Shown here in pieces: positions 1 to 64,000 of a stretch of DNA of 64,000 bases. The notes beneath the pieces are model-generated. The model was given only the letters and a program-made list of their open reading frames with translations. It ran no database searches and had not been told where the DNA came from. The translations under genes were made by a program, and so were the position numbers. Numbering within the stretch: the stretch's first letter is position 1; the number at the start of each line of letters is the position of its first letter. The DNA lies in contig JACGUG010000004.1 in NCBI GenBank assembly GCA_024256285.1, positions 2,359 through 66,358 of the forward strand. Reading direction: 5' to 3'. Source of the DNA: an archaeon (GTDB taxonomy: Archaea; Thermoproteota; Nitrososphaeria; Nitrososphaerales; JACAEJ01).

Positions 1-1113
1 TAAACCACATATCATCTCTTGAACGAACCATCACTCACCCGCATCATAAAGAGATAAGTATTCATATAACCGTATCCGAATCAAGCCGCTCAGTCGACTG
101 GTTTAGAAGAAGGATGTCAAAGATAATTATCAGAGAAGGCATCCGCTAGTAAAGAGTAATAAGCTACAGTCAATCAACAAATAGCGTGAAAGAAGAATAT
201 CCGATATGCCCAAAACACAAAGTGCGCATGAAGGCCGTTGGAGATGGTTTCGAATGCCCTGTATGCGCTCAAATAGCCAGCCAGCAGAGAGGGCGAAGAA
301 GACGCTAGTAGCCTAACGATTCGGCCTCTAATCTGCAATTAAGAAGCGTTGTCTGCCAAAGAAAACCGAAATTTGATTTTGCTGTCTTCAAAGACCGAGA
401 GGGAGGCTGACGATCAGAAACGCACGGAGGAGACAGCACATTGCCACACGTATCATATCACGAAGGGTCTAAAGAGCATGATCGTAAGCAAGATAAGGTA
501 GTTTGAAAAGTCCACGTTCACTCTTCTGTGTGACTGTTTAGGATTGGAGGCACTGTCTTTGAAGAATGTTTGTAGGAACCATCGCTGTGTAAGTTGCTGC
601 TGAATGCTACAGAGCGCTTAAATATGATGGTAAGATCGTTATTCTGGCCCAATCACATGAACAGTTGAGGCGTAAACCTCTGTTCGAGTTCTTCCCCGAA
701 GCAGTCGACAGGCAAATCAGCCTCTACACCAGCATTCCCGACCTGACCGCAATTTCTCGGAAAGGTAGGCTTCAAGTTGATCGAAACCTCTAGCTACTAC
801 TGGGCAGGTAGTGTCAAGCCAAGCGACTATATCGATGCCGCTGGAAGAAACCTTTGCTCAGAGCTTCTAGTCCTTCCAGACGAAGTGAGGTAACGGTGCA
901 TCAAGAGACTTGGTCACATCGCAAGGCGTGGCGACGAGCCTTTTAGAGATGATGATGCCAGCACTTTAGTTGTGGGCAAGAAAGAATACCTAGCGACTCG
1001 TCAGAAAACGTTTTCATTAATCCCTATGCTGGCCATGTAGAAGGTAGATTCCAATCATCTTGGAGCTAGAAGCCCTGAGCAAAGAGTTAAAGGGCGGTCG
1101 AGTCGGTGGTTAG

Positions 1114-1758
1114 ATGAGAGAATGTTTTGGCGCAAGCATGGTTCATAAGTCATCAGATAGAAACCTCAGCATAGCGTTGAGCGAGCTGTCTAGGCTTGCA
1201 GACAAGCTATACGTGAGTGACTTTGTGGTCGAACATGCAGCGTACACCTACCACAAGGCTCTTGGGAGAGGTTTGGTACGAGGAAGATCAATTTCAGGCA
1301 TGATCTCTGCTTCGTTGTATGAGGCATGCCAAAACACTAACACTCCTAGGACTCTCAAGGATGTTGCCAAGATAGTTAACATGAAGAAGAAGGATTTGGC
1401 AAAGTATTACTGCCTTCTAGTCAGAGAGTTGGGCCTAGCGATCCCCGTAGTGGATCCAGTCAAATGGGTATCGCGCATAGCAAGCAGGGCTAAACTATCT
1501 GAGAGGACCCAGAGGAGGGCATTCGAAATCTTGAATGTGGTAAAGGAGTCCAAGACTTCTGCTGGCAAGGATCCTATGGGTCTCGCAGCATCAGCACTCT
1601 ACCTTGCTAGCACAATGGCCCGTGAAGATGACCACACAGTCACACAGAAGGATATTGCGGAGGCAGCAGGAGTCACAGAGGTCACGATAAGGAACAGAAT
1701 CAAGGGGCTCAAACACCTATGGATCTTGAAGGAAGGTGAGAGGCATTACTCAATTTGA
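1114..1758 (+). CDS. tfb: Transcription factor B (TFIIB-type) core domain only; the N-terminal Zn-ribbon and B-reader are missing
   Basis: Two cyclin-fold repeats with TFB-like strings (DRNLSIALSEL..., RGRSISGMISASLYEAC, PRTLKDVA, GLAASALYLAS, TQKDIAEAAGVTEVTIRNR). An in-frame TAG lies immediately upstream of the ATG, and no Zn-ribbon is in frame. Confidence 0.7.
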   Translation: MRECFGASMVHKSSDRNLSIALSELSRLADKLYVSDFVVEHAAYTYHKALGRGLVRGRSISGMISASLYEACQNTNTPRTLKDVAKIVNMKKKDLAKYYCLLVRELGLAIPVVDPVKWVSRIASRAKLSERTQRRAFEILNVVKESKTSAGKDPMGLAASALYLASTMAREDDHTVTQKDIAEAAGVTEVTIRNRIKGLKHLWILKEGERHYSI

Positions 1759-1867
1759 ACAGCCTCTGTCCAAAGTGTTGTAAAAAGCTCCGCAGTGCTA
1801 AGGTTTTGAGGACTTATCTACACGATTCGGAATGTGGTGGGCAGAATGATGATGTAATGGTGGAAGC

Positions 1868-2273
1868 GTGTCCCTTGGCCTCTTAGGCGATGACAGCCTA
1901 CCTCAAAGAGACTATCGTTGCAAGGCGGTCGAAATGTTCTGGGCGTCATCATCGTTCGTAGAGAGGTTCAGATACTCTACTGGAAGAAACCGCTACACGG
2001 TGATCCTCAGCCCAAGGTACGGGTTACTTCTTCCCAACGACTTCATCAACCCAAACGCCGGCACACTCGAAGCAAAGACTCTGAAGCAGCGGTCAGATTG
2101 GGCGTCAAAAGTAATCAGCCAGATGAAGGATAGGCTGAATATGAAGTTAGATTGAAATCGCATTCTTCCACACCGATTACCTGCACTTCGAGCTCCTCGC
2201 CCCTCTTATCGAAGTATTGGGAATAAAAGTTGTCTTCGTGGATGAACAACCATCCACAAGTATAGAGCGGTAA
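1868..2273 (+). pseudogene. Possible frameshifted gene; by eye it resembles the DUF6884-type small-protein family
   Basis: The 95-aa ORF (…YTVILSPRYGLLLPNDFINPNAGTLE…) stops at 2155. A protein-like continuation (IEIAFFHTDYLHFELLAPLIEVLGIKVVFVDEQ…) runs in another frame to the TAA at 2271-2273. The family call is from memory only. Confidence 0.3.
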
Positions 2274-2508
2274 ACAGAAGGTTTGAACCTTCCCTTGATA
2301 ATAGACAGGTTAAGACGATGCATCTTCTACCTCCTATTTCGTCCCAAAATCACCATTAACCTATTTCGCCATGCTGCAAAGTTGACAGAACTTGGTTTGG
2401 GTAAAACAAATCGCGCTATAAATGCAGATAGAGAACATGGACTGTGCGCTGGCGTGTTGTGGTTGTATTGCTTGTTCGTTAAATAGGCGCACCATCCTCT
2501 ATAGATTC

Positions 2509-2895
2509 ATGAGCAGTCGGCCGAAGGTGCTAGTAGTCACTTATCCAGACGAGTTCGCCAAGCAGGAGGCAGTTGGTCTAGCTGAGGCAGCAGGATACCT
2601 AGTTGCCCATAAAGTCACCCAGAAGTATTTGAATCACGCTGAATATGGTGTCGGCTCTGGTAAGGCTGAGGAGCTCAAGGAGATAGCAAATCAAGTTGGG
2701 TCTGAAGCGATCATAGTTGATGAACGGCTGACATCATCCCAGATGAACAACCTTTCAAAGCTTACAGGACAGCAAGTCATAGATAGGGAGAAACTGATTC
2801 TCAACATCTTCTCAAAAAGAACACAGACCACTGAAGCAAAACCCGGCATGGTTAAAAGTCAGTCTTGCGGTTTGTTTGGTGGTACTTATGTCTGA
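2509..2895 (+). pseudogene. hflX: HflX GTPase N-terminal domain fragment; the G-domain is absent
   Basis: The stretch …GKAEELKEIANQVGSEAIIVDERLTSSQMNNLSKLTGQQVIDREKLILNIFSKRTQTTEAK matches the HflX N-terminal domain pattern. The expected LQVELAQL… and GTPase motifs do not follow, and the ORF ends after a few unrelated residues. Confidence 0.55.
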
Positions 2896-3184
2896 TTGGA
2901 TCCAAGCAAGAAATGAGGCGAGGGTGAGGATCAGCAAATTATCTCCCAAGGATCGATTGGAGTATGTCGACGCTTGCATTCAATGCGTAAATGCGGTTGG
3001 GCATAGCAGCTGGGGTTGGCTACAGTGGTTATCAAACCCCTCTCTAATGTCTGGGTTTGACGAGCCTACATTGAAGGATTTCTTTGAGAAGCTAAAAGAG
3101 TTCGCCCTCGCATTTATAGAGTTTGACGTAGAGGCAACTAGAAAAGGGATGAAACCTGAGTTACAGGAGAAGCCCTACCGCTAG
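2876..3184 (+). CDS. Hypothetical small protein (102 aa)
   Basis: The ORF has protein-like composition (…WGWLQWLSNPSLMSGFDEPTLKDFFEKLKEFALAFIEFD…). I did not recognise a family. The start could be the ATG at 2888. Confidence 0.35.
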   Translation: MVVLMSDWIQARNEARVRISKLSPKDRLEYVDACIQCVNAVGHSSWGWLQWLSNPSLMSGFDEPTLKDFFEKLKEFALAFIEFDVEATRKGMKPELQEKPYR

Positions 3185-3276
3185 AAAGCCAATGTCATAA
3201 TCTTCTGCATTTACGACTCCGACAATGTTTGCAAAAGATTGATATATGCGATTGACGCAATCATGTTGAGAGATTT

Positions 3277-3516
3277 TTGAGCTACGAACGGAGAGGAGGT
3301 TATCGGCCGGGGGGCTTCAGACCCAAGCCTGTAGAGGTAGGTAAGGAATATGAGGTTGACGTCTCTGAGGTGAGTAGGAGGGGTGAAGGTATAGCGAGAA
3401 TTCAGGGATTCGTCATCTTCGTCTCTGGGGCGAGGGCTGGACAGCGTGTTAAGATCAGAGTCACACGAGTCGGGGAAAGGTTTGCCAATGCAGAAATAGT
3501 TCGTCCAGCAACCTAG
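3277..3516 (+). CDS. TRAM domain protein (small archaeal OB-fold RNA-binding protein)
   Basis: There is an RGG-rich N-terminus followed by EYEVDVSEVSRRGEGIARIQGFVIFVSGARAGQRVKIRVTRVGERFANAEIV, the typical TRAM pattern. The start codon is TTG. Confidence 0.8.
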   Translation: MSYERRGGYRPGGFRPKPVEVGKEYEVDVSEVSRRGEGIARIQGFVIFVSGARAGQRVKIRVTRVGERFANAEIVRPAT

Positions 3517-4607
3517 CTAAATCATTATACACGGCGTGAAGACATTGTCAGAAAAGGTTTCGAAAGCTCCGCCCCCGTCGAATCTTCCATGCAGAAGATA
3601 TTGGACGAGTATTCGCCCTGAATGCAAGAAATGTGGAGATAAGATGAAGTGTCCAATGTATCTAACTAACTGGAAGAAACATCGAAAGCTCATGAGGAGA
3701 TAAATATGACCGTCGAGAAGGTATGTAAGAATTGCATCTGCTTTGAAGGCCGAAGGGGCAATCCCTACTGTTGCTCCCTCATTGAACAGAAGGCTATACG
3801 GCGATGCCACATACACTTTTCCTATAGATACCGGGGTATTTGAGGAGTGATGCCCAGATGTGTCTGTGAAGACAAGCCTTGAAGACTACTAGAACACCGC
3901 CATACTCCTAATTCATGACCTGAGCTAAGGTGAGGTGGCGGAGGAGTAAATGTGCCCTCAAGTTGACTACGTTTTAGGACAAACCCTCAGCAGGTTGTGA
4001 ATCATCACACGCTGACATACGGGCTAATTTGCATGTATGAGCTGGCGAAACGTATGTGGGACTATGGGCATAATGCCTTGAAGACAGAAGGCTCAGATGA
4101 AAAGCTGCTTGCAAACGAACTGGTTGAAGCCAGCTTTGCCTACCTCAAAAGGCTACGTCAGTGAACTCTGGCAATCTCCAGTATAGTCAAGGCTCCCGCC
4201 TCGATGAAGACGGAACGCCTAGATACCCAAGTGAACGCGCATCGTTCGGGATGAAGTGAACACCGCTCCAGGCTGAGTCCCACATAGCTCCTGTGGACTG
4301 ATGACCTCGCGACGAAACTGACCACAAACACCTCCCAAGGCTTCATCTCCCTCCTGCTGTACCAATCGGATGCCACCGACTCTGCCGGCTTCTAGCCCAG
4401 TTCCTGCAGATTCTCTACCCAGCACTTCATAGCAGTCTTAATATGTTCTGTCTCTCCCATTCCAGGTGACCTCGAAGGGCAATAATCCGGATTGGCATTC
4501 GAGTACCGCGCCGGCTAATATGGATCATTGCCTTCTCTAGGAAACCTTAAACAAGACATTTCCGCAAGACTAGCAGGAGAATCCGCAGAGGAATTGGTGA
4601 TATTCTA

Positions 4608-5873
4608 ATGAACCAGTTTGATGAACTACATCTTAGTCCAGAGATTCTTAGAGCCGTGGATGAAATAGGGTTCAGGGAACTTTTCCCCATACAGGCTCGA
4701 GCCATACAGCCTCTCTTAGAGGGAAGGGATGTAATAGGGCAGGCTCATAGCGGCACTGGAAAGACTGCTGCGTACTCTCTGCCTATGCTCAAGAAGATTG
4801 ACACCAGCATAGCAGAGGTGCAAGGATTGGTGCTTACGCCGACCCGAGAACTGGCGGTCCAGGTGGCTGGAGAGATAAAGAGGTTTGGTAAGTATTCGGG
4901 GGCCAGGGTGGCGGCGATCTACGGTGGTCAGGGCATAACTTTGCAGATTAACATCTTCAAGAGGCTGGTTCACATAGTGGTTGGGACACCGGGCAGGCTG
5001 ATAGATCACCTTATAAGAAAGACCTTCAGCCTCGACTCTGCTAGAATCGTAGTGCTCGATGAAGCCGACACGATGCTCGACATGGGCTTCCTGGATGATG
5101 TGAAGTTCATACTTGCCCAAACGCCTGGGGACAGGCAGACCAGCCTCTTCTCAGCCACGATGCCCCCTGAAATCATTGAGCTAGCCCAAAGACATCTGAA
5201 GAACCCTGTCAAAATCCTCCTCAGCGAAGAGGAGCTCGGACTAGAAGGGATAGACCAGTTCTACATCAACGTGCAGAGGAAGGAGAAGATCGAAACCTTA
5301 CGCTGGCTCCTAGACCATTTTAAGGTAAAGCAGTCAATCATCTTCTGCAACACCAAAGTGATGGTGAGTAAACTGGGTGAAAGGCTGAAGCGAGACGGAT
5401 ACCCTGCGCTGTCCTTACATGGAGACTTGAGGCAGTCGCAGAGAGACCTAGCCATGAGACGTTTCAGGGAAGGAGGAAGAATTCTGCTGGTGGCAACGGA
5501 CGTAGCGGCAAGAGGGATAGACGTACCTCAAGTAACTCACGTAATCAACTACGACGTACCCCGATACTCGCTACTCTACTTTCACAGGATAGGAAGGACA
5601 GCGAGGGCCGGCGGAACGGGGACAGCCATAACCCTAGTGACAGGGCAAGAACAGCAAGACCTACAACGAATAAGGTCAAGAACGAACATATCCATCAGGG
5701 AAATAACCCACTCGTTCGGGCCCAGACCATCCAAACCTTTGCCGGCGAGAAAGAAGTCAAGCAGGATGCGAACGCCAAGAGAAGAAGATTGGAAGAAACG
5801 GTTAAGAAGAAGCCGCAGGCAGCGCAGAGGACAGCCCGGAGCCAGGGGCAGAAGATTCTCGCGAACTTCTTGA
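4608..5873 (+). CDS. DEAD-box ATP-dependent RNA helicase with an Arg/Lys-rich C-terminal tail
   Basis: Motifs are present in the canonical order: AHSGTGKT, PTRELA, DEAD (VLDEADTMLDMGF), SAT, ARGID, HRIGRTARAG. Confidence 0.9.
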   Translation: MNQFDELHLSPEILRAVDEIGFRELFPIQARAIQPLLEGRDVIGQAHSGTGKTAAYSLPMLKKIDTSIAEVQGLVLTPTRELAVQVAGEIKRFGKYSGARVAAIYGGQGITLQINIFKRLVHIVVGTPGRLIDHLIRKTFSLDSARIVVLDEADTMLDMGFLDDVKFILAQTPGDRQTSLFSATMPPEIIELAQRHLKNPVKILLSEEELGLEGIDQFYINVQRKEKIETLRWLLDHFKVKQSIIFCNTKVMVSKLGERLKRDGYPALSLHGDLRQSQRDLAMRRFREGGRILLVATDVAARGIDVPQVTHVINYDVPRYSLLYFHRIGRTARAGGTGTAITLVTGQEQQDLQRIRSRTNISIREITHSFGPRPSKPLPARKKSSRMRTPREEDWKKRLRRSRRQRRGQPGARGRRFSRTS

Positions 5874-6005
5874 CGCTAGAGGCCGGAACATTTCGATTCA
5901 AATCGCACCAGACCCTAACCCTCGATCTCCTTTGAATCTACCGGTAAATTAGTGTTGAAATCCCACCCCCCGCACCAATTGCTGTAAAGGTCAAGGAAAG
6001 GTAAA

Positions 6006-6413
6006 CTAACGATGCTCATCCAGCCTTCTCCTCTCAACCATTATACAAAGCCCGCTAATGCAGTCCATGGCGTTCTCTTTGCAGAAGTTGATGGTTCCCT
6101 TGGATTCGGAGCCGGGTTGCATCCAGACCTTCGTTATACCTAACTCCTTGCAGGTCTTGACGATCTCCTCAGTGACCTTCGGGGGAACCACGATGTCGAC
6201 GACATCGGGCTTCACAGGCAAGAATCCAAGATCAGGATAGCATCTCTCCCCCAGAATCTCCTCGGCGTTCGGGTTGACCGGGTAGACCTTGTATCCTGCC
6301 TCCTTCAAGTCCCTATAGACTCGGTGGCCGTACTTGTTGGGGTCTCTGCTGACTCCTACAACTGCGATTACATTCCTCTCGTCAAGGAACTCCCTTATCA
6401 GCCCAGGTTTCAT
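6006..6413 (-). CDS. CoA-binding domain protein (YccU-like)
   Basis: IAVVGVSRDPNKYGHRVYRDLKEAGYKVYPVNPN… is the typical CoA_binding_2 N-terminus. Length is 135 aa. Confidence 0.75.
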   Translation of the reverse strand: MKPGLIREFLDERNVIAVVGVSRDPNKYGHRVYRDLKEAGYKVYPVNPNAEEILGERCYPDLGFLPVKPDVVDIVVPPKVTEEIVKTCKELGITKVWMQPGSESKGTINFCKENAMDCISGLCIMVERRRLDEHR

Positions 6414-6842
6414 CCCTGCTTCCCTATCATTAGGCTTATTCGTCAGATAAATCTTTAAACTTTAGATGAGTTTTAACTCCTCCTAAAAGCTCCAAGAAGG
6501 TCTTAACTTTCTCAAGCTGGAAATAAAGCATCTGAGCTTAAGACGAGGAATCAGAGACTTACTTCTTTTCCATGAGAACTAAGTAGAAGCATCTCGTTAT
6601 ACCATCTTGGAAGCACCATTAATCGGCTTTCTTACATTAATTATCACCATTTAGAAGGATTGAAAGTCCGCTCGATTTTGATGCTTGGGTGGTAAGAAGA
6701 ATGAGTGGGAAGTTCGTATATACAGCAAGAGATTAGATTAGATAACCCGTTTCTTATATGAAATGGTTGACTACAGACGCCTAAATGATAAAACTTAAAA
6801 AAAGAAGATGAGCTAACAGAACAAAAGAGGTGATAAATAAAA

Positions 6843-7454
6843 TTGGAAACGACCAATTACGTTCTACCAAAACTGCCTTACGGATACAAGGAGTTGGAGC
6901 CACATATGTCCGAAGAACAGTTAAAGATACACCACCAAAAGCATCACCAATCATATGTCAATGGTGCAAATGCGATATTTGAGAATCTCAAAAAAGCACG
7001 AAGAGACGGCATCGATCTGGATGTTAAATCTACTTTAAAGGCGCTATCTTTCAACATAGGGGGCCATATCCTACACTCGTTATTCTGGGACAATTTGGCA
7101 CCGACCGGCAAAGGCGGTGGAAAGCCAGGCGGGGTTTTGGGCGATACCATCGAGAAGGAGTTTGGGAGTCTTGAAAGGTTCAAAAAGGAGTTCACACAAG
7201 CTGCTAGTAGCGTAGAAGGATCTGGATGGGCAGCACTAACTTTCCAAAAGCAGATTAATAGACCGATAATAATGCAGATAGAGAAGCACAACACCAACAT
7301 CTACCCCACGTTCGGAATTTTGATGGTTCTAGATGTCTTTGAGCATGCATACTACATCGATTACAAGAACGAAAGAGGCAAATTCACCGAAGCCTTCTGG
7401 AATATCGTTAACTGGGATGAAGTAAACAAAAGGCTTGAAAGATTGTCTAAGTGA
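6843..7454 (+). CDS. sod: Fe/Mn superoxide dismutase
   Basis: [30 protein letters not shown] and [13 protein letters not shown] are hallmark SOD motifs. The start codon is TTG. Confidence 0.9.
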
Positions 7455-7639
7455 TCATCGCAACGCCCGTGGTCTGTAGAATCTGAGAAATTCAAGGGCG
7501 GCCTTCACACGATCCTACAGACTGCTACGTACGTTAATCTTCACTCTCGCCTTCACATCATAAAAACTTGGATCGATGCTAGAAAGGAGAGAAGAAGTTC
7601 TAGCAGGTGAAGAGGTAGGATAACTGAGCCTTTCTAGAT

Positions 7640-8638
7640 CTACTGTCGCCAAACTCCATATATCTTTTCACCACAGTAGGGGCATCTTGAATCTTTAATG
7701 TCATACCGATTAACTCGGTAGCCATACCGTTCGATCAGTAATCTTCTACAGTTAGGGCAGTATGTGTTTTCTCCTTCTCCAGGAATGTTCCCTTGATAGA
7801 TATGCTTCAAGCCGATCTCTAGCCCTATCTTCTTGGCTCTATCGAGGGTTTCTACAGGCGTTGGCGCCAGATCTAAGAGCCTATAAGCCGGATAGAACTG
7901 CGTTACATGCCAAGGGATACTTTCATCGAGGCCTTTTATGAATTCGGCAATCTTCTTGAAGTTTTCTTCAGAGTCGTTAAGAGACGGGATAACCAAGGTT
8001 GTGATCTCGATCCATATCCCCATCTCCTTGTGTAGCCTTATCGAATCCAAGACAGGTTTTAAGCGGGCTCCACATATCTTCCTATAGAATTCATCGCTGA
8101 AGCTTTTTAGGTCGATATTGGCCGCGTCTAGGTAGGGAGCCATAACCCTTAGAGCTTCCTCAGTTATATATCCGTTGGTGACGAAGATGTTTCTGATGCC
8201 TTCTTTGCTGGCCAATTTAGCCGTCTCATAAGCATATTCGAAGAAGATGGTAGGTTCCGTATAGGTGTAAGCTATACTCTCACAATTGTAATGTTTTGCA
8301 GTATCGACAATTTCATTGGGAGTTACATCATCGCCGATAACAGGTTTTTGAGGCTTAGGCATCTGCGAGATGTCAAAGTTCTGGCAGTTTAAACAACGAA
8401 AATTGCAGCCAACCGTGGCTATGGAATAAGCTCGCGATCCTGGAAGGAAATGAAATAAAGGCTTCTTTTCGATGGGGTCAACGGAGCTTGCTATAAGTTT
8501 GCCGTAAACCAGTGAGTACAGAGTTCCGTCGATGTTCTCGCGTACGCCGCAGATACCTCTTTTGCCCTTATTGATTCTACAGTGGTGGCTACATAGATGA
8601 CATTGGACAAGGTCTCCTCCGAGTTTCTCGTAGAACAT
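7640..8638 (-). CDS. amrS: AmmeMemoRadiSam-system radical SAM enzyme
   Basis: The N-terminus has CHLCSHHCRI…GICGVR. A CNFRCLNCQN radical SAM triad follows, with overall PflA-like architecture. Confidence 0.8.
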   Translation of the reverse strand: MFYEKLGGDLVQCHLCSHHCRINKGKRGICGVRENIDGTLYSLVYGKLIASSVDPIEKKPLFHFLPGSRAYSIATVGCNFRCLNCQNFDISQMPKPQKPVIGDDVTPNEIVDTAKHYNCESIAYTYTEPTIFFEYAYETAKLASKEGIRNIFVTNGYITEEALRVMAPYLDAANIDLKSFSDEFYRKICGARLKPVLDSIRLHKEMGIWIEITTLVIPSLNDSEENFKKIAEFIKGLDESIPWHVTQFYPAYRLLDLAPTPVETLDRAKKIGLEIGLKHIYQGNIPGEGENTYCPNCRRLLIERYGYRVNRYDIKDSRCPYCGEKIYGVWRQ

Positions 8639-8886
8639 GGCTTCTTTAATTACAATCTCCCCAACTTAGATTTTGTATACTTCAAAAATTTAAACCTTGG
8701 TAGATCGAACGACCCTTCACATAAACTAACGTAAAGAGGTAGAACCTTCTAGAAGAAGGCATTGAAAGAGAAGAAAAGTTACTGAATCGAAGAGATGCCT
8801 TATGAAGTAGCGCATCAACTACTCTGTTCGAAAAGTTAATGAAAGAATTTATTAGAGATGCTTTTATCATCTAAACTTGATGTCTG

Positions 8887-9024
8887 ATGAGCAACCTAAG
8901 GCTCCTGTGCCAAAAGTACGGTAGCAGAGAGTGCCCGCTTCGAGGGACCGACGGCACCATATATGACATGTGCCCCTTATGTGAACCGGAGTTCTATCTG
9001 CAGAAGCCAGCTTCAGAAAAATAA
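8887..9024 (+). CDS. Candidate 45-aa four-Cys (zinc-ribbon-like) protein, below the ORF-track cutoff
   Basis: ATG…TAA encodes MSNLRLLCQKYGSRECPLRGTDGTIYDMCPLCEPEFYLQKPASEK. It lies in a 590-bp gap where the tracked minus-strand ORFs look spurious. There is no homology evidence. Confidence 0.3.
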   Translation: MSNLRLLCQKYGSRECPLRGTDGTIYDMCPLCEPEFYLQKPASEK

Positions 9025-9229
9025 GATAGAAGCCATGCTGTAGGATGTAAAGGTCTTTACAAGGGCCTAGGCCACACCCAGCCAAAGACCGGCCGATTTA
9101 ACTTTTATTCGTGATACTCTCATATAGTTAGGATGCTTTTCGCCAGACATTCTTTGTGACATTCTAAAACTTCAAAAGTCTACTTTAACTCATTATTACT
9201 TATATACCCCAAAGAAACACTTCGAAAAC

Positions 9230-10951
9230 ATGGTTGAATTTAACTTTCGAGTGGGTGGTGAAGCGGGGCAAGGCATTCAAACCATCGGATACATCTTGGC
9301 CAAGACCTTGGCAAGAGGGAACATGCATGTGCATGCTTCACAGGACTACGAGTCGAGGATAAGGGGAGGCCACAACTTCTTCCACATAAGGGTTTCCGAG
9401 AATCCTGTCTACGGAACTTCAGAGAAGGTAGATCTGCTGATCGCCCTTAACAGAGAAACGGTCGACCTACACACGAAAGCTCTGACTGAGAAAGGGGTAG
9501 CAGTATTTGACGGAGAGAAGACCAAGATCGAAAAGAGAGACCCTTCTCAATTCGATGTGCCCTTTGAACGCTTGGCTGTGGAAACCTCTGGGAACAAGAT
9601 ATTTGCCAACACTGTGGCGACTGGAGCAGCCCTCAGCCTCGTCAAATACGACTTCGACATATTAAGTGAAGTGCTGACAGAAATCTTTAGGGCAAAGAGT
9701 AAACAGGTGGCAGAGGATAACGTCAAAGCAGCCGAGGCAGGATACAGATACACCGAGGAGAATTTCAAAGGAGAGGTGGCATGTGAACTAAAACCTGTTG
9801 AAGGCCCTAGAAGGATTCTGATCAATGGAAACGAAGCTGTTGCCCTAGGTGCCATGGCAGCAGGGTGCAAATTCATGAGCGGCTATCCCATGACACCCTC
9901 AACCGGAATACTACAGTACATGATGAACAAGTCAAGTGACTTCAACCTCGTAGTGGAGCAGGCGGAAGATGAAATCGCGGCCCTGAACATGGCTATAGGC
10001 GCTTCCTTCACAGGTGTAAGAGCCATGACTGCCACATCAGGAGGGGGCTTCTCGCTTATGGTTGAAGCATTCAGCCTTGCAGGCATGACAGAAACCCCTG
10101 TTGTAGTTGTTTTAGGTCAGAGACCAGGTCCAAGTACAGGCTTCCCGACTAGAACTGAACAAGGTGAGCTAGAGTTTGTCATTCATACCTCTCATGGAGA
10201 GTTCGCTAGAGCCATACTGGCACCAAGAGATGCGGAAGACGCCTTCTACTTGATGAATAAAGCCTTCAACATAGCTGAAAGGTATCAGATCCCTGTCGTA
10301 GTGTTGACAGACGAATATCTGGCAGACTCTTATTGGACCGTGGATCGGTTCGACTTCTCCAAGATAGTTATCGATAGGGGAGAGCTGCTCTCCGAAGAGG
10401 AGGCTTCAAAGATCAAAGACTATGTCAGACACAAATTCACCGAGTCCGGAGTCTCCCCTCGGGCACTTCCAGGGTATCCAGGAGTGCTGGTAGTCACGGA
10501 TAGCGATGAACATACGGAAGACGGCCATATCACAGAGTCCGCTGAAATCCGTGTCAAGATGGTTCAGAAAAGGGTTTGGAAGACCAAGGGATTGGAGAAG
10601 GAGATGGTTCCTCTATCCTATGGCCCTGAAAAGGCAGGAACGGTTTTTCTAGGCTGGGGCTCCACCTACGGCGCCATTAGAGAAGCTGTCGATCTCCTAA
10701 ATGAAGAAGGGTTCGAGGTAAGGATGCTTCATTTCAACGCCCTCTGGCCCTTCCCTACAGATGCAGTCATAGATGCTTTGAAGGGCTCAGAAAAGAGGGT
10801 CATGATCGAAAGTAACGCTACAAGTCAGCTGGCTAGGGTCCTTCGAGCCGAAACAGGTATACAGATGACGAACAAGATCCTCAGATACGATGGGAGGCCA
10901 ATCACAAGCAACTACATAATTCAGGCCTTCAAGATGGAGGTGAGAGCCTAA
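9230..10951 (+). CDS. 2-oxoacid:ferredoxin oxidoreductase alpha subunit with a fused gamma-like N-terminal domain
   Basis: The gamma-like start GGEAGQGIQT is followed by an alpha domain with GYPMTPST. Length is 573 aa, and the beta subunit follows 1 nt later. Confidence 0.85.
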   Translation: MVEFNFRVGGEAGQGIQTIGYILAKTLARGNMHVHASQDYESRIRGGHNFFHIRVSENPVYGTSEKVDLLIALNRETVDLHTKALTEKGVAVFDGEKTKIEKRDPSQFDVPFERLAVETSGNKIFANTVATGAALSLVKYDFDILSEVLTEIFRAKSKQVAEDNVKAAEAGYRYTEENFKGEVACELKPVEGPRRILINGNEAVALGAMAAGCKFMSGYPMTPSTGILQYMMNKSSDFNLVVEQAEDEIAALNMAIGASFTGVRAMTATSGGGFSLMVEAFSLAGMTETPVVVVLGQRPGPSTGFPTRTEQGELEFVIHTSHGEFARAILAPRDAEDAFYLMNKAFNIAERYQIPVVVLTDEYLADSYWTVDRFDFSKIVIDRGELLSEEEASKIKDYVRHKFTESGVSPRALPGYPGVLVVTDSDEHTEDGHITESAEIRVKMVQKRVWKTKGLEKEMVPLSYGPEKAGTVFLGWGSTYGAIREAVDLLNEEGFEVRMLHFNALWPFPTDAVIDALKGSEKRVMIESNATSQLARVLRAETGIQMTNKILRYDGRPITSNYIIQAFKMEVRA

Positions 10952-10952
10952 G

Positions 10953-11807
10953 ATGGTTACACTCAAGGATTATCAGGGTGGAGAGACTGCTTGGTGTCCT
11001 GGATGCGGCAACTTTGGCATACTCACTGCAGTGAAGAAAGCTCTAGTTGAACTCGAAATCTCCCCTCATGAAGTCCTGATGGTTTCAGGTATAGGACAGG
11101 CCGGCAAACTACCACACTACATGAAGTGTAACCTATTTAACGGTCTCCACGGCAGAACCCTGCCAGTAGCTACTGCAGCGAAGCTGGCGAATCATAGGCT
11201 GCATGTCTTTGCAGTAGGGGGAGACGGTGACGGATACGGGGAAGGTGGGAATCATCTCATTCATACAATAAGAAGAAATATAGGTGTGAAATATCTTGTG
11301 CACAACAACCAGATCTACGGGTTGACCAAAGGTCAGGCATCACCTACGAGTGACCTGGGTTTTGTGACAAAGAGTACGCCCAGAGGAGTGGTTTCAACCC
11401 CTCTAAACCCCATCGCCTTAGCCTTGGCATTGGGGGCGAGCTTTGTTGCCCGAAGTTTCTCAGGGGATGTTCCCCATCTGGTTCAGATGATCAAAGAGGC
11501 GGTGAATCACAGAGGGTTTGCATTGATCGACATTCTCCAGCCGTGTGTTATCTTCAACCATCTGAATACCTTCTCATGGTATAGGGAGAGAGTCTACAAG
11601 CTCGGTGAGGGAGATTACGATGCCACGGATGGGCTTGCCGCCTTTAAGAAGGCGCAAGAATGGGGAGAGAGGATCCCTATAGGCGTGTTCTACAAGGAGG
11701 AGAGGCCTGCCCTTGAAGAGCTATTCCCAGCCATCGAGGATGTGCCACTTGTCAAGCAGAAGATCGAGTCAAGGCAGTTTGAAAAATTGATCGAAGAATT
11801 CATGTAA
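10953..11807 (+). CDS. 2-oxoacid:ferredoxin oxidoreductase beta subunit (TPP-binding)
   Basis: WCPGCGNFGIL and GGDGDGYGEGGNH are TPP/Fe-S motifs typical of OFOR beta subunits. Confidence 0.85.
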   Translation: MVTLKDYQGGETAWCPGCGNFGILTAVKKALVELEISPHEVLMVSGIGQAGKLPHYMKCNLFNGLHGRTLPVATAAKLANHRLHVFAVGGDGDGYGEGGNHLIHTIRRNIGVKYLVHNNQIYGLTKGQASPTSDLGFVTKSTPRGVVSTPLNPIALALALGASFVARSFSGDVPHLVQMIKEAVNHRGFALIDILQPCVIFNHLNTFSWYRERVYKLGEGDYDATDGLAAFKKAQEWGERIPIGVFYKEERPALEELFPAIEDVPLVKQKIESRQFEKLIEEFM

Positions 11808-12091
11808 AAACATTATACCATCTACGCTCTGATTCGACGTTTACTCATTCGCCTTTACCATACTGTCTGCCAAGAACTGTCCGATCGTCTCAAAATTACC
11901 GTTTGGGAGACTAGTTCGTCGATCGAAGTCAACAACGGTGGACGAAGCAAAAGAGCAGTTACCAAAAATCGGTTCGAGTATATGTAAGATAGATCATAAG
12001 GTTTAGATTTCCTTCTCGTTCCTTTTTTCTTTAGAAGTTAAGTTGACAAAAGATTTTATTAAATGCCTTTAGACAAAATTCAACAGAAAAA

Positions 12092-12790
12092 ATGAATATT
12101 GACACCCTATGCCAAGCACTTAAATTGGAAGAGCCTGTAATATCTCTTTACGAATCTTCCACCTATGAAGAATTTGAGCCAGTCGTCAAACCTGAGCCAA
12201 ATCAGTGCATATGGGCAAGCTACAAGGCTTGGAAAGAAGGAAAGACCCTTGTTCTATCTAAGAAAAGGTACGGCTGCAGAGGAGGAGCAAGATTCTTGCT
12301 TGGAATCGAGATCGAAGATTCCGACCTTAAAAACTTTCTATACGAGGAAGAAGGGTTGAAGGCATCCTTAGAAACAACAGAAGAATGGATAAAGAACATG
12401 GTAAGGTACTGCCCAAAGAAAGAATACGTTCTGATAGGACCTTTTAAAGAGGAGCATTTAGAAAGAGCAATTTCATTTACCTTCTTGGTGAATCCAGACC
12501 AATTATCTGCGCTTATTCATGGAGCTTTGTATTATTCTCCAGAGATGATTCCAGACCTGATTAGAACTACGGTAAGTGCTGGCTGTGGTTTGCTGGTTTC
12601 CTTCACAACCTACGATAAGCCACAAGCCTTTATAGGCGCAGTAGATATGGCGATGCGTCACCATATTCCTCTCTGCTTGCTTGCCTTTACTGTAAACAAA
12701 CCGATGTTGGAAAGACTTCTGAGCCTAGACGAGAAAAGCTTTCTTTACAAATCCTTTTGGAAAAGATTGGTCAAAGCAAGAGAAAGATGA
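12092..12790 (+). CDS. Hypothetical protein, possibly DUF169/COG2043-like
   Basis: This is a clean 232-aa ORF. The family call is a weak recollection only. Confidence 0.4.
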   Translation: MNIDTLCQALKLEEPVISLYESSTYEEFEPVVKPEPNQCIWASYKAWKEGKTLVLSKKRYGCRGGARFLLGIEIEDSDLKNFLYEEEGLKASLETTEEWIKNMVRYCPKKEYVLIGPFKEEHLERAISFTFLVNPDQLSALIHGALYYSPEMIPDLIRTTVSAGCGLLVSFTTYDKPQAFIGAVDMAMRHHIPLCLLAFTVNKPMLERLLSLDEKSFLYKSFWKRLVKARER

Positions 12791-12883
12791 GTAAAATGCT
12801 GTCTTCAGCACGTTAAACTTGACCTAAAATTATACAGCAACTGATTCCAAGCTTTATACAGTAAATATATATTTGAATTCGTT

Positions 12884-14107
12884 CTAGAGCGCTCCTTTTA
12901 CAGCTTCATCCACGATTCTTTTGATCCCATCTTTCAATTCATCTGGAAGTCCGAAGATGGTGACATCCATAAAACCTCTTACTATCAACGATCTGGCATC
13001 GGCTTCTGAAAATCCTCTGGCCATCAAATATTGGACCTGATCTTCGCCTATCTTGCCAACAGCAGCCTCATGAGAAAGCTCAGTCCCGCCAACCTTTGCA
13101 GTAAGCTCCGGTACTGCATGAATGAGGGCTTTATCAGAGAGGAGAAGACCTCTACACTCAAGGTGTGCCTTGCTCTCACTGTGCTCTCCTACTAAAAGTC
13201 CCCTCGCATATATCTGAGCTCTATCAGAGGCTATAGCGTTGGAGATGACCTCGCCTCTGCTTCCAGCTCCTTGAAGAACTATCTTTGCGCCAAAATCGAT
13301 GTAAGAGTTACCCCCTCCATATAAGATCGAGTTGAACCTGACTTTAGAGTCGACTCCTTTACAGTACGCAACTGGGTACATCTGAAGACTCTTCACGGGT
13401 TTTAAGCAGATATAATTGTTTACGAATTTAGCTTCATCCTCTATAAGGACCGCCGTTCTCGGACGGACATGAAAGTTCTGAGACCAATTATGGATCATTG
13501 TAAATGTAAGTTTTGCCCCTTTTTTCAAGTAGAACTCTGAAACTCCGACGTGAAGCCCTTTCTGAACGTTAGGATGAACCACACAACCGGTTATTACTTG
13601 AGCCTCCGCCTCTGGTTCCAATATGATGATATTGTGAACGTTCTGATTCAGTCCATCTTTTGAGACGAAAAGGCATGATTGAAGGGGGAGTGTAACTTTC
13701 TGACCCTCTAAAACTCTGATGAAGTAACCATGATCCCAATTTCTCTCTGCTAAAGCTGTGTATTTGTCTGTGTCTGGTTGCACTAGCCTCCACCAGTAAT
13801 CCTTGAACCAATCATATTTGTTGAAAGCGTCTTTGGTGCTCATCAGATCGATCTTCCCTTCGAAGACTTTTTGGATGCCTTGAAAAACTACTGAGTGGTC
13901 GATTTGAAAGTAGGTTCCGACTCTGTCCTTCTCATCAGCCCTGATCCCTGCACTCAAAGACTGGAGCACTATATCCTTTGGGAGAAGTGGTACTGGACAA
14001 GCGGACCAGGCTTTGGCTTCTCTTGTAAACTCTCTGATGTCTAAATCTGGACCAAGGGTGGCTGGTTTATCTTCAACCTTTAATACTCTTTCTCTATCTG
14101 TTGACAT
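12884..14107 (-). CDS. sufB: Fe-S cluster assembly protein SufB/SufD family
   Basis: The C-terminal region (…ELSHEAAVGKIGEDQVQYLMARGFSEADARSLIVRGF) is typical of SufB/D. The preferred start is the ATG at 14107, which overlaps the sufC stop by 14 nt. Confidence 0.85.
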   Translation of the reverse strand: MSTDRERVLKVEDKPATLGPDLDIREFTREAKAWSACPVPLLPKDIVLQSLSAGIRADEKDRVGTYFQIDHSVVFQGIQKVFEGKIDLMSTKDAFNKYDWFKDYWWRLVQPDTDKYTALAERNWDHGYFIRVLEGQKVTLPLQSCLFVSKDGLNQNVHNIIILEPEAEAQVITGCVVHPNVQKGLHVGVSEFYLKKGAKLTFTMIHNWSQNFHVRPRTAVLIEDEAKFVNNYICLKPVKSLQMYPVAYCKGVDSKVRFNSILYGGGNSYIDFGAKIVLQGAGSRGEVISNAIASDRAQIYARGLLVGEHSESKAHLECRGLLLSDKALIHAVPELTAKVGGTELSHEAAVGKIGEDQVQYLMARGFSEADARSLIVRGFMDVTIFGLPDELKDGIKRIVDEAVKGAL

Positions 14108-14858
14108 TCTTACACCACCCTTTAATTTGTAGACATTTTTCACACCATCCATATCCTTCCTTCAATATCTGGTCAAGAATTTTTATGGGCTCTCCTGAAC
14201 AAGCGATCTCCCCCTTGATTAAGACATGGCCTTTATCGACTTCTACATAACGTAAGATGTAGCCTACGTGGGTTATCAAAAGACCCGAACTTTCCTTAAG
14301 AAAGTTATTTATCACTTTGCCTATGATCGCAAGGTTTTCGATATCTACTCCCGAATCTGGCTCATCCAACATAGCAAATTTGGGTTTTTGGGCAAGAACC
14401 TGTAAAATTTCAGACTTTTTCATCTCCCCACCTGAGAAGCCACGATTCAGATCTCTGGAAAGGAACTCCTTTTCGAATTTCAAGGCATCACACAACTCTG
14501 CCTCTTTTTTCATTGCTTCAGCATCAGATTTGAGGAAGTTATGGACGATGTCTCCAAGCTTGACACCTCTTATAGCCGGCGGTCTTTGAAAGGCTATGCC
14601 CATCCCACGTTTCACACGCTCATCTATAGACATATTCGTTATATCTACACCATCGAACCTTATCCTGCCCGAAACTACTTTATAATCTGGGAAGCCCAAT
14701 ATAGTCATCAATATCGAAGTTTTTCCAGACCCGTTGGGTCCGAATAAGACATGACTCTCTCCCTCAGGTATCTCCAAGTCAACTCCGTCTAAGATTCTCT
14801 TCCCATCCACTTCGACGCTTAGATCTTCTATCTCAAGTAGGTTCAAAGAAGCCACCAT
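14094..14858 (-). CDS. sufC: Fe-S cluster assembly ATPase SufC
   Basis: Walker A is GPNGSGKTS, the ABC signature is FSGGEMKK, and Walker B is AMLDEPDSGVD. The gene sits directly upstream of sufB. Confidence 0.9.
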   Translation of the reverse strand: MVASLNLLEIEDLSVEVDGKRILDGVDLEIPEGESHVLFGPNGSGKTSILMTILGFPDYKVVSGRIRFDGVDITNMSIDERVKRGMGIAFQRPPAIRGVKLGDIVHNFLKSDAEAMKKEAELCDALKFEKEFLSRDLNRGFSGGEMKKSEILQVLAQKPKFAMLDEPDSGVDIENLAIIGKVINNFLKESSGLLITHVGYILRYVEVDKGHVLIKGEIACSGEPIKILDQILKEGYGWCEKCLQIKGWCKNVNR

Positions 14859-14925
14859 TTTATCTATCTCTAACTTCGCTTATAATCATTTTTAAAGTAT
14901 CCATATGATGAGAGTATAAGATGGA

Positions 14926-16278
14926 TTAAAATATGGCGAAGACCCTCAGATCGTTTACGTTGGTTCCTGTCTGATCTGTAATTATCAGATCGTTCATCAT
15001 CTTGAAAAAGTGATAAGAATCGTTGTCATCTAGGAATCTCTGAAGGTCTACCTTTTCCTTCTTCGATCTTTCCATAGTATCTCTGTCTGCTAAGGCACCT
15101 GCTGCATCTGTGCTACCATCTATTCCATCTGTATCTACAGCGGCGACTATGAAATTATGGTTGCCCATCTCTTTGAGAAAGGATAGGACGAATTCTTGGC
15201 TTCTCCCCCCTCTCCCATTGCCTTTTACCGTCACTACCGTCTCCCCACCCGAAATGATACATGCAGGCTTCTTTATGGGGTTGCCAGTAGCCTCGACTTC
15301 TTCTGCTATTTCAGCCATGACCCTTGCAACCTCTCTTGACTCGCCAGTTATCATAGAAGAAAGTATCATGGTGTTGAAACCAAGAGACATGGCCTTTCTC
15401 TCAGCCCCTTTCAATGCAACCATGTTATCAAGGATTATGAAGTTCCAAACATCATCGAAAATCTCCTTGTCTATCCTCTCTTCTTTCTGTATTACATCTT
15501 TTACATGTAATGGCAGTTCTTCCCATAGATCGTATCTCTCCAGAATCTCCCTAGGATTCATCAAAGTTTCAGAGTAGAATAAAGGACCCGATGCTATGGA
15601 TTCTAGACGGTTGCCAACAACATCGGATGAGACAAGATTGATCACTGTAGAGGGATAGGTGTACCTTGCCAACTTGCCACCTTTGACCTTTGAAAGCCGC
15701 TTTCTTACTGCATTGATCTCGTTTATGTTCGCCCCTGATCTCAAAAGCGACTCGGTTATCTTCTTCAACTCTTCTAAAGATACTCCTTCCCTTGGATGCT
15801 CGAACAGGGCTGAACCGCCTCCAGATGTCAGGCAGATGATGAGGTCTCTCTTCGATGCCTTTTCGGCCATTTCAAGTATCTTCTTGGCAGCCTCTAAACT
15901 AGCTATGCTTGGTATGGGATGGGTTGCGTACAGAATTTTGATCTTACCAGTTTCGGCTTTAAACCCTTCTTTGACAACGACTACGCCTTCTGTGATCTTG
16001 TCTCCCAAGATCTTCTCTAGAGCTGATGCCATAACCCCTGAGGCTTTGCCGAACCCTATGACATAGATATGCTGAAACCTGTTTAGATCGAAAGATCTGT
16101 TGCAGACCGATAGTTCGTTCTTGATGACTTTTACCTTCTCTCTCATCGCCCTTTCAGGCAGTGCTGCTTCTATACCCGACTCCACTATGTCTAGAATCTT
16201 TTTTCTAGCTTCCTTTACTTCTTCTGTCTTAGAATCTGCTATCAATTCTTGTCTGTTCTTTATTATTTCTGGGGGCAT
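14926..16278 (-). CDS. Glycerate 2-kinase / hydroxypyruvate reductase family (DUF4147 + MOFRL)
   Basis: IGFGKASGVMA is present, and the C-terminus has ISGGETVVTVKGNGRGGRSQEFVL…DTDGIDG. The preferred start is the ATG at 16278. Confidence 0.75.
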   Translation of the reverse strand: MPPEIIKNRQELIADSKTEEVKEARKKILDIVESGIEAALPERAMREKVKVIKNELSVCNRSFDLNRFQHIYVIGFGKASGVMASALEKILGDKITEGVVVVKEGFKAETGKIKILYATHPIPSIASLEAAKKILEMAEKASKRDLIICLTSGGGSALFEHPREGVSLEELKKITESLLRSGANINEINAVRKRLSKVKGGKLARYTYPSTVINLVSSDVVGNRLESIASGPLFYSETLMNPREILERYDLWEELPLHVKDVIQKEERIDKEIFDDVWNFIILDNMVALKGAERKAMSLGFNTMILSSMITGESREVARVMAEIAEEVEATGNPIKKPACIISGGETVVTVKGNGRGGRSQEFVLSFLKEMGNHNFIVAAVDTDGIDGSTDAAGALADRDTMERSKKEKVDLQRFLDDNDSYHFFKMMNDLIITDQTGTNVNDLRVFAIF

Positions 16279-16375
16279 TTCCACACCGACTATGAAGATA
16301 TACACGGATTAAAAGGTATAAAAAAGGTTCATACAGGGCATTTTGCCATAAATATCTTATCTCGCGAAATGTTTT

Positions 16376-17296
16376 CTATCCTTGGCTCTTGAGGACACTA
16401 TTTATCTTGTCTGCAGTCTCACGGCTCTTATCGTTTAAGGGAATCAGCTTTATGTCCGAGGCCGACTTCACACCTACACCAAGCTCGGCTGCCCTCTTGA
16501 TCTGTTCGAGTTCAAAGATCCTTCCCTTTATAATATCCTTCGTCGACCCATAACTCCTAAGAATGGCTACTCCAACCGCGTCTATGGCTACCCTATCTCT
16601 ACTTGCCAGTAGAAGATTGGGCTCGACAACATCGCCACTTTCAGGACCTTTATTCACAAAGGCCTTTATGGCATCCATGACCACCAAGTCGACATCGTAG
16701 AACTTGTTGATCTCGGCTATCATGAGCCTTTGATAAGGAGACCCATGCAGCTCCCACATATAATTGTATAATCCTCCGGGAACTTTCTTCGCCACCAAGC
16801 CTACGGAGTTCTTCAGGGACAGGGTGAAGTGGCCCCCGAATCTGTGGGCTTTAAGGCAGCAGGTCTGGACAACCTTGTCAGCTTCAAGGAAGACCTTGGA
16901 GATGTAGAAACCCCTAAGCCAATGAGTTCCATCTCTATCGATCTTCACCCATCCCTCTTTATCCACTTCGTCTAAGACTTCAACCTTAAAGGTCAGCTTC
17001 TCAGATAGGTCAAAGACGCCCATCTGCTCCAAGACTTTCCTAGTAACGCCCATACCGCTCCTCTCAGCCAAGGTCAGATCCCTTGTCCTAGCTTCCTTCA
17101 ACCCCCTCACGAGGGCCTCGAGAGTATCAAGATGAGTGGAGGCGGGAAAAGGGTCGGCGCTATTAAAATTCGCCTTCAAAGCCACCCTCTTTTCAGAATA
17201 ATCCTTCAGGTCGAATTGGTTGAGAAGACTTCTGATCCCAAAGTGCCTGTCCGACGTCTTGATCAAGAAGACCTCCCCAACTACATTCTGAATCAC
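16376..17296 (-). CDS. DUF362 domain protein
   Basis: The pattern …KRVALKANFNSADPFPASTHLDTLEALVRGLKEA… and the length (306 aa) fit DUF362. The call is by eye. Confidence 0.5.
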   Translation of the reverse strand: MIQNVVGEVFLIKTSDRHFGIRSLLNQFDLKDYSEKRVALKANFNSADPFPASTHLDTLEALVRGLKEARTRDLTLAERSGMGVTRKVLEQMGVFDLSEKLTFKVEVLDEVDKEGWVKIDRDGTHWLRGFYISKVFLEADKVVQTCCLKAHRFGGHFTLSLKNSVGLVAKKVPGGLYNYMWELHGSPYQRLMIAEINKFYDVDLVVMDAIKAFVNKGPESGDVVEPNLLLASRDRVAIDAVGVAILRSYGSTKDIIKGRIFELEQIKRAAELGVGVKSASDIKLIPLNDKSRETADKINSVLKSQG

Positions 17297-17385
17297 GATA
17301 AGTCGATCCTCCCAGATAGTCGAGATACAAGTGATTTAAATACAGTCATATTCGGTCTAATAAAAGCAGACGATTAACTTCTTTC

Positions 17386-18111
17386 TCATCGATTTAAGAT
17401 CCATCCTAAAACATGGGTCAAGTCCTTTTCCTTTACAACTGCATCAGCGTACTTAGCCAGATCTTGATCCTTAGGATCAAAAGCTATGCCTATGCCTGCT
17501 TCCTCTAGCATACACCAGTCAGCCAAAGAGTCTCCTATGGCGATACAATTGGATATGGAGACTCTCATCGAATTGGCGAACTTCCTTAGAAAGAACCTTT
17601 TACAGATCGAGCGTCTGCAACTGCAATTCGCTTGTTCCCAGCCCAAAGGCGTGAAGATCCTTCCAGTTACTATTCCTTGCTGGACTTCGAGTTCGTTGGC
17701 CATATGAAAGTCCATATCGAGCCTCTCAGTCAGATAACTAGTGGCAATAGTATAACTATCACTTATGACTCCCATTCGATAACCTTTCTCTTTGATCCTA
17801 TCGATGGTTTCGAGGGCCCCAGTCATTAGAGGAATCTTCTTGATAGTGTCAAGGATTTCTTTAGCTTCCAATCCAGCCAGATGCTTGGCGATGATCTTAG
17901 ATTTCTCTAGGGGAGGGATTCTTCCTCTCATTATGCTTTTTATTTCCTCTAGAAATCCAAACCTTTCTCCGATGAAGTAGATGACCCTGCCATTAAGTAA
18001 AGTTCCATCCATGTCGAATGCGACTAGTTTAGATCTTCTCCCCAGATCGAATCCCCTTTTCTTTTCGTGATTTTTTTTAAAAATCCAACTTAAGATGTTA
18101 ATTCTTGACAT
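17386..18111 (-). CDS. HAD-IB hydrolase (phosphoserine phosphatase-like)
   Basis: Motif I is FDMDGTLL, and the C-terminus has IAIGDSLADWCMLEEAGIGIAF. Confidence 0.65.
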   Translation of the reverse strand: MSRINILSWIFKKNHEKKRGFDLGRRSKLVAFDMDGTLLNGRVIYFIGERFGFLEEIKSIMRGRIPPLEKSKIIAKHLAGLEAKEILDTIKKIPLMTGALETIDRIKEKGYRMGVISDSYTIATSYLTERLDMDFHMANELEVQQGIVTGRIFTPLGWEQANCSCRRSICKRFFLRKFANSMRVSISNCIAIGDSLADWCMLEEAGIGIAFDPKDQDLAKYADAVVKEKDLTHVLGWILNR

Positions 18112-18168
18112 TTAAATAACTATTGATATGGAGAAATTATTTAGATTAAAGATCGATCTATAAGATAG

Positions 18169-18525
18169 TCAAACTCCCTCTTTAGAGCTCTTCAAAGAGA
18201 TCACCCCATCCTTCAATATAAGTTCATAAGTATCATTGACCTCGAACCTTATTCCCAATCTATCATATTCGTCTTCTGTAAGGAATATAGTGAGCTTAGG
18301 TGAGACTATCTCTTTTACATGGGGAAGCACTCCGAGGCTTTGAAACTGTGAAAGTATCCCCTGCACCCGCCTAGCCTCTTCTCCAGACTCAGGAAAGACG
18401 TTACTTTTTCTAGGTCTAACCTCCACTAACTCTATCCGCTTGCCAGGCAGACCCGTTCCAGGATCGTTTATGCTCGTTATCCTATACACTCTGACATACT
18501 TTCTGGGGTAACTTTCCTTAATCAT
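18169..18525 (-). CDS. Hypothetical protein (118 aa)
   Basis: The ORF is clean with normal composition. I did not recognise a family. Confidence 0.4.
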   Translation of the reverse strand: MIKESYPRKYVRVYRITSINDPGTGLPGKRIELVEVRPRKSNVFPESGEEARRVQGILSQFQSLGVLPHVKEIVSPKLTIFLTEDEYDRLGIRFEVNDTYELILKDGVISLKSSKEGV

Positions 18526-18599
18526 AATCCATTAACATCTGCCAAGACTTACTATTAAATTGTTGTTCTATTAAGCCCATAATCAAAGACCAACCGTAA

Positions 18600-18614
18600 T
18601 TAAAACTTATTAAT
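18600..18614 (+). repeat. 15-nt direct repeat TTAAAACTTATTAAT (copy 1 of 2)
   Basis: The identical 15-mer recurs at 20102-20116. The two copies bracket the radical SAM locus. Confidence 0.5.
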
Positions 18615-18685
18615 GTATTGAAATCCATGCGTTAAAATAAGTCTCCCAACCTAGGGGTGGGTTAAAGTAATGTGAAGGTAAGCCC

Positions 18686-18695
18686 CTACACCTTA
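18686..18695 (+). repeat. CTACACCTTA motif, copy 1 (+)
   Basis: The exact 10-mer is shared with 19778-19787 (+) and 20151-20160 (reverse complement). A 9/10 match lies at 18837-18846 (reverse complement). Confidence 0.5.
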
Positions 18696-18787
18696 TTTTT
18701 GAGAACTATGGGATAGTTTAGTAATGTTTTTGAATATGTTTTAGAGCTTTATACTAAAAATAATAAATGTTAAAGTCTAAAGACAAG

Positions 18788-18853
18788 GTGGATGAATTGG
18801 CTGAGGCAGTCCAACGACAATTAGATGGAACGCTTGAAAGGTGTAGAGTTTGA
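18788..18853 (+). other. 21-codon upstream ORF whose TGA overlaps the TTG start of the radical SAM gene
   Basis: GTG…TGA encodes (M)DELAEAVQRQLDGTLERCRV. The stop at 18851-18853 overlaps the start at 18850-18852 (TTTGA). This is purely a sequence observation. Confidence 0.25.
18837..18846 (-). repeat. CTACACCTTt motif, copy 2 (reverse orientation, 9/10)
   Basis: The plus strand reads AAAGGTGTAG, immediately before the radical SAM start codon. Confidence 0.45.
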
Positions 18854-19662
18854 AGAAGGTGACCCCCAATATTTTAAAGATAGAGGTCACCACTCGTTGC
18901 AATGCAAATTGTATCTTCTGTAGTCATCGTTTTCTCAACAAAAAACATTTGAAAGATATGCCGTTTGATACAGTAAAAATGTTGATAGATCAAACAAATT
19001 GGAGATGGAAACCAGAAATTCAACTTAGTGGGTTTGGCGAACCCACTCTCTACCCCGATCTTGTAAAAGCGGTGAGATATTGTCATAAAAAGGGATTAAA
19101 ATCTTCTTTTAACACCAACGGATTCCTCTTAACTCGTGACCTAATGGATCAACTTATAAAAGCTGGATTGAGCCAATTCCGTTTTGCGATAGATGGATAC
19201 AGCAAAAAGACTTATGAAAGTTTGAGAAGGGGTCTGAATTTCGAGACAGTTTTGTATAATGCCCTTGATGCTTGGGGGTTATGTCGAAAAAGTAAAACAA
19301 GGATGATAATTTTAAATGTGATCTGTAAGGAGAACGAAAATGAATTTATACTTCTAAAGGACTTTTGGAGCAGGCACTCTCATAAATTCGAAGTAAATCA
19401 AGAAATGCCATTTGTTCAAGGTCGGGTTGAACAATTTTATTCTGATATATGTGACCATTTTTGGACTCAGATGCAGGTAAGAGTGAACGGAGATGTTGTG
19501 ATATGTTGTCTTGACTTTCCACCGAATTATACAAAACTCGGAAATGTTTACGAGACACCTTTACTCGAAATCTACAATTCTCCTTCCTTCAACAAATTGA
19601 GACTGAACTTCAAAAAATCCATTTATCCTGATGTTTGTTACCGTTATTGTGTGAGGAAGTAA
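18850..19662 (+). CDS. Radical SAM enzyme with a Cys-rich SPASM/twitch-like C-terminal domain
   Basis: The triad is CNANCIFC, with GFGEPTLYPD nearby. The C-terminus has …VNGDVVICCLDFPPNYTKLGNVYETPLLEIYNS…CYRYC. The start codon is TTG. Confidence 0.75.
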   Translation: MKKVTPNILKIEVTTRCNANCIFCSHRFLNKKHLKDMPFDTVKMLIDQTNWRWKPEIQLSGFGEPTLYPDLVKAVRYCHKKGLKSSFNTNGFLLTRDLMDQLIKAGLSQFRFAIDGYSKKTYESLRRGLNFETVLYNALDAWGLCRKSKTRMIILNVICKENENEFILLKDFWSRHSHKFEVNQEMPFVQGRVEQFYSDICDHFWTQMQVRVNGDVVICCLDFPPNYTKLGNVYETPLLEIYNSPSFNKLRLNFKKSIYPDVCYRYCVRK

Positions 19663-19777
19663 ATTTCTTAGATATAAAACATTACAGTAATCGGTTCTAT
19701 AAAATCTTCGATTCGTATAGTAATCTGAACGTCTAGTTTCCCAGACCTATTGAGGCCAGGTCTAAGTTAGAAGGCCT

Positions 19778-19787
19778 CTACACCTTA
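19778..19787 (+). repeat. CTACACCTTA motif, copy 3 (+), followed by T5
   Basis: Copy 1 has the same extended context (…CTACACCTTATTTTT, a 15-nt identity). A 6-bp hairpin AGACCT/AGGTCT lies just upstream. Confidence 0.5.
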
Positions 19788-20101
19788 TTTTTCGGTTAAC
19801 AGAAAAAAAGAAAAAGGAAGGTTTATTTCGCTGTTCCCTTTGCGAAGTTATCGTTCGATATTTCTTTCTGTAAACCTGGTGCGTTGGCTATTCCTCAAGA
19901 CAGCGGTATTAGCAGGCTGGTTCAAGGACGAGGAGTTAGAGCTAATCCGCCAGATAATAAAGGTAAAGGCGTAAGATTGGCCCTTATTCCAAGCTTAGAT
20001 GATCTCGATGCTCAAGAGCTTAGACAGGAGATAATCCAGGAAAGGAGTAAGCGAACAAGACCAGTTGGAATCTTCTAATTTAACGCATTGTTTTTGGTGC
20101 G

Positions 20102-20116
20102 TTAAAACTTATTAAT
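20102..20116 (+). repeat. 15-nt direct repeat TTAAAACTTATTAAT (copy 2 of 2)
   Basis: It is identical to 18600-18614. A perfect 7-bp hairpin TAACGCA/TGCGTTA at 20081-20104 precedes and partly overlaps it. Confidence 0.5.
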
Positions 20117-20150
20117 AAAAAACTTTATTAGTCAACATTCTTTGCTTTCT

Positions 20151-20160
20151 TAAGGTGTAG
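20151..20160 (-). repeat. CTACACCTTA motif, copy 4 (reverse orientation)
   Basis: The plus strand reads TAAGGTGTAG, about 135 nt upstream of the likely carA start. Confidence 0.5.
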
Positions 20161-20293
20161 CAATAAATATTGTGTGAGCACGGGATAGGTGGCAAAACTC
20201 CTATTAGAAGGGGCGGTGTGTTCACTTTCTTCTGCCATAGATGGATTCTTCCAAGCGGCCCCTTTAACGTCTTTCATAAGAATTTCCCAGCAG

Positions 20294-21427
20294 GTGTCGA
20301 TCTTGATTAAAGCCATTTTGGCTTTAGAAGATGGGACAATTTTAAAGGGTTTTGGTTTTGGTTATCCTTGTGAAGTTTCTGGGGAGGTCGTCTTTAACAC
20401 AGGAATGGTCGGCTACACCGAGTCTTTGACCGATCCTTCTTATTTCGGACAGATATTGATTCAAACTTATCCTTTGGTTGGAAATTATGGTGTGCCATCT
20501 TACTCAATCACCGATGAATTTGGAATCCCCTTGCACTTTGAATCGGATAAAATTCAAGTAAAAGGCTATGTAGTATCTTCCCTCGCCCAAAATCCAAGCC
20601 ATTGGTCTTACAAGAAGACATTAAATGAGTGGTTGTACGAACAAAAGATTTCTGGCATAGAAGGCATAGATACGAGAGAGCTCACAAAGAAGATAAGAGT
20701 CAAGGGTACAATGCTAGGGATTCTTAAAGTAGCAGAGGAGATCGATCTCGAGAAAATTAGAACAGAATTAGGAGAGATAGAAGACCCCAATAAGCGAGAT
20801 CTGGTAAAAGAAGTGACTATAAAAAAGCCGATCGAATATAATTTAGGAAGATCGCCAAAGATCGTTCTGATAGACTGTGGCACTAAATTTGGGATATTAA
20901 GAAATCTTCTACAGAGAAAGGTAGATGTAGTAAGAGTTCCTTACGATTATTCTGTTGAAAGGGTTCTAAAATCAAGCCCGTCTGGAATTGTGATCTCCAA
21001 TGGTCCTGGAGACCCGAAGAAATGTGAGAAGACTGTACAAACTGTTAGAGAGATTCTGGAGACCGATCTGCCTATGATGGGTGTTTGTTTGGGCAATCAG
21101 ATTCTTGCCCTTGCAGCAGGCGCAGATACCTATAAAATGAAGTTTGGACATAGAGGTCAGAACCATCCTTGCATAGATCTATTTACCAAAAGATGCTACA
21201 TAACCAGCCAGAATCACGGATATGTTGTCGATGATGAAAGTTTAAAAGAAACTGGATTCGATGTATGGTTCAAGAATGTGAACGATAAGACCGTAGAGGG
21301 CATAAAGCACAAAAAGAAACCTGTGTTTGGGATTCAATTCCATCCAGAAGCATCCCCTGGTCCCTATGAAACTGGATCTTTATTCGATTACTTCATCGAA
21401 GAGGTGAAAAGATTTGGCAAAGTTTGA
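20294..21427 (+). CDS. carA: Carbamoyl-phosphate synthase small (glutaminase) subunit
   Basis: LALEDGTILKGFGFG is CarA-like. The GATase motifs GVCLGNQ and IQFHPEASPGP are present. The tracked start at 20189 adds about 35 non-CarA residues, so I prefer the GTG at 20294 (the TTG at 20318 is also possible). Confidence 0.85.
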   Translation: MSILIKAILALEDGTILKGFGFGYPCEVSGEVVFNTGMVGYTESLTDPSYFGQILIQTYPLVGNYGVPSYSITDEFGIPLHFESDKIQVKGYVVSSLAQNPSHWSYKKTLNEWLYEQKISGIEGIDTRELTKKIRVKGTMLGILKVAEEIDLEKIRTELGEIEDPNKRDLVKEVTIKKPIEYNLGRSPKIVLIDCGTKFGILRNLLQRKVDVVRVPYDYSVERVLKSSPSGIVISNGPGDPKKCEKTVQTVREILETDLPMMGVCLGNQILALAAGADTYKMKFGHRGQNHPCIDLFTKRCYITSQNHGYVVDDESLKETGFDVWFKNVNDKTVEGIKHKKKPVFGIQFHPEASPGPYETGSLFDYFIEEVKRFGKV

Positions 21428-24400
21428 ATGGATAAAAAAGGTTCTGATTTTAGGGAGTGGAGCAATAAAGATAGGAGAAGCAGGGGAATTCGACTATTCG
21501 GGTGCACAAGCCATAAAGGCTCTGAAGGAAGAGGGGATAAAAGTCGTACTTGTCAATCCCAACATAGCAACGATTCAAACTGATAAAAAATTTGTTGATA
21601 AAGTTTATTTTCTTCCAATAAATTCAGAGTTCGTTGAAAAAATTATAGAAAAAGAAAGACCTGATGGGATACTTTTAGGGTTCGGAGGTCAGACTGCACT
21701 GAATTGTGGTGTAGATTTGGCTGAAAGAGGAATTTTAGAGGAATGGAATGTAAAAGTCATAGGGACTGGGATAAGAGCGATAAAGATCGCAGACGATAGA
21801 GACCTATTTAGGAAGACAATGATCGAGAATGGCATACCTATACCTAGAAGCAAGAAGGCAAACTCTATCTCTGAAGCAGTGCAAGCTGCCGATGAGATAA
21901 GCTATCCAGTTATGGTAAGAGTTGCTTACACGCTGGGTGGGCAAGGGTCTGGAGCAGCACGTGATAAAGAAGAACTGATAGAAATCGCGATGAGAGGGCT
22001 GGCTCATAGTAGAATCAAGCAAGTTTTGATTGAAGAATACATTGGAAAATGGAAAGAAGTGGAATATGAAGTGATGAGAGACTGTGAAGATAACTGTGTA
22101 ATAGTCTGTAATATGGAAAACTTCGATCCTATGGGAGTCCATACAGGCGACAGCATCGTCATAGCACCTTCTCAGACCTTAACTAACCGAGAATACCATC
22201 TTTTGAGGATGGCTGCCTTCAAAGTCATAAGGGCTTTAGGGATAATCGGCGAATGTAATATACAATTTGCGATAGACCCTAACTCTGAGCGATTCAAAGT
22301 GATAGAAGTAAATTCTCGATTATCAAGAAGCTCAGCCCTTGCATCAAAAGCTACTGGCTATCCCATAGCATATATAGCTGCAAAGCTTGCGGTCGGCTAC
22401 ACTTTACCTGAATTGATGAATAAAGTTACAGGGGTGACTACTGCTTGCTTCGAACCTGCATTGGATTACGTGGTCGTCAAAATACCTAGATGGGATTTCC
22501 AAAAATTCAAGGATGTCAGTAGAAAAATCGGGACACAGATGAAATCTGTAGGAGAAGTGATGGCTATTGGTAGAACCTTTGAGGAAGCTTTGCAAAAGGC
22601 AATCAGGATGCTCGACATAGATAATGAATTGACGGATGTCGATGATATAGAAGTTGGCAAGGACGATCTCTTTGCTTTAGAGGTGATAGAACATGGATTG
22701 GAAAACCCGACAGATGAGAGAATATTTTACATCGTTAAGGCTTTACAATCTGGCATAGATGTAGAAAGAATCCACATGTTGACCGGCATCGATCCTTGGT
22801 TCTTGAATAAAATCAAAGGAATCATAGATTTCCAAGAACCATTGAAGAAGAATTTAACCCCTGAAACCATAAGAAGAGCAAAACAACTTGGTTTTTCTGA
22901 TAAAAAGATTGGTGATATGATCAAGAAGAGCGAAGCAGAGATCAGAAGAATAAGAAAATCGTTAGGCATAGTCCCTGTTATAAAGCAGATCGATACACTT
23001 GCGGCTGAATGGCCTGCTGTTACCAACTATCTATATCTAACTTATAACGGGGATAAAGATGATATAGAAATTTCAAGAAAGAGCAAGGTTGTTGTCCTTG
23101 GTTCTGGCTGTTATAGAATAGGTTCTAGCGTCGAGTTTGATTGGTGTTGTGTGAATATGGCTTGGGCTTTAAAGAGAAAGGGTATAGAAGAAGTTATCAT
23201 GATAAATTATAACCCAGAAACTGTATCAACAGATTATGATATTTTAGACAAGTTGTATTTTGAAGAGTTGACTCTTGAGAGAGTTCTGGATATAGTTGAA
23301 AGAGAGTTTCCAGACGGAGTAGTTGTAAGTGTAGGTGGGCAGATACCCAACAACTTGGCCATGAAACTGGCTGGTAATGACGTTAAAATCTTGGGGACAT
23401 CTGCTGAAGATATAGATAGAGCGGAGGATAGGTCTAAGTTCAGCACGATTCTTGACGAATTGGGGATAGCGCAACCTAGATGGAGCAAATTAGAAACCAT
23501 CGAAAAGGCAAAGGAATTTGCAAAGAAGATAGGGTACCCCGTGTTAATAAGACCGTCGTACGTTCTCTCTGGATCCGCGATGAATGTTGCCTTTGACAAA
23601 AAACAGTTGGAGGATTACTTAAAAAGAGCAACCAAAGTATCAAAAGAATATCCAGTAGTCATTACAAAGTTCATTACTAATGCTAAAGAAGTGGAAGTCG
23701 ATGGAGTCTGTGATGGAGAGAATGTCTTCATTGGAGCCATAATAGAGCATGTGGAGAATGCAGGTATCCATTCAGGGGATGCTACCATGTCGATCCCTTC
23801 AATCGATATTTCAGAGTCTATCAAAGACACTATAAGGGACTACACAAGAAGAATCGCTAGAAGATTGAACATTCGAGGGCCATTTAACATCCAGTATATA
23901 ATGAAAGATGGAGATGTATATGTTATAGAATGTAACTTAAGGGCATCAAGAAGTATGCCTTTCGTCTCAAAGACGGTTGGTATAAATCTGATGGATGTTG
24001 CTGCAGATGCCATACTAGGGAAGAGAATCAAGGATGGTGAAGCTTCGGCGAATAAGTTTGGCGTAAAAGTTCCTCAGTTCTCCTTTATGAGGTTAGAAGG
24101 CGCGGATCCAATAACTGGGGTTGAGATGGTCTCAACGGGAGAGGTGGCTTGTTTTGGAGAGACCTTTGAGGAAGCCTTTCTAAAGGCTTTGATAGCTGGA
24201 GGTCTGAACATTCCCCAAAAAGGCGACCCGATCCTCATAACGGTCGGTGGAGATAAAGAAAGTTTGATATCCATAGCAAAGAAATTCTTTAAAAAAGAAT
24301 TTCAGATATATGCCACTGAGCACACAGCAGAAGCTTTGATCAAAAACGATATAAAATGTGAAATCTTGCACAAGGTAAGTGAAGAGAAACAACCGAATAT

Positions 24401-24581
24401 ACTTGACTATCTGATAAGTCGGAAGATAAAGCTAGTGATCAACGTTCTGAAGTTGAAGGGAGTAAAATCCAAAAAGGTACTGGATGACGACTATCTGATA
24501 AGGAGGAAAGCTGTAGAGTTTGGGGTTCCTGTCATAACAAATCTTGAGCTTACAAACGCTTTGATAAATGCTATAAGATAA
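21414..24581 (+). CDS. carB: Carbamoyl-phosphate synthase large subunit
   Basis: The 1055-aa protein has duplicated ATP-grasp halves (GSGAIKIGEAGEFDYSG and GSGCYRIGSSVEFDW). It overlaps carA by 14 nt and starts with TTG. Confidence 0.95.
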   Translation: MAKFEWIKKVLILGSGAIKIGEAGEFDYSGAQAIKALKEEGIKVVLVNPNIATIQTDKKFVDKVYFLPINSEFVEKIIEKERPDGILLGFGGQTALNCGVDLAERGILEEWNVKVIGTGIRAIKIADDRDLFRKTMIENGIPIPRSKKANSISEAVQAADEISYPVMVRVAYTLGGQGSGAARDKEELIEIAMRGLAHSRIKQVLIEEYIGKWKEVEYEVMRDCEDNCVIVCNMENFDPMGVHTGDSIVIAPSQTLTNREYHLLRMAAFKVIRALGIIGECNIQFAIDPNSERFKVIEVNSRLSRSSALASKATGYPIAYIAAKLAVGYTLPELMNKVTGVTTACFEPALDYVVVKIPRWDFQKFKDVSRKIGTQMKSVGEVMAIGRTFEEALQKAIRMLDIDNELTDVDDIEVGKDDLFALEVIEHGLENPTDERIFYIVKALQSGIDVERIHMLTGIDPWFLNKIKGIIDFQEPLKKNLTPETIRRAKQLGFSDKKIGDMIKKSEAEIRRIRKSLGIVPVIKQIDTLAAEWPAVTNYLYLTYNGDKDDIEISRKSKVVVLGSGCYRIGSSVEFDWCCVNMAWALKRKGIEEVIMINYNPETVSTDYDILDKLYFEELTLERVLDIVEREFPDGVVVSVGGQIPNNLAMKLAGNDVKILGTSAEDIDRAEDRSKFSTILDELGIAQPRWSKLETIEKAKEFAKKIGYPVLIRPSYVLSGSAMNVAFDKKQLEDYLKRATKVSKEYPVVITKFITNAKEVEVDGVCDGENVFIGAIIEHVENAGIHSGDATMSIPSIDISESIKDTIRDYTRRIARRLNIRGPFNIQYIMKDGDVYVIECNLRASRSMPFVSKTVGINLMDVAADAILGKRIKDGEASANKFGVKVPQFSFMRLEGADPITGVEMVSTGEVACFGETFEEAFLKALIAGGLNIPQKGDPILITVGGDKESLISIAKKFFKKEFQIYATEHTAEALIKNDIKCEILHKVSEEKQPNILDYLISRKIKLVINVLKLKGVKSKKVLDDDYLIRRKAVEFGVPVITNLELTNALINAIR

Positions 24582-24713
24582 CCGATATCCGCCAAAGATC
24601 ATTAACATGGATCGGCTCAAGTTGATTTGTACCATATACATACCTTCAGATATTCCAAAGGGGCCCATCTGAACATAAAAACCTGCAACTTATCTAATTT
24701 TACTGGCCGATGA

Positions 24714-25036
24714 ATCCATAACATAGGAGGTTTGGCAATAGCAGATCTTTTTTTAGTTTCCATACAGACAGGCATGATTACTTGGTTCTAGTGCTTCACA
24801 TGAGGTCCCTCAAGAGTTGAGTGATTTTGAATTCTAATTCATGGAGAATGGAAAAAGTACAAGGCATTGTTTTCAACCTTTTTTCAGCCCTCACCATAAT
24901 TCCAAGCAGTCTCTTAGTTTACTTTGCCGCTACAATCATAGATCGATACTACCTTCTGCTACTTTTCGCTACAGGTAACTTCATTTATATCGCTGCTTCA
25001 GATCTAATTCCTGAAATTAAGTCTGGAGAAAATTGA
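24714..25036 (+). pseudogene. ZIP-family metal transporter remnant (C-terminal part, with a stop and a frameshift)
   Basis: IHNIGGLAIADLFLVSIQTGMITWF is followed by a stop. HEVPQELSDF is followed by a frame change. Then comes ILNS…VFNLFSALT…ATGNFIYIAASDLIPE. HE.PQE.GDF is the ZIP signature, and the N-terminal half of the gene is missing. Confidence 0.6.
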
Positions 25037-25196
25037 AAGAGGGTTTAGCACACTTTTGCCTTCATAATAGGTATTCCGTTTATTGTCTGTAAGAGTAGTT
25101 TGGGGGCTTAAAGGGAAAGATTAGTCCAAGATTGTATAGGTGTATATACATCATGGCTATCTGACTTATTTATAGAGATAAGTTAAACTTAAGCAG

Positions 25197-25484
25197 TTAT
25201 TTTTTAAGAGCATCGATCAAGTCGTCGATAGTGATCGCTACCATCGTTAAAGTTTGGAGTGTTCCTCTTGAACCAAGTTCTACGGCTACTCTAGTTACTG
25301 TTTTATCGTCTGGGGCTTCAAGAATATTTATAAAATCATAAGGACCTAAAACTGCATATTGAACCAAAATTTTTGCGCCCATGGCTTCAACTTCCTTGTT
25401 GACTTCCTTGATTCTTTCAGGCTTAACTTTGATCGTCTTTCTTCCTTCATCAGTAAGGGTTGTCAACATTACGTAGATGGGCAT
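25197..25484 (-). CDS. GYD domain protein
   Basis: MPIYVMLTTLTDEGRKTI…ILVQYAVLGPYDFINILEAPDD…TLTMVAI is the typical GYD pattern. The preferred start is the ATG at 25484. Confidence 0.7.
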   Translation of the reverse strand: MPIYVMLTTLTDEGRKTIKVKPERIKEVNKEVEAMGAKILVQYAVLGPYDFINILEAPDDKTVTRVAVELGSRGTLQTLTMVAITIDDLIDALKK

Positions 25485-25736
25485 AGCTTCGGATATTTTG
25501 TAGGCACTTATTAATCTTTCCGAGCATCCTTCTCTTAAGAAGATCTGGACCATGAGAATACTACTATTGATTGCTGTTTTGTTCGACTTAGGACGAATTC
25601 TCCTTCTTTGATACGAGGTTCAAAGGCAAGAATTATTTATCAGAATGATCATACCTATCACAAACTACCTCAAAGCCTAGCTTCTGAACATGGTTTAAGT
25701 CGTCATCTTCCCCTTTCCAATGACTTTACTTTCAAC

Positions 25737-25886
25737 TTATCTCTTCATAACGTACTTGGCAGGCTCTTTATCGAATGTTTGTTTGCATAAGGAGGAGCAG
25801 AAGTAGTATGTCTGCCCTTTATATTCAGACTTGTGCTCTGCAGTCTTTTCGTTAACATCCATTCCACAGATTGGATCCTTAGCCAT
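25737..25886 (-). CDS. 49-aa YHS/TRASH-domain metal-binding protein (putative copper chaperone), not in the ORF track
   Basis: It encodes MAKDPICGMDVNEKTAEHKSEYKGQTYYFCSSLCKQTFDKEPAKYVMKR. GGAGGTGAG lies 5 nt upstream of the ATG, and the start is 7 nt after the copA stop. Confidence 0.7.
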   Translation of the reverse strand: MAKDPICGMDVNEKTAEHKSEYKGQTYYFCSSLCKQTFDKEPAKYVMKR

Positions 25887-25893
25887 ATAACTC

Positions 25894-27984
25894 TCACCTC
25901 CTTTTTATCTGGAACTTCTTAAGTGTAAGGGAGTTGGTAATGACGCTTACTGAGCTCATCGCCATAGCGATGGCTGCGAATACGGGACTTAACAGCCCGG
26001 AGGCGGCTACCGGTATGAAGCCTGTGTTATACGCAAAGGCCCAGAACAGGTTCTGCTTGATCTTGCTCATCGTCTTCTTGCTGAGCTTTATCGAAGCAAC
26101 TACGTCACGTAGATCATCCTTGATAAGCACTATTCCTCCGGTCTCAACGGCTACGTCTGTTCCGCTTCCAAGGGCGATCCCTATATCTGCTTGTGCGAGG
26201 GCTGGAGCATCGTTTATTCCATCCCCAACCATGGCCACAACCTTACCTTCTTTTTGGAGACCCTTGATTACCAAAGCTTTCTGGCCAGGGAGCACTTCGG
26301 AGATGACTTTGTCGATGCCCAGTTGTTGGGCGATTGCCTTGGCGGTTCTCCGGTTGTCACCGGTAAGCATAACCACCTCCAACCCCATTCCTTTCAGATC
26401 GTCTACGGCCTCTTTCGCGCTCTCCTTGATCGTATCGGCTACAGCGATCACACCAGCAAGGCTTCCGTTAAGGGCGAGGAGCGTTGCGGTCTTTCCTTCA
26501 TCCTCCAGTTTCTGAATCTTATCTTCTTGGGCTTCTATAGAGATGTTGTTGTCACGCATCAACTTCCTATTTCCAAGTAGAATCTCTGTATCGGAGTGAC
26601 TTGCCTTTACACCGTGACCTGGGACTGCTTCAAAGTAAGTTGGGTCAGGGACCTCAAGCCCCATTTCTTCTACTCTTCTAATTATGGCTTCTCCGAGGGG
26701 ATGCTCTGAACCCTTTTCTGAGATGGCTGCGAATCTTAGAACGTCTCTTTCAGTTGTGTTTGAAAGCGGCACTACATCTGTTACCGATGGTATGCCTTTT
26801 GTTAGGGTGCCAGTCTTGTCGAATACTATGGTCTGTACTTTGTAGGCTTTCTCCAGATACTCCCCCCCCTTTATCAGGATTCCACTCTCCGCACCCTTCC
26901 CCACTCCCACGATTATGGCTGCTGGTGTGGCAAGTCCCAATGCACATGGACACGCGATTATCAGGACCGCTACCAGAGCGGTGAAGCCTTGGATGAAGCT
27001 CCCAGCTAGAAAGAGCCATGTTGCAAAGGCCCCCAGAGCTATCAGGACTACTAAAGGCACGAAGTAGCCGGATACTCTGTCCGCCAAACGTTCTATCGGA
27101 GCTCGAGCTACAGACGCCTCCTCGACCAGCTTCACTATCTGTGCGAGTGTCGTGTCAGATCCAACCTTGGTGGCTCTTATCCTCAACATGCCGCTCTTGT
27201 TTATCGTCGCGCCTATCGCCTCATCGCCGACTTTCTTCTCAACTGGGATGCTTTCACCAGTGATCATCTTCTCATCCACACTCGAGTACCCATCTGTTAC
27301 AATACCGTCGACAGGGATCTTCTCGCCGGGTCTGACTACAACGATGTCTCCTACGCTCACCTCCTCGACAGGGACTTCGATCTCCTTTCCTTCTCGTATC
27401 ACTCTAGCCATCTTGGGCTGGAGACCGAGTAGCTTTCTTACCGCATCTGTCGCCCTTCTTTGCATTGCATGTTCAAGTAGCTTTCCTAGGAGTATGAAGC
27501 CTATGATTAGGGCAGCAGTTTCAAAGTATACAACTCTGGCATTGGGAGGTACCAAAGCTGGGAAGAAGGTAACGACAGTACTGTATCCCCATGCAGCGGA
27601 TGTTCCAATGGCTATCAGTGTATCCATATTGGCTGAACGAGATTTGATAGCGTGCAGAAAGCCCCTGTAGAACCTTTTTCCAGCGATGAATTGCACTGGA
27701 GTTGCAAGGAGAAAGAGCCAGAACTCTATCTTTACAAAGCTCGGAAGAAGATTAACGATGGCTTCTAGACCTATAAGGTCCGCCATGCTGAAGAGTAGCA
27801 GAGGGATCCCAAGGATGAAGCTCAGAGCAGTCATGCGCTTCAGATTTCTAACTTCGATCTCAGGTCTGAGGAAGGTCTGTAGGCAAGCATTGCTGCAGAA
27901 ATAGTATTCAGTTCCACGCACAGTGGCCCGTAGTGCATCGGGGCTTTCACGAACGAACATTCCGCAGATAGGGTCCTTGGGCAT
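25894..27984 (-). CDS. copA: Cu(I)-translocating P1B-type ATPase (CPC type) with an N-terminal TRASH/YHS metal-binding domain
   Basis: The N-terminus has DPICGMFV…[12 protein letters not shown]. Other motifs are TGES, the transmembrane CPC ([13 protein letters not shown]), DKTGTLT and GDGINDAP. Confidence 0.92.
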
Positions 27985-28000
27985 CTGATTCCCTCCTCGA

Positions 28001-28411
28001 TCAGTCAGGTCTCGGTCTCCAGCCCAGAGCTAGGGCTCCTCCAACGATACCAAGGACAGCTCCTATATAGAAGCCTCCCATACCTAGGAAGCTGATTATC
28101 GAGAAGAGCAGAATTATAGTGCCCCAAGCTTTATGCTCTTCTGGACGTGTATTAAGCATCACTGCACCTATGATCACGATTATCCCAGACACCAAGCCTA
28201 TGAATGAAAGGCCGCCCATGAAACCGAAGGGGACTCCAAAGCTCCCCATCATCCAGTGGTAGCCTCCCATCATACCTCCGAATCCACCCATCATTCCACC
28301 AAAGCCTCCATACATGAACCACATGAATGCCATGCCTCCGCCTACAAGCATCAGTACCCCACCTATCAGGGATAAGATGAATGCAGCTTCAGGCTTCTCT
28401 TGGGAACTCAT
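28001..28411 (-). CDS. Met/Gly-rich integral membrane protein of unknown family
   Basis: About 4 predicted transmembrane segments. One loop reads [43 protein letters not shown]. It lies 16 nt upstream of copA and 19 nt downstream of the PepSY-like gene. Confidence 0.6.
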
Positions 28412-28430
28412 CTTTCTATCTCACCTCCTA

Positions 28431-29039
28431 TCAATTATGCTCCTCCATTCCTATAAATTCACCATGCCAGCTGTGATACCACACATCGCCGGTATAGCCG
28501 TTCACACTCAACATCCCAGACATCCTTCCGTCTATTGAAACATCCATGGTGTAGTAGCCATAGAACATCTTGGGCTCCTCTACACTTGCACCTGGAATGT
28601 TCGTGTCCAACCATCTTTGGCCGTATCCTGAAGCTTCCTTAGCGTCTATAGGCATAGAAGCCGTGGGGTTGATGACCCTTCCCATATGTCCATACTTCTG
28701 GTTCCACATCATATTCGGCCCTGGCTCAAAAACTATCCTTCCAGTATACCTGTCTACTAAGAGCTCGAAGGCGTTTATCCCTATGCTCTTCTCCTGAACT
28801 ATGATATAGAAGTGGTTGGAGAACTCCATGATCTCTTCGATTCTATAGCCCCCACCTAAACTAGATAGATACCGCTCGACTAGCTCTTCGGCTTGCTCTA
28901 TGCTATCCACAGCCTCGGCCGAATACAGAGCAGGTGAAAATGAGATAGAAATGACAAGTGCAACAGCTACCAACCCTAGGACAAGGACTAGCAACGCTAC
29001 GATCGGAAACCGACGTTGCTCATCTTGTTTTACTTTCAT
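28431..29039 (-). CDS. Membrane-anchored extracytoplasmic protein with PepSY-like repeats
   Basis: An N-terminal transmembrane anchor is followed by two modules ending …LLVDRYTGRIVFEP and …LSVNGYTGDVWYHSWHG, which resemble PepSY folds. The call is by eye. Confidence 0.5.
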   Translation of the reverse strand: MKVKQDEQRRFPIVALLVLVLGLVAVALVISISFSPALYSAEAVDSIEQAEELVERYLSSLGGGYRIEEIMEFSNHFYIIVQEKSIGINAFELLVDRYTGRIVFEPGPNMMWNQKYGHMGRVINPTASMPIDAKEASGYGQRWLDTNIPGASVEEPKMFYGYYTMDVSIDGRMSGMLSVNGYTGDVWYHSWHGEFIGMEEHN

Positions 29040-29090
29040 ATCAATACCTCCACCTTATTATATGTTAATGGAGGAAGAAGTACTTGCCCC

Positions 29091-29108
29091 TTAACATCTG
29101 TAAAGTTT
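29091..29108 (+). promoter_or_regulatory. Candidate operator (site B) upstream of the PepSY-like/copA operon
   Basis: TTAACATCTGTAAAGTTT matches 15/18 with the reverse complement of 29782-29800. It lies in the 83-nt gap between the copR-like stop and the operon start. Confidence 0.35.
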
Positions 29109-29122
29109 TGGACGAGTAGACT

Positions 29123-29749
29123 TTACGACTCTTCAGGAAACCTCTTCAGCCTCGCTGCATACCTCTCCTTGTAGGCTTCAAGGCAGGTATTACAGCAGAA
29201 GAACCGGGTCCCCTCCCCCACCCTAAGGGTATGTGGCCTCCCTGCGATCTCACCTCCACAGTAGTCGCAGGCCATCCTGATCTTCAGCTCAGGCTTCAAG
29301 AGGAGAGAAGGCCCTTCCTTCACCACCTTCGTAACTATCTGGGTTGTAGTCAGGGAGACTCCTGGCAGGGTGGTAACTTCCTCCTCGATGAAGCGCTGAA
29401 GATCCTCCAACCCTTCCACCATCAACTTCGCCACCAAGTTGCTCTCCCCCGCTGTAGTGAAGACATCGATCACCTCTTCCTTCAAGGCGAGAGACTCCTG
29501 CACTTCGCTTAGATCTTTGGCTTCAACTCGGAGATGCAGAATTGCCATGACTCCCTGTTCCACCTTGGTAAGGTCGAAGATCGGGGCGAAACCTTTGATG
29601 AAGCCCGCATCCTTCATCCGCCTGATCCTGGCCTCCACTGTAGGGGTCGATACTCCAACACGTTTAGCTACCTGCCTGTAGGAGAGCCTTCCATCCTCCA
29701 TCAGGGCCCTTAAGATGGCTATATCCAGACTGTCGAGGATTAGGGGCAT
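29123..29749 (-). CDS. Lrp/AsnC-family regulator with a C-terminal TRASH domain (CopR/CopT-like copper-responsive regulator)
   Basis: The N-terminal HTH reads LDSLDIAILRALMEDGRLSYRQVAKRVGVSTPTVEARIRRM. The C-terminus reads CDYCGGEI…FFCCNTCLEAYKERY. Confidence 0.8.
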   Translation of the reverse strand: MPLILDSLDIAILRALMEDGRLSYRQVAKRVGVSTPTVEARIRRMKDAGFIKGFAPIFDLTKVEQGVMAILHLRVEAKDLSEVQESLALKEEVIDVFTTAGESNLVAKLMVEGLEDLQRFIEEEVTTLPGVSLTTTQIVTKVVKEGPSLLLKPELKIRMACDYCGGEIAGRPHTLRVGEGTRFFCCNTCLEAYKERYAARLKRFPEES

Positions 29750-29781
29750 CTTACGGGAGTTAGATGGTTATCACTCAAGAT

Positions 29782-29800
29782 AAACTTTACGTATGTGAAA
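29782..29800 (+). promoter_or_regulatory. Candidate operator (site A) upstream of the copR-like gene
   Basis: AAACTTTACGTATGTGAAA is internally pseudo-palindromic (TTTAC…GTGAA). It lies 33-51 nt upstream of the copR-like ATG and is similar to site B. Confidence 0.35.
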
Positions 29801-30161
29801 CGTTAGCCACAGGAACTTGACATTCGTTAAGGTTTGCTTTGTTGCAGGCGGCATCCCCCACTTAAAACTTTGGTTCCACTAGCAACGGATTGGCTTTGAG
29901 AACATGGTGGACAAAGAGGTATGTAACGTTCAAACTATCAGCTACAGAATTGGTATTATACTCTGCCCCTCTTTGAACGAATTAAAAGATAGTCCCCTTA
30001 TGAGACTTTGCTAGCTCATGATACATCAAAGCATGTTTCTTTATAGATTCTTATGTCTCTGATGTTAAAAAGAATGTTTTATGTTCTTCCTTTAAAAATT
30101 TCAGTTGACAATTCACATCTGAATGCATATCATCTCACCAATAAATAAAAAAACAGATAAA

Positions 30162-30176
30162 TATAACGCTGTTATA
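30162..30176. promoter_or_regulatory. TATAAC-GCT-GTTATA palindrome (perfect), orphan copy in a 700-bp non-coding gap
   Basis: It is an exact 6+3+6 inverted repeat, and no ORF of 60 aa or more lies nearby. Confidence 0.5.
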
Positions 30177-30446
30177 GTAATGGGCTAGGGTGATAGTTCA
30201 CCTTGCATATTTGGCGATAGCACTACCACTATTTTAGTTTTGGTTTACAGAAAAGAGGTCTAGAGGACCATAACTTGCTATGTGGTCCATGAAAAATAAT
30301 CACGTCTCAGCGAGGATTTCTTGGCTGTTGAGCGAAGAATTCCTTGGATATCTATACAGCTAACAAATGGGGCTCATAATGTTACACCCGTACTCTTCGT
30401 CTACGATGGTCTGAGTATTTTTTCATGACCTACATTCAGCAAACTC

Positions 30447-31334
30447 TCACATTCGCCCTATTTCTAGTATGCGTTCTTGATGTGTCAACACGTTCATTCT
30501 TCTTCCTCTAACAAAGCTGATTATAGTTGTTCCAGTCAGTCGGGCAACTTCGATACCAGAGTAGATGGCCGCAGAGATGGAGGCGACTATCGGGATCTTC
30601 ATACGTGCTGCTTTTAAGACTATGTCTCCTGTGAGTCGTCCGCTTGAAGCCAGAAAACATTCATCGAAGCCAATCTTTTTAAGGGCTACTGCACCTATTA
30701 CTTTGTCTACCGCGTTATGGCGCCCCACATCCTCTGCCCAGACCAAAAGATCGCCTCTATGGGAGTAGATGGCTGCTATGTGGACTCCTCCTGTTTTACG
30801 GTATACTCCATCGAGGGTATTGAGGCGTTTGACCGACTCCGCTATGATTTTTGCTTCGACCTTAGATCTGGATGCAGATCGGGGGAGGCTTAGTCTATCC
30901 ATAAGTTTAGAGAGAGGCCAGTAGTCGGCGGAGCCACATGCAGACACGATCAATCGGGCGAAGGGTTGTGAGACAGCAATCCGTTTTTCGGCATCGACAC
31001 TCGGTGTTAGCCTGACTTGACAATTTCCATCTTTATCTATTTGTATTCTTCGAATCTCCTCTAAAGATTTCAGTACCCCTTCTGAGAGGAGGTGGCCGAC
31101 AGCCAACTCTTTTAACTGGCCTGGAGAGCAAAGAATCGAGACATAGCGGGTTTTGTTCAGAAATATGTGTAGGGGCGTCTCCTCTGCCACAAAATCAATT
31201 TTTGTCTCTATTTTTTTAGACGAAAGATTTATCTGTGTAACTTGAACCTTCTTCAAATCGATCCTCCTCAGTTGGAGATAAGTTAAGAGTTCTCCCTCGG
31301 AAAGGTCTCCTATATCTGCTTGTGAACATGTCAA
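30447..31334 (-). CDS. fdhD: FdhD-family sulfurtransferase (formate dehydrogenase / Mo-bisPGD sulfuration accessory protein)
   Basis: GGVHIAAIY…EDVGRHNAVDKVIGA…SGRLTGDIVLKAARMKIPIVASISA is typical of FdhD. The start codon is TTG. Confidence 0.8.
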   Translation of the reverse strand: MTCSQADIGDLSEGELLTYLQLRRIDLKKVQVTQINLSSKKIETKIDFVAEETPLHIFLNKTRYVSILCSPGQLKELAVGHLLSEGVLKSLEEIRRIQIDKDGNCQVRLTPSVDAEKRIAVSQPFARLIVSACGSADYWPLSKLMDRLSLPRSASRSKVEAKIIAESVKRLNTLDGVYRKTGGVHIAAIYSHRGDLLVWAEDVGRHNAVDKVIGAVALKKIGFDECFLASSGRLTGDIVLKAARMKIPIVASISAAIYSGIEVARLTGTTIISFVRGRRMNVLTHQERILEIGRM

Positions 31335-31347
31335 CCTATCACAGTTT

Positions 31348-31362
31348 CATAACATTATTATA
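31348..31362. promoter_or_regulatory. Degenerate palindrome cATAAC-ATT-aTTATA (10/12), 14 nt upstream of the fdhD start
   Basis: It has the same 6+3+6 geometry as the perfect copies, with one mismatch per half-site. Confidence 0.3.
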
Positions 31363-31465
31363 GTTTAATCCCATTGTGTGATTAGTCTTCTAAGATTTCT
31401 TTCGCTTTCTTTCATATATAATCATGATACATTCTATCTTTCCCTCCCATTTATCTACACTTTTC

Positions 31466-32674
31466 TCATTTAATCGACCTTGAAATCTCCTCAACCGAAG
31501 AAACCAGCTTCTCGATCTCCTCTTGGGTGTTATAGAGATATGTGGAGGCTCGGACGGATCCCCTATGTCGCTTTAGCAAGATTTTCATCAAGGGAAGAGC
31601 GCAATGGGCCCCTGATCTGACCATGATGTTGGCAGAGATATCCAAAGCTAAGGCCACGTTGTGAGGGTTCAGGTCTTTGATGTTGAAGGAAACTATGCTG
31701 ATTCTTTTTTCCAAGTTTTCAGGACCGTAAACTTCGACTTGGGGGATATCTTTTAATCTATAGTGCATCTCCTTAGTTAGTTCCCTTTCATGTGTTTCTA
31801 TGTTCTTCATCCCGATCTTCCTCAGATAATCAGTTGCTGCACCTAATCCGATGACTTCAGCAATCGCAGGAGTTCCAGCTTCAAACCTTTTAGGAATTTC
31901 ATTCATTTTGTAGTAGTCTAAGCCGACATCCTCGATCGTTCCTCCACCGATAGCCATGGGTTCGATCTTTTCCAGCAGATCTTCATGGGAGTAAAGTATG
32001 CCGACTCCAGTTGGACCGAGCATCTTGTGACCTGAAAAGGCCAGGTAGTCACATCCGATTTTTTGAACATCTACTTTCAAATGGGGAACTGATTGGGCTG
32101 CGTCGATAAGCAACTGAGCGCCATGTTCATGGGCAATCTGGGCAACTTCTCTAACTGGCGTTATCACGCCTAAAACGTTTGAAACATGGGTCATTGCCAC
32201 CAAATCTGTTTTATCATCTATCGCTTTTTTGAAATCAGAAATATCGAAAAGCCCCTCCTTGTTCGGTCTAACGATCTCCACATCTACCCCATATCTTCGC
32301 TTCAGACGTAACCAGACTATGAAGTTAGAGTGGTGCTCGATAAGTGTAGTGACTATTTTTCGTCCCTTCTTCCAGTTTAGCCCGTTTGCGACAAGATTTA
32401 TGCCTTCGGTGGTGTTCTTGGTCGTTATTATTTCGGATTCAGACCTAGCATTAATAAATTCAGCAACCTTAGAGCGAGCCTCTTCGTACTCCTCGCTAGC
32501 TCTCTGAGAGAGTCTGTGGATGCCACGTTCAACATTAGCACGGTACTCATGGTAAAACTCCAACATCTTTTGGAGAACAGGCTCTGGGGTTAGGCTGGTT
32601 GCGGCATTGTCTAAGTAAATGATCCCAGAATTTAGCAAAGGGAAATCTTGCCTAATCCTCTGCACATCTAGCAA
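31466..32674 (-). CDS. Class II (SufS/CsdA-type) cysteine desulfurase
   Basis: The PLP lysine context is SGHKMLGPTGVGILY, and the catalytic Cys loop is RSGAHCA. Length is 402 aa, with a TTG start. Confidence 0.88.
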   Translation of the reverse strand: MLDVQRIRQDFPLLNSGIIYLDNAATSLTPEPVLQKMLEFYHEYRANVERGIHRLSQRASEEYEEARSKVAEFINARSESEIITTKNTTEGINLVANGLNWKKGRKIVTTLIEHHSNFIVWLRLKRRYGVDVEIVRPNKEGLFDISDFKKAIDDKTDLVAMTHVSNVLGVITPVREVAQIAHEHGAQLLIDAAQSVPHLKVDVQKIGCDYLAFSGHKMLGPTGVGILYSHEDLLEKIEPMAIGGGTIEDVGLDYYKMNEIPKRFEAGTPAIAEVIGLGAATDYLRKIGMKNIETHERELTKEMHYRLKDIPQVEVYGPENLEKRISIVSFNIKDLNPHNVALALDISANIMVRSGAHCALPLMKILLKRHRGSVRASTYLYNTQEEIEKLVSSVEEISRSIK

Positions 32675-32699
32675 TTTGTATGCCTCCGTTGTATTCTTT

Positions 32700-32714
32700 T
32701 ATAACGCTGTTATT
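32700..32714. promoter_or_regulatory. TATAAC-GCT-GTTATt palindrome (11/12) between a TATA-like box and the cysteine desulfurase start
   Basis: The minus strand reads TTTATATAATAACAGCGTTATA, followed about 25 nt later by the TTG start with GGAGG in between. Confidence 0.5.
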
Positions 32715-32724
32715 ATATAAATAT

Positions 32725-33195
32725 CTACCAACACAATAACTCACTTCCTTTTGAATGAATCGCCCATATCAGGAGAAACGATACGATTCTTGCGACACTT
32801 GCTAATGGATGACCCTTAGCCTTGAGTTCAAGTGTGCAGAACCAACCGAAGGGAGTTCTGACAACCTTAAAGCCTTTTTCAATCAATCCTTTTTTCGTTA
32901 GCTCTAGTATCTCTACTGCGACCTCCGGTTTGCTCAGTTCTCCAAATAGATGAGTGAAGGGATGAAGAACCATAGTGCCTATCTTTAGTTGTTTGGCCAG
33001 CTTGGATATCTGTTCGGTGGCTTTCCTTGAGACCGATTCAGGATCGCGTTCATCTTGTTTCTCAACACTTGATAAAATGATCAATGCTTCCTTTACTTCC
33101 ATGGTCTTGGATTCGGGCTCTTCAACAATCCTAGACCTGCCCTTCTTGCTGATTGTAGAACGGAAATAGTCCACGTGAAGCATAAGCATCCTCAT
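32725..33195 (-). CDS. Free-standing archaeal ThrRS-editing-domain-like protein (tRNA-Thr_ED / DTD-like fold), paralog 1
   Basis: MRMLMLHVDYF…EALIILSSVEKQDERDPE…VLHPFTHLFGELSKPEVAVEIL…PFGWFCTLELKAKGHPLASVARIV resembles the N-terminal editing domain of archaeal ThrRS, as I recall it from Pyrococcus. No synthetase or anticodon-binding domain is attached. Confidence 0.7.
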   Translation of the reverse strand: MRMLMLHVDYFRSTISKKGRSRIVEEPESKTMEVKEALIILSSVEKQDERDPESVSRKATEQISKLAKQLKIGTMVLHPFTHLFGELSKPEVAVEILELTKKGLIEKGFKVVRTPFGWFCTLELKAKGHPLASVARIVSFLLIWAIHSKGSELLCW

Positions 33196-33234
33196 CTTCG
33201 CCCAACCCCATGTCTCCTCAAGGATAGGACTAGA

Positions 33235-33699
33235 TCAATGTTTCAAGTATTCTGCTCTGACTTTTCTCTGACTCCTCCTTAGAATTTCTAACAGCGTTGA
33301 TGAAGATATATTCAGGCTTTTGGCTAGTTCTGCAAGAGTTTTCCTCTTTGGGTAGTCGAAATAGCCTGCTTCAAAAGCCGCCTGAATTATCTGCTCCTGT
33401 CTATGTGTCAATACTTCTTTGACCTTCGCTCTAGTGACCTTGTTTATTTCAACCTCCAATCCCCTGTCAGCAAACTTTTTCAATAGACGCTTGAACTGAT
33501 CGAGCCCTCCCAGGGTGAGAGTATATTCTACATAACCGTTCTTCTTGGTTCTAGCAGAGGCGAGAAAGCATTTTGACTCTGTGAATATTCTACAAGCGAG
33601 ACACTTTGAAGTCTTTATCCAGCCAAAAGCCCTGTCTCTTCCAACTCTGATGATATCGAATTCACAGATAAGCTTGTTTTGATTCATACTTTCTATCAC
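33235..33699 (-). CDS. HTH_10 (Bat/COG3413-like) DNA-binding protein
   Basis: The C-terminus reads LTHRQEQIIQAAFEAGYFDYPKRKTLAELAKSLNISSSTLLEILRRSQRKV. The N-terminal domain may be shortened, because the upstream 200 bp has only broken frames. Confidence 0.65.
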   Translation of the reverse strand: MIESMNQNKLICEFDIIRVGRDRAFGWIKTSKCLACRIFTESKCFLASARTKKNGYVEYTLTLGGLDQFKRLLKKFADRGLEVEINKVTRAKVKEVLTHRQEQIIQAAFEAGYFDYPKRKTLAELAKSLNISSSTLLEILRRSQRKVRAEYLKH

Positions 33700-33902
33700 G
33701 TCATCAAGGATTTCATCTGACCCAGATATCTCTACAATTCTTCTGTATCACATTCGCCATCTCCCGGTTTGCAACTCTTAATCTTGACAATCACGATACT
33801 TTTTAGTGATCTCTTCTATCCACGTATGAACAGTCTTAAGAGACAGGACAACCTCGATCAAGGCTTACACCAAAGATGCTTTCCATTTCAGCCTGACTAG
33901 TG

Positions 33903-34982
33903 TTAGACCATGGGAAGACCTAACCTTTCAGCGATTTTCCTGTATGTCTTCAATGCAGACTCTTCATCGTAAATCCCTGAACCAGGGGCTACCTGTAATA
34001 TAGATACTCCTCCCTTCAGCACGCTCACCCCCACTTCTTTACTATAATCAAAGGTCAGACCCATTGTGCCCTCTGCCTTTAAGGGGATTCCTTCAGCCCA
34101 AAGCTTGTTTCTTATACCTTCTATATCAAGGGCTTTTACTCTCGTGTCAACGATGAAGACGCCCCTTCCATCCCTCCCGCAGACCCCACTCACAGCCTTT
34201 TCGAGCACTTGAGAAGTCTCGATTCTAGCTTCCCCACATGTAGGGCAATTGACATTCCTTGATAACTCTACCACATCGAAGCAGAAGTTCTCAAGGTCCA
34301 CGAACATGAGGCGGTTTTTGAGGTAGGGTTCTCTGTTCAGCAGGATTCTAACTGCCTCGGAGACTTCGATGCTGGAAACTACATCGAGAAGAGGTGTAAA
34401 GACTCCCACGATTGCGCATCTTTCCATATCTTCATCTTTTAGACCTGAGTAAAAGCACTCAAGGCAAGCAGTTTCCCCTGGGATGAAGGTTGATACGTTT
34501 CCAAAGGTCTGGATAGCAGCCCCAAAGATGTAAGGTATCTTCAGCTTTACGGCTGCCCTATTCAAGATGTACCTGGCTCCTATAGTATCCAATCCATCGA
34601 TAACCAGATCTACTCCCTCTATCAGCTCTTCAACGTTGTGAGAGGTGATGGATGTTGCTATGGGGTCTACCTCTACACTGGAATTCAATATACTCAGCCT
34701 CTTTACAGCAGCTTCAACTTTTGGCATACCTATACAGGATTCGTCATAGAGATACTGCCTGTGGAGGTCTGACTTCGATACAACGTCTCTATCGATAACA
34801 CGAAGGTAACCTATGCCCATGGCTACCATCTTCAAGGCTATGGGAGAGCCAAGCCCCCCCGCTCCCACGAGGCATACCCTCCCTGCTCTGAGAAGTGACT
34901 GCCCTTCATACCCTATGTAATTCAGAGCGATCTGCCTTGAATACCTCTCCAACTCTTCATCTGTAAGCTCAGTTCTTCCCAT
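33903..34982 (-). CDS. ThiF/MoeB/UbaA-type E1-like adenylyltransferase with a C-terminal extension of about 100 aa
   Basis: RYSRQI and GAGGLGS form the nucleotide-binding motif. There are two CxxC pairs (CLEC, CPTC). The C-terminal extension has no rhodanese signature that I can see. Confidence 0.85.
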   Translation of the reverse strand: MGRTELTDEELERYSRQIALNYIGYEGQSLLRAGRVCLVGAGGLGSPIALKMVAMGIGYLRVIDRDVVSKSDLHRQYLYDESCIGMPKVEAAVKRLSILNSSVEVDPIATSITSHNVEELIEGVDLVIDGLDTIGARYILNRAAVKLKIPYIFGAAIQTFGNVSTFIPGETACLECFYSGLKDEDMERCAIVGVFTPLLDVVSSIEVSEAVRILLNREPYLKNRLMFVDLENFCFDVVELSRNVNCPTCGEARIETSQVLEKAVSGVCGRDGRGVFIVDTRVKALDIEGIRNKLWAEGIPLKAEGTMGLTFDYSKEVGVSVLKGGVSILQVAPGSGIYDEESALKTYRKIAERLGLPMV

Positions 34983-35141
34983 TCAACTCACCCCAAGAGA
35001 ATATCAGATTGTCAAAACTCCTTTTATAAATGGATGAAACCTTAACCCATATCTACAGGTTAAAATTTTCACTAATGCTTCACATCCTTACATATATCTC
35101 ACCTAGTTAATATATTAATTTATTTTTGACAAAAAATTCCT

Positions 35142-35474
35142 TTATGAATAATCTACTTCCAGTATTCTTTGAGCCTCTACATCATCTTCAAATAAGTATC
35201 TTGAGGGCATTACATCGACCCTTATGCCAAGATTTTCTAAGGTATCTCTTGTTGGTTGTCCGGTGGCGACTATTATCGCACTTTCTTTGAAAAGTTTTGC
35301 TACTTTATTTTTCTTTATACATCTTTGCAATAATCTGAACATGTTCAGATGATTGCGGCAGTAGAACTGGTGAATATCATGGCATCTACCTATAGTTCGA
35401 CAAATCATCGACGAATTCTTCGATAGGAACTTCGAAGGGGTTATGGGCTCATACATTAGAATACATGTCTCCAT
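35142..35474 (-). CDS. Hypothetical protein (111 aa from the ATG at 35474); the C-terminus is faintly HemD-like
   Basis: The tracked 181-aa ORF overlaps the better-supported plus-strand gene at 35529, so I prefer the internal ATG. …IVATGQPTRDTLENLGIRVDVMPSRY resembles a uroporphyrinogen-III synthase half-domain. The region is AT-rich. Confidence 0.3.
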   Translation of the reverse strand: METCILMYEPITPSKFLSKNSSMICRTIGRCHDIHQFYCRNHLNMFRLLQRCIKKNKVAKLFKESAIIVATGQPTRDTLENLGIRVDVMPSRYLFEDDVEAQRILEVDYS

Positions 35475-35492
35475 ATCCTTACATAAAACATA

Positions 35493-35507
35493 TATAACAA
35501 TGTTATA
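35493..35507. promoter_or_regulatory. TATAAC-AAT-GTTATA palindrome (perfect) centred in a 54-nt divergent intergenic region
   Basis: It lies 18 nt from the ATG at 35474 (minus strand) and 21 nt from the ATG at 35529 (plus strand). Confidence 0.5.
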
Positions 35508-35528
35508 ATTAAAATCTGGGGGATTACT

Positions 35529-35951
35529 ATGAAGATGTTGTTCATCCATTGTAATTACTTCTCCTACCTTACAACCCAAAAAACGAAAGTGGCTGAGGAC
35601 CTCCCAAATGGATGTAAAAGTTGCGCTTTTAAGGACGCATTGGTCGTTTTCGTAACCGCAGAGAAAGTCGACGAGAAAAATCCGCAAAAAGTAGTGGGTA
35701 TGGGGATTAAGGCGATCGTAGACGTTTCAAACAAGGTGGGCGCAAAGAACATCGTCCTCTTCCCCTTTGTGCACCTTTCAGACGAAATCAGTAGTGCAGA
35801 GACGGGGTCAGAAATCATTAGAAACATCTATGAAAACCTCAGTTCTCTTAACTATACAGTTGACAAAGCCCCCTTTGGATGGGAGAAGGTGTTCTCCATG
35901 ACCTCAAAGGGCCATCCGTTGGCAGAGCTTTCTAGGACGATTCGGCCATAG
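35529..35951 (+). CDS. Free-standing archaeal ThrRS-editing-domain-like protein, paralog 2
   Basis: MKMLFIHCNYF…ALVVFVTAEKVDEKNPQKV…VLFPFVHLSDEISSAETGSEII…APFGWEKVFSMTSKGHPLAELSRTIRP is closer to the canonical editing domain than paralog 1. Length is 140 aa, single domain. Confidence 0.75.
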   Translation: MKMLFIHCNYFSYLTTQKTKVAEDLPNGCKSCAFKDALVVFVTAEKVDEKNPQKVVGMGIKAIVDVSNKVGAKNIVLFPFVHLSDEISSAETGSEIIRNIYENLSSLNYTVDKAPFGWEKVFSMTSKGHPLAELSRTIRP

Positions 35952-36001
35952 TCCTAAATCCTTAATTTTGAAAATTCATTGAAAGATAAGCTTATAGGAG
36001 T

Positions 36002-36280
36002 TCATCCTCCGCTAACAGCTGGAATGATCGAAACCTCATCTTCATCTTTTAATACTGTATCAAAATAGTTGAGGAAGCGTACATCTTTACCATCTACGTA
36101 GATGTTGATGAACCTTCTTATATTTCCCGTTGCGTCTAAGAGTTTCGCCTTAAACCTGTCTCCCCATCTTGCAGTCAGCCCATCGATTACCTCCCTTAGC
36201 GTCGACGCCTCCACTTCCACCTCTTTTTCTCCAGTCAAGTTCACTAAAGCTCCATAAAGAACGGTTTTTACTTTGCTCAT
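36002..36280 (-). CDS. MoaD/ThiS-family ubiquitin-like sulfur carrier ending in Gly-Gly
   Basis: …INIYVDGKDVRFL…LKDEDEVSIIPAVSGG is followed directly by the stop. GAGGTG lies upstream of the ATG at 36280. An alternative GTG at 36295 would overlap the ThrC-like stop (GTGA). Confidence 0.75.
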   Translation of the reverse strand: MSKVKTVLYGALVNLTGEKEVEVEASTLREVIDGLTARWGDRFKAKLLDATGNIRRFINIYVDGKDVRFLNYFDTVLKDEDEVSIIPAVSGG

Positions 36281-36291
36281 TTTCACACCTC

Positions 36292-37536
36292 TCACTTTAC
36301 GATCTCTGCAAGTGACTCTAAAGTAGGCTCGATCTCAAAGGGTTTAGCTATACTGTTTAAAAGAGTCTCGGCTGCCTTGAACCCGTTACCAGTGACACAA
36401 CAGACAATCTCCTCATCTGGCGATATCTCTCCAAGCTTGACAAGTTTCTTTAAGACCGCTACTGTCACACCACCGGCAGGCTCGGCGAAGATCCCCTCTG
36501 TTTTCGCTAAAAGTTGGATTGCATCTAATATCTCAAAGTCCGTAACTGATTCGGCCACGCCGCCAGATTCACGTATAGCCTTTATGGCATAAAAACCGTC
36601 TCCCGGGTCTCCTATGGCCAAGCTCTTTGCTACAGTAGAGGGATGCTCGATGGGCTTCACGTCAAGGGCGTTGGCTTTAAAGGCCTTTACTATCGGAGCA
36701 CAACCGGAAGGCTGGGCACCCGTGATTCTAGTCTTTAAATCATCGACTAAATCGAGTCTTTGGAACTCTTTGAGGCCCCTCCAAATGGCACAGAGCAAGG
36801 CTCCACTGGCCATCGGCACTATCACACGGTCTGGAGCTTTCCATCCAAGTTGCTCACATATCTCAAAGGCCAAAGTTTTTGAACCCTCCACATAGTACGG
36901 CCGAATGTTTATGTTCGCAAAGGCCCAGTCGTATACCTCTGAAGCCTGAGCTGCGAGCCGGTTGGCATCATCGTAGGTTCCTTTAACGGCCACTATTCTA
37001 GCTCCATAGATCGTTGCCTGTAGGATTTTGTTGAGTTCGATGTCTGATGGAATGAAAACGTAGCAAGGCAATCCGGCTTTGGCTGCATGAGCCGCTGTAG
37101 CGGCAGCTAGATTGCCTGTTGAAGCACACCCGACAGCCTTGGCGCCAAATTCTAGAGCCTTAGATACGGCAACAGTAGCCGGTCTGTCTTTAAATGAGTA
37201 GGTTGGATTGACCGTATCGTCCTTGATATACAGTTTTCTTAATCCAAATATCTCCGCTAGCCTGTCACATCTGTGTAAAATTGTGTAGCCAGCACCTAGA
37301 TCCACGATTTTTGTTCTATTATTGACGGGTAGGAGTTCGAAGTATCGCCAGACCGTTTTAGGTCTATCTTGAAACGATTTCCTGTCAAGCTCTATGAGGT
37401 CATAGTTGTAGGTTACCTCAAGAGGCCCAAAACAGTCCTCACAAGTGTAAATCTTGGTTGGGAGGTGCTCTCTTCCACACTCTCTACACTTGAGCGATCT
37501 GATATATTCCAGTCTCTCGATACTTTCTATAACCAT
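36292..37536 (-). CDS. Threonine synthase-like PLP enzyme with an N-terminal Zn-ribbon
   Basis: CRECG…CEDCFGPLEVTY is followed by the PLP-lysine region PTYSFKDRPA and a TrpB-like fold II pattern. I prefer the ATG at 37536 over 37554. Confidence 0.8.
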   Translation of the reverse strand: MVIESIERLEYIRSLKCRECGREHLPTKIYTCEDCFGPLEVTYNYDLIELDRKSFQDRPKTVWRYFELLPVNNRTKIVDLGAGYTILHRCDRLAEIFGLRKLYIKDDTVNPTYSFKDRPATVAVSKALEFGAKAVGCASTGNLAAATAAHAAKAGLPCYVFIPSDIELNKILQATIYGARIVAVKGTYDDANRLAAQASEVYDWAFANINIRPYYVEGSKTLAFEICEQLGWKAPDRVIVPMASGALLCAIWRGLKEFQRLDLVDDLKTRITGAQPSGCAPIVKAFKANALDVKPIEHPSTVAKSLAIGDPGDGFYAIKAIRESGGVAESVTDFEILDAIQLLAKTEGIFAEPAGGVTVAVLKKLVKLGEISPDEEIVCCVTGNGFKAAETLLNSIAKPFEIEPTLESLAEIVK

Positions 37537-37542
37537 GTTATA
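37528..37542. promoter_or_regulatory. TATAAC-CAT-GTTATA palindrome (perfect) centred on the likely ThrC-like start codon
   Basis: The CAT spacer is the reverse complement of the ATG at 37534-37536. Confidence 0.45.
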
Positions 37543-37636
37543 ACTGATAATCACCTAATACATTAATATTTTTTTGATAATTCTATTCCAATTAGAATAA
37601 AATTGGGGGGACCCTTGCATCGTTAAATATATAAAC

Positions 37637-37651
37637 TATAACGGTGTTATA
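37637..37651. promoter_or_regulatory. TATAAC-GGT-GTTATA palindrome (perfect) just downstream of a TATA-like box and 39 nt upstream of tRNA-Cys
   Basis: AAATATATAAAC is followed by the palindrome, and the tRNA 5' end is at 37690. Confidence 0.5.
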
Positions 37652-37689
37652 GAATGGAGTGGAGACATTGAAGAGGCTTAACCAAACTT

Positions 37690-37782
37690 GCCGGGGTGGC
37701 CGAGCGGTTAGGCGGCAGGCTGCAGACGGTTCTATGTGTAGAGACCTGCTCTACGCAGGTTCGAATCCTGCCCCCGGCTCCA
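37690..37782 (+). tRNA. tRNA-Cys (GCA) with an 18-nt intron at the canonical 37/38 position and an encoded CCA
   Basis: Manual fold gives: acceptor GCCGGGG/CCCCGGC; D arm GCC…GGC; anticodon stem GCAGG/CCTGC enclosing CTGCAG + 18-nt intron + A; 5-nt variable loop; T arm GCAGG-TTCGAAT-CCTGC; discriminator U followed by CCA. Confidence 0.85.
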
Positions 37783-37848
37783 AGATATTAAAAGACACTC
37801 GAATTGAGGCATCGAAAGTATAAAAAGTTCTATTAAATTGGTGATTTT

Positions 37849-38031
37849 ATGGCTGAAAAGGCTGTAGAGGAAACCTTTGCGGTGTTGTTTGCCCTGATCG
37901 ACTTAAGACAGATTTTTAGAGAGACCAAGCCCACTTATCGGCTTAGCACTGAACAGAAGGAGAAGATCAAGGAGATTCTTGGAGAAGTAAGACAGAGTTT
38001 GGATATTATTGAAAAGGAGCTGGTAACATGA
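37849..38031 (+). CDS. 60-aa predicted helical protein translationally coupled to SepCysS (ATGA overlap)
   Basis: MAEKAVEETFAVLFALIDLRQIFRETKPTYRLSTEQKEKIKEILGEVRQSLDIIEKELVT has amphipathic, heptad-like character. Its stop overlaps the SepCysS ATG. Confidence 0.45.
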   Translation: MAEKAVEETFAVLFALIDLRQIFRETKPTYRLSTEQKEKIKEILGEVRQSLDIIEKELVT

Positions 38032-39209
38032 GGGATATCGTTGGTAACATCGAGATCAGGGCAAGAGAGGAACTCTTCATAAACATTCATCCGATTCAAC
38101 CTGGGGGTAGGCTCACCCCAGAAGCCATGAAGGCTCTCATCGCTTACGGAGACGGCTATTCAACTTGTGATTGGTGCAGGAAGCCCTTCAGGCTCGACAA
38201 GATCCAAAGACCTCCGATAGACGAGTTCCATATTGAACTAGCAAAATTCTTGGGAATGGATCAGGCGAGGGTCGTCCCTGGTGCAAGGAGGGGCTTCCAA
38301 GCCGTCGTCTCTTCGATGATCGAAAAGGGAGACTCTGTGATCGTTTCCTCATTAGCACATTACACAGAATTCTTGGCTGTAGAAGCAGCTAGAGGTGTGG
38401 TTAAGGAAGTCCCCCTAAACGAGAATAAAGTAATCACTGGAGAAAACACAGCCAAAAAGATAGAGGAAGTGAAGAAAGAGACGGGAGCCCTCCCAAAACT
38501 GATCATGATGGACCATTTCGATTACATGCTGGGGAATGAGCATGACGTTCGTGGGGTTGCGCGAGTTGCGAAAGATTACGGTATCCCCTTTCTGTATAAC
38601 GGCGCCTACACAATAGGGGTGATGCCTGTAAATGGGAAAGAGATAGGGGCAGACTTTTTGGTGGGCTCAGGACACAAAAGTTTCGCCTCCCCCGCACCTT
38701 CTGGGATCTTGGCAACTACTGAAGAGTGGTCAGACAGAGTGTTTAGAACGACTCAGATGGTCGGCGATGTGACAAAAAGGAAATTTGGGATTAAAGAAGT
38801 CGAGATGATGGGTTGCACTTTGATGGGCGCCAATCTAATTGCAATGATGGCAAGTTTTCCTACTATAAAAGAGCGGGTTAAACATTGGGACGAAGAAGTC
38901 GAGAAGATCAACTATTTCGTCAAGGAATTTTTAAAGATCCAAGGAAATAGGGTTCTGAGTGAGGTGCCGAGGAAACACACTCTAACGAAGGTAGATACGA
39001 CAGGAAGCTTCGATAAGATTGCGCAAACCCACAAAAGGAGGGGTTTTTTCTTCAGTGATGAGTTAAAAAAGAGGAAGATCGTCGGCGAATTCGCAGGAGC
39101 CACAAAGGCTTGGAAGATGAACACTTATGGACTAACGTGGGATCAGATAAGATACTTGGCCCAAGCATTTCAAGACATTGCAAGAAGATATAACATAGAT
39201 GTAACATAA
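38028..39209 (+). CDS. pscS: O-phosphoseryl-tRNA(Cys):Cys-tRNA synthase (SepCysS)
   Basis: HPIQPGGRLTPEA…GDGYSTCDWC…RLDKIQRPPIDEFH…LAKFLGMD, the PLP site GSGHKSFASPAPSGIL, and GCTLMGANLIAMMASFP match my recollection of archaeal SepCysS sequences. Confidence 0.85.
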   Translation: MRDIVGNIEIRAREELFINIHPIQPGGRLTPEAMKALIAYGDGYSTCDWCRKPFRLDKIQRPPIDEFHIELAKFLGMDQARVVPGARRGFQAVVSSMIEKGDSVIVSSLAHYTEFLAVEAARGVVKEVPLNENKVITGENTAKKIEEVKKETGALPKLIMMDHFDYMLGNEHDVRGVARVAKDYGIPFLYNGAYTIGVMPVNGKEIGADFLVGSGHKSFASPAPSGILATTEEWSDRVFRTTQMVGDVTKRKFGIKEVEMMGCTLMGANLIAMMASFPTIKERVKHWDEEVEKINYFVKEFLKIQGNRVLSEVPRKHTLTKVDTTGSFDKIAQTHKRRGFFFSDELKKRKIVGEFAGATKAWKMNTYGLTWDQIRYLAQAFQDIARRYNIDVT

Positions 39210-39343
39210 AATCGATCGATTTCTAGGCACAATTTTGGATTGGTTTATAGCTATATCCCGAGTTTGCTCAGATGTAACTGTTTATTTTTAGAAGAATTTA
39301 AGAATCGGTATCAGACTAAAATCTGAGTTGGATAGCGATAAAA

Positions 39344-41533
39344 ATGAACCATCGAAACCATAATAAACATAGTCACCAAGACCATGCTCACCACATAGAA
39401 GAGTTCAAAAGAAGGCTTTGGCTATCCCTTATACTTACAATCCCCATTCTACTTCTTTCCGAAATGATCCAGATATGGTTTGGTTTTAGTCTAAAAATAC
39501 CATTTCAGAAAGAGGTTTTATTCCTTCTATCTCTAATTGTTTACCTTTACGGTGGGTGGCCCTTCTTAAAGGGAATAGTCCAAGAAGTAAAGACCCACCA
39601 GCCAGGGATGATGACCCTTATAGGCACAGCCATATCCGTGGCCTTCTTCTATTCTGCAGGAACAGTCTTCCTCATAGTTGGGAAGGATTTCTTCTGGGAA
39701 CTTGTAACTCTTATCGATGTAATGCTTCTTGGGCACTGGATAGAGGCTAAAAGTGTTCTTGGGGCTTCGAGGGCATTGGAAGAGCTCGTCAAGATAATGC
39801 CTACGACAGCCCACCTTGTCAAAAACGGTGAAATTGCAGATGTCCCAGTTTCACAGTTAAAGACTGACCAAGTTGTTCTTGTTCGTCCAGGAGAGAAGAT
39901 ACCTTCCGATGGCCTTGTAATAGAGGGGAAATCCTTCGTCAATGAAGCCCTTTTGACAGGAGAATCGAAACCCGTTCATAAAGAGACAGAAGATAAAGTG
40001 ATAGGTGGTGCAATAAACGGAGAAGGCGTTTTGAAGGTAAGAATAGAAAGGACAGGTGAAGAAACTTATCTGGCACAGGTAATAAAACTAGTAAGACAAG
40101 CTCAAGAAAGTAGGTCTAGAACTCAAGATCTGGCAAACAGAGCATCGGCCCTTCTTTTTTATGTTGCCCTTGGAGTGGGAATAGTAACCTACATAACATG
40201 GTTTCTTCTTTCTACACCCTTTTTTGCCCTTGAAAGATCCGTTACGGTTCTCGTTATAGCCTGCCCCCATGCCCTCGGTCTGGCAATACCTCTTGTTGTC
40301 GCCCTCTCCACTTCTATAACTGCAAAAAGTGGAATCCTCATCAGGGATAGAAGAGCCTTTGAGATGGTCAAGGATGTAAACGCTGTTGTCTTTGACAAGA
40401 CTGGGACGTTGACAGAAGGCAAGTTCGGGGTTAGTGATGTGGTATCCTTGACGCCTGAAGATGAACTTTTAAAACTCACTTCAAGTGTAGAACTGAACTC
40501 TGAGCATATAATAGCAAAGGCTATTGTGGAATATACAAAGGAAAGAAGTATAGCGATTCCTCAGGTGCAGGAATTCAAGGCGATACCCGGTAAGGGTGCC
40601 TATGGAAAAGTTGAAGACAAAGAAGTCTATGTAGGAAGTCCGAACCTTCTGAAAGAAATGAAGATAGAGATAGAAGATCAGAGGATAAAGGAACTTCAGG
40701 AACAGGGCAAAACGGTCGTTTTTACCATAGTTGATGGAAAACTTGTTGGTGCCTTCGCTCTTTCTGATAAGATAAGAAAGGAATCCTACGAAGCGGTCAG
40801 GAAATTAAAGGAGATAGGGTTAAAGGTCTACATGCTCACAGGGGATGCTGAGGAAGTCGCCCGATGGGTTGCGAAAGAACTCGGTATAGACGAATACTTT
40901 GCCCAAGTCTTGCCCGACGAGAAAGCAGAAAAAGTCAAGCTCTTGAAGGAAAAAGGCTATAAAGTTGCTATGGTCGGCGATGGCGTGAACGATGCTCCCG
41001 CCCTTGTTACGGCAGATGTTGGTATCGCCATAGGTGCTGGAACCGATGTAGCCATAGAAAGTGCAGATATAATCCTCGTGAAAAATGACCCTACGGACGT
41101 TTCAAAGGTTACTGACCTTTCACAGAAAACGTACTCGAAGATGGTTCAGAATCTGTGGTGGGCATCGGGTTATAATATCTTCGCTATACCCCTAGCAGCT
41201 GGTGTTTTGTATAATTTCGGAATAGTCGTAAGTCCTGCGGTGGGGGCCTTGTTTATGTCCTTGAGCACCGCTATAGTTGCCTTTAATAGCCAGACCTTGA
41301 GAAAGTACGAACCAAAGGTTGCAGAGTTTGTAGAGAAGAAGCATATGACCACAGACCCGGTTTGTGGGATGAAGGTAGAACCCGAAAAGGCTTACAGCAA
41401 GATGGAGTATGAGGGATATGTTATCTACTTCTGTTCAGAAGACTGTGAAGAGGAATTTAAGAAGAATCCTGAAAGATACCTATCAAAGATGAAAAAAGAA
41501 GAACCTAAAAAACATGAACATCGCCATCACTAA
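39344..41533 (+). CDS. copB: P1B-type copper ATPase of the CPH (CopB-like) type, with a His-rich N-terminus and a C-terminal TRASH/YHS domain plus His-rich tail
   Basis: The N-terminus reads MNHRNHNKHSHQDHAHH. Core motifs are the transmembrane ACPHALGLAIP, DKTGTLT and GDGVNDAP. The C-terminus has DPVCGMKV…YVIYFCSEDCEEEFKKNPERY…KHEHRHH. Confidence 0.9.
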   Translation: MNHRNHNKHSHQDHAHHIEEFKRRLWLSLILTIPILLLSEMIQIWFGFSLKIPFQKEVLFLLSLIVYLYGGWPFLKGIVQEVKTHQPGMMTLIGTAISVAFFYSAGTVFLIVGKDFFWELVTLIDVMLLGHWIEAKSVLGASRALEELVKIMPTTAHLVKNGEIADVPVSQLKTDQVVLVRPGEKIPSDGLVIEGKSFVNEALLTGESKPVHKETEDKVIGGAINGEGVLKVRIERTGEETYLAQVIKLVRQAQESRSRTQDLANRASALLFYVALGVGIVTYITWFLLSTPFFALERSVTVLVIACPHALGLAIPLVVALSTSITAKSGILIRDRRAFEMVKDVNAVVFDKTGTLTEGKFGVSDVVSLTPEDELLKLTSSVELNSEHIIAKAIVEYTKERSIAIPQVQEFKAIPGKGAYGKVEDKEVYVGSPNLLKEMKIEIEDQRIKELQEQGKTVVFTIVDGKLVGAFALSDKIRKESYEAVRKLKEIGLKVYMLTGDAEEVARWVAKELGIDEYFAQVLPDEKAEKVKLLKEKGYKVAMVGDGVNDAPALVTADVGIAIGAGTDVAIESADIILVKNDPTDVSKVTDLSQKTYSKMVQNLWWASGYNIFAIPLAAGVLYNFGIVVSPAVGALFMSLSTAIVAFNSQTLRKYEPKVAEFVEKKHMTTDPVCGMKVEPEKAYSKMEYEGYVIYFCSEDCEEEFKKNPERYLSKMKKEEPKKHEHRHH

Positions 41534-41613
41534 GAAGGAGAGCGGCGTTCATATCCTTCATTTGATATTTTCTTTTCCATAGTTCGCCTATATCGTACTA
41601 TAACATTCAAAAT

Positions 41614-42111
41614 TTAGGAGGTAGTCCCCGTTGCTTTCCTTGCTATGGTCAGGTATAGATTGATTATGGCTATCAAGACTCCAAGTAAAACTATCATTAT
41701 GGAAATTTCAATCGGTATGGCATACCCTATTATGCTCTCATGAATTTCAGCGAGTGGCTTTCCTTCCAATAGAAGACTACCTCCGATGTACCCTGATAAG
41801 CCTAGAAGCCAAGTCGAGCCGATCAGCCCTATTTCTGTCAAGATCAAATGTAACCATGTTAGCGTATTGATGGGGGTTTTGCCCTTGATCTTTGGAATTA
41901 GGTAGTGCAACACTCCGCACCCTAATATTCCTGGGCATCCTACCAAAACGAACATGACATAGCCGATGAAGAGCCACGTGCCTACCGACCCTCCAGCTAC
42001 GATCCTTGGCATATTTAATTCAGGGATTAAAATGAGAGCTGTCCATGTAATTGCGCATAGCCCGTTAAATGAACAAAAGTAGAAGAATCTCATAAACTGG
42101 TTTTCTGGCAT
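41614..42111 (-). CDS. Integral membrane protein of unknown function (about 4-5 transmembrane segments)
   Basis: Hydrophobic segments run throughout. I did not recognise a family. Confidence 0.5.
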   Translation of the reverse strand: MPENQFMRFFYFCSFNGLCAITWTALILIPELNMPRIVAGGSVGTWLFIGYVMFVLVGCPGILGCGVLHYLIPKIKGKTPINTLTWLHLILTEIGLIGSTWLLGLSGYIGGSLLLEGKPLAEIHESIIGYAIPIEISIMIVLLGVLIAIINLYLTIARKATGTTS

Positions 42112-42429
42112 AGTCCAGATATCACAATATCCTTATTTTATAAATATATTTTCAGCAACTTCTCAAAAATATAAAGTCGATCTTTGGAGGTAAGATTCAA
42201 CTCGGATCGTCCAAAGAGTCTTTTCAATAGAGAAAGATCCTCAGTTGTTGCTTGTAAAAGTTTACAATCTCTTTACTAGCTAACTGTAAGGAAGATTCAA
42301 ATTGGAGACTGGATTGTAAGGAAAAGGAGAAAGAGTAATGAAGATTCAAAAACACTCTGTGAACTATACCTTGAATCGAGCGTATTATACATAAAGGTGG
42401 GAAGATCATAAAAGCATCAAGTGATGTAG

Positions 42430-42621
42430 ATGTATCTGGTAGTAGGATGCCCAGACTGTAGACAACTTCAACTCACCACAGCGCGCAAAAGATTCACATG
42501 CAAGTACTGCAGGAAGAATATACAGGTATCAAAGCTGAACGTACACTACTCCTCAGACAGGCATGATGAAGCCTTAAATGCATTATATCGATTGAAGAAG
42601 GAGGAATCGTCTAAACTATAA
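42430..42621 (+). CDS. Small zinc-ribbon protein (DUF1922-like)
   Basis: MYLVVGCPDCRQ…FTCKYCRKNIQV has a CxxC…CxxC pattern typical of DUF1922. The call is by eye. Confidence 0.5.
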   Translation: MYLVVGCPDCRQLQLTTARKRFTCKYCRKNIQVSKLNVHYSSDRHDEALNALYRLKKEESSKL

Positions 42622-42820
42622 TCGGATGAAGAGATTACATCACAAAGGAATGATTGGGTTGGGATTTAACATTTCGGTTGCACACCTCATAACTATCCTC
42701 CACCAATTCAGCAAGGTGACGGTTCCATGAATAATCTTTTACGCGTAAGTATGAGAAATTAGATACGTATCTTTTTATGTGTGAGTAGTTGAGTCGTGAG
42801 TGTTCGATGAGTGGATGAAG

Positions 42821-43018
42821 ATGGTTCAGGCATTTTGTGTAAAGTGTAGGACGAAAAGGGAAATGAAGAATCCTAAACAAGTGGTGTTAAAGAACAATAG
42901 GCCAGCTGTCAAGGGTACATGCTCTGTATGTGAGAGTACAGTCTACAGAATGGGTAGATATAGCAAAAAGAAGAAAACCCTAAAAGGAAAATTAGGATCG
43001 CTAAAGTTGTTCTTTTAA
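42821..43018 (+). CDS. Small zinc-ribbon protein (DUF5679-like) with a Lys-rich tail
   Basis: FCVKCRTKREMKNPKQVVLKNNRPAVKGTCSVCESTVYRMG has CxxC…CxxC. The start could be 42800, 42815 or 42821. Confidence 0.45.
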   Translation: MVQAFCVKCRTKREMKNPKQVVLKNNRPAVKGTCSVCESTVYRMGRYSKKKKTLKGKLGSLKLFF

Positions 43019-43264
43019 TCTCATGCTCTGATTTTATATTTCGCCCAGATCTGCCCTTTGTACAGCTGTATTACTGTAGTGTAGCGTTGACCCCAGATAA
43101 ACATAAATTCGTACAGGGAATTTCGAAGGGTGGTCAGATATCACTCCTTCGATAGGTTCGATCCCCCATGCAAGTCAAATGGGGTCGGTCAAGGTGTAAC
43201 TGGCGGTTCGTCAAGTCATGCTCGAAGGCAACGATCTTAAACCGTGCCCCTTGTAACGTAAAGG

Positions 43265-43272
43265 TTTAAATA
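43265..43272 (+). promoter_or_regulatory. TATA-like box (TTTAAATA) upstream of rpoH
   Basis: It matches the archaeal TATA consensus, about 80 nt upstream of the rpoH ATG. Position is the only evidence. Confidence 0.3.
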
Positions 43273-43350
43273 TAACAAGGCAATCCTATTTTAGTGTTCC
43301 TGTCTATCTTATGTTACAAGTAGTATACGTACTCTAATTGGGTGATTATA

Positions 43351-43611
43351 ATGAAGAAGAATTCTGAAGGAGAAATACATGTAAAAGTTACTGAGCATAT
43401 CCTTGTACCCAAGCATGAAGTGTTGGCACCTGAAGAAGTAGAAGAAGTCCTTAAAAGATATAATGCTAAGCTAGACCAGTTCCCCTATATCTTGAGCACC
43501 GACCCAGTCGTCAAGGAGATAGGAGCAAAGCCTGGGGATCTGATAAAGATTATAAGGAAGAGTGAAACGGCAGGAGAAACCATCTATTTCCGTTACGTGG
43601 TGGAGGGGTAA
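43351..43611 (+). CDS. rpoH: RNA polymerase subunit H (Rpb5-like)
   Basis: HILVPKHEVLAPEEVEEVLKRYN…QFPYILSTDPVVKEIGAKPGDLIKIIRKSETAG is typical. A GTG at 43342 is an alternative start. Confidence 0.9.
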   Translation: MKKNSEGEIHVKVTEHILVPKHEVLAPEEVEEVLKRYNAKLDQFPYILSTDPVVKEIGAKPGDLIKIIRKSETAGETIYFRYVVEG

Positions 43612-43613
43612 CT

Positions 43614-46600
43614 GTGGGAATGTCTAAAGAATACGATCCTTGGGTTGTGCTACAAGATATAGTTGAGAGAGAGGGGGTTGCTCGTCAGCACCTGAACTCG
43701 TACAATGAATTTGTCCAGAAAGACATCCATAACATAATCGATGATGTTGGAGAAGTGGAGATCGAAGCAACAGGAAGTCCTTATAAGGTAAAGTTTGGTG
43801 GAGTTTCCATCGGACCGCCTAGGGTTGTGGAGATCGACGGCTCCGTTAGTAACATTCTACCGATGGAGGCTAGATTGCGTGACCTTACTTACACTTCGCC
43901 GGTACACTTAGAGATGAGCATAGTAGAGGATGGTTCCATTCGAGAGTTTCAAAGCCATTATATCGGAGACCTGCCGATTATGGTGAAGTCTTCTTTATGC
44001 CCCCTTCACAGAATGAGTAGAGCGGATTTAATCCGAGTCGGTGAAGATCCAGATGACCCTGGAGGTTACTTCATTATCAATGGTTCTGAGAGAGTTATAG
44101 TTGGGCTTGAGGACCTTATCCCCAATAAGATCTTAGTAGATTATGAGACGAGTGGAAGCGCCTCCTTATACAAGGCTAAGGTCTACTCATCGATAGTCGG
44201 TTATCGAGCGAAGCTTGAATTAACACTAAAGCGAGATGGCGCTCTTTACATCAAGGTTCCAACATCTCCTGTCGAACTCCCCTTCGTAATAATAATGAGG
44301 GCTCTAGGACTTCAATCTGATAAAGAGATAGCTGAGATAGTCTCACTTAAACCGGAGGTTCAGAATTTCCTAGATGTATCTTTTGACAAGGCAAGTAATG
44401 TAATGACGCCAGAGGCAGCCTTGACGTACATAGGCAATAGAATCGCATATGGGATGCTCGATGAATTTAGGATAAGGAGGGCACAGTCATTACTTGATTG
44501 GGGGCTTCTGCCACATTTAGGCAGATCGCCAGAAGATCGTATAAGTAAAGCCATATTTCTGGGCGAAGCTGTATCTAAGCTTTTTGAACTGAAGCTTGGG
44601 TGGATAGAAATAGACGATAGAGACCATTATGGCAACAAAGTCATCAAATTCGCTGGGGAGATGATAGCGGATCTATTCAGAACTGCATTTCGTAATATGG
44701 TAAGGGATATGAAGTATCAGCTTGAGAAGATGGGTCAGAGGCGTGGCATCAACGCGGTTGGGGCTGCGATAAGACCTGGTATAATCACAGACAAATTACG
44801 TAACTCCATAGCAACGGGCAATTGGGGCAGGGGTAAAGTTGGGGTTACACAACTTCTTGATAGGACGAACTACCTCTCTACTATAAGTCATCTAAGGCGC
44901 ATCCAGTCCCCCTTGAGCAGAAGTCAGCCCAATTATGAGGCTAGGGACCTTCATGGAACGCACTTTGGCAGAATCTGCCCCAACGAAACTCCAGAGGGGT
45001 CTAACTGTGGCCTTGTCAAAAATCTTGCTCTCTCAACCATAATTTCTGTCAGCGCCCCAGAGTCTGATATTTTAGATAAATTATCGGAGCTAGGGGTTAA
45101 GCCTGTTCCAGAAAGTAGTGAAGACCTAAGAAGGGATGGTTGCAAAGCCTTCTTAGAAGGTCGTTTAATAGGTTACGTAGAGGATGGTGAATCTTTTGCA
45201 ACAGATTTCAGGAAGCTACGTAGGCAGGGGTTGATAAATCCAGACGTTAGTGTCTATCTTTACGTACCGAAGGACCAGAGAGGAACTAGAAGAGTTTACA
45301 TATCTATGCGCTCTGGGCGGGTTATGAGACCCCTCATTGTAGTGGAAGATGGGCAGCCGCTTTTGAACAATGAGCTGATAGAACGTGTATCAAAAGGTGA
45401 ACTCACCTGGCGTGATCCACTAGAGCATGGTGTGATAGAGCTGATCGATGCGAACGAAGAAGAGAACTGTCTCGTGGCTATCGATGTAAACTCTCTGACC
45501 GAGAAGCACACTCACCTTGAGTTGATACCGTCTGCCATATTTGGAGTTGCAGCCTCCATAATACCGTATCCTGAGCATAACCAATCACCACGTAATACGT
45601 ACGAATCCGCCATGGCTAAACAATCGTTAGGTTTCTCATTACCCACCTTTCCCTTCTCTACTTATGTGAGGAGCCATCTGCTAGCATATCCTCAAAAACC
45701 TCTAGTTGCGACGCGTTCATCGTCTTTAATAAAATTGGACGAGAGACCTATAGGACAGAACTGTATAGTCGCTGTACTATCTTATGAAGGATACAACATA
45801 GAGGACGCCATAGTCATGAATAAGTCTTCTGTGGATAGAGGGCTTGCACGCACATTCTTCTATAGACTTTACGAGGCTGAAGCCAAGCAATATTTAGGTG
45901 GCATGAAAGATGAATTCACGATACCCTCGCCAGATACCAATGTAAGAGGATATCGTGGTGAGAAGTACTACCGTCTTTTAGAATCTGATGGCGTGGTTAT
46001 GCATGAAGCCAATGTATATGGTGGGGATGTAGTCATAGGGAGGACCAGCCCACCTAGGTTTATGGAAGAATATAGGGAGTTCGAGATAAAGGGCCCGTAT
46101 AGGCGAGATACTTCTGTAGCGATAAGACCCTCGGAGTCGGGGGTCGTAGATAGTGTATTCCTTACCGAGAGCGTGGATGGTGGAAAGACGTTCAAAATAA
46201 GGGTTAGGGATATGAGAGTCCCTGAGATAGGAGATAAATTCGCCTCTAGGCACGGACAGAAGGGCGTGATAGGTCTCTTAGTGAATCAAGAAGATATGCC
46301 CTATACCAAAGATGGGATCGTTCCCGATATTATCATAAATCCACATGCCTTCCCATCAAGAATGACCGTCGGTCAGTTCATAGAATCTATCACGGGAAAA
46401 GTAGCTGCAATAAAGGGTGTTTCTGTTGATGGTACCGCATTTATTGGAGAAAAGACTGAGAAAGTAGGGAAGATATTGACTGAAGCAGGTTTTCAACCAT
46501 TAGGGATGGAGGTAATGTATGATGGAAAGACTGGTAAGCAGTATAAAACGAATATCTTTATCGGTGTAGTATACTATCAAAAACTTCATCATATGGTTGC

Positions 46601-46967
46601 AGATAAGATTCATGCCAGGGCAAGAGGTCAAGTGCAGATGCTTACAAAGCAACCTACTGAGGGCAGGGCAAGAGGTGGTGGGTTAAGGTTCGGGGAGATG
46701 GAAAGGGACTGCTTGATAGCCTATGGCGCATCGATGGTTCTTAAGGATAGGCTACTCGATGAATCTGACAGAACCGAGCTTCATGTCTGTGAGAGATGTG
46801 GTCTGATAGCATATTATGATACAAGGCAGAGGAAATATGTATGCAGGGTCTGTGGCGAATCGGCAGAGATATCGACGGTTGTAGTCGCATACGCATTTAA
46901 GCTTCTATTGCAAGAAATGATAAGTCTAAACATAGTGCCCAAGCTGATCTTAAAAGGTAAAGTTTGA
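43614..46967 (+). CDS. rpoB: RNA polymerase subunit B (unsplit)
   Basis: The 1117-aa protein has FASRHGQKGV, GEMERDCLIAYGA and a C-terminal Zn motif CERCG…CRVCG. The start is the GTG at 43614 or the ATG at 43620. Confidence 0.97.
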   Translation: MGMSKEYDPWVVLQDIVEREGVARQHLNSYNEFVQKDIHNIIDDVGEVEIEATGSPYKVKFGGVSIGPPRVVEIDGSVSNILPMEARLRDLTYTSPVHLEMSIVEDGSIREFQSHYIGDLPIMVKSSLCPLHRMSRADLIRVGEDPDDPGGYFIINGSERVIVGLEDLIPNKILVDYETSGSASLYKAKVYSSIVGYRAKLELTLKRDGALYIKVPTSPVELPFVIIMRALGLQSDKEIAEIVSLKPEVQNFLDVSFDKASNVMTPEAALTYIGNRIAYGMLDEFRIRRAQSLLDWGLLPHLGRSPEDRISKAIFLGEAVSKLFELKLGWIEIDDRDHYGNKVIKFAGEMIADLFRTAFRNMVRDMKYQLEKMGQRRGINAVGAAIRPGIITDKLRNSIATGNWGRGKVGVTQLLDRTNYLSTISHLRRIQSPLSRSQPNYEARDLHGTHFGRICPNETPEGSNCGLVKNLALSTIISVSAPESDILDKLSELGVKPVPESSEDLRRDGCKAFLEGRLIGYVEDGESFATDFRKLRRQGLINPDVSVYLYVPKDQRGTRRVYISMRSGRVMRPLIVVEDGQPLLNNELIERVSKGELTWRDPLEHGVIELIDANEEENCLVAIDVNSLTEKHTHLELIPSAIFGVAASIIPYPEHNQSPRNTYESAMAKQSLGFSLPTFPFSTYVRSHLLAYPQKPLVATRSSSLIKLDERPIGQNCIVAVLSYEGYNIEDAIVMNKSSVDRGLARTFFYRLYEAEAKQYLGGMKDEFTIPSPDTNVRGYRGEKYYRLLESDGVVMHEANVYGGDVVIGRTSPPRFMEEYREFEIKGPYRRDTSVAIRPSESGVVDSVFLTESVDGGKTFKIRVRDMRVPEIGDKFASRHGQKGVIGLLVNQEDMPYTKDGIVPDIIINPHAFPSRMTVGQFIESITGKVAAIKGVSVDGTAFIGEKTEKVGKILTEAGFQPLGMEVMYDGKTGKQYKTNIFIGVVYYQKLHHMVADKIHARARGQVQMLTKQPTEGRARGGGLRFGEMERDCLIAYGASMVLKDRLLDESDRTELHVCERCGLIAYYDTRQRKYVCRVCGESAEISTVVVAYAFKLLLQEMISLNIVPKLILKGKV

Positions 46968-46977
46968 GGGAGTAGAT

Positions 46978-49900
46978 ATGTATCTCGAAGAATCCGTTAA
47001 AACTATAGATTCCATCAAATTTACAGTCTTCTCCCCAAATCAGATCAGAAAATACTCTGTTGCTGAGATAACTACTCCTGAAACTTACGATGAAGATGGA
47101 ATACCAGTTCAAGGCGGGCTCATGGATAACAGACTTGGAACATTAGAACCCGGCCAAAAATGCGCTACATGTGGAAATACCACTGCAAGGTGTCCAGGCC
47201 ATTATGGTCATATCGAATTGGCAGAGCCCGTGTTGCATATAGCCTTTGTCAAAGTCATTTATAAACTACTTCTTTCGATCTGCCGAGCTTGTGGCAGACT
47301 CCTAATCCCTGAGGCTGAACTAGAGAGCTATAGGAAAAGATTCGCCAATGAATGCACTTTTACACCAAAATGTAAGGAAGCGATCTCAAAGGAGATAATG
47401 GCTAAGGCGAAGAAGATCAAAATCTGTCCCCACTGCGGTAAACAGCAATATGAGATAGAGTTCACAAAGCCTACCATCTTCCATGAAATAACAGAAGAAG
47501 GTGGGGCGATAAGGTTGTTACCTATAGCTATAAGAGAGAGGTTTGAGAGGATTCCTGATAACGATCTTGAGCTTTTAGGTTACGATCCAAGATCAGCAAG
47601 GCCAGAATGGTTCATATTACAGGTCTTACCTGTTCCCCCACTTTCTGTTAGGCCATCTATCACTCTTGAATCTGGGATAAGGTCTGAGGACGATCTGACA
47701 CATAAACTCGTCGATATATTAAGGGTAAACCAGAGAGTCAGAGAGAGTAAGGCATCGGGTACTCCTCCTTTGATCGTTCAAGATTTGGTGGACCTACTAC
47801 AGTACCATGTGACTACTTACTTCGACAACGAGGTCTCTGGAATACCACAAGCCCACCATAGATCAGGCCGTCCTTTGAAGACTATCAGCCAACGTCTTAA
47901 GGGAAAGGAAGGTCGTTTCAGGGGTAGCCTATCGGGCAAGCGTGTCGACTTCTCCAGCAGGACCGTCATCTCACCAGACCCAAGCCTAGACATCTCTGAA
48001 GTTGGAGTACCTCTTGAAGTAGCCAAAAAGGTGACTGTTGCAGAAAAAGTCTCCTCTTGGAACCTAGGGTTCTTGAAGAACTTGGTCATCAATGGGCCCT
48101 CTAAGTATCCAGGGGCAAATTATATAATCCGTCCTGATGAGGTGAAGATAAGGCTCGATTACGTTAGCGATAGGGAGACTTTGGCCAATACACTCGTCCC
48201 AGGCTTTGTAGTTGAGAGGCATTTGATGGATGGGGATATAGTGATCTTCAATAGACAACCTTCATTGCACAGGATGTCTATCATGGCTCATTACGTTAAA
48301 GTGTTGCCTTTTAGGACTTTTAGACTACATCCAGCTGTCTGCCCACCTTATAACGCAGACTTTGATGGAGATGAGATGAACCTACATGTACCCCAAAGTG
48401 AAGAAGCAAGATCAGAGGCCTTAACTTTGATGAGAGTTCAGCAACAGATACTATCTCCAAGGTATGGTGGGCCTATAATAGGTGCTATAAGGGATTTCAT
48501 CACTGCTGCCTACCTATTAACCAAGCCAGAGACACTCCTAACAAAAGAAGAGTTCTCCAATTTGGCTCTTGCAGGCGGATATGATGGCCCCCTCCCTAAA
48601 CCAGAGATCAGTGAGCCGATAGAGCTTTACACTGGTATGCAACTGTTCTCCTTGTTTTTGCCAAAAGATTTCAACTATACCATGACCTCCAAATGGGCTA
48701 AAAGCTCGGGAAAAGGTGGAGCTGTTAGAGATATAATGATCAAGGACGGTAAATTGCTCAGTGGGGTAATAGATAGGGCTGCCATTGGAGCCGAAGAACC
48801 TGATAGCGTTCTTCATAGGATAGCTAAGGATTATGGTATCGATGTAGCTCGTAATTTCTTGAACTCTATACTTTCTATCTTAAAGTCTCTCATCACAAGG
48901 TATGGCTTCTCCTATGGTTACGATGGATTGATACTTGATGAAGAAGCCAAGAAGAAGATATATAATGAAATTAAGAACTCTTATAGAAAAATTAAAGAAT
49001 TCATCGATCAATTTAACCAAGGAACGCTCACAACAGTTCGTGGGCTCTCTCCAGAAGAGGCTCTTGAATATTATATCGTAAATGAATTGGCAAGGGCCAG
49101 AGATCGTGTGGGACGAACCGCTGACAAGGCCTTTCCTCTAGATAATAGTGGTGTGGTAATGGCTAGAACTGGTGCTAGAGGCTCGAGCTTGAACATCGGA
49201 CAGATGACCGCTGCCTTAGGACAGCAATCAGTGAGGGGAAAGCGTATCGAAAAGGGCTACCATGGCCGAGCTCTATCTCACTTTCCACTTTGGGATCGAA
49301 CACCAGATGCAAAGGGCTTCATTCAATCCAATTATAGGGATGGGTTGAATCCAACCGAATTTTTCTTCCATGCTATAGGAGGGCGTGAAGGGTTGGTGGA
49401 TACAGCTGTAAGAACTCAACAAAGTGGCTACATGCAGAGGCGTCTTATAAATGCTCTCGAACATTTAAAGGTAGAATACGACTTGACTGTGCGGGACCCC
49501 TTTGGTAATATCGTTGAGTTCTTGTATGGTGAAGACGGTGTCGATCCAGCCAATAGTGACCATGGAAAAGCTGTGAATGTGGAACACTTAGTCGAAATTG
49601 AGGCATTGACCAATAAGAGCGAAAAACCAGTAGAAGAAGAACGATTGAAAAAGATTTTGAACAAATACGAAGGGCAACTTAACATCAAACTAATCCAAGA
49701 CCTAAATGCTTCTTTACTTAATATTCCTTTAAACATTTCAGGAATCAAGAACGTCTGCAGAAAAGTTGTAGAGCAACTAGATAAGGCAACCGTTGAACCA
49801 GGAGAGGCTTGTGGGGTAGTCGCTGCGCAATCTATCGGCGAGCCAGGTACACAGATGACTTTGAGGACGTTCCATTTTGCAGGTGTAAAGGAGAGGGACG

Positions 49901-50793
49901 TCACGTTGGGCTTACCTAGGCTTATCGAGCTTGTAGATGCAAGAAAGCAACCTTCAACACCATCTATGGATATCTATCTCGATGATGAGCATAGGTCTAG
50001 CGAGGAGAGTGCCCTTAAAGTAGCAAAGGCAATTCTATTAACTAAAGTCTCCGATCTGGTTGGCTATAGTAAGATAAGCTATGGTGAGAGGGGCTACGAG
50101 ATCAAGCTATTTTTAGACGAAGAAGCACTTCAAGAAAGAGATTGTAGTCCTGGACTTATCGTTAAAGCTATATCCCTAAAGAGTGGAAAACGTAAAGTGG
50201 AAGTAGATGAAGAAGGGGCTATCTCCGTTACGATGGAAGGCGCCGATTTCTCAACATTATCTGTCTTGAAAGACAAGATAATGAGTATGCGTGTAAAAGG
50301 AGTCCCTGGAATCGATCATATTACTATCATAAAGAAGGGTGATGAGTGGATGATGCAAACTACAGGCTCCAACTTAGCCAGAGTCCTAAAGATCCCAGGG
50401 GTAGATCGTTCACGTACAACTACCAACAACATTTACGAGATAGAGACAGCGCTAGGTATAGAGGCAGCTAGGGCAGCGCATATAAAAGAGATCATGAACA
50501 CCTTGGACGAACAGGGTCTTGAAGTGGATATAAGGCATGTGTTGCTCGTAGCAGACCTTATGGCTTCTAAAGGTTTCTTCCAGTCGATAGGGAGACACGG
50601 AATTGCTGGACAAAAGCCCAGTGTACTTGCTAGAGCTGCTTTCGAGATAACAGTCCCTACTCTAGTCGAAGCGTCTGTGAAGGGCGAGGTAGAAGGGTTA
50701 AAAGGCGTGACCGAGAATGTGATCGTCGGTCTTCCTATACCTGTAGGCACAGGTATGATTGACCTCTTTATGAAAAGTGATGAGAGTGATTAG
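46978..50793 (+). CDS. rpoA: RNA polymerase largest subunit, with A' and A'' portions in a single ORF
   Basis: The 1271-aa protein has the A' hallmarks (Zn sites CATCGN…CPGHYGH and NADFDGDEMN). It continues without a stop into the A'' trigger-loop region SIGEPGTQMTLRTFHFAGV. Confidence 0.95.
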   Translation: MYLEESVKTIDSIKFTVFSPNQIRKYSVAEITTPETYDEDGIPVQGGLMDNRLGTLEPGQKCATCGNTTARCPGHYGHIELAEPVLHIAFVKVIYKLLLSICRACGRLLIPEAELESYRKRFANECTFTPKCKEAISKEIMAKAKKIKICPHCGKQQYEIEFTKPTIFHEITEEGGAIRLLPIAIRERFERIPDNDLELLGYDPRSARPEWFILQVLPVPPLSVRPSITLESGIRSEDDLTHKLVDILRVNQRVRESKASGTPPLIVQDLVDLLQYHVTTYFDNEVSGIPQAHHRSGRPLKTISQRLKGKEGRFRGSLSGKRVDFSSRTVISPDPSLDISEVGVPLEVAKKVTVAEKVSSWNLGFLKNLVINGPSKYPGANYIIRPDEVKIRLDYVSDRETLANTLVPGFVVERHLMDGDIVIFNRQPSLHRMSIMAHYVKVLPFRTFRLHPAVCPPYNADFDGDEMNLHVPQSEEARSEALTLMRVQQQILSPRYGGPIIGAIRDFITAAYLLTKPETLLTKEEFSNLALAGGYDGPLPKPEISEPIELYTGMQLFSLFLPKDFNYTMTSKWAKSSGKGGAVRDIMIKDGKLLSGVIDRAAIGAEEPDSVLHRIAKDYGIDVARNFLNSILSILKSLITRYGFSYGYDGLILDEEAKKKIYNEIKNSYRKIKEFIDQFNQGTLTTVRGLSPEEALEYYIVNELARARDRVGRTADKAFPLDNSGVVMARTGARGSSLNIGQMTAALGQQSVRGKRIEKGYHGRALSHFPLWDRTPDAKGFIQSNYRDGLNPTEFFFHAIGGREGLVDTAVRTQQSGYMQRRLINALEHLKVEYDLTVRDPFGNIVEFLYGEDGVDPANSDHGKAVNVEHLVEIEALTNKSEKPVEEERLKKILNKYEGQLNIKLIQDLNASLLNIPLNISGIKNVCRKVVEQLDKATVEPGEACGVVAAQSIGEPGTQMTLRTFHFAGVKERDVTLGLPRLIELVDARKQPSTPSMDIYLDDEHRSSEESALKVAKAILLTKVSDLVGYSKISYGERGYEIKLFLDEEALQERDCSPGLIVKAISLKSGKRKVEVDEEGAISVTMEGADFSTLSVLKDKIMSMRVKGVPGIDHITIIKKGDEWMMQTTGSNLARVLKIPGVDRSRTTTNNIYEIETALGIEAARAAHIKEIMNTLDEQGLEVDIRHVLLVADLMASKGFFQSIGRHGIAGQKPSVLARAAFEITVPTLVEASVKGEVEGLKGVTENVIVGLPIPVGTGMIDLFMKSDESD

Positions 50794-51094
50794 CGAAAAA
50801 AACCTTGAAAAAATTTTGAGGGCAGTTATAAAGACTGGGAAGGTCGTTATTGGTACAAAGGAAGCATCCAGATCCATAAAAGGATCGAAGCTCGTGATCT
50901 ATTCATCGTCTTTATCCAAAGAGCGAATCTCGGAGGTCGTTGATACATGTAGATCCTTATCAGTACCATTTACAGAGTTTAAAGGGACCTCCATAGACCT
51001 TGGCAGGATCTGTGGCAAACCTTTCCTTATATCTGCGATATCGGTAAAGTCATCTGGAGAAGTCGATCTCTCCCCCCTTATCGAGCAAGCATAA
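50777..51094 (+). CDS. rpl30e: Ribosomal protein L30e
   Basis: …KTGKVVIGTKEASRSIKGSKLVIYSSSL…GTSIDLGRICGKPFLISAISV is the typical L30e/L7Ae-fold pattern. The gene overlaps the rpoA end. Confidence 0.85.
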   Translation: MMRVISEKNLEKILRAVIKTGKVVIGTKEASRSIKGSKLVIYSSSLSKERISEVVDTCRSLSVPFTEFKGTSIDLGRICGKPFLISAISVKSSGEVDLSPLIEQA

Positions 51095-51248
51095 ATGATT
51101 ATGGGCTTCATTTTTCTCTCTTGACTTCATCCTTTTACCGTTAGGTCTTATCTTGTTTTTCACCCCTTACTTGCATCCCTTTTAAAAAGCTTAAATTCAA
51201 CCTTTAATACATGTGTGGTGCCGACCTTAGTTACGTAGCGTGTCTAGC

Positions 51249-51692
51249 ATGACGGAAAAAATCAAATTGACTTCTGATGAGTTAAGATTGATCTCCCTAT
51301 TTCAGAGTGTTAGTGGTGCCACAGTCAAAGATTGTATCATAGACAATAAGGTGAACCGAGTAATATTCATCGTGAATAGTGGAGAAATGGGCTTGGCCAT
51401 AGGTAAGAACGGTCACTCTATAAAGACATTGGAAAAGCTGATAGGGAAGCCAGTTGAGCTTGTAGAGTACTCTAGTGATCCAAAGGAGTTTATAGGGAAC
51501 GCCCTCAACCGCAGATACATCTACGATATAAGACTTACAGAGAAGTTAGACGGTAGTAAGATTGGTGTAATAGTTGTGAACCGAAGGCATAAAGGCGCTG
51601 CAGTTGGAAAAGGTGGAAAGAACGCGGAGAAAGTAAGACTTCTCGCAAAGCGATATTTCCAGATAGACACGATCCGTATAGTTGCACATTGA
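51249..51692 (+). CDS. nusA: Archaeal NusA-like protein (two KH domains)
   Basis: LTSDELRLISLFQSVSGA…GLAIGKNGHSIKTLEKLIGKPVELVEYS…GAAVGKGGKNAEKVRLLAKRYF. A GTG at 51240 is an alternative start. Confidence 0.85.
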   Translation: MTEKIKLTSDELRLISLFQSVSGATVKDCIIDNKVNRVIFIVNSGEMGLAIGKNGHSIKTLEKLIGKPVELVEYSSDPKEFIGNALNRRYIYDIRLTEKLDGSKIGVIVVNRRHKGAAVGKGGKNAEKVRLLAKRYFQIDTIRIVAH

Positions 51693-51963
51693 AATAGTTA
51701 TATAAATTGGACATCAATTTTTAGTTCATGTATGGGAGGGTTCTGCAGTTTCATTAAGATACCTTCTTTAAAAAATGATATTCTTAAATGAGCTCCAGTA
51801 GATTCATAGCATCGTGATAGGCTTTAGAATCAATGTTCATCTAAATGATCCTTAAAGGAAGCCTAGACTCATTTCATATGCCATTTTACTATTTGGTTTA
51901 ATTTTCTATACTCTCTTTCTTATCATCACCGACTTCTAACCTCTGCTAGGTGTTGAAGAAAAG

Positions 51964-52605
51964 ATGCCACAATTTGCCGATAAATGGACAAAATCCTCGT
52001 CTCCAACCATCGGTGAGAGAATCAAGGATACCATAAGACCGGCAGGTCCCCTGAAACCAAGGCTAGACGCAGCGGTAAGGCGGATTCAGACCCAGATCTC
52101 AAAGCTCGATTCTACCACTACCAGATTGAAGGATAGAGACGGCGCCATATTTAACAAGGTAGTTCTGGCGATTCAAAAACACGATATGTCACATGCATCG
52201 GTCTTCGCAAATGAGCTCGCTGAAATAAGAAAGATGAACAAGATGGTCACACAGGCCAAGATCGCCCTTGAACAGATAGTTCTGCGTTTGAACACTGTCC
52301 AGGAGCTCGGTGATGTAGTCATCACACTTACTCCTGCTATGGCTGTTATAAGAAACGTGAAGTCGGGCCTAGGCAGCGTACTGCCAGAGGCGGATCGAGA
52401 GATAGGAGAGATCAGCGGTCTGCTCAGCAGTATCCTCGTAGATGCAGGGCAGCTGGGCGGTTACACCCTGAACTTCGAAGCAGCCAACGAAGATGCTGAG
52501 AGGATAATATCGGAGGCCTCCATCGTAGCAGAGGAGAGGATGAAGGAGAAGTTCCCAGAGTTACCCATGGGAGACAAGCTCCCCTCTACCGAAGGTCTGG
52601 AATAG
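51964..52605 (+). CDS. ESCRT-III / Snf7-family protein (CdvB-like)
   Basis: The helical-hairpin pattern …RRIQTQISKLDSTTTRLKDRDGAIFNKVVLAIQKHDMSHASVFANELAEIRKMNKMV… is followed by an acidic C-terminus. The call is by eye. Confidence 0.55.
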   Translation: MPQFADKWTKSSSPTIGERIKDTIRPAGPLKPRLDAAVRRIQTQISKLDSTTTRLKDRDGAIFNKVVLAIQKHDMSHASVFANELAEIRKMNKMVTQAKIALEQIVLRLNTVQELGDVVITLTPAMAVIRNVKSGLGSVLPEADREIGEISGLLSSILVDAGQLGGYTLNFEAANEDAERIISEASIVAEERMKEKFPELPMGDKLPSTEGLE

Positions 52606-53122
52606 AATGAATACGAAGATGGGCATGACAGCCATAATCCCTACAGGTTTCAGAAAGCTTGGCCCTTCTAGAGACGACATCAATTTTCCAATAATCGTCC
52701 TTGAAGCCCCAGATGTTGTAGAAGGTTCCATGATGTGGTTTTGTAAATCCGACGACGTGGGATTTTTCGTCCATATAGATATTTCACTAGTCCCATTTCT
52801 GTACTACCCTTCTATCATCTCCAATTGGAGAGTTAGAAAACCATTCTCAAACCGTTTATAAAGTCCTTGGGAAATCGTTCTTCATTATTAAAAACTTGGA
52901 CTATAAACTGTCCATACATAGCTCTTCAATCTTCATTACGAATTTCTGAATCTTCAGCATTATTCTGATCGCGGCATGCATAAACAGCATAAGGATATCT
53001 GATGAACTAAATGGAGGGTTCCTCAATCTAGCAAGTTGTCAGAATATTAAAAACATGCAGAAAGAGTTAATACCTAGTTTTACCATATCATTAACGATGC
53101 ATATAAAATATCCACATATTAA

Positions 53123-53546
53123 ATGAAGATGCAAGCTTTGCGGAAACTGTTGTAGAGACAAACCAGGCAGGAAGAGGAGGATACTCTTGACGGAAAGTGA
53201 TGTGAGGCGGATTCAGGATCTAGGAGTCGAAACCAAGTTCTATCGGAAGAGTGAGATGAACATTGAGCCATACGGTTATGAGATGTTGAAGAAGGATGGT
53301 CGCTGTATCTTCCTCTCAGGCAAAAGATGCACTATATATGAAAACAGGCCTCTAATCTGCAGATTCTACCCCTTCACCATGTTCGAGGCTGATGGCTACA
53401 TGTTTGATGTGGATCGGTCCTGTGAAGGCGTCGGTGAAGGTAAAGTTGTTGATGAGAGGTACTTAAGTGACCTCATTCAGGAAGCGAAAAAGACCATAAG
53501 GAAAGCCCGACATGCTTGCCTCCAATCTGCTGTAACAAATGGATGA
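53123..53546 (+). CDS. YkgJ/UPF0153-type CxxCxxCC cysteine-cluster protein with an apparent +1 frame problem at the start
   Basis: The body frame reads RCKLCGNCCRDKPG…RCIFLSGKRCTIYENRPLICRFYPF. The CKLCGNCC cluster lies upstream of the tracked TTG (53187) and directly after an in-frame TGA. The only nearby ATG (53123) is one frame off. Confidence 0.6.
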
Positions 53547-54025
53547 TTGGAAGATAAGATGGTGATATCAAACCCTACACAAGCTACTTCCAAAATACGA
53601 TGGCCTTTGCTAGATCTGACCTTTCTATCTTTAAGAATTCACTCTTCAATAATGAAGAATATAGGTTGTATCTCCGGAGTTTTCGGTTTCTAAAGCATGC
53701 ATGTAAGGCTCATCCGAAGGCTTAAACAGTTGTCCATTCCTAATCAATGGTTAAGAGGAATCAAAAAATTTGAAAAATTGTAGTAAAAGTAAAAAGTTTG
53801 TATCTGCTCACTACACTGGGAGAATCCCATCGGCCCGCCTACTACAGAGATGCTAGGATGTAAAAGAGGTAGGGGATCAAAAGATAGGTGTTTCTCCATC
53901 TCTAGGTTATCTGAAATTGAGGAGAGGATGAGGAGCACTATCTTCAAAATCTAAAATAGTCAGAAGAAGCCGTCTACCAAGGAAAGATGGAGCATGAGAT
54001 ATATTGCAGTTCTTCGATGGAGATT

Positions 54026-55270
54026 CTAAACCTTTCCAGGTCCTATGAGACCCTTCACAGTCTGGCAGACGACACATCTAAGTCCAGCCTCCTCGAGAGT
54101 GTCCTTAACTTGAACCATTTCAGAATAACTCGGTCTTCTTATATCCTTCCTTCGAAACTCAGGTCGGTAATCGAGAGCACAAACTTGGATATATGGCTCC
54201 CAAGAAGATATCTTCTCACCTATGAGATAAATTTCATCAAGAGATATGAGTTTAGGATTGTAGGGAATACCTATGCCTATGAAGACCTTCCCATAACACT
54301 CGTCTATTAAATACTTTACAGCTCTCCATCCTGTTTCCAGAAGCCTCACAGAAAGTTCCCTATCCTTCAATCCTGAGATCCTCATGAAGGTCTCCAATTT
54401 TAAGCCCTTTACATCAGGACCTATGTCTGTCGTCCCTACCTCGATCAACTCATCTATGTAATCAGGAGCCATTACAACAGCATTCGTGTCCACATGGAAT
54501 CGGGCATGCTCATCCCGATTCAATCCTCTTAACTTCTTGATATACTCCACAAGCCATCTTCTATTCAAAGTGCACTCTCCACCGCTTATAGCCATCCTAT
54601 GTACACCCCATCTCAGTCTCTCAAGGGTCATGATTTCTGCTGCTCGATCTGGAGTTAAAGGCTCTCCTCGGGACGAGTACGTAACATTCCAATTCTGGCA
54701 TGTAGGACAACGAAGAATACAACCGTGGGCGAAACATGCAACTTCTATGTATCTACTAAACAATCCCTTAGGCTTTATCCAATAAGGCGTACCAACACCG
54801 CCCACAGAATGACCTTGAAAACTTGAGACGATTCTTAAAGGCTCAAGCCGCTCGACTTCAGCCCTTCTAGTCTCGATGCTCATTCCATTACGAACAGGGG
54901 TTATACAACTTCTTTTCAACTTACCATCTACGATGATAGCACAAGCCCAGCAACCCCCTGTTCTGCAAGGAGCGGATAGATCTCCTTCTCCTGGAAAACG
55001 AGAGACCTTATAGCCTAAAAGCTCCAAAGCTCTAAGAACTGTTATCCTTTCAGGGACTTCGAAGCTCTCTCCATCAACTTTGATCTTAACGAGCCTTCTC
55101 TCGACCAAAATTTCATCAAGGACTCTAGCCTCATTTGGACAAGCATCAACACATGCACCACAGCCGATACATCTCTCAATCCCTGGGCAAGAGAGATGAT
55201 CTTCGCAGAAGCCACAATCTAAGCAACTTTTCTCGATCTTCCTTGATAGGTAGAAGGGAATGGAGACCAA
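54026..55270 (-). CDS. Radical SAM enzyme (PflA-like core) with N-terminal 4Fe-4S ferredoxin and 2Fe-2S-like modules
   Basis: The N-terminus has CLDCGFC…CPGIERCIGCGACVDACP, then …CRTGGCWACAIIVDG. The radical SAM triad is CILRCPTCQNW, and the SAM-binding-like motif ISGGECTL is present. Confidence 0.7.
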   Translation of the reverse strand: MVSIPFYLSRKIEKSCLDCGFCEDHLSCPGIERCIGCGACVDACPNEARVLDEILVERRLVKIKVDGESFEVPERITVLRALELLGYKVSRFPGEGDLSAPCRTGGCWACAIIVDGKLKRSCITPVRNGMSIETRRAEVERLEPLRIVSSFQGHSVGGVGTPYWIKPKGLFSRYIEVACFAHGCILRCPTCQNWNVTYSSRGEPLTPDRAAEIMTLERLRWGVHRMAISGGECTLNRRWLVEYIKKLRGLNRDEHARFHVDTNAVVMAPDYIDELIEVGTTDIGPDVKGLKLETFMRISGLKDRELSVRLLETGWRAVKYLIDECYGKVFIGIGIPYNPKLISLDEIYLIGEKISSWEPYIQVCALDYRPEFRRKDIRRPSYSEMVQVKDTLEEAGLRCVVCQTVKGLIGPGKV

Positions 55271-55429
55271 CTTCTATAATAGAGTTACGAGTGCATAAGA
55301 TAAGTTTTTCAGAGCTTTGGTAGAGAGAATGAGCCGATTCCCCAGCCTCCATATGAACCTACCTTATACTGGAATTATCTTGATGAATTATCAAGAGAAT
55401 AGGTTAAATCCCTGAACGATTCCTATACC

Positions 55430-56323
55430 GTGAGAGCTAGGTTGAAGTTAGTCCATTATAGGGAAGGTAGAGAAAGAAAATACGGATTCCTTGTTGGTAA
55501 GAGGATCATGGGCAGTGAGCTTGCATCTAAAATTTTTGGTATCGATCTGCCTAAAGATATCTCAGATTTTATCCTAAGCTGGTCTAGGCTCAATAATGAT
55601 CTAGCTCTTGTTAAGGGCCTTGAGGACCATCTCCAAGAGGGCATTCCCTTGGAAAGAGTGAAAAAGATTCTAGCTCCCATCACCCATCCCCCAAAGATCA
55701 TCTGCCTTGGATTGAATTATAAGACTCACGCCATGGAGTGGAAGGTACCCCCGCCTTCTGAGCCCATCGTGTTTATGAAGCCTAGGACGGCGATCATCGG
55801 TCCTTATGACGATATCGTTTCGCCTTCTATAACCAAAAAACTTGACTATGAGGTTGAACTTGCTGTTGTCATTGGAAAGGAATGTAAGAGGATCAGTGAA
55901 GATAAGGCTTCAGACTACATCTTAGGCTACATGGTCCTTAACGATATTACGGCCAGGGATCTTCAGCGTAGGGAGAAGCAATGGTTCATGGGGAAAGGGC
56001 TGGACACTTTTGCACCAATAGGACCTTGGATCGTAACCAAAGATGAATTAAACGTAGATAACCTCAGGCTTACTACTAGGGTGAACGGAGAGCGAAGGCA
56101 AGACGGTTCTACTAGAGACATGATCTTTAAGGTCGACTATCTGATATCCTGGTTGAGCAAAGGTATAACCTTAGAACCAGGAGACGTAATTTCAACAGGA
56201 ACTCCTTCAGGAGTTGGAGTGTACATGAATCCTCCCTCTTTCCTTAAGGAAGGAGATATAGTAGAAGTAAGCATCGAGGGAATAGGGAGTTTAAGGAACA
56301 GGGTAAGGTTTGAAAAGATATGA
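55430..56323 (+). CDS. Fumarylacetoacetate hydrolase (FAH) family protein
   Basis: KIICLGLNYKTHA…EPIVFMKP…LDYEVELAVVIGK…GYMVLNDITARD…GKGLDTFAPIGPW…GDVISTGTPSGVG. The start codon is GTG. Confidence 0.85.
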   Translation: MRARLKLVHYREGRERKYGFLVGKRIMGSELASKIFGIDLPKDISDFILSWSRLNNDLALVKGLEDHLQEGIPLERVKKILAPITHPPKIICLGLNYKTHAMEWKVPPPSEPIVFMKPRTAIIGPYDDIVSPSITKKLDYEVELAVVIGKECKRISEDKASDYILGYMVLNDITARDLQRREKQWFMGKGLDTFAPIGPWIVTKDELNVDNLRLTTRVNGERRQDGSTRDMIFKVDYLISWLSKGITLEPGDVISTGTPSGVGVYMNPPSFLKEGDIVEVSIEGIGSLRNRVRFEKI

Positions 56324-56405
56324 AGGCAATTTTTACCTCGCCTATAAGTACAAGCGTGATGAGTCGACATTTCTTCTTTCCTATAACCATCGAATTAGGT
56401 AAGAA

Positions 56406-56705
56406 ATGACCATCACACACTATCTGTTATGGAGGCCGGAAGATAGAGTCCTTCACAGATCTGCTAAAGGAATATCACATAAATCTTTTAGTGGATGTAA
56501 GACGATTTCCAAAGAGCAAGAACCAAGGGTTCGACAGAGAAGGTTTGAAAGAAGAACTATCGAAGTATGGGATAACTTGCTTCATGGGTGAGGAGTTGGG
56601 GGTTTTAGGAAGCTAACCACAAGGACTTTTCAGAAATGGTCTGTCCAAATGATCTTTAGAGAAGATTTGATAAGGTGGGAGACGATTAAAAGATGGGAAT
56701 GCTGA
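56406..56705 (+). pseudogene. DUF488-family gene remnant with a start-frame problem, a homopolymer frameshift and a 3' truncation
   Basis: The body frame reads HTICYGGRKIESFTDLLKEYHINLLVDVRRFPKSKNQGFDREGLKEELSKYGITCFMGEELG. At a G5 run (56598-56602) the frame shifts to GFRKLTTRTFQKW…. The ATG at 56406 is one frame off the body. The conserved C-terminal CHR region is missing, and the end overlaps the rtcA start. Confidence 0.55.
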
Positions 56706-57733
56706 GAATCGATGGTGGTGAAAAGAGTGGCAGTGGCACTATCTTGCGCTTGTCTGTAGCTTTGGCTGCGATTCTTAATGAAGAGTTACACATATACAAT
56801 ATTCGGAAGAGGCGCAGTCCGTCTGGCCTGAGACCTCAGCACTTAGAAGCTGTGCTCACTGCTGCCAAGCTCTGTAATGCAGAAGTCAAGGGTGCTGAGC
56901 TGGGTGCAGAAGAACTTTGGTTCAAGCCCAATGAGATCACTGGTGGTGAGTTGGAGGCTGAGATCGGTACAGCTGGAAGCATTCCTATGCTACTTCTAAC
57001 TATACTGCCCCTATGCGCCTATGCCAAAAGAGATGTTTACCTTAACGTAAGCAAGGGAGGCACAGATGTCCGGAACGCGCCGACGATAAACTATCTACAA
57101 TATGTGCTTTTGCCAACCCTTGGGAAGATGGGGCTTGAGGCTTCCCTAAAGGTCCATGCCTTTGGTTACTACCCCATCGGGATGGGAGACATTTCCCTTA
57201 GTGTTCAACCATGCCGTAGATTAAAGCCATTAAAGGCTAAGGAATTCGGGAAGTTGCAGGAGGTCCGTGGCTTATCCGTCTGCACATTCCTAAAGGAGAA
57301 GAAGGTCGCAGAGAGACAGGCAAGGGCTACAAAGGAACACCTTGAAGTTCATGGTTATAGGGCAGAGGTCGATGTTCTTTATGATACATCTAACCCACTT
57401 CAGAAGGGGAGTTCACTAATATTATGGGCGAAAACCGATAGGGACGTCATTCTAGGTGGGGATGCTATAGGAGAGCTACGTAAAACGAGCGAAGTTGTAG
57501 GTCACGAGGCTGCGGAGAATCTCCTTAAGGAGCTCAGAGCAAAGAGTACAGTAGATGTCCATCTTGCTGACATGCTCATACCGTATCTCGGTTTGGCTGA
57601 AGGCGAGTCCATCTATCTAACTCGGTCGATGACAGAGCACCTAGACACAAACATCTGGCTTACAGAAAAGATCTTGGGCGTGAAGTTCGGCATTGAGAGG
57701 GTAGGCAACCTCTACCGCATAAGAAGAGGATGA
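56693..57733 (+). CDS. rtcA: RNA 3'-terminal phosphate cyclase
   Basis: LRIDGGEKSGSGTILRLSVALAAI…RRSPSGLRPQHL…GTAGSIPMLLLTILP…DVHLADMLIPY is the typical RtcA pattern. Confidence 0.9.
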   Translation: MGMLRIDGGEKSGSGTILRLSVALAAILNEELHIYNIRKRRSPSGLRPQHLEAVLTAAKLCNAEVKGAELGAEELWFKPNEITGGELEAEIGTAGSIPMLLLTILPLCAYAKRDVYLNVSKGGTDVRNAPTINYLQYVLLPTLGKMGLEASLKVHAFGYYPIGMGDISLSVQPCRRLKPLKAKEFGKLQEVRGLSVCTFLKEKKVAERQARATKEHLEVHGYRAEVDVLYDTSNPLQKGSSLILWAKTDRDVILGGDAIGELRKTSEVVGHEAAENLLKELRAKSTVDVHLADMLIPYLGLAEGESIYLTRSMTEHLDTNIWLTEKILGVKFGIERVGNLYRIRRG

Positions 57734-57755
57734 GCCATACAATGGAGGATGCTAA

Positions 57756-58733
57756 ATGGTCAAAGTTAAGGTTCGCGGGGTATACACGACCGCTTTGACT
57801 AAGCTCCTTCTTGGCCGTGGCTTCGAGATAGTTCAACCTTCTATCTACACTCAGAAAAGATTCGACTTAAAAAAAGATGATAGTCCTAGTGAACTAAATG
57901 TATACGATAGATTAGACAGACAGGGAGTTCAAGCCCTAGGAGAAGTTGAGGCCATAGACGCTCTCTACACAGTCTTGAGGGAAAGCCTCTTTGACGCAGT
58001 CATAAGAAGGTCTGGTGCCAGGCAACTGAGTATAACTATTATGGGAAGAGATGTTCAGCTTTTAGATGCAGAGTTTCCATGGTTATCTAAGATAAAGCTC
58101 GATATTATACGAGGATCGATTACTCCAACAGTTAAAGGTCATCACTACTACAAGGCTTGTGGAGCTAGCATTTCATCGGTTGTAGATATGGCAGAGAGAC
58201 TCATCGATAGGGGGCGCCCTATCGATGAAGTGGAAGAGTTATTGAAGCTAACCATTAGAGCTCATTATCCAGTCGATGGGTGTGAGATAAATATGAAGCA
58301 TGTTAAACTCGATGGGGGTGTCTTCCACCTGGGTAGGGCCTTGGTCGAGGTGTATGATGAAAAGAAAGGCTTGATCAAGCTCTGCCGAATTATAAAGGGA
58401 AGAGGCATGTATGATGGACTTGAGATACCCAAAGAGCCAGGCGACTATGCTATCACCGAAGCTAAGCTAGGGGAATGGTATCTGAGAACTCGATACTTCT
58501 CATACGATGGTCGGTATAAGGGGATGTACATCAACGTAAATACGCCGATTGAACTGTATCCACGCTGGATCCGATACGTTGACTTGGAAGTGGATGTATG
58601 CATAGAACCAGAAGGTAAAGCACGTGTAGTAGATGAAGAGAGGCTTGAAGAAGCAGCCAAAAAGGGTGTAATATCCAAGAACCTATTATGTATCGTTAGG
58701 AGGAAGATCGAGGAGTTCTTGCCCGCTGAGTAG
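57756..58733 (+). CDS. FAU-1-like RNA-binding protein / probable ribonuclease with a DUF402 C-terminal domain
   Basis: The N-terminus reads VKVRGVYTTALTKLLLGRGFEIVQPS. The C-terminus reads YINVNTPIE…IRYVDLEVDVCIEPEGKARVVDEERLEEAAKKGVIS. Confidence 0.75.
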   Translation: MVKVKVRGVYTTALTKLLLGRGFEIVQPSIYTQKRFDLKKDDSPSELNVYDRLDRQGVQALGEVEAIDALYTVLRESLFDAVIRRSGARQLSITIMGRDVQLLDAEFPWLSKIKLDIIRGSITPTVKGHHYYKACGASISSVVDMAERLIDRGRPIDEVEELLKLTIRAHYPVDGCEINMKHVKLDGGVFHLGRALVEVYDEKKGLIKLCRIIKGRGMYDGLEIPKEPGDYAITEAKLGEWYLRTRYFSYDGRYKGMYINVNTPIELYPRWIRYVDLEVDVCIEPEGKARVVDEERLEEAAKKGVISKNLLCIVRRKIEEFLPAE

Positions 58734-58888
58734 CTCCCGATATACCAACTTGACATCGATCCTACTGTCGGCAGTTCTTTCTTCTAGATTATGGTTGTTG
58801 GTTAAAGGCGTATTTATTTAAATTAAATGAAGTAATAACTAACTACTTCTAAAGAACACTACGAGAACTTCAATCTTTCTATATATAA

Positions 58889-60004
58889 TCATGATATTAC
58901 AACATTGTACCTCAACCAGTCGATGGTCTTCTTTAAACCCTCTTTAAACTCGATCTTTGGCTCCCATTCGAGAATCTTCTTGGCTTTCGTGATGTCTGGA
59001 CATCTTCTCCTTGGGTCATCTTCTGGTAGATCTTGAAAAACGATTCGTGAACTACTTCTGATCATCCCCTTGATCTTTTCAGCCAACTCTAGAATCGATC
59101 TCTCTTGAGGGTCTCCAATATTGATGACTTCGCCTCTTGCCCCTTCTTTCATGAGCGCCGAAAGGATTCCTTGAACCGTATCCGATATGTAGCAGAAGGA
59201 TCTTGTCTGGGAGCCATCTCCATAGACTGTGATATCTTTACCGCTCAAAGCTTGTAAGATAAAACGAGATACTACACGTGAATATCGTCCATCCACCCTT
59301 AGGCGAGGACCGTATGTATCAAATATCCTGGCGATCCTAGTATCCAAGCCGTATTCCTTATTGTATGCCATTACCAAAGCTTCGCTGAACCTCTTTCCTT
59401 CATCGTAACAAGACCTTACACCTATAGGATTGACATTCCCCCAGTAAGTTTCAGGTGTTGGGACAACTTTGGCATCTCCATACACCTCGCTAGTAGAAGT
59501 GTAGAGAATTCTTGAGTCCATCTTTCTTGCCATTTCCAACATACGACGGGTTCCAAGGGAATTCACGAGCAGGATCTCTATCGGGTACTTTTGGTATTCT
59601 TCAGGCGTTTCCCTGCTGGCTGAGTGTAAGATAAAGTCATACTTCTCTTTGCTCTTGAAATTTCTGACATCTTCCTGAATAAATTTGAACCCTTTTTTCC
59701 CTAAAAGATCTTCTATGTTCCCCTGCTTACCTGTAGTTAGATCGTCTACACAACTGATATTTGCCCCAAGCTGAAAGAGAACATCACATAACCAGCTCCC
59801 TATGAAACCTGCGCCTCCTGTGACCAATATATTTTTGTTTCTAAAACCTTCTTCATCGATCTCCACACATATTCTTTTTACATTCTCTTCGATTATTCTG
59901 TCCAATCCAAATAATCTTATCAACATAAAGGGTTTAAAAGTTCCCCTTGGGAGATAGAAGATTACTATAAATGTTACTGTAAAAGTAAGTGCAAGATAGA
60001 ACAA
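58889..60004 (-). CDS. UDP-glucuronate decarboxylase-like extended SDR (NAD-dependent epimerase/dehydratase)
   Basis: VTGGAGFIGS and STSEVYGD…YWGNVNPIGVRSCYDEGKRFSEAL…RIFDTYGPR are present. The first 45 or so residues are hydrophobic and may be an anchor or an over-extension. Confidence 0.8.
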   Translation of the reverse strand: MFYLALTFTVTFIVIFYLPRGTFKPFMLIRLFGLDRIIEENVKRICVEIDEEGFRNKNILVTGGAGFIGSWLCDVLFQLGANISCVDDLTTGKQGNIEDLLGKKGFKFIQEDVRNFKSKEKYDFILHSASRETPEEYQKYPIEILLVNSLGTRRMLEMARKMDSRILYTSTSEVYGDAKVVPTPETYWGNVNPIGVRSCYDEGKRFSEALVMAYNKEYGLDTRIARIFDTYGPRLRVDGRYSRVVSRFILQALSGKDITVYGDGSQTRSFCYISDTVQGILSALMKEGARGEVINIGDPQERSILELAEKIKGMIRSSSRIVFQDLPEDDPRRRCPDITKAKKILEWEPKIEFKEGLKKTIDWLRYNVVIS

Positions 60005-60031
60005 ATCGAAAGAATAGGAAGATCAATAAAC

Positions 60032-61795
60032 TCAACCACCTTCTAACAGCAAACGCACTTCCATCTCATGCTTTCTCACAAGATCTATTCTTGCGATTAT
60101 GCCCAAAAGCCTTTCAGGATGGGCTCTATCTACAACTGGTAAGCGCCCTATCTGGTACCCTAGAATCTTTCCATAGGCGTGGTAGAGGGACTCGTCTGGA
60201 TAAGTAACGACCAACTTTTTACTCATAATCTCATCGATCATAGTCTTCTCACGTGCTTCTTCAGGAACTTGTAGTACATCGCTTAAAGTTACAATACCAA
60301 TTAACTTGTCGTCCTTGACCACTGGGAGACCTCCTATTCTTCTATACATCATCATTTTAGCTACATCGCCGACTTTATCTTCTGGCTTTACTGTTAAGAC
60401 ATCTTCCTTCATGGCATCCTTTACTTTCAACTTCTGCAACAGAGATACTGAAAACCCTGCCCTGTGCACCGGCGAATCTGCTCTGGTAGATACCTGATTT
60501 TCGTAAATCGACAAATCTCCAGTTATTACATAAGCCAAAATCGTTGCTGTTATCGATGGCACCAACAAAGTGTACGTGCCCGTCATCTCACCGACCATCA
60601 AAATGACAGCTATAGGTATCTTACCTACTCCACCTAAGAAGGCCATCATGCCTACAATAACGAAAGGCGCAGGGCTTAGCGTCGGCAATAAGAACAAATT
60701 ATGACAGATATACCAAGTCACTCCACCTATCATGCCGCCAATCACCAAGCTTGGGGCGAACACTCCTCCACTACCTCCTGAGCCTATAGTCAGTGCTGTA
60801 GCCATTATCTTGGCAAAGATCAACAAAAACATAATCTCTATAGGGAGAAGGGCAAAATCCCCATTTATAACCAATTGAAGCCAGCCATAACTCGTGCCTA
60901 AGACTTGAGGCAGAGATATAGCGATCAAACCAACTAACAGCCCACCCAAAGTTGGCTTCAAGATTTTCCAAATCTTAGATTCTTTAAAAATCTTCTTCGA
61001 TTTATGAAATGCCTTTACATACAATATTCCTATCAAACCACAAATTATGCCCAAAATCGCATAAAAGATGAGCTCCCATGGATGGGTGAAGGGGTATATC
61101 GTTGCATGTACAAAGATTGGAGACCATCCTTTAACTGAAGCAAATATGCTGTACCCAGTTATCGATGCGATAAAGGAGGGTATGAGTACTTCGACTTCAA
61201 AGTCTCTTTTATATAGAATCTCGCTACTTAAGAGGGCGCCCCCAAAAGGGGCTTTGAATATGGTGCCTATGCCCGCCCCTATACCTGTCGCCATCATTAT
61301 CCTTCTGTCATGTACATTGAGACGTAACAATCTGCTTATTATGGATCCAAAACCTGCAGATATCTGGGCAGCAGGGCCTTCCTTACCCACACTGCCACCC
61401 GATCCTATGGTTATTGCAGATGCTATTGACTTAATTAATGGAATCCTACTTCTGATCTCACCTTTTTTATGATGGAAGGCATCTATGGCTACATCTGTAC
61501 CATCGCCTTCTGCTTCAGGGGCAAGCTTATAGACGATTATTCCACTTAGCAGTCCACCTAATGTGGTTATCAATGGTACCATATAAGGCCGTTCCATAAG
61601 CATGACTATAGGTGAGGGAGGCGAAGGTGGTATGTAACCTGCTCCAAACCCTAAGAAAAAATCGGTGGCATACGTTACTGCTTCGTCAAAGATTATCGCA
61701 CCTAACCCAGCCACAATACCTACTAGAACACTTAGGGGAACCCATCTTCTAAGGTAACTCGCTTTTAACTTATCTAAAGGTCTAAAAGACTTCAT
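60032..61795 (-). CDS. ClC-family chloride channel/antiporter with a C-terminal CBS pair
   Basis: GSGGSVGKEGP and GGVFAPSL are selectivity-filter motifs. Two CBS repeats sit at the C-terminus. Confidence 0.9.
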   Translation of the reverse strand: MKSFRPLDKLKASYLRRWVPLSVLVGIVAGLGAIIFDEAVTYATDFFLGFGAGYIPPSPPSPIVMLMERPYMVPLITTLGGLLSGIIVYKLAPEAEGDGTDVAIDAFHHKKGEIRSRIPLIKSIASAITIGSGGSVGKEGPAAQISAGFGSIISRLLRLNVHDRRIMMATGIGAGIGTIFKAPFGGALLSSEILYKRDFEVEVLIPSFIASITGYSIFASVKGWSPIFVHATIYPFTHPWELIFYAILGIICGLIGILYVKAFHKSKKIFKESKIWKILKPTLGGLLVGLIAISLPQVLGTSYGWLQLVINGDFALLPIEIMFLLIFAKIMATALTIGSGGSGGVFAPSLVIGGMIGGVTWYICHNLFLLPTLSPAPFVIVGMMAFLGGVGKIPIAVILMVGEMTGTYTLLVPSITATILAYVITGDLSIYENQVSTRADSPVHRAGFSVSLLQKLKVKDAMKEDVLTVKPEDKVGDVAKMMMYRRIGGLPVVKDDKLIGIVTLSDVLQVPEEAREKTMIDEIMSKKLVVTYPDESLYHAYGKILGYQIGRLPVVDRAHPERLLGIIARIDLVRKHEMEVRLLLEGG

Positions 61796-61997
61796 CGTAA
61801 CAGATTTTTAAGATGTAAAGATATATTTATGAGGTTATGTCGTATGACAAATAAATATAATTAATTATAGTTTACTCACCTTTGGACCTTTTATGTCTCT
61901 CAAGAAATTTTTATCCCATTTAAACTCTTCACGAAGCAAACAATTTATCTCAGAGATAGCCTCATCCCCAAGATTTCTCTATAGTCGTCAAGATGCC

Positions 61998-64000
61998 TCA
62001 TAATTTCTCCCTCCGAGTTTGGATCAACTCTTTTAATAACGATCTCACTTCAGTTACAGAATCTAAATTAAATCTAGCCTTTGAAGGGCCAAAACCAACT
62101 TTAATGGAGTATGCCGATTCAGGAAGTGCCTCGAAAACATCTTCATCTGTGCAATCGTCACCTATAGCCAAGACGAAGTCCCATTTCCTCTTTGAAATCG
62201 ATCGTAGTGCAGCTCGGCCCTTATTTATCCCAATATTCTTGACTTCAATCACTTTACTCCCTTCTAAAACCCCAAGATCAAGATTTTCTGTAAGGTGTAA
62301 AAGATCATCTGTTAGCTCCCTTGCCCTTACTACACCTAACTCCACATTAGACTTTCGGTAGTGCCAGACAAGGGAGAAATCTTTTTCTTCAATGAAAGAA
62401 CCAGGAGTTCTATCCACATACATTTCAAGGATTGGTCGTATCTCGTCTTTCCAATCACTTTCTAGAGGCTCTATCATCTCCCACATCTTTTCTTTCTCTT
62501 TAATCCATACGCCATGTTCAGCAATCAACCCCAAGTCCAGTTCACCAAACCACCTCTTTAAGGTGTCTTTGTCCCGTCCGCTTATGATCACTACATCATT
62601 TTCGGGTTCCCGAGCAAGTTCTTCAAGCAATCTTAAGAGTTCGTCATCTGGTTTTACTTTTTCAGGCTTTACTCCAAAAGTAACGAGAGTTCCGTCATAA
62701 TCCAATAAGATTAGCCGCTTGTTGCTTTTAGAATATTCGCTAATCAACTTCCTTCTTATTTCATATGTAAGTCTCTTTGCATGGAATTTCTGTTGTAGCT
62801 TTTTAGTATGAGACAATCGATCCATAAAATCACTCGCCCATCGCATTACGTTGTAACGCTGTAGCCTCATTTGCATTATCCTATTACGCTCTATCTGTTC
62901 TTCGTCTGACATCGATAGGGCTTCTTTCAACGCTTCTGCGACCTCTTCCTTGTTATTTGGATTTACTACAATCACTTCTCCTAACTCATGTGCGGCCCCA
63001 GCCATCTCGCTGAGGATTAAGACACCCTTACCATCGGTTTTGGTTGCAATAAATTCTTTGGCTATCAGATTCATGCCATCCCTTAGAGGAGTAAGAAGAG
63101 CAACATCGGCGATGTTATACAAAGCGACGAGGGCATGAAAAGGCAAGAAGCGGTATAAGTACCAAATAGGCATCCACCCAATAGTACCGTACTTTCCATT
63201 AACTCCCCCTACAAGTTCATCTAGCTGCTTTTTCAGTTGCTTATATTGTTCTACCTTTATACGTGAAGGGGATGCCACCAGAATAAGAGTTACTTTTTCC
63301 TTATATTTTGGATTCTTTTCCAAAAAGGCATCAAAGGCTTCTAGTCTCAGGAGTATACCTTTAGTATAGTCTAAACGATCGATTGATAGAATTATTTTAC
63401 GCTCTCCTATTTCTTTACGAACTCTGTTAATTTCTCTCTGCACTTCTGGTTCGTGTACGACATTGACAAATCGTTTGTAATCGATCCCCATTGGAAATGC
63501 ATCTGCTTTCACTATGCGGTTACCAGCAGTGATCTGACTAAGAGTATGCTCGTAACCTAACAGACGACGAACACTATCAAGAAAATGCCAAACATAGTCG
63601 TATGTGTGAAACCCTATGAGATCTGATCCCAAAAGTCCTTCTATAATCTCTCTGCGCCATGGAAGCAAGCGAAATATCTCAAAAGATGGAAAAGGTATGT
63701 GAAGGAAAAATCCTATTGTGGCCTCCGGTAATTTCTCTCTTATAAGTTTTGGAAGTAACATTAAATGATAATCGTTAACCCAAATAATATCGTCTGGCTC
63801 CGCTACTTTAACGATAGCGTTATAAAATGCCTTGTTCACCTTTTTATAAGCATCCCACAAACTTTCGCTATATATTGTGTACTGAGGGAAATAGTGAAAA
63901 AGGGGCCAGATGGTTTTATTACAAAAGCCATGATAGTAATTTTCAATATCGCGTCGAGAGAGAAAGACGGGATAACAGCTTTCGGATAACAACCTTTCTT
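61998..64000 (-). CDS. Bifunctional trehalose-6-phosphate synthase/phosphatase (GT20 + HAD TPP), 5'-partial at the window edge
   Basis: YYHGFCNKTIWPLFHY is a GT20 motif. Later LILLDYDGTLV and IGDDCTDEDVF are TPP HAD motifs. The open frame continues to position 64000. Confidence 0.85.
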   Translation of the reverse strand, partial: ERLLSESCYPVFLSRRDIENYYHGFCNKTIWPLFHYFPQYTIYSESLWDAYKKVNKAFYNAIVKVAEPDDIIWVNDYHLMLLPKLIREKLPEATIGFFLHIPFPSFEIFRLLPWRREIIEGLLGSDLIGFHTYDYVWHFLDSVRRLLGYEHTLSQITAGNRIVKADAFPMGIDYKRFVNVVHEPEVQREINRVRKEIGERKIILSIDRLDYTKGILLRLEAFDAFLEKNPKYKEKVTLILVASPSRIKVEQYKQLKKQLDELVGGVNGKYGTIGWMPIWYLYRFLPFHALVALYNIADVALLTPLRDGMNLIAKEFIATKTDGKGVLILSEMAGAAHELGEVIVVNPNNKEEVAEALKEALSMSDEEQIERNRIMQMRLQRYNVMRWASDFMDRLSHTKKLQQKFHAKRLTYEIRRKLISEYSKSNKRLILLDYDGTLVTFGVKPEKVKPDDELLRLLEELAREPENDVVIISGRDKDTLKRWFGELDLGLIAEHGVWIKEKEKMWEMIEPLESDWKDEIRPILEMYVDRTPGSFIEEKDFSLVWHYRKSNVELGVVRARELTDDLLHLTENLDLGVLEGSKVIEVKNIGINKGRAALRSISKRKWDFVLAIGDDCTDEDVFEALPESAYSIKVGFGPSKARFNLDSVTEVRSLLKELIQTRREKL

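Follow-up and report, generated by a model that had tools for sequence, protein, structure and literature searches.

A tRNA-Cys-linked clade of stand-alone ThrRS editing domains in archaea

The window analysed here, a stretch of 64 kb of archaeal DNA, encodes two stand-alone homologues of the editing domain that archaeal threonyl-tRNA synthetase (ThrRS) carries at its N terminus, ED1 and ED2. ED2 (35529..35951, forward strand, 140 aa) probably acts in trans as an aminoacyl-tRNA deacylase whose target is tRNA-Cys, as part of the tRNA-dependent route to cysteine through SepRS and then SepCysS. Across genomes, a tRNA-Cys gene was found within 5 kb of ED2 in 12 of 16 non-redundant loci, also where SepCysS is absent nearby. 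Stand-alone 'tRNA-Thr-ED' genes near SepCysS, tRNA-Cys, and sulfur genes have been reported before, and trans-editing of misacylated tRNA-Cys was proposed for them (Mukai 2017 mBio PMC5424206, Text S1, Fig. S4; Mukai 2022 PMC8762117). Thus, the ED-SepCysS-tRNA-Cys arrangement is already published and not new. The initial annotation had suggested a role beyond Ser-tRNA(Thr) proofreading; for ED2, this is strongly supported by the linkage to tRNA-Cys and, at 8 of 16 loci, to true SepCysS orthologues, spread over four lineages, whereas trans-editing, which it had also raised, was not a novel idea.

Fold, motifs and clades of the two editing domains

Both proteins matched the PF08915 (tRNA-Thr_ED) profile far above its gathering score of 30.2 bits, ED2 with 143.8 bits (E 4.7e-42, profile positions 1-137 of 137) and ED1 (32725..33195, reverse strand, 156 aa) with 128 bits (E 3.4e-37, positions 1-135 of 137), and the two free-standing single-domain homologues first read from the sequence were thereby confirmed. 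No catalytic or anticodon-binding domain was detected in either protein by Pfam and NCBIfam profile searches, again as had been claimed; the NCBIfam models of full-length ThrRS and ThrRS-ed covered only the N-terminal ~140 positions and stayed far under their cut-offs. The crenarchaeal Ser-tRNA(Thr) hydrolase ThrRS-ed (NF011500; Korencic et al. 2004) is a trans-acting protein whose N-terminal editing domain is homologous and has active-site motifs in common with ED2. However, with about 390 aa it retains a degenerate catalytic domain as well as one for anticodon binding, whereas ED1 and ED2 have neither and reach 78-98 bits against its cut-off of 362, which agrees with the proposed distinction from the crenarchaeal split proteins. 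ThrRS-ed partners an editing-less ThrRS-cat, whereas ED2 partners tRNA-Cys and SepCysS.

Superposition of predicted structures had also been recommended. The AF2 model of ED2 (pLDDT 93.3) aligned to the P. abyssi ThrRS editing domain (Pab-NTD 3PD3) with a TM of 0.97 and an rmsd of 1.0 A (Foldseek), and a ThrRS-editing (DTD-like) fold of ED2 is thus shown at the level of the model. This fold, the equivalents of H83, K121, and E134, and the adenosine-76 pocket motifs PFGW and KGHPL are common to ED2 and the archaeal ThrRS N-terminal editing domains (Pab-NTD, MjNTD, ApNTD; PDB 1Y2Q, 2HL1, 4RRF, 4RR6). These domains are fused to the synthetase, whereas ED1 and ED2 are unfused, and ED2 differs further by A82V, by three added cysteines, and by Glu in place of Y120 (active-site table and family alignment), which gives the quoted motif GWEKVF. 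The ED2 family shows strict conservation of the adenosine-pocket motifs and of H83/K121, and C8, C29, and C32 (C8 plus C29xxC32) are invariant in the family alignment, a trio absent from the initial annotation. In the canonical domain, K121M was severely compromised in three NTDs and H83A was dead in Pab-NTD, whereas Y120 and E134 were dispensable (PMC4491819); ED2 thus keeps the two residues, H83 and K121, on which hydrolysis depends in the canonical domain. DTD has the same superfold and is likewise a free-standing, trans-acting aminoacyl-tRNA deacylase, dimeric and without anticodon-binding domain, but it is distant (TM about 0.7, 8-12% identity) and has its own specificity motif, a cross-subunit Gly-cisPro.

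In a neighbour-joining (NJ) tree, which carries no support values, ED2 forms a separate 'HC...CxxC / GWEK' clade, and its signature motifs PFGWEK and GCKSC occur nowhere in the sequence set of Mukai 2017. The clade is small, archaeal, and missing from the 2017 dataset, and is an addition of the present analysis; all 64 of 64 homologous clusters are stand-alone, with about 135-160 aa or shorter fragments. Its closest published parallel in setting is Mukai's tRNA-Thr-ED linked to clade VII SepCysS, also a ~140-aa single domain without anticodon-binding domain, whose gene has SepCysS, tRNA-Cys, sulfur genes, and a split SepCysSn-like gene as neighbours, and for which U73-based trans-editing of misacylated tRNA-Cys was hypothesised. 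The published groups were called 'euryarchaeal and DPANN', whereas ED2 comes from TACK-related lineages and Hadarchaeota; the methanogen form carries a C-terminal Cys-rich tail, whereas the ED2 cysteines are internal. Y120E and the persistence of the tRNA-Cys link where SepCysS is not near set ED2 further apart. ED1 and ED2 share 31% identity. They are not recent paralogues: they fall into separate clades whose usual gene neighbourhoods differ.

Sulfur genes, the tRNA-Cys unit, and a palindromic operator in the window

At a distance of 1.7–2.1 kb from ED2 lies a unit of tRNA-Cys, a SepCysSn-like ORF, and SepCysS on the forward strand. The tRNA-Cys(GCA) gene (37690..37782) contains an 18-nt intron at 37/38, G37, the discriminator U73, and an encoded CCA; it was found by ARAGORN with the intron option (Rfam tRNA 51 bits), and the sister genome HK01M has it too. 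By default, ARAGORN miscalls it as tRNA-Ser(AGA); the gene had not been noticed initially. The following ORF (37849..38031, 60 aa) overlaps the start of SepCysS and is labelled SepCysSn-like from position and size; it invariably stands directly upstream of SepCysS, shows 73% mean column identity across 6 loci, and gave no sequence match to the solved SepCysE and no NCBIfam match. SepCysS itself (Sep-tRNA:Cys-tRNA synthase, 38028..39209) reached 625.8 bits with NF006810 (cut-off 301) and 420.5 bits with TIGR02539 (cut-off 365).

The remaining sulfur genes around ED1 and ED2 lie on the reverse strand. A ThrC-like PLP enzyme (36292..37554; PALP 262 bits, NF006050 'threonine synthase' 317.7 bits) with an N-terminal CxxC...CxxC ribbon overlaps a ThiS/MoaD/SAMP-like, MetO-like sulfur carrier (36002..36295; PF02597 54.9 bits, TIGR01687 52.9 bits) that ends in Gly-Gly (...AVSGG). 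A ThiF/MoeB-type E1 adenylyltransferase with a predicted MoeZ-like role (33903..34982) matched PF00899 with 227 bits over residues 14-247, and no Pfam or NCBIfam match was obtained for its C-terminal extension of about 110 aa. Further genes encode an HTH_10 regulator with N-terminal cysteines (33235..33699; PF04967 74.5 bits), a SufS-family cysteine desulfurase (31466..32674; TIGR01979 496.5 bits, cut-off 475), and an FdhD-type sulfurtransferase (30447..31334; TIGR00129 191 bits, cut-off 141). The overlap of a ThrC homologue with a Gly-Gly-ended carrier, and the presence of a cysteine desulfurase and a ThiF-type E1 nearby, resemble the MetM/MetO/MoeZ(/Mec) system, which converts O-phosphohomoserine to homocysteine via a thiocarboxylate (Hasebe et al. 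2024, as cited in the GapMind preprint 10.1101/2024.10.14.618325). By this analogy, the ThrC-like enzyme may be a homocysteine synthase of the thiocarboxylate-dependent MetM type. The cluster differs in being archaeal, in being joined with SepCysS, tRNA-Cys, and ED genes, and in that no JAMM/Mec gene was detected in it by Pfam and NCBIfam profiles.

A palindrome (TATAAC-N3-GTTATA) occurs in 5 copies in the 64 kb, compared with 0.12 expected, and is a real operator; the HTH_10 regulator is a candidate binder. The copy at ED2 (TATAACAATGTTATA, 35493..35507) has its centre 29 nt upstream of the start codon ATG, overlaps the expected TATA-box position, and is kept at the same offset in HK01M. Another, with one mismatch (32700..32714), lies downstream of the ED1 stop and precedes the SufS start by about 30 nt. 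It is kept at SufS in the sister genome, where ED1 is absent, and is part of the SufS promoter. Each ED gene had been described as adjoining a palindrome copy, which applies to ED2 with an operator in its own promoter and not to ED1, whose neighbouring copy serves SufS. Further copies are found at the 5' end of the ThrC-like gene (37528..37542), where the annotated GTG overlaps the operator and the true start is therefore uncertain, and upstream of the tRNA-Cys/SepCysSn/SepCysS unit (37637..37651), with about 40 nt between its 3' end and the unit. The operator is thus common to ED2, SufS, the ThrC-like/ThiS pair, and this unit. An orphan copy (30162..30176) lies within a 697-bp stretch without a called gene, in which an Rfam search gave no match.

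ED2 loci across genomes and the proposed role

ED2 is present in 16 of 185,579 GTDB species representatives, scattered over four archaeal lineages. When the window is left out, tRNA-Cys lies within 5 kb at 11 of 15 ED2 loci compared with 2 of 33 ED1 loci (Fisher p = 3.8e-6). In Methanomethylicota loci without nearby SepCysS, a same-strand tRNA-Cys lies 59-98 bp from ED2, and all tRNA-Cys genes linked to ED2 have the anticodon GCA, G37, and U73. The initial annotation had named relatives without sulfur or cysteine linkage as counter-evidence, and at the ED2 loci this linkage recurs.

As a homodimer that lacks an anticodon-binding domain, ED2 would read the acceptor end via U73, as has been reported for the isolated ThrRS domain, and then cleave an aminoacyl ester that is wrong or not wanted. 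Its substrate would most likely be Ser-tRNA(Cys), which might arise from dephosphorylation of Sep-tRNA(Cys) or, under sulfur shortage, from the dehydroalanyl intermediate by hydration. The clade-specific Y120E may help to exclude the anionic Sep intermediate, and the invariant cysteines could be a metal site or a sensor of sulfur or redox state. In some bacteria, an N-terminal tRNA-Thr-ED is fused to SepRS (PMC8762117), a physical link between this domain and tRNA-Cys charging that speaks for activity on aminoacyl-tRNA(Cys); this fusion has a fully canonical Ser motif, whereas ED2 is free-standing and linked by neighbourhood and common operator.

It is also conceivable, though rather unlikely, that ED2 hydrolyses Cys-tRNA(Cys), with tRNA-Cys as a biosynthetic scaffold, and that the freed cysteine feeds cysteine desulfurases and the Fe-S, thiamine, and thiocarboxylate machinery where cysteine is made only on tRNA. 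Users of free cysteine or its sulfur are indeed enriched among ED2 neighbours (SufS/IscS 7/16, IscU 4/16, ThiI 2/16, ThiF 6/16, ThrC-like/ThiS 5/16), two Hadarchaeota loci (L016, L018) have the order ED2-tRNA-Cys-c253-IscU-IscS with no SepCysS in view, and ED2, SufS, and SepCysS have the operator in common. Because a cysteine desulfurase is no net sulfur source for cysteine synthesis, a flow from SepCysS via cysteine to SufS would require deacylation. However, the canonical pocket is adapted to Ser, with the beta-OH held by a main-chain NH (PMC4491819), other SepCysS-linked ED clades (MSBL1 type) retain a fully canonical Ser pocket, and a hydrolase of the correct product would be in competition with translation. 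Very unlikely is a housekeeping function of ED1 or ED2 as Ser-tRNA(Thr) editor for a ThrRS without editing domain, on the pattern of ThrRS-ed or of the stand-alone ED that Ignicoccus is reported to have, with an incidental sulfur neighbourhood. Every residue needed for Ser-tRNA(Thr) editing is retained in ED2, the host is a member of TACK, a group in which split ThrRS exists, and the window contains no aaRS gene, that of the host ThrRS included. But ED2 is too sporadic for a housekeeping factor, and its gene is linked to tRNA-Cys, SepCysS, and sulfur genes rather than to tRNA-Thr or ThrRS. Bacterial ThrRS normally has its own, unrelated editing domain, and the ED1 clade includes a bacterial sequence. 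ED1 also lacks K121, whose loss cripples canonical editing (PMC4491819).

At three ED2 loci (L009, L017, L019), tRNA-Cys and SepCysS are absent within 10 kb and SufS or ThiF-ThiS-ThrC-like genes are present, and therefore the shared theme could be sulfur trafficking and not tRNA-Cys. Work off tRNA altogether has a low probability; the ED proteins would then work for the sulfur relay of SepCysS or for the thiocarboxylate module of ThiS/MetO, ThiF, and the ThrC-like enzyme, by hydrolysing a carrier-protein acyl-adenylate or thioester in place of Mec/JAMM, whose gene was not seen in the window cluster, or by carrying persulfide on conserved cysteines. Both ED clades recur near ThrC-like-ThiS(-ThiF) genes, ED1 in same-strand operons (L025, L062, L063), and two independent SepCysS-linked clades have added cysteines (the internal ED2 trio and the methanogen C-terminal tail), but MSBL1-type EDs have no extra cysteines. 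The window carrier already ends in Gly-Gly and would not need maturation, the step for which, according to the summary in the GapMind preprint (10.1101/2024.10.14.618325), Mec is needed, and not for product release. The strict conservation of pocket motifs and H83/K121 in ED2 favours an aminoacyl-adenosine ester, hydrolysed via the ribose 2'-OH (PMC4491819).

The ED1 clade and its window copy

ED1 belongs to the 'GRS / GWFN / PLSR' clade, whose members (120 listed of 315 clusters) are all stand-alone with about 135-160 aa or shorter fragments, and which holds one bacterial sequence, a Peptococcaceae member from Mukai's dataset. Compared with archaeal ThrRS editing domains, the clade has the pocket changes Y79H, Y120F, K121N, and E134R. 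The Lys-to-Cys exchange in GWFCTL, correctly quoted and first taken as paralogue divergence, is private to the window copy, since the family has a nearly invariant Asn there. The hydrophobic 17-aa tail is likewise present but not conserved; the usual C-terminus lies about 2-4 residues past '...ARIVS', and residues 129-156, including the tail, are modelled with pLDDT below 50 next to a confident core. The window copy has N120C, S132A, and R133S, and departs from the family at 5 of 43 columns with at least 95% conservation (family mean 0.6).

ArsR and DsrE genes are each found at 15/34 ED1 loci and SQR-like genes at 5/34, the usual setting being an ArsR-ED1-DsrE(-SQR) operon. The window copy lies outside this operon, from which it is displaced, and its pocket positions carry mutations, so that it may be in decay or in transition to another function. 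The role of ED1 is linked to sulfur, and context and charge reversal allow the guess that the clade acts on a different, perhaps anionic and sulfur-bearing, acyl-adenosine ester in a sulfide or persulfide response. What is added here to the published arrangement is the ED2 clade, a link to tRNA-Cys that extends beyond SepCysS, a separate ED1 clade, usually in ArsR–ED1–DsrE operons and with an aberrant copy in the window, and the operator, whose copy beside ED1 is assigned to SufS.

Two stand-alone editing domains

Two open reading frames of the window, ED1 (32725-33195, minus strand, 156 amino acids) and ED2 (35529-35951, plus strand, 140 amino acids), belong to the threonyl-tRNA synthetase (ThrRS) editing-domain family PF08915 (tRNA-Thr_ED). 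The profile hidden Markov model matched ED1 with 128 bits over profile positions 1-135 of 137 and ED2 with 143.8 bits over positions 1-137 of 137, both far above the gathering cut-off of 30.2 bits. The two proteins share 31% identity and could be aligned end to end with the solved ThrRS editing domains of P. abyssi, M. jannaschii, and A. pernix. With the NCBIfam model of full-length ThrRS, the match was confined to positions 1 to ~140 and far under its cut-off, and NF011500, the model of the crenarchaeal Ser-tRNA(Thr) hydrolase, was matched over positions 1-134 only, with 77.8 bits for ED1 and 97.9 bits for ED2 against a cut-off of 362. As these matches are confined to the N-terminal part of both models, ED1 and ED2 are single-domain proteins, whereas the crenarchaeal ThrRS-ed proteins (NF011500) combine an editing, a degenerate catalytic, and an anticodon-binding domain in ~390 amino acids. 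The 64 clusters of ED2 homologues and, for ED1, every one of the 120 homologue clusters listed out of 315 were stand-alone as well, with lengths of ~135-160 amino acids or shorter fragments, and ED1 and ED2 are therefore not gene fragments.

The AlphaFold model of ED2 (pLDDT 93.3) superposed on the editing domain of P. abyssi ThrRS (Pab-NTD, 3PD3/2HL1) with a TM score of 0.97 and an rmsd of 1.0 Å, and on 4RRF with a TM score of 0.95. The ED1 model shows the same order of secondary structure elements, with a confident core of residues 1-128 and a poorly modelled last strand. The pocket motifs P80-F81-x-H83, F117-G118-[WY]119, and K-G-H130-P131-L (Pab-NTD numbering, from which the numbering of ED1 and ED2 differs by about one) occur in ED1 and ED2 alike and do not vary within either family. 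The initial annotation had proposed free-standing single-domain ThrRS-editing homologues in an arrangement unlike that of crenarchaeal ThrRS-ed, and the profile search of both proteins and the superposition of ED2 bear this out.

Proteins of this kind were defined as stand-alone 'tRNA-Thr-ED' proteins, lacking the anticodon-binding domain of ThrRS-ed, by Mukai et al. in 2017 (PMC5424206). Two SepCysS-linked clades were distinguished, one of MSBL1/Hadesarchaea and one of methanogens with a C-terminal Cys-rich peptide, and editing of Ser-tRNA(Cys) in trans was proposed (PMC5424206). A 2022 review described that the isolated domain discriminates tRNAs via U73, a base that tRNA-Cys has as well, and that an N-terminal editing-domain fusion exists in some bacterial SepRS (PMC8762117). 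ED2 resembles the 2017 system in lying near SepCysS, a candidate SepCysSn, tRNA-Cys, SufS, ThiF, ThiS, a ThrC-like gene, and FdhD. Thus, the arrangement noticed initially is real and linked to sulfur and cysteine, but both the arrangement and a proposed role in tRNA-Cys handling were already published (PMC5424206, PMC8762117). No experimental test of stand-alone tRNA-Thr-ED function was found in the literature, and the ED1/ED2 locus is a well-supported case of a described association of uncharacterised function. No aminoacyl-tRNA synthetase gene, and hence no ThrRS, was seen in the 64-kb window, and the literature on the ThrRS-R and ThrRS-C types yielded nothing for the host lineage. New here are a distinct ED2 clade that carries additional cysteines and is strikingly linked to tRNA-Cys, an ED1 clade with a previously unreported ArsR-DsrE context, and a defined operator.

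The ED2 clade and its link to tRNA-Cys

The small, archaeal ED2 family was found at 16 loci among 185,579 species representatives, with hosts in the Methylarchaceae, Bathyarchaeia, Hadarchaeota, and Methanomethylicota and in one other Thermoproteota MAG. When 1.84 billion representatives were searched exhaustively with a profile, the family appeared as one 50%-identity representative (233 bits), followed by a full-length ThrRS (155 bits). In a neighbour-joining tree without support values, which makes its placement provisional, ED2 formed its own clade within the group retaining Lys121, to which canonical ThrRS, ThrRS-ed, MSBL1-type, and methanogen-type domains also belong. ED2 carries GWEK in place of GWYK and lacks a Cys-rich tail at the C-terminus; neither PFGWEK nor GCKSC was found in the 2017 sequence set of Mukai et al. 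Judged from these sequences, ED2 would provisionally be placed outside both clades described at that time.

Within the family, H83, K121, PFGW, and KGHPL are invariant (the lysine, K120 of ED2, in all 58 members), E134 is at least 95% conserved, and Y120 is always replaced by Glu and A82 mostly by Val. Mutagenesis of archaeal editing domains found that K121M severely compromises deacylation in three NTDs, the lysine positioning the catalytic water, and that H83A abolishes the activity of Pab-NTD; by contrast, the domains could do without Y120 or E134, and the 2'-OH of A76 is used in catalysis (PMC4491819). As K121 and H83 are kept and the replaced Y120 was not needed in these experiments, ED2 looks catalytically competent. 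Three cysteines, C8, C29, and C32, the latter two forming a CxxC motif (C29xxC32), are at least 95% conserved in the family and do not occur in canonical domains. The methanogen SepCysS-linked clade independently gained a Cys-rich tail, which by analogy suggests metal binding or sulfur/redox sensing as the role of the cysteine trio. Two other stand-alone editing domains may be transitional forms from the canonical to the ED2 type, namely P0189, a stand-alone homologue of 138 amino acids with the His-Cys pair and GWEK and no CxxC, and a second editing-domain copy at locus L050 (2451-2864, minus strand) with the His-Cys pair and canonical GWYK.

For the neighbourhood analysis, open reading frames were called in all loci fetched from other genomes (L001 and following numbers) and searched with the window proteins, neighbours were clustered de novo, and tRNA genes were scanned with introns allowed. 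Within 5 kb of ED2, tRNA-Cys was present at 12 of the 16 non-redundant loci, SepCysS (>500 bits) at eight, SufS/IscS-like proteins at seven, ThiF at six, ThrC-like and ThiS at five each, and IscU at four. With the window left out, tRNA-Cys was found at 11/15 ED2 loci versus 2/33 ED1 loci (Fisher p = 3.8e-6) and SepCysS at 7/15 versus 0/33 (Fisher p = 8.7e-5). In the Methanomethylicota and a related MAG, no SepCysS lies nearby and a same-strand tRNA-Cys precedes ED2 by 59-98 bp; two Hadarchaeota have it 44 bp downstream of ED2. Every tRNA-Cys found beside an ED2-type gene, in the window and the fetched loci, has a GCA anticodon, G37, and U73, the last in agreement with the U73 proposal of Mukai et al. 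At L009, L017, and L019, a repeated search detected no tRNA-Cys, and neither tRNA-Cys nor SepCysS is present within 10 kb of ED2; SufS or ThiF-ThiS-ThrC-like genes are present at these loci. At L011, the ED2-type copy is located beside SepCysS, and a second stand-alone editing domain of the MSBL1 type (~2410-2866, plus strand; GWYK, no cysteine trio) directly follows a second tRNA-Cys (2331-2404), so two editing-domain clades can coexist, each linked to tRNA-Cys.

Two neighbour clusters without a Pfam or NCBIfam family were each found within 5 kb of ED2 at 6/16 loci. The first, c139 (~105-139 amino acids), combines a 'PCE' motif at the N-terminus with an XRE-like helix-turn-helix and a CxxC at the C-terminus, and often contains further cysteines. 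It lies next to ED2 in L001 (10106-10492), L003 (8440-8748), L020 (5440-5733), L022 (10441-10812), and L017 (12627-12947) and also near ED1 in L025, L040, and L057, with no copy in the window. It may regulate the ED2 unit by sensing thiols or metals. The second, c253, is a Cys-rich protein of ~253 amino acids containing CDVCGEPTINCASGKCGRC and is found next to ED2 in L011 (4881-5642), L015, L016, L017, L018, and L019; in Hadarchaeota and some Bathyarchaeia it is located between ED2/tRNA-Cys and IscU-IscS.

The sulfur gene cluster and its operator

In the window, ED1 and ED2 are part of a cluster with the order Lrp/TRASH, FdhD, SufS, ED1, an HTH_10 regulator, and a ThiF-type E1 (all minus strand), ED2 (plus), ThiS-like and ThrC-like genes (both minus), and a tRNA, a 60-amino-acid open reading frame, and SepCysS (all plus), the last three at 1.7, 1.9, and 2.1 kb from ED2. 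Intron-aware ARAGORN identified the tRNA (37690-37782, plus strand) as tRNA-Cys(GCA), interrupted at 37/38 by an intron of 18 nt; the gene has G37 and U73, encodes the CCA end, and matches Rfam tRNA. A 93-nt tRNA-Ser(AGA) call at the same position by default ARAGORN was overruled by the intron-aware run and the Rfam match. The same intron-bearing tRNA-Cys gene is found in the sister genome HK01M (Ca. Methylarchaceae, locus L008, 3513-3605).

The stop codon of the 60-amino-acid open reading frame (37849-38031, plus strand) overlaps the SepCysS start. Its counterparts (L001, 9604-9786; L008, 3676-3858; L011, 9554-9736; L012, 2781-2963; L023, 8132-8341) are 68-90% identical across distant lineages and always lie directly upstream of SepCysS. 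By position only, it fits a SepCysSn-like candidate. A profile search of solved structures gave no sequence similarity to SepCysE, no curated family was matched, and the published supplement text gave no confirmation of a SepCysE-like identity.

The ThrC-like, ThiS-like, and ThiF-type genes match a candidate MetM/MetO/MoeZ pathway, which the GapMind preprint (10.1101/2024.10.14.618325) summarises as a recently described thiocarboxylate route from O-phosphohomoserine to homocysteine. The ThiF-type E1 (33903-34982, minus strand) has a C-terminal extension of ~110 amino acids (residues ~250-359) that begins with CPTC, matches no Pfam or NCBIfam family, and contains no recognisable rhodanese domain like that of MoeZ. 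The ThiS/SAMP-like carrier has a Gly-Gly terminus, and its gene is overlapped by that of the ThrC-like PLP enzyme (36292-37554, minus strand). The triad also occurs in L008, L009, L011, L014, L025, L062, and L063. No Mec/JAMM gene was found in the window cluster. An editing domain as a substitute for Mec was considered and ranked low, as the preprint describes Mec as a maturation enzyme (10.1101/2024.10.14.618325); the adenosine pocket is kept, and ThiS already ends in Gly-Gly.

Two P-type Cu-ATPases (25894-27984, minus strand; 39344-41533, plus strand) bracket the whole cluster, together with two genes for small membrane or secreted proteins (28001-29039, minus strand) and the Lrp regulator with a TRASH metal-binding domain (29123-29749, minus strand). 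Cu-ATPases were also seen near editing-domain genes in L001, L008, L011, L056, and L095, and a homologue of the window protein at 28431-29039 (neighbour cluster c242) directly follows ED1 in L059, L070, and L071. This hints at a copper-sulfur connection. A SufB/D-type Fe-S assembly gene (12884-14152, minus strand) lies at a distance of ~17 kb, which shows that SUF machinery is encoded in this part of the genome.

Five copies of the palindrome TATAAC-N3-GTTATA are present in the 64 kb of the window, compared with 0.12 expected, and all five lie between 30.1 and 37.7 kb. One copy precedes the SufS start by ~30 nt, a second is centred 29 nt before the ED2 ATG, a third (37528-37542) lies at the 5' end of the ThrC-like gene, and a fourth has its 3' end ~40 nt upstream of tRNA-Cys. 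The start and the promoter layout of the ThrC-like gene are tentative, with the automatically called GTG preceding this palindrome and the next Met codon falling within it. A fifth, perfect copy (30162-30176) is an orphan in a gene-free stretch of 697 bp (29750-30446) with no open reading frame of at least 40 amino acids and no Rfam match, and could mark an unannotated small gene or RNA of the same regulon. In HK01M, SufS and ED2 are direct divergent neighbours, and both palindromes are found at the same offsets. From this conservation, the palindrome was taken to be the operator of a local regulon comprising SufS, ED2, ThrC-like/ThiS, and tRNA-Cys-SepCysSn-SepCysS. The block ED1-HTH_10-ThiF separates the SufS operator from that of ED2 in the window. 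Of the palindrome copies noted earlier beside each paralog, that of ED2 lies in its own promoter, whereas the one next to ED1 belongs to SufS.

An open reading frame of 181 amino acids on the opposite strand (35142-35687, minus) overlaps the ED2 start and is probably not a gene. Its last 45 residues show a weak, sub-threshold likeness to the end of HemD, the uroporphyrinogen-III synthase (E 0.005), and this stretch in the ThiF-ED2 spacer may be a remnant of a rearrangement that would have put ED1-HTH_10-ThiF between SufS and ED2. The gene-free gaps of 29700-35600 had no Rfam match.

Possible functions of the two clades

For the ED1 clade, the protein search gave 315 clusters and metagenomes added 276 confirmed hits; one member, from a Peptococcaceae bacterium, was already in the list of Mukai et al. 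(PMC5424206). The family pocket carries Y79H, Y120F, K121N, and E134R and keeps H83, PFGW, and KGHPL, and the clade signature is 'GRS...HPFAHLF...GWFNTLE...PLSRVAR'. The usual context is a same-strand operon ArsR(HTH_5)-ED1-DsrE (ArsR at 15/34 loci, DsrE at 15/34), and the next gene often encodes an SQR-like flavoprotein (5 loci) or a SHOCT membrane protein; at three loci, ED1 was found in operons with ThrC-like-ThiS(-ThiF). No paper linking the tRNA-Thr-ED domain with DsrE or sulfide operons was found in the literature.

The window ED1 groups with this clade and is 67-81% identical to its nearest members among the matches listed. It departs from the family at 5 of the 43 columns that are at least 95% conserved (T16S, E62Q, N120C, S132A, and R133S), compared with a family mean of 0.6, and ties as the most deviant of 120 members. 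The Cys at the position of the catalytic Lys, highlighted initially, is a private substitution of the family Asn (K121N) in this copy only and does not define a paralog. The hydrophobic tail of 17 amino acids noted at the C-terminus does exist but is shared by no homologue among the matches listed, and the model has a pLDDT below 50 from residue 129 on. ED1 is located between the HTH_10 regulator and SufS, and no ArsR, DsrE, or SQR homologue was found anywhere in the 64-kb window. The ED1 operon context of other genomes points to sulfide or persulfide handling. The adenosine pocket is kept, while Arg has taken the place of the Glu that holds the alpha-amino group. At best a guess of low confidence, ED1 would be a deacylase that acts on an aminoacyl ester with an anionic sulfur modification.

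ED2 would be a trans-acting protein that works at the acceptor end of aminoacyl-tRNA(Cys), with Ser-tRNA(Cys), as already proposed in the literature, the most likely substrate. Ser-tRNA(Cys) might arise by dephosphorylation of Sep-tRNA or by hydration of the dehydroalanyl intermediate on SepCysS during sulfur shortage, and the legitimate Sep intermediate could be kept out because its phosphate is repelled by the invariant Glu120. Ranking second is an improbable reading, in which ED2 would be the missing enzyme of tRNA-dependent cysteine biosynthesis, a regulated Cys-tRNA(Cys) hydrolase that converts the SepRS/SepCysS product to free cysteine and so feeds Fe-S, thiamine, thiocarboxylate, and methionine chemistry. 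The neighbouring tRNA-Cys would then serve as a metabolic scaffold and not as a translation adaptor, and the cysteine trio would gate activity by the sulfur/redox state. Such a hydrolase would account for the other constant neighbours, namely cysteine desulfurases, IscU, ThiI, and ThiF, and for the presence of ED2 and tRNA-Cys, but not SepCysS, in the IscS-IscU cluster of Hadarchaeota; cysteine synthesis cannot draw net sulfur from a desulfurase. Both tRNA-Cys substrates were placed before a function in a thiocarboxylate/persulfide relay, away from tRNA, and before housekeeping editing of Ser-tRNA(Thr). The sporadic distribution of ED2, with its 16 loci, argues against a housekeeping role.

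If ED2 edits Ser-tRNA(Cys), it would provide a quality-control step, not yet demonstrated, for the indirect aminoacylation pathway. If it releases cysteine from Cys-tRNA(Cys), this would explain the free cysteine in organisms that make cysteine on tRNA only. Stand-alone ThrRS-type editing domains beside SepCysS have been on record since 2017, and the ED2 clade, in which the catalytic apparatus is complete, three invariant cysteines are new, and a U73/G37 tRNA-Cys gene is a companion even where SepCysS is located elsewhere, makes the question testable. In the ED1 clade, the same fold has been recruited to ArsR-DsrE-SQR operons, which points to a non-translational or stress-linked use in sulfur biology, and the shared operator defines a small cysteine/methionine/sulfur regulon in a little-known archaeal lineage.

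Follow-up and report, generated by a model that had tools for sequence, protein, structure and literature searches.

A probable archaeal MetM/MetO pair: a threonine synthase homolog coupled to a ThiS-family sulfur carrier

Introduction

Homocysteine, the precursor of methionine, is made from O-phosphohomoserine by MetM/MetO, a thiocarboxylate-dependent pathway of Streptomyces albulus described by Hasebe et al. (2024, Appl Environ Microbiol 90:e01247-24), as cited in PMC12172450 and in a GapMind 2026 preprint. The S. albulus metM gene has a SAM riboswitch (PMC12172450). A preliminary description of the archaeal DNA studied here had named this system, which proved to be a published one. The E1-type enzymes of arCOG01676 in archaea and bacteria, according to the accessible text of Makarova & Koonin (2010), combine a ThiF core with a single C-terminal TBP-like domain, and they correspond to the 'ThiF-MoeZ-MoeB group' of Brindefalk et al. 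(2013); no function is given to the TBP-like domain in the available portions of either paper. Here we analyzed a 64-kb stretch of an archaeal contig, referred to as the window, that encodes a threonine synthase (ThrC)-like protein, a sulfur carrier and an E1. An active-site signature, the linkage to the carrier, SAM riboswitches at bacterial loci and a carrier-less control of canonical ThrC genes together suggest that the pair are probably archaeal MetM/MetO orthologs, providing a thiocarboxylate route from O-phospho-L-homoserine to L-homocysteine.

Results

All three genes are located on the minus strand, at the coordinates previously given. The ThrC-like ORF, a candidate MetM-type homocysteine synthase, spans 36292-37554 and encodes 420 aa from a GTG. 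[quoted passage not shown] The MetO-type carrier (36002-36280, 92 aa) is a ThiS/MoaD-family beta-grasp protein whose free C terminus is Gly-Gly. Its ATG at 36280 follows the ThrC-like stop codon (TGA at 36294-36292) after an 11-nt spacer, GAGGTGTGAAA, with a Shine-Dalgarno-like GAGGTG ahead of the ATG, and if the carrier started at the alternative GTG at 36295, this codon and the stop would overlap as GTGA. The arrangement given in the preliminary description is confirmed. The E1-like adenylyltransferase for the carrier (33903-34982, 359 aa) has a ThiF domain and a C-terminal TBP-like domain, and lies downstream on the same strand at a distance of 1,019 nt, matching the earlier estimate of about 1 kb.

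In 82 of 87 related loci from two domains of life, about 33 Streptomyces-group genomes among them, the ThrC-like gene has a carrier homolog directly downstream, and gene-by-gene inspection gave the same arrangement in all six archaeal contigs inspected. Gaps between the two genes range from -14 to +14 nt at the archaeal loci, and the pairing is far beyond chance. Canonical Zn-ribbon archaeal ThrC genes, used as a negative control, belong to thrB-thrC-hom-aspartokinase operons that have no carrier gene. Of 14 bacterial loci with the carrier-linked operon, 12 have a SAM riboswitch immediately ahead of it (11 SAM-I and one SAM-II), with representatives from Streptomyces, Acidimicrobiia, Binatus/'delta', Verrucomicrobia, Planctomycetota, Acidobacteria and Gemmatimonadales. 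None was found at the archaeal loci, for which the regulatory evidence is therefore transferred from bacteria. In two archaeal loci (L004 and L006), the pair is surrounded by genes for sulfate assimilation, TusA, DsrEFH, ThiI, a cysteine desulfurase and an E1, while in L003 the carrier is followed by thrB, for a homoserine kinase (327.8 bits, curated cut-off 194), and a hom fragment also adjoins the pair. In the closest relative, genes of the HcyBio/NIL-ferredoxin homocysteine route are found nearby, so the MetM/MetO pathway may be redundant there.

The carrier matches the ThiS family at 55 bits and ends in ...SIIPAVSGG*. Among NCBIfam models, it passes moaD_arch (53.2, cut-off 49.5) and scores 57.1 with SAMP1, below the cut-off of that model. 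It is 45-49% identical to the Streptomyces carriers encoded in the same position, with which it shares the ...PA[VI]xGG terminus. Identity with the window carrier is 73% for the MetM-adjacent carrier in L003 but only 32% for another MoaD/SAMP-like gene of that contig. No Mec/JAMM protease gene is encoded in the 64-kb window, and since GG is already the free terminus of the archaeal carrier, trimming of the Mec type would be unneeded.

The ThrC-like protein matches Pfam PALP at 262 bits, with its PLP lysine at K122 and an N-terminal CxxC...CxxC Zn ribbon formed by C23/C26/C38/C41. Two NCBI HMMs for 'threonine synthase', NF006050 and TIGR00260, accept it at their equivalog cut-offs, and its identity with Aquifex ThrC is about 41%, observations that count against a MetM assignment. 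Five active-site positions, L149, N216, R218, Y221 and A313 in the window enzyme, form a clade signature that reads T88L/S155N/N157R/R160Y/R242A in Thermus numbering and is identical in all 88 clade members compared, including archaea, eight or so bacterial phyla and 33 Streptomyces. All five solved ThrCs have T/S/N/R at 88/155/157/160 and R, K or Q at 242, and none of the five substitutions occurs in these structures or in 120 archaeal Zn-ribbon ThrCs. Residues T88, S155 and R160 we take to be phosphate ligands of ThrC, as reportedly described by Omi 2003 and Murakawa 2011. At the motif level, STGNL is present in 120/120 archaeal homologs of the window enzyme and N.N.R.[YF]Y.EG in 118/120, where 120 Thermoplasmata-type ThrCs have STGNT (118/120) and NS[VI]NPFR (120/120).

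A profile of bacterial MetM-type sequences scores the window enzyme at 581.8 bits versus 403.9 for a canonical ThrC profile (+178). A neighbor-joining tree sets the MetM-type sequences apart as a clade of 110 tips that contains no ThrC-type sequence, and the window pair groups with the carrier-linked, SAM riboswitch-controlled pairs of Streptomyces, in agreement with the MetM/MetO reading advanced earlier. The Zn ribbon, previously taken as the mark of an archaeal variant, does not serve as one: its first three cysteines are kept in 83 of the 88 clade members, Streptomyces included, and the fourth in 75, while 110 of the 120 canonical Thermoplasmata-type ThrCs also have the ribbon. From these sequence comparisons, the window enzyme is judged not to be a canonical threonine synthase.

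In the E1, the ThiF domain occupies residues 14-247 (Pfam, 227 bits), with a Zn site at C173/C176/C246/C249 and a crossover-loop cysteine, C189. Its best NCBIfam matches are MoeB models, although the MoeB, MoeZ and UbaA equivalog scores are all far below their cut-offs. An AF2 model of the protein (pLDDT 88.5) matches MoeB/ThiF at TM 0.94-0.96, normalized to the target. The C-terminal extension of about 110 aa has no Pfam match. Modeled with a pLDDT of 89.8, this domain (residues about 253-359, 33906-34226) found TATA-binding proteins as its best solved-structure matches (E = 5.8e-3, TM 0.52-0.57), with no rhodanese match in the same fold search, the analysis that had been proposed for it. The earlier view of a non-rhodanese domain therefore stands, but the lack of a cysteine does not, as Cys268 (codon 34181-34179), within a C-G-R-D-G motif, is invariant in 34 of 34 aligned homologs together with R270, G325 and Y347. 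Cys268 is kept in every MetM-linked archaeal E1 aligned, and we infer that it is a candidate persulfide acceptor. At 10 further archaeal loci, the MetM/MetO pair adjoins a homologous long E1. Having the arCOG01676 architecture, the "extended" E1 is not unusual; what our analysis adds to the TBP-like domain, as far as the accessible text of the two E1 papers goes, is the invariant cysteine and a recurrent linkage with genes for cysteine desulfurase, TusA and DsrE.

Further genes in the window may supply sulfur. A SufS-family cysteine desulfurase (31466-32674, minus strand; TIGR01979 sufS 496.5, cut-off 475) probably provides the sulfur that is loaded onto the carrier, and a SufS homolog is located within 10 kb of the pair in L001, L002, L006, L012, L014, L016 and L090. 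An FdhD-family sulfurtransferase (30447-31334, minus strand; TIGR00129 191, cut-off 141) may be a link in a persulfide relay or may be unrelated, acting in formate dehydrogenase maturation; the carrier-FdhD-SufS neighborhood recurs in Ca. Hecatella (L001 and L002) and in L090. Plausibly, sulfur is supplied by the nearby SufS and FdhD. SepCysS is a divergent neighbor in the window, L090 and L013. Two stand-alone ThrRS editing-domain proteins are of uncertain membership in the system. ED1 (35529-35951, plus strand, 140 aa; PF08915 144 bits) lies between the carrier and the E1, a position kept in L090, and its alignment to the P. abyssi ThrRS editing domain 1Y2Q runs from end to end. ED2 (32725-33195, minus strand; PF08915 128 bits) is 50 nt upstream of SufS, with a 62%-identical homolog in the L006 sulfur-relay cluster; K121 of the solved editing domain is replaced by C in ED2 and by N in that homolog. 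Between the E1 and ED2, an HTH_10-family transcription regulator (33235-33699, minus strand; PF04967 74.5 bits) may be a candidate local regulator.

Discussion

As archaeal MetM/MetO, the locus would work as follows. The E1, from its family assignment, would adenylate Gly92 of the carrier. SufS would take sulfur off cysteine as a persulfide and the adenylated carrier would become carrier-COSH, possibly via FdhD and E1 Cys268 in the TBP-like domain and/or the crossover-loop Cys189. The PLP enzyme would then eliminate phosphate from O-phosphohomoserine, and the remodeled pocket (T88L, S155N, N157R and R160Y) would lose the phosphate that guides water to C-beta in ThrC, leaving C-gamma to be attacked by the carrier thiocarboxylate instead. 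The resulting carrier-homocysteine adduct would yield free homocysteine, to be methylated to methionine, and a regenerated carrier.

Because the enzyme passes the ThrC equivalog models, its function could also be dual: as the sole ThrC homolog of this organism, it would make homocysteine with a loaded carrier and threonine in the absence of a bound thiocarboxylate. For a Microcystis homolog, PMC12172450 reports weak activity in vitro as both a ThrC and a threonine deaminase, and the thrB and hom fragment of L003 point the same way. The 64-kb window has no second PALP/ThrC gene, but it represents only a small part of the genome; if the genome has no other thrC, the MetM-type enzyme must also make threonine. 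We consider this dual role unlikely, as the five positions conserved in canonical ThrC are replaced across the whole MetM-type clade, the bacterial members are under SAM rather than threonine control, and Streptomyces is reported (PMC12172450; GapMind 2026) to keep MetM on top of the normal pathways.

A cysteine synthase using O-phosphoserine, analogous to CysM/CysO of M. tuberculosis, would suit a host that already handles O-phosphoserine for SepRS/SepCysS, given the divergent SepCysS neighbor. Cysteate synthase of the ThrC family uses O-phosphoserine, and the sulfur-carrier chemistry is equally workable on aminoacrylate. A change of substrate is expected to alter the active site, yet it matches the active site of the SAM-regulated bacterial orthologs residue for residue; the cysteate_syn model scores the window enzyme at just 83 bits against a cut-off of 325, separate CysM/CysK-like genes lie beside the pair in L003, L004 and L006 (one with a JAMM partner), and a homoserine kinase is adjacent in L003, making this reading very unlikely. 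It is extremely improbable that an ordinary threonine synthase merely neighbors a MoaD/SAMP-type carrier, with the carrier, E1 and FdhD serving molybdopterin/tungstopterin synthesis or tRNA thiolation. The moaD_arch score, the MoeB models matching the E1 and the nearby FdhD fit such a role, but they are opposed by the carrier adjacency kept in Archaea and Bacteria, the tight start/stop coupling, the co-variation of the active-site signature with carrier presence, the equivalog scores of the E1, and the lack of a MoaE gene in the 64-kb window.

The archaeal MetM/MetO reading can be compared with three known systems. With CysM/CysO/Mec/MoeZ of M. tuberculosis (PMC12910592), the pair shares the logic of a PLP enzyme, a phosphorylated hydroxy-amino acid and an E1-activated protein thiocarboxylate. 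CysM, however, is a CysK/CysM-family enzyme that performs beta-replacement on O-phosphoserine, whereas the window enzyme, of the ThrC family and fold, would use gamma-replacement, and no cysM or cysK NCBIfam model is among the best 25 of its 44 matches. The likeness is one of analogy without membership, so the CysO/CysM alternative raised previously holds only as a parallel. With canonical ThrC (PDB 2ZSJ, 6CGQ, 1UIM, 2D1F and the Thermoplasmata type), the window enzyme shares fold, PLP lysine motif, probable substrate (O-phosphohomoserine), about 41% identity and a passing TIGR00260 score, but differs by the five signature substitutions plus G64P and Q164S, and by linkage to a carrier instead of a thrB-thrC-hom-ask operon. 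Like Streptomyces MetM/MetO, the window pair joins a PLP enzyme homologous to ThrC, which bears an N-terminal Zn ribbon, to a downstream ThiS-family carrier of about 91 aa ending in ...PAVxGG; the enzyme is 45-48% identical to its Streptomyces counterparts, with the same signature and clade. Unlike the Streptomyces system, the pair is archaeal and without a SAM riboswitch; its carrier ends in a free GG, in contrast to GGC in 15 Streptomyces carriers, and its nearby E1 joins ThiF to a Cys-bearing TBP-like domain, where GapMind lists a rhodanese-bearing MoeZ and no E1 lies within 10 kb in the Streptomyces-group loci scanned. The clustering with SufS, FdhD, SepCysS and stand-alone ThrRS editing domains also sets it apart from Streptomyces. 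Most likely, the pair adds an archaeal member to a known pathway and is not a new kind of system.

Organization of the gene pair

The ThrC-like ORF lies at 36292–37554 on the minus strand (420 aa counted from its GTG; PALP, 262 bits). An identical protein deposited at NCBI as "MAG: threonine synthase [archaeon]" (MCP8306953.1) has a model length of 414 aa, so the start used there is the ATG at 37536. The enzyme is a ThrC homolog of PLP fold-type II. Its N-terminus bears a CxxC...CxxC ribbon (C23, C26, C38 and C41), and K122 in its SFKDR motif aligns to K61, the PLP lysine of Thermus thermophilus ThrC. Its stop codon (TGA, 36294–36292) is followed by GAGGTGTGAAA and then, after this gap of 11 nt, by the ATG of the carrier at 36280; an alternative carrier start, the GTG at 36295 mentioned in the preliminary description, does overlap the enzyme stop. 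The carrier (36002–36280, minus strand) has 92 aa, belongs to the ThiS family (55 bits), ends in ...SIIPAVSGG and is 45–49% identical to Streptomyces carriers. It has the make-up of a MetO: a beta-grasp ThiS/MoaD protein, about 90 aa long and ending in GG, whose gene comes immediately after metM. The E1 gene (33903–34982, minus strand; 359 aa, ThiF at residues 14–247) follows 1,019 nt downstream of the carrier. The coordinates thus bear out the arrangement read earlier from the sequence, with a ThrC-like enzyme, a GG-terminated carrier and an E1 about 1 kb away, all on the same strand.

A stand-alone ThrRS editing-domain gene, ED1 (35529–35951, plus strand), separates the carrier from the E1. 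The strand of the E1 carries, downstream of it, an HTH_10 regulator, ED2 (a further editing-domain gene, 32725–33195), SufS and FdhD. Upstream of the enzyme and divergent from it, a tRNA-Ser gene (37690–37782, plus strand; anticodon aga according to ARAGORN, Rfam tRNA 51 bits) separates the ThrC-like gene from the SepCysS operon.

Several neighboring genes merit separate description. The two free-standing editing-domain proteins inside the sulfur cluster (PF08915; 140 and ~140–156 aa) both align end-to-end with the Pyrococcus abyssi editing domain, and such genes recur in L090, the closest relative (8499–8909 and 13720–14142), and in L006, a more distant Bathyarchaeia-like cluster where the gene (17342–17761) adjoins DsrE. 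ED2-type copies lack K121, with Cys in the window and Asn in L006; the Asn in the L006 homolog led us to reject the ED2 Cys as a mark of sulfur relay. These proteins may be trans-editing factors for a ThrRS lacking the domain, or their function may be linked to the cluster. An ORF of 60 aa without a Pfam match (37849–38031, plus strand) overlaps the SepCysS start (ATGA at 38028) and is kept in L090 (16058–16240); it might be a SepCysS partner resembling the SepCysSn/SepCysE-N proteins that have reportedly been described. Two copper-type P-type ATPases with YHS domains (25894–27984, minus strand, and 39344–41533, plus strand) flank the sulfur cluster, and an Lrp/AsnC regulator with a TRASH metal-binding domain (29123–29749, minus strand) lies near it. 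Heavy-metal-type P-type ATPases are also found beside the pair in the archaeal locus L003 (HMA domain) and in L006 and L090 (YHS domain). Further along the plus strand, RNA polymerase subunits B (43614–46967, 1,117 aa) and A (46978–50793, 1,271 aa, with Rpb1 domains 1–5 in one ORF) are both unsplit, which is unusual for archaea and agrees with the Nitrososphaerota/Methylarchaceae affiliation to which the best protein matches point.

Probable placement of the enzyme in the MetM family

The pair is probably an archaeal member of the MetM/MetO family, a placement we favor because four independent tests agree: active site, regulation, profile and tree, and genomic context. The Streptomyces MetM/MetO system that the preliminary description mentioned is confirmed by the literature, and the predicted reaction of the window enzyme would be that of MetM, the formation of homocysteine from O-phosphohomoserine and MetO-COSH. 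Over residues 20–417 it shares 45–48% identity with its Streptomyces homologs.

For the active site, 88 members of the clade were aligned with five solved ThrCs. Thermus positions 88/155/157/160/242 read L/N/R/Y/A in all 88, a signature common to all 33 Streptomyces-group and 16 archaeal sequences and represented in the window enzyme by L149, N216, R218, Y221 and A313. In all five solved ThrCs the first four of these positions are T, S, N and R, and position 242 is R, K or Q. We take T88, S155 and R160 of Thermus ThrC to be residues of the substrate-phosphate pocket, together with N157 and R242; the first three reportedly hold the substrate phosphate, which is said to steer water addition in ThrC. 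The window enzyme lacks the conserved residues T88, S155 and R160. The signature was also checked in larger sets by motif matching on unaligned sequences. STGNL is present in 120/120 archaeal homologs of the window protein and N.N.R.[YF]Y.EG in 118/120, and Thermoplasmata-type ThrCs have STGNT in 118/120 and NS[VI]NPFR in 120/120. The latter set consists of matches to P0286, a Zn-ribbon ThrC with the canonical signature; those bearing source names are all from Thermoplasmata/Thermoplasmatota, most matches being unnamed.

Profile comparison gives the same assignment. The window enzyme scores 581.8 bits against a profile built from bacterial clade members only and 403.9 bits against one for canonical ThrC, in which archaeal Zn-ribbon ThrCs are represented, a difference of +178; held-out controls scored as expected. 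The preliminary description had proposed placing the enzyme by phylogeny, and a neighbor-joining tree, which carries no support values, puts it in a 110-tip clade of MetM-type sequences that contains no ThrC-type sequence and within which the archaeal loci are monophyletic. The enzyme is therefore in the same orthologous clade as the SAM-riboswitch-controlled, metO-linked genes of Streptomyces, as represented by compared loci from which S. albulus is absent. It also passes curated ThrC cut-offs (NF006050, 317.7 versus 303; TIGR00260, 306.7 versus 167). The Zn ribbon is not diagnostic because it is found in both MetM-type enzymes and canonical ThrCs.

The wider family is more varied. Among the 150 nearest 50%-identity cluster representatives (P0241–P0390), strict MetM motifs are found in 34 and ThrC motifs in four. 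In the remaining 112 the phosphate-pocket positions are occupied by other residues, and some of these sequences, with near-variant motifs, fall inside the MetM clade of the tree. They include a family of ~615 aa in NC10 bacteria and another of ~490 aa, and every source-named member is called 'threonine synthase'. Several more specificities may exist.

Conservation, regulation and genomic context

A ThiS-family gene lies directly 3' of the ThrC-like gene in all six archaeal homologs on long contigs. We scanned 80 further loci, one genome per species, for a total of 87, covering archaea (Bathyarchaeia, Hadarchaeota and Caldarchaeales) and bacteria (Planctomycetota, Binatus/"delta", Dehalococcoidia, Verrucomicrobia, Acidimicrobiia, Acidobacteria, Gemmatimonadales and ~33 Streptomyces-group genomes). 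Of these 87 loci, 82 have a carrier homolog after the enzyme, typically of ~91 aa with the C-terminus ...PA[VI]xGG. Among the archaeal carriers, all those with an intact ORF have a free GG terminus; 15 Streptomyces carriers end in GGC, and Binatus carriers in GGR, GGE or GGN. Archaeal spacing from enzyme stop to carrier start ranges from -14 to +14 nt.

In 12 of 14 bacterial loci, a SAM riboswitch lies immediately upstream of the operon. Eleven of these are SAM-I, and one, at the Gemmatimonadales locus L069 (9798–9871), is SAM-II (RF00521). Riboswitches are present at L054, L060 and L071, and at L017 and L029, both Binatus/"delta" loci, the riboswitch is upstream of the E1 gene, which precedes the ThrC-like gene. 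The same operon has recruited two riboswitch classes, and their convergence argues for a methionine function.

Gene neighborhoods vary among the archaeal loci. In L004, the pair is found among PAPS reductase, ATP sulfurylase, sulfite reductase, TusA, an E1 and ThiI, while in L003 a bona fide homoserine kinase gene comes directly after the carrier. The L006 sulfur-relay cluster (8375–16365) is unusually complete, with a CysM-like PALP protein, a JAMM protein (desampylase-like), the MetM-type enzyme, the carrier, three DsrE/DsrH-family genes (DsrEFH), TusA, E1-TBP, a cysteine desulfurase and ThiI; this make-up suggests a single carrier at work in both cysteine and homocysteine synthesis. L090 additionally encodes, ~8 kb from its E1, a HcyBio protein (PF01837, with CBS) and a NIL-ferredoxin protein (1548–3460), the products of the methanogen-type genes that make homocysteine from aspartate semialdehyde. 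MetM/MetO may thus be one of two homocysteine routes in this lineage.

Neither a second ThrC/PALP gene nor thrB, a JAMM protease or another E1 is present in the 64-kb window. A bifunctional enzyme that makes both threonine and homocysteine is an alternative that we consider improbable. Two control loci with Zn-ribbon ThrC from Thermoplasmatota (L091 and L092) show the setting of a threonine enzyme, a thrB-thrC-hom-aspartokinase operon with no carrier, and the window differs from it in having the carrier, E1, SufS, FdhD and SepCysS as neighbors.

The E1 and sulfur supply

The E1 has a tail of ~110 aa without a Pfam match. The AF2 model of the whole protein (pLDDT 88.5) can be superposed on MoeB and ThiF. 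When the C-terminal 107 residues are modelled by themselves (pLDDT 89.8), the topology is beta-beta-alpha-beta4-alpha. The solved structures that match this domain best are TATA-binding proteins, at E = 5.8e-3 and TM 0.52–0.57, with nothing at E <= 1e-3 and no rhodanese match in the structure search. The earlier reading of a non-rhodanese domain therefore stands, now as a TBP-like fold, and this fits published analyses; Brindefalk et al. (2013) describe the MoeB–TBP fusion and remark that experimental information on it is lacking. That reading had also seen no Cys-containing rhodanese loop in the domain; contrary to what this suggested, an invariant Cys is present. C268, in C-G-R-D-G at the end of the first strand, is invariant, as are R270, G325 and Y347, and the Cys is retained in all ten aligned MetM-linked E1s (nine archaeal and one from Planctomycetota). 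Full-length homologs occur in archaea, Desulfobacterales and other bacteria, and E1-TBP is the commonest E1 architecture in archaea while also being present in bacteria. Such E1s are near the pair in 10 other archaeal loci, and in five (L004, L010, L011, L014 and L016) the E1 comes directly after the carrier. One Nitrososphaerota genome has the E1 divergent from TusA-IscS-NifU, followed by DsrE. In Binatus/"delta" loci a short ThiF is encoded upstream, and no E1 was found within 10 kb of the Streptomyces loci.

The window SufS scores above its curated cut-off, and SufS and FdhD are candidate suppliers of sulfur for the carrier. A carrier-FdhD-SufS neighborhood is also found in Ca. Hecatella, and L090 keeps the same set (two ED genes, E1, FdhD, SufS, carrier, enzyme, 60-aa ORF and SepCysS) in an order rearranged by segment inversion relative to the window. 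Fe-S assembly genes SufBD and SufC lie ~17 kb from SufS (12884–14858, minus strand), so SufS may serve Fe-S assembly besides, or instead of, carrier loading. In a 2017 review, the sulfur donor for archaeal carrier thiocarboxylation is still marked 'S-donor?' (PMC5372739). Tentatively, and with more doubt than confidence, we propose that the TBP-like domain could be a sulfurtransferase module replacing rhodanese, in which C268 would take a persulfide from SufS/IscS, directly or via FdhD/TusA/DsrE, and give it to the adenylated carrier. If true, this would identify the sulfur-donor step so far missing for the protein thiocarboxylates of archaea, which feed methionine synthesis, tRNA thiolation and Moco synthesis.

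Implications for annotation

"Threonine synthase" is the deposited name of the window protein and of hundreds of its relatives in archaea (Bathyarchaeia, Hecatella, Caldarchaeales, Hadarchaeota and Nitrososphaerales). MetM-type enzymes are separated from true ThrC by the motif pair STGNL + N.N.R.[YF]Y.EG versus STGNT + NS.NP.R.EG, the use of which would correct the way threonine and methionine metabolism are reconstructed. The methionine route described in 2024 in Streptomyces extends to many uncultured archaea and about eight bacterial phyla, a distribution that gains independent regulatory support from the two SAM riboswitch classes. The archaeal clusters, which combine the carrier and an E1 having an invariant-Cys TBP-like domain with cysteine desulfurase, FdhD, TusA or DsrE, offer a testable loading route.

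Comparison with known systems

The pair was also compared with other systems that use related proteins. We rejected a CysK/CysM identity for the enzyme, as no CysM or CysK model is among the best 25 of its 44 NCBIfam matches; L003, L004 and L006 encode true CysM-like proteins in ORFs of their own. Cysteate synthase, the ThrC paralog of methanogens, was likewise discarded (TIGR03844, 83 bits versus a cut-off of 324.9). With respect to molybdopterin synthesis, the carrier passes the moaD_arch subfamily model (53.2 versus 49.5) but falls short of the moaD equivalog (19.9 versus 66), the E1 is below every MoeB cut-off, and no MoaE was seen within the window. A SAMP/UbaA modification system was set aside since carrier and E1 both fail the equivalog cut-offs (SAMP1, 57.1 versus 60; UbaA, 189.6 versus 450). 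It is possible that the E1 also serves other carriers.

The closest counterpart is the pathway of S. albulus, in which the ThrC homolog MetM and the thiocarboxylated carrier MetO turn O-phosphohomoserine into homocysteine with the additional use of Mec and MoeZ (Hasebe et al. 2024, as related in PMC12172450 and the GapMind 2026 preprint). This literature describes MetM as "often misannotated" as threonine synthase and places a SAM riboswitch upstream of S. albulus metM. Mec is the JAMM hydrolase of the Streptomyces and Mycobacterium pathways; a tblastn search with the L006 JAB protein and Pfam scans of the window ORFs found no JAB/MPN+ protease in the window. JAB genes are near the pair in L006, L008 and L012, with a Prok-JAB ~4.7 kb downstream in L005, and one may be present elsewhere in this genome. 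MoeZ, the E1 listed for the Streptomyces pathway, joins ThiF to a C-terminal rhodanese with a catalytic Cys loop, in contrast to the TBP-like tail of the window E1, which scores 151 bits against the MoeZ model NF005902 (cut-off 647) and aligns to its ThiF part only. In place of MoeZ, the archaeal pair is accompanied by E1-TBP, the type of activation module characteristic of archaea.

Follow-up and report, generated by a model that had tools for sequence, protein, structure and literature searches.

A tRNA-Cys–SepCysSn–SepCysS gene cluster with an intron-containing tRNA-Cys gene in an archaeon

[quoted passage not shown] The unit was found, in the order tRNA-Cys, 60-aa ORF, SepCysS, in a 64-kb window (the whole stretch of 64,000 nt that was analysed). 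An earlier, sequence-only reading of this DNA had called the linkage of tRNA-Cys and SepCysS striking, and had proposed the ORF as a separate equivalent of the helical modules that bridge SepRS and SepCysS. In our account, to which we give a probability of about 0.8, the locus would serve the latter half of tRNA-dependent cysteine synthesis with a tRNA-Cys, SepCysS and a small protein, SepCysSn, that would dock on SepCysS; the enzyme would turn Sep-tRNA-Cys into Cys-tRNA-Cys on the tRNA encoded at the same locus. The cluster is a confirmed, ordinary example of an arrangement that has already been published, the tRNACys-SepCysSn-SepCysS-SepRS operon of Bathyarchaeota BA2 (Mukai et al. 2017, mBio, PMC5424206). 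A homologous helical module encoded by a separate gene is therefore present, as proposed, but it is not new. The coordinates of all features are collected in Table 1.

Table 1. Features of the tRNA-Cys–SepCysSn–SepCysS locus and of the adjoining region (positions in the window).
Feature	Position	Strand	Evidence or remark
Class-V aminotransferase, cysteine desulfurase type	31466..32674	-	Pfam Aminotran_5 6.7e-143
One-mismatch palindrome	32700-32714		25 nt upstream of class-V aminotransferase gene
Second tRNA-Thr-ED homologue, 156 aa	32725..33195	-	Pfam PF08915 3.4e-37
ThiF-family E1-like enzyme	33903..34982	-	Pfam ThiF 1.9e-67
Palindrome	35493-35507		21 nt upstream of 140-aa tRNA-Thr-ED gene
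Free-standing tRNA-Thr-ED homologue, 140 aa	35529..35951	+	Pfam PF08915 4.7e-42
ThiS/MoaD/SAMP-like sulfur carrier	36002..36295	-	Pfam ThiS 1.3e-14; NCBIfam SAMP1
ThrC-family PLP enzyme, N-terminal Zn ribbon, divergent	36292..37554	-	Pfam PALP 9e-78; NCBIfam threonine synthase
Palindrome TATAACGGTGTTATA, candidate promoter/operator	37637..37651	.	38 nt upstream of tRNA-Cys
tRNA-Cys(GCA) gene	37690..37782	+	ARAGORN -i; Rfam RF00005; alignment to intronless orthologues
tRNA-Cys exon 1	37690-37725		Anticodon 37722-37724; G37 at 37725
18-nt intron ACGGTTCTATGTGTAGAG	37726..37743	+	Canonical 37/38 site, after G37; ARAGORN with introns enabled
tRNA-Cys exon 2	37744-37782		
TATA-like TATAAAAAG, possible internal promoter	37819..37827	+	Centred ~26 nt before SepCysSn ATG; read from sequence
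Shine-Dalgarno-like GGTGA	37840..37844	+	4 nt before SepCysSn ATG
SepCysSn, 60-aa helix-loop-helix	37849..38031	+	Homologues, profile, AF2/Foldseek
Shine-Dalgarno AAGGAG for SepCysS	38014..38019	+	8 nt before ATG 38028; read from sequence
SepCysS (Sep-tRNA:Cys-tRNA synthase), 393 aa, core only	38028..39209	+	NCBIfam, PDB, motif positions
T5 run, possible archaeal terminator	39285..39289	+	76 nt past SepCysS stop; inference from sequence

The tRNA gene has the identity first proposed for it: it specifies tRNA-Cys(GCA), is interrupted by an intron of 18 nt, and includes U73 and the CCA end. ARAGORN with introns enabled, the Rfam tRNA model RF00005 (51 bits against a gathering score of 29, the anticodon loop containing an insertion of 21 nt), alignment to intronless orthologues and direct reading of the sequence all agree on this. 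The discriminator U73 lies at 37779 and the CCA at 37780-37782, and the GCA anticodon, G37, U73 and cloverleaf are all those of the SepRS/SepCysS substrate type. In its default mode, which cannot model introns, ARAGORN calls the gene tRNA-Ser(aga); this was dismissed as an artefact because about 50 related loci have, at the corresponding position, an intronless tRNA-Cys that aligns with the sequence to either side of the insertion. ARAGORN -i also reported a "tRNA-Gly" at 56571-57173, with an intron of 507 nt; this was rejected, as it has no Rfam tRNA match and overlaps an ORF of 346 aa.

Besides the window, an 18-nt intron at the same site, with a conserved 3' half, was found only in L002 and in L085, an extra intron-bearing example obtained by protein look-up. 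The intron is missing from all other tRNA-Cys-carrying loci compared, and two exact-pattern scans of metagenome contigs returned no further intron-bearing orthologues. The splicing endonuclease would excise it from the pre-tRNA-Cys. Folding of the L002 anticodon arm indicates that the 3' half of the intron (UGUAGAG) can pair with C32-A36, which would place the 3' splice site in a 3-nt bulge beside a helix of 4-5 bp (C32-A36 with intron nucleotides 12-16). In a strict bulge-helix-bulge, a helix of 4 bp separates two 3-nt bulges that each contain a splice site; in this fold the 5' splice site appears to be of a looser kind, in a relaxed 1x1 loop with a weak distal helix, the comparison covering three intron-bearing sequences. 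The minimum-free-energy fold of the full pre-tRNA is not a cloverleaf; the 3' half of the intron pairs in it with CUCUACGCA (variable loop and T-stem).

The 393-aa protein is a true SepCysS, as had been supposed. It scores 626 bits against NCBIfam NF006810 and 420 bits against the TIGR02539 equivalog (cutoff 365), and its closest structures are both SepCysS, from M. jannaschii (3WKR_A, 2e-97) and A. fulgidus (2E7I, 1e-87), the next-best PDB match being a cysteine desulfurase at 5.6e-12. Alignment to TIGR02539 starts at residue 3, in keeping with the earlier view that the enzyme has no N-terminal extension. The motifs CDWC (Cys47/Cys50), SGHK (Lys217) and MGCT (Cys263) all align with the M. jannaschii enzyme; Lys217 we take to be the PLP lysine, and the three cysteines the conserved active-site cysteines of SepCysS. 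An RRGFF motif occurs at 337, and the RGF and Gly positions with which M. jannaschii SepCysS contacts U73 appear to be kept here, under an inferred numbering offset. [quoted passage not shown]

Judged by profile and predicted fold, the 60-aa ORF is SepCysSn, a stand-alone homologue of the N-terminal domain (NTD) of SepCysE. The name SepCysSn denotes the peptide that stands alone, and SepCysSN the one fused to SepCysS (Mukai 2017, PMC5424206). The reading frame begins 66 nt past the tRNA-Cys gene, and its TGA overlaps the SepCysS ATG at 38028 by 4 nt (ATGA), an overlap that upholds the suggested translational coupling. Seventy close homologues (63-100% identity) and 80 cluster representatives give a family of about 150 in all. 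Differences by codon position (2286/1542/5201) show a third-position excess, and single-nucleotide codon changes are synonymous in 3304 cases vs 1218 non-synonymous. A profile HMM (A1) located the domain in the 81 related loci; about 24 have it in an ORF of its own directly 5' of SepCysS, and in about 50 it extends SepCysS in frame at the N-terminus. In essentially every one of these loci the domain is thus a neighbour or a part of SepCysS, and it has no other placement there. The view that the ORF is a real gene kept beside SepCysS is thus borne out by the homologues, the coding signature and the loci alike.

The relationship to SepCysE became visible with a broadened profile. Single-sequence searches with SepCysSn against Pfam, NCBIfam and the PDB gave no meaningful match, and the narrow, Bathyarchaeia-only profile A1 gave only chance matches in the PDB and did not reach SepCysE. 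The top PDB match of the broadened profile (A2) was residues 48-98 of MJ1481, the SepCysE of M. jannaschii (E=1e-6), so that the profile comparison with SepCysE proposed at the outset had a positive outcome. The AlphaFold2 model consists of two helices (residues 2-26 and 34-58; mean pLDDT 95.8), and a Foldseek search of the PDB with this model placed SepCysE NTD chains at ranks 1-5 (rmsd 1.0 A, 49 columns, TM 0.76); the very small size of the domain accounts for the weak E-values (0.3). As many proteins fold into helical hairpins, the empty single-sequence searches could also be read to mean that the ORF has a role outside cysteine synthesis, perhaps that of a small regulator or of an antitoxin-like hairpin, its adjacency to SepCysS being incidental. 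This we regard as highly improbable, as the in-frame fusions to SepCysS effectively refute it, and two further points argue against it, the resemblance to SepCysE and the fact that the loci examined have the domain only as a neighbour or a part of SepCysS.

What SepCysSn would do can be gauged from the parts of SepCysE, in which the NTD (residues 35-101) binds the SepCysS dimer, the N-helix (residues 1-24, coiled-coil) binds SepRS and the C-terminal domain (CTD, residues 111-213) binds the tRNA elbow (PMC5688128). SepCysSn has no more than about 4 residues before the region that aligns with the NTD, the SepRS-binding N-helix being missing, and its 60 residues end as soon as the second helix is complete, the tRNA-binding CTD being missing as well. 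Since SepCysSn aligns within the SepCysS-binding NTD only, homology does not support the bridging of SepRS and SepCysS that the sequence-only reading had envisaged. SepCysSn is best regarded as a putative SepCysS-docking or stabilising subunit and not as a complete SepRS-SepCysS bridge. Docking is predicted from the SepCysE-SepCysS complex (3WKR/5X6B, about 18% identity) and from the natural fusions, and by homology two copies of SepCysSn would pack into a small bundle of helices and sit on the SepCysS dimer at its two-fold axis.

The first helix is strictly conserved (TFxALFALxDLRQIFRETKPTY), more so than simple docking seems to need, and a further partner may therefore exist. Were this second partner SepRS, SepCysSn could be a complete adaptor that joins SepRS to SepCysS, a minimal transsulfursome like that of SepCysE. 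Mukai 2017 (PMC5424206) terms SepCysSn an "adapter peptide", and SepRS is encoded directly 3' of SepCysS in the BA2-type loci (L009-L013). We consider this unlikely, as the SepRS-binding N-helix of SepCysE has no counterpart in SepCysSn, as SepRS is unlinked to SepCysS here and in most of the loci compared, and as it has been suggested that Asgard SepCysE that is without the N-helix may form no SepRS complex (Mukai 2022). A docking subunit remains our preferred reading. The absence of SepRS from the window, reported earlier, was confirmed: tblastn with BA2 SepRS found no match at E<=1e-3 in the 64 kb, and Pfam scans of the long ORFs of the window found none. The SepRS gene is elsewhere in the genome, or missing altogether.

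How ordinary the cluster is can be seen from the 82 loci compared (81 related loci and the window). In 52 of these a tRNA-Cys gene lies <400 nt upstream of SepCysS on the same strand, often just 3-25 nt before the coding start. The linkage is therefore real but, being frequent and already published, not striking. The BA2 locus (L010) has the same gene order and the same stop/start overlap, its small protein is 76% identical (E=4e-29) and its SepCysS 80% identical, and the same palindrome lies upstream of tRNA-Cys in both. It differs in that tRNA-Cys is intronless in BA2, in that SepRS follows SepCysS, where a P-type ATPase gene comes next in the window, and in that the cluster here adjoins a divergent island of sulfur-relay and tRNA-Thr-ED genes. 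The SepCysSN of clade VII SepCysS of Methanomicrobiales and Methanosarcinales is a homologous domain with the motif (Q/E)KTFEALFALEDxRxxFRxxLP, and its loci often have a tRNA-Cys gene directly upstream, but the domain is covalently fused to SepCysS there and a separate polypeptide here. A close relative (L008), whose SepCysS is 83% identical, also has the fused form. SepCysE of class I methanogens (MJ1481; PDB 3WKR, 3WKS, 5X6B, 5X6C) shares the helix-turn-helix NTD, at about 18% identity, and has in addition the SepRS-binding N-helix and the CTD for the tRNA elbow, both missing here. Neighbourhoods of clade VII SepCysS resemble the present one in having tRNA-Cys, sulfur-metabolism genes and tRNA-Thr-ED (Mukai 2017, 2022).

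That the three genes form one transcription unit, as first proposed, is certain for the two ORFs and plausible for tRNA-Cys, with comparative evidence in its favour. The Shine-Dalgarno sequence of SepCysS is embedded in the last codons of SepCysSn (K-E-L), and among 19 split loci most keep (A/G)AGGAG with the (A/G)TGA overlap; together, overlap and embedded site couple the translation of the two ORFs, which would yield roughly equimolar SepCysSn and SepCysS. Before the SepCysSn start codon, G(G/A)TGAT is kept in relatives (alignment A3). The tRNA-Cys gene may be transcribed separately, given the TATA-like box 26 nt before SepCysSn; conserved synteny would then exist without co-transcription here. 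The 66-nt spacer holds TATAAAAAG at the usual archaeal TATA-to-start distance, and a similar element occurs in the spacers of L002 and L084 and is missing from L085. In many relatives, however, the spacer is just 3-25 nt, too short for a promoter of its own, and outside the TATA-like element the spacer shows no conservation, in contrast to the conserved palindrome that precedes tRNA-Cys. Nor does a T-run follow tRNA-Cys, except for TTTT directly before the SepCysSn ATG. Separate units thus appear rather less probable than a shared one, and the tRNA-Cys gene probably shares the upstream, palindrome-marked promoter with the two ORFs.

Taken by itself, the locus adds little, being a further case of a published type. 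It does put that half of tRNA-dependent cysteine synthesis which is independent of SepRS in a lineage near 'Ca. Methylarchaceae' HK01M, and the split gene here, taken with the fused forms in relatives, points to SepCysSn as a detachable subunit of SepCysS. The presence of the SepCysS-binding module alone sharpens the question of what the domain does without the SepRS- or tRNA-binding parts. Leads toward something new are limited to a shared palindrome and an apparent fusion of SepCysSn to the SepRS anticodon domain (SepCysSn::SepRS-ABD), which is rare and occurs elsewhere, on contigs of SRR33577143 and ERZ25074826; a search for homologues of this fusion returned only the query itself.

The palindrome, TATAAC-N3-GTTATA, marks the tRNA-Cys unit as well as neighbouring sulfur-relay and tRNA-Thr-ED genes. 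Within 8 kb there are two tRNA-Thr-ED genes and genes for a cysteine desulfurase, ThiF, ThiS-like, ThrC-like and FdhD proteins, the ThiS-like gene overlapping the ThrC-like gene by 4 nt. At ≤1 mismatch the window has 5 sites vs 0.12 expected. The site nearest to tRNA-Cys overlaps an AT-rich, TATA-like region (37625-37651), and a second (37528-37542) has at its centre the likely ATG of the ThrC-like gene, at 37536. The relatives that have the palindrome ahead of tRNA-Cys, at a distance of 9-38 nt, are L002, L003, L005, L007, L009-L012, L015, L017, L034 and L085. No mention of it was found in Mukai 2017 and 2022. We tentatively propose, as a possibility that we hold to be doubtful, that it acts as operator or promoter element for a regulon dedicated to sulfur, which includes the tRNA-Cys–SepCysSn–SepCysS unit. 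Other members may be the tRNA-Thr-ED homologues, the cysteine desulfurase and the ThiF/ThiS-like/ThrC-like thiocarboxylate module and, in relatives, ThiI-like and MetY-like genes. If the regulon were real, the co-regulated carrier and desulfurase genes would be candidates for the physiological route of sulfur delivery to SepCysS. DNA-binding-type proteins of the window are an HTH_10 protein (33235-33699) and an Lrp/TRASH protein (29123-29749). In 20 collected loci (tblastn), and on the further contig L085, a gene beside SepCysS specifies an HTH_3-like protein of 120-125 aa that has cysteines near its C-terminus. As its own gene is preceded by the palindrome (on L001, L003, L006 and L085), this protein is a candidate regulator.

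The 60-aa ORF that begins 66 nt past tRNA-Cys and whose TGA overlaps the ATG of SepCysS, as described in the sequence-only reading, is a real gene, for which 70 homologues (63–100% identity) were retrieved, nearly all of exactly 60 aa and from Bathyarchaeia-type metagenome bins, and an exhaustive profile search added 80 cluster representatives of similar size. The exact NCBI match is 'hypothetical protein H3Z50_02165 [archaeon]'. Among 19 orthologous nucleotide sequences, differences at codon positions 1, 2 and 3 numbered 2286, 1542 and 5201, single-nucleotide codon changes were synonymous in 3304 cases and non-synonymous in 1218, and only the annotated frame was open. Most of the 19 also conserve the (A/G)TGA stop–start overlap and an AAGGAG Shine-Dalgarno motif for SepCysS inside the last codons of the small ORF. 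The refuting conditions set earlier, on conservation beside SepCysS and on coding signal, are answered in favour of the ORF by the synonymous bias and the conserved overlap.

The identity of the downstream gene was also borne out. Its product scored 420 bits on the TIGR02539 equivalog (cutoff 365), and the nearest solved structures are SepCysS of M. jannaschii (2e-97) and A. fulgidus (1e-87), the next family being cysteine desulfurase (5.6e-12). Cys47, Cys50, Lys217 and Cys263 are present and, because the match begins at residue 3, the protein is a SepCysS core without N-terminal extension. The M. jannaschii residues contacting U73 (R-G-F and a Gly; numbering offset inferred) are conserved, matching U73 of the adjacent tRNA-Cys. 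For SepRS, noted earlier as absent from the window, neither tblastn with the enzyme of the 'Ca. Bathyarchaeota' archaeon BA2 nor Pfam scans of long ORFs gave a match there. SepRS directly follows SepCysS only in five BA2-type loci (L009–L013), and in the window the following gene encodes a YHS-domain P-type ATPase.

To place the small protein, all reading frames of 81 related loci (80 GTDB loci encoding SepCysS relatives, plus L001, a metagenome contig with a small-ORF homologue) were scanned using an HMM built from the 60-aa family. A separate ORF abuts SepCysS in about 24 loci, the window counted, the others belonging to Bathyarchaeia, Hadarchaeota, 'Ca. Methylarchaceae' HK01M, an Asgard bin and a few methanogen bins. 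The domain instead extends the N-terminus of SepCysS in frame in about 50 loci (Methanoregula, Methanospirillum, Methanosarcina, Methanoculleus, others, and one close relative, L008). Split and fused forms have the motif (E/Q)xTFxALFAL(T/E)DxRxIFRxxxP in common. At L008 (nt 5740–7173) the domain is fused in frame to a SepCysS 83% identical to that of the window, while the loci closest to it in sequence are split; on these sequences, changes from the split to the fused form therefore seem to have happened repeatedly, although this fusion may be an assembly or frameshift artefact.

A profile of close homologues only reached no solved structure, but one broadened with distant and fused members had MJ1481, the SepCysE of M. 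jannaschii, as its top PDB match (E = 1e-6, residues 48–98). The strongly helical character noted earlier agrees with the AlphaFold2 model, a helix-loop-helix (residues 2–26 and 34–58, pLDDT 95.8). Foldseek ranks 1–5 among 350,542 PDB chains were all SepCysE N-terminal-domain chains (rmsd 1.0 Å over 49 columns, TM 0.76), with a weak E-value of 0.3 because the domain is so small. In the tRNACys-SepCysSn-SepCysS-SepRS operon of BA2, SepCysS is 80% and the small protein 76% identical to those of the window. The proposal of a free-standing adaptor module was thus right in kind, as profile and fold relate the ORF to SepCysE and SepCysSn, but is not new, the arrangement having been published (Mukai 2017, PMC5424206). 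The naming had been reversed, SepCysSn being the stand-alone form and not the extension. Overall, the observation is confirmed and its interpretation is partly supported and already known; residual novelty lies in a palindrome common to the unit and the neighbouring sulfur island, and in a rare SepCysSn::SepRS-anticodon-domain fusion outside the window.

The suggested bridging of SepRS and SepCysS is not supported by homology. In SepCysE, the N-helix (residues 1–24) binds SepRS, the NTD (35–101) docks in dimeric form at the two-fold axis of dimeric SepCysS, and the CTD (111–213) holds the tRNA elbow (PMC5688128). The 60-aa protein matches the NTD only, with about four residues before the aligned segment and none after the second helix. 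By homology it would dock as a dimer on SepCysS, and would neither bridge to SepRS nor hold tRNA. The same limit was suggested for Asgard SepCysE without N-helix (Mukai et al. 2022). Translational coupling fits SepCysSn as a stoichiometric subunit.

Linkage to tRNA-Cys, previously called striking, is real but common. In 52 of the 82 loci (81 related plus the window), tRNA-Cys is encoded on the same strand no more than 400 nt ahead of where SepCysSn or SepCysSN (fused form) coding begins, and in many methanogens the gap is only 3–25 nt; linkage is a family trait and not peculiar to the window. The palindrome TATAAC-N3-GTTATA upstream of tRNA-Cys recurs in most Bathyarchaeia and Hadarchaeota relatives (distances 9–38 nt), and the tRNA-to-ORF spacer is otherwise unconserved, which makes a promoter ahead of the tRNA the likelier arrangement. 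An internal promoter may instead lie between tRNA-Cys and the small ORF, as the window, L002 (HK01M) and related locus L084 have in common a TATA-like box, TATAAAAAG (nt 37,819–27), about 26 nt before the ATG.

The tRNA-Cys(GCA) with its 18-nt intron, U73 and encoded CCA was confirmed by ARAGORN with introns enabled, Rfam and direct reading. A 51-bit match to the Rfam tRNA model (gathering score 29), in which the anticodon loop holds 21 inserted nucleotides, was the sole Rfam match within 64 kb. Default, intron-blind ARAGORN labelled the gene tRNA-Ser(aga), an artefact, because about 50 related loci carry an intronless tRNA-Cys at the same position that aligns on both sides of the insertion. 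Short introns at position 37/38 are commonplace in these lineages of archaea. Only the window, L002 (SepCysS 93% identical) and the ENA contig L085 (SepCysSn 80% identical) had an 18-nt intron at this site, and two exact-match metagenome scans gave no further examples. The 3' half (UGUAGAG) is conserved and the 5' half variable; in the predicted fold the former can pair with C32–A36, so that a 3-nt bulge holds the 3' splice site and a relaxed loop the 5' site. In the anticodon stem of L085 a G-C pair is replaced by A-U, a compensatory change, and L085 has no encoded CCA. The 3' half UGUGUAGAG (nt 37,735–37,743) is also complementary to CUCUACGCA (nt 37,749–37,757) in the variable loop and T-stem, so that the minimum-free-energy fold of the pre-tRNA (−43.9 kcal/mol, z = −2.1) is an alternative to the cloverleaf, predicted for L002 as well.

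Features of the SepCysS locus, its surroundings and related contigs (window positions unless a contig is named)
Feature	Location (nt)	Strand	Remarks
Two YHS-domain P-type (heavy-metal type) ATPases	25894–27984; 39344–41533	−; +	flank island
Lrp/AsnC regulator, TRASH metal-binding domain	29123–29749	−
Palindrome	30162–30176; 32700–32714; 35493–35507; 37528–37542; 37637–37651		second copy, 1 mismatch
Palindrome-like copy	31348–31362		2 mismatches
FdhD	30447–31334
Class-V aminotransferase	31466–32674
tRNA-Thr-ED homologue, second	32725–33195	−	free-standing
HTH_10 regulator	33235–33699
ThiF E1	33903–34982	−
tRNA-Thr-ED homologue (archaeal ThrRS editing domain)	35529–35951	+	free-standing
ThiS/SAMP-like carrier	36002–36295	−	overlaps ThrC-family gene by 4 nt
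ThrC-family PLP enzyme, Zn ribbon	36292–37554	−
tRNA-Cys(GCA)	37690–37782		ARAGORN, introns enabled
tRNA-Cys intron, 18 nt	37726–37743		after G37; ARAGORN, introns enabled
60-aa ORF	37849–38031
SepCysS, 393 aa	38028–39209		NCBIfam NF006810, 626 bits
HTH_3-like protein gene	L001 9864–10238; L003 ~2724–3074; L085 2533–2895		~17 further loci by tblastn
SepCysSn::SepRS fusions	L082 131–997; L083 65–472		P0093, 288 aa; P0138, 135 aa

The sulfur island on the divergent side of SepCysS is of the neighbourhood type described by Mukai. Its ThrC-like/ThiS-like/ThiF trio resembles the MetM/MetO/MoeZ thiocarboxylate route to homocysteine, MetM often being misannotated as threonine synthase (10.1101/2024.10.14.618325). 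With P-type ATPases flanking the island and the Lrp/TRASH gene inside it, metal-homeostasis genes are interleaved with sulfur genes. The two tRNA-Thr-ED paralogues are 31% identical. A 181-aa ORF (nt 35,142–35,687, − strand) has no family match and is probably spurious, as it overlaps the + strand tRNA-Thr-ED gene.

Five palindromes with at most one mismatch occur in the window (0.12 expected), all within the 7.5-kb sulfur/SepCysS island. The probable ATG (nt 37,536) of the ThrC-like gene lies at the centre of one copy. The element is also found in related loci L001–L020, L034, L084 and L085, where it precedes cysteine desulfurase and tRNA-Thr-ED genes by 10–33 nt, the distance reaching about 55 nt at some tRNA-Thr-ED genes. 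In these relatives it also stands ahead of ThiF, ThiI-like, MetY-like and DtxR-type genes, as well as of the tRNA-Cys unit. The methanogen loci collected did not contain it, and no mention was found in the SepCysS papers searched. On this distribution it is a candidate sulfur-regulon operator or symmetric promoter element. A gene for an HTH_3-like protein of 120–125 aa, with Cys motifs at its C-terminus, neighbours SepCysS in 20 collected loci (tblastn), some of them from methanogens, and is also present on an additional contig, L085; no homologue is encoded in the window. The palindrome precedes this gene on L001, L003, L006 and L085, which makes its product a candidate for a regulator that controls both the cluster and its own gene.

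Outside the window, only two short single-sample contigs, L082 and L083, encode a fusion that joins a SepCysSn-like domain, at its N-terminus, to the anticodon-binding region from the C-terminal part of SepRS (2DU5 residues 331–533, E = 2.8e-28). A homologue search gave no further cases, and no mention was found in Mukai 2017 or 2022. On L082 SepCysS starts 34 nt after the fusion, which therefore sits in the SepCysSn slot. It looks like an analogue of SepCysE in which a binder of the tRNA-Cys anticodon has been used as the building block.
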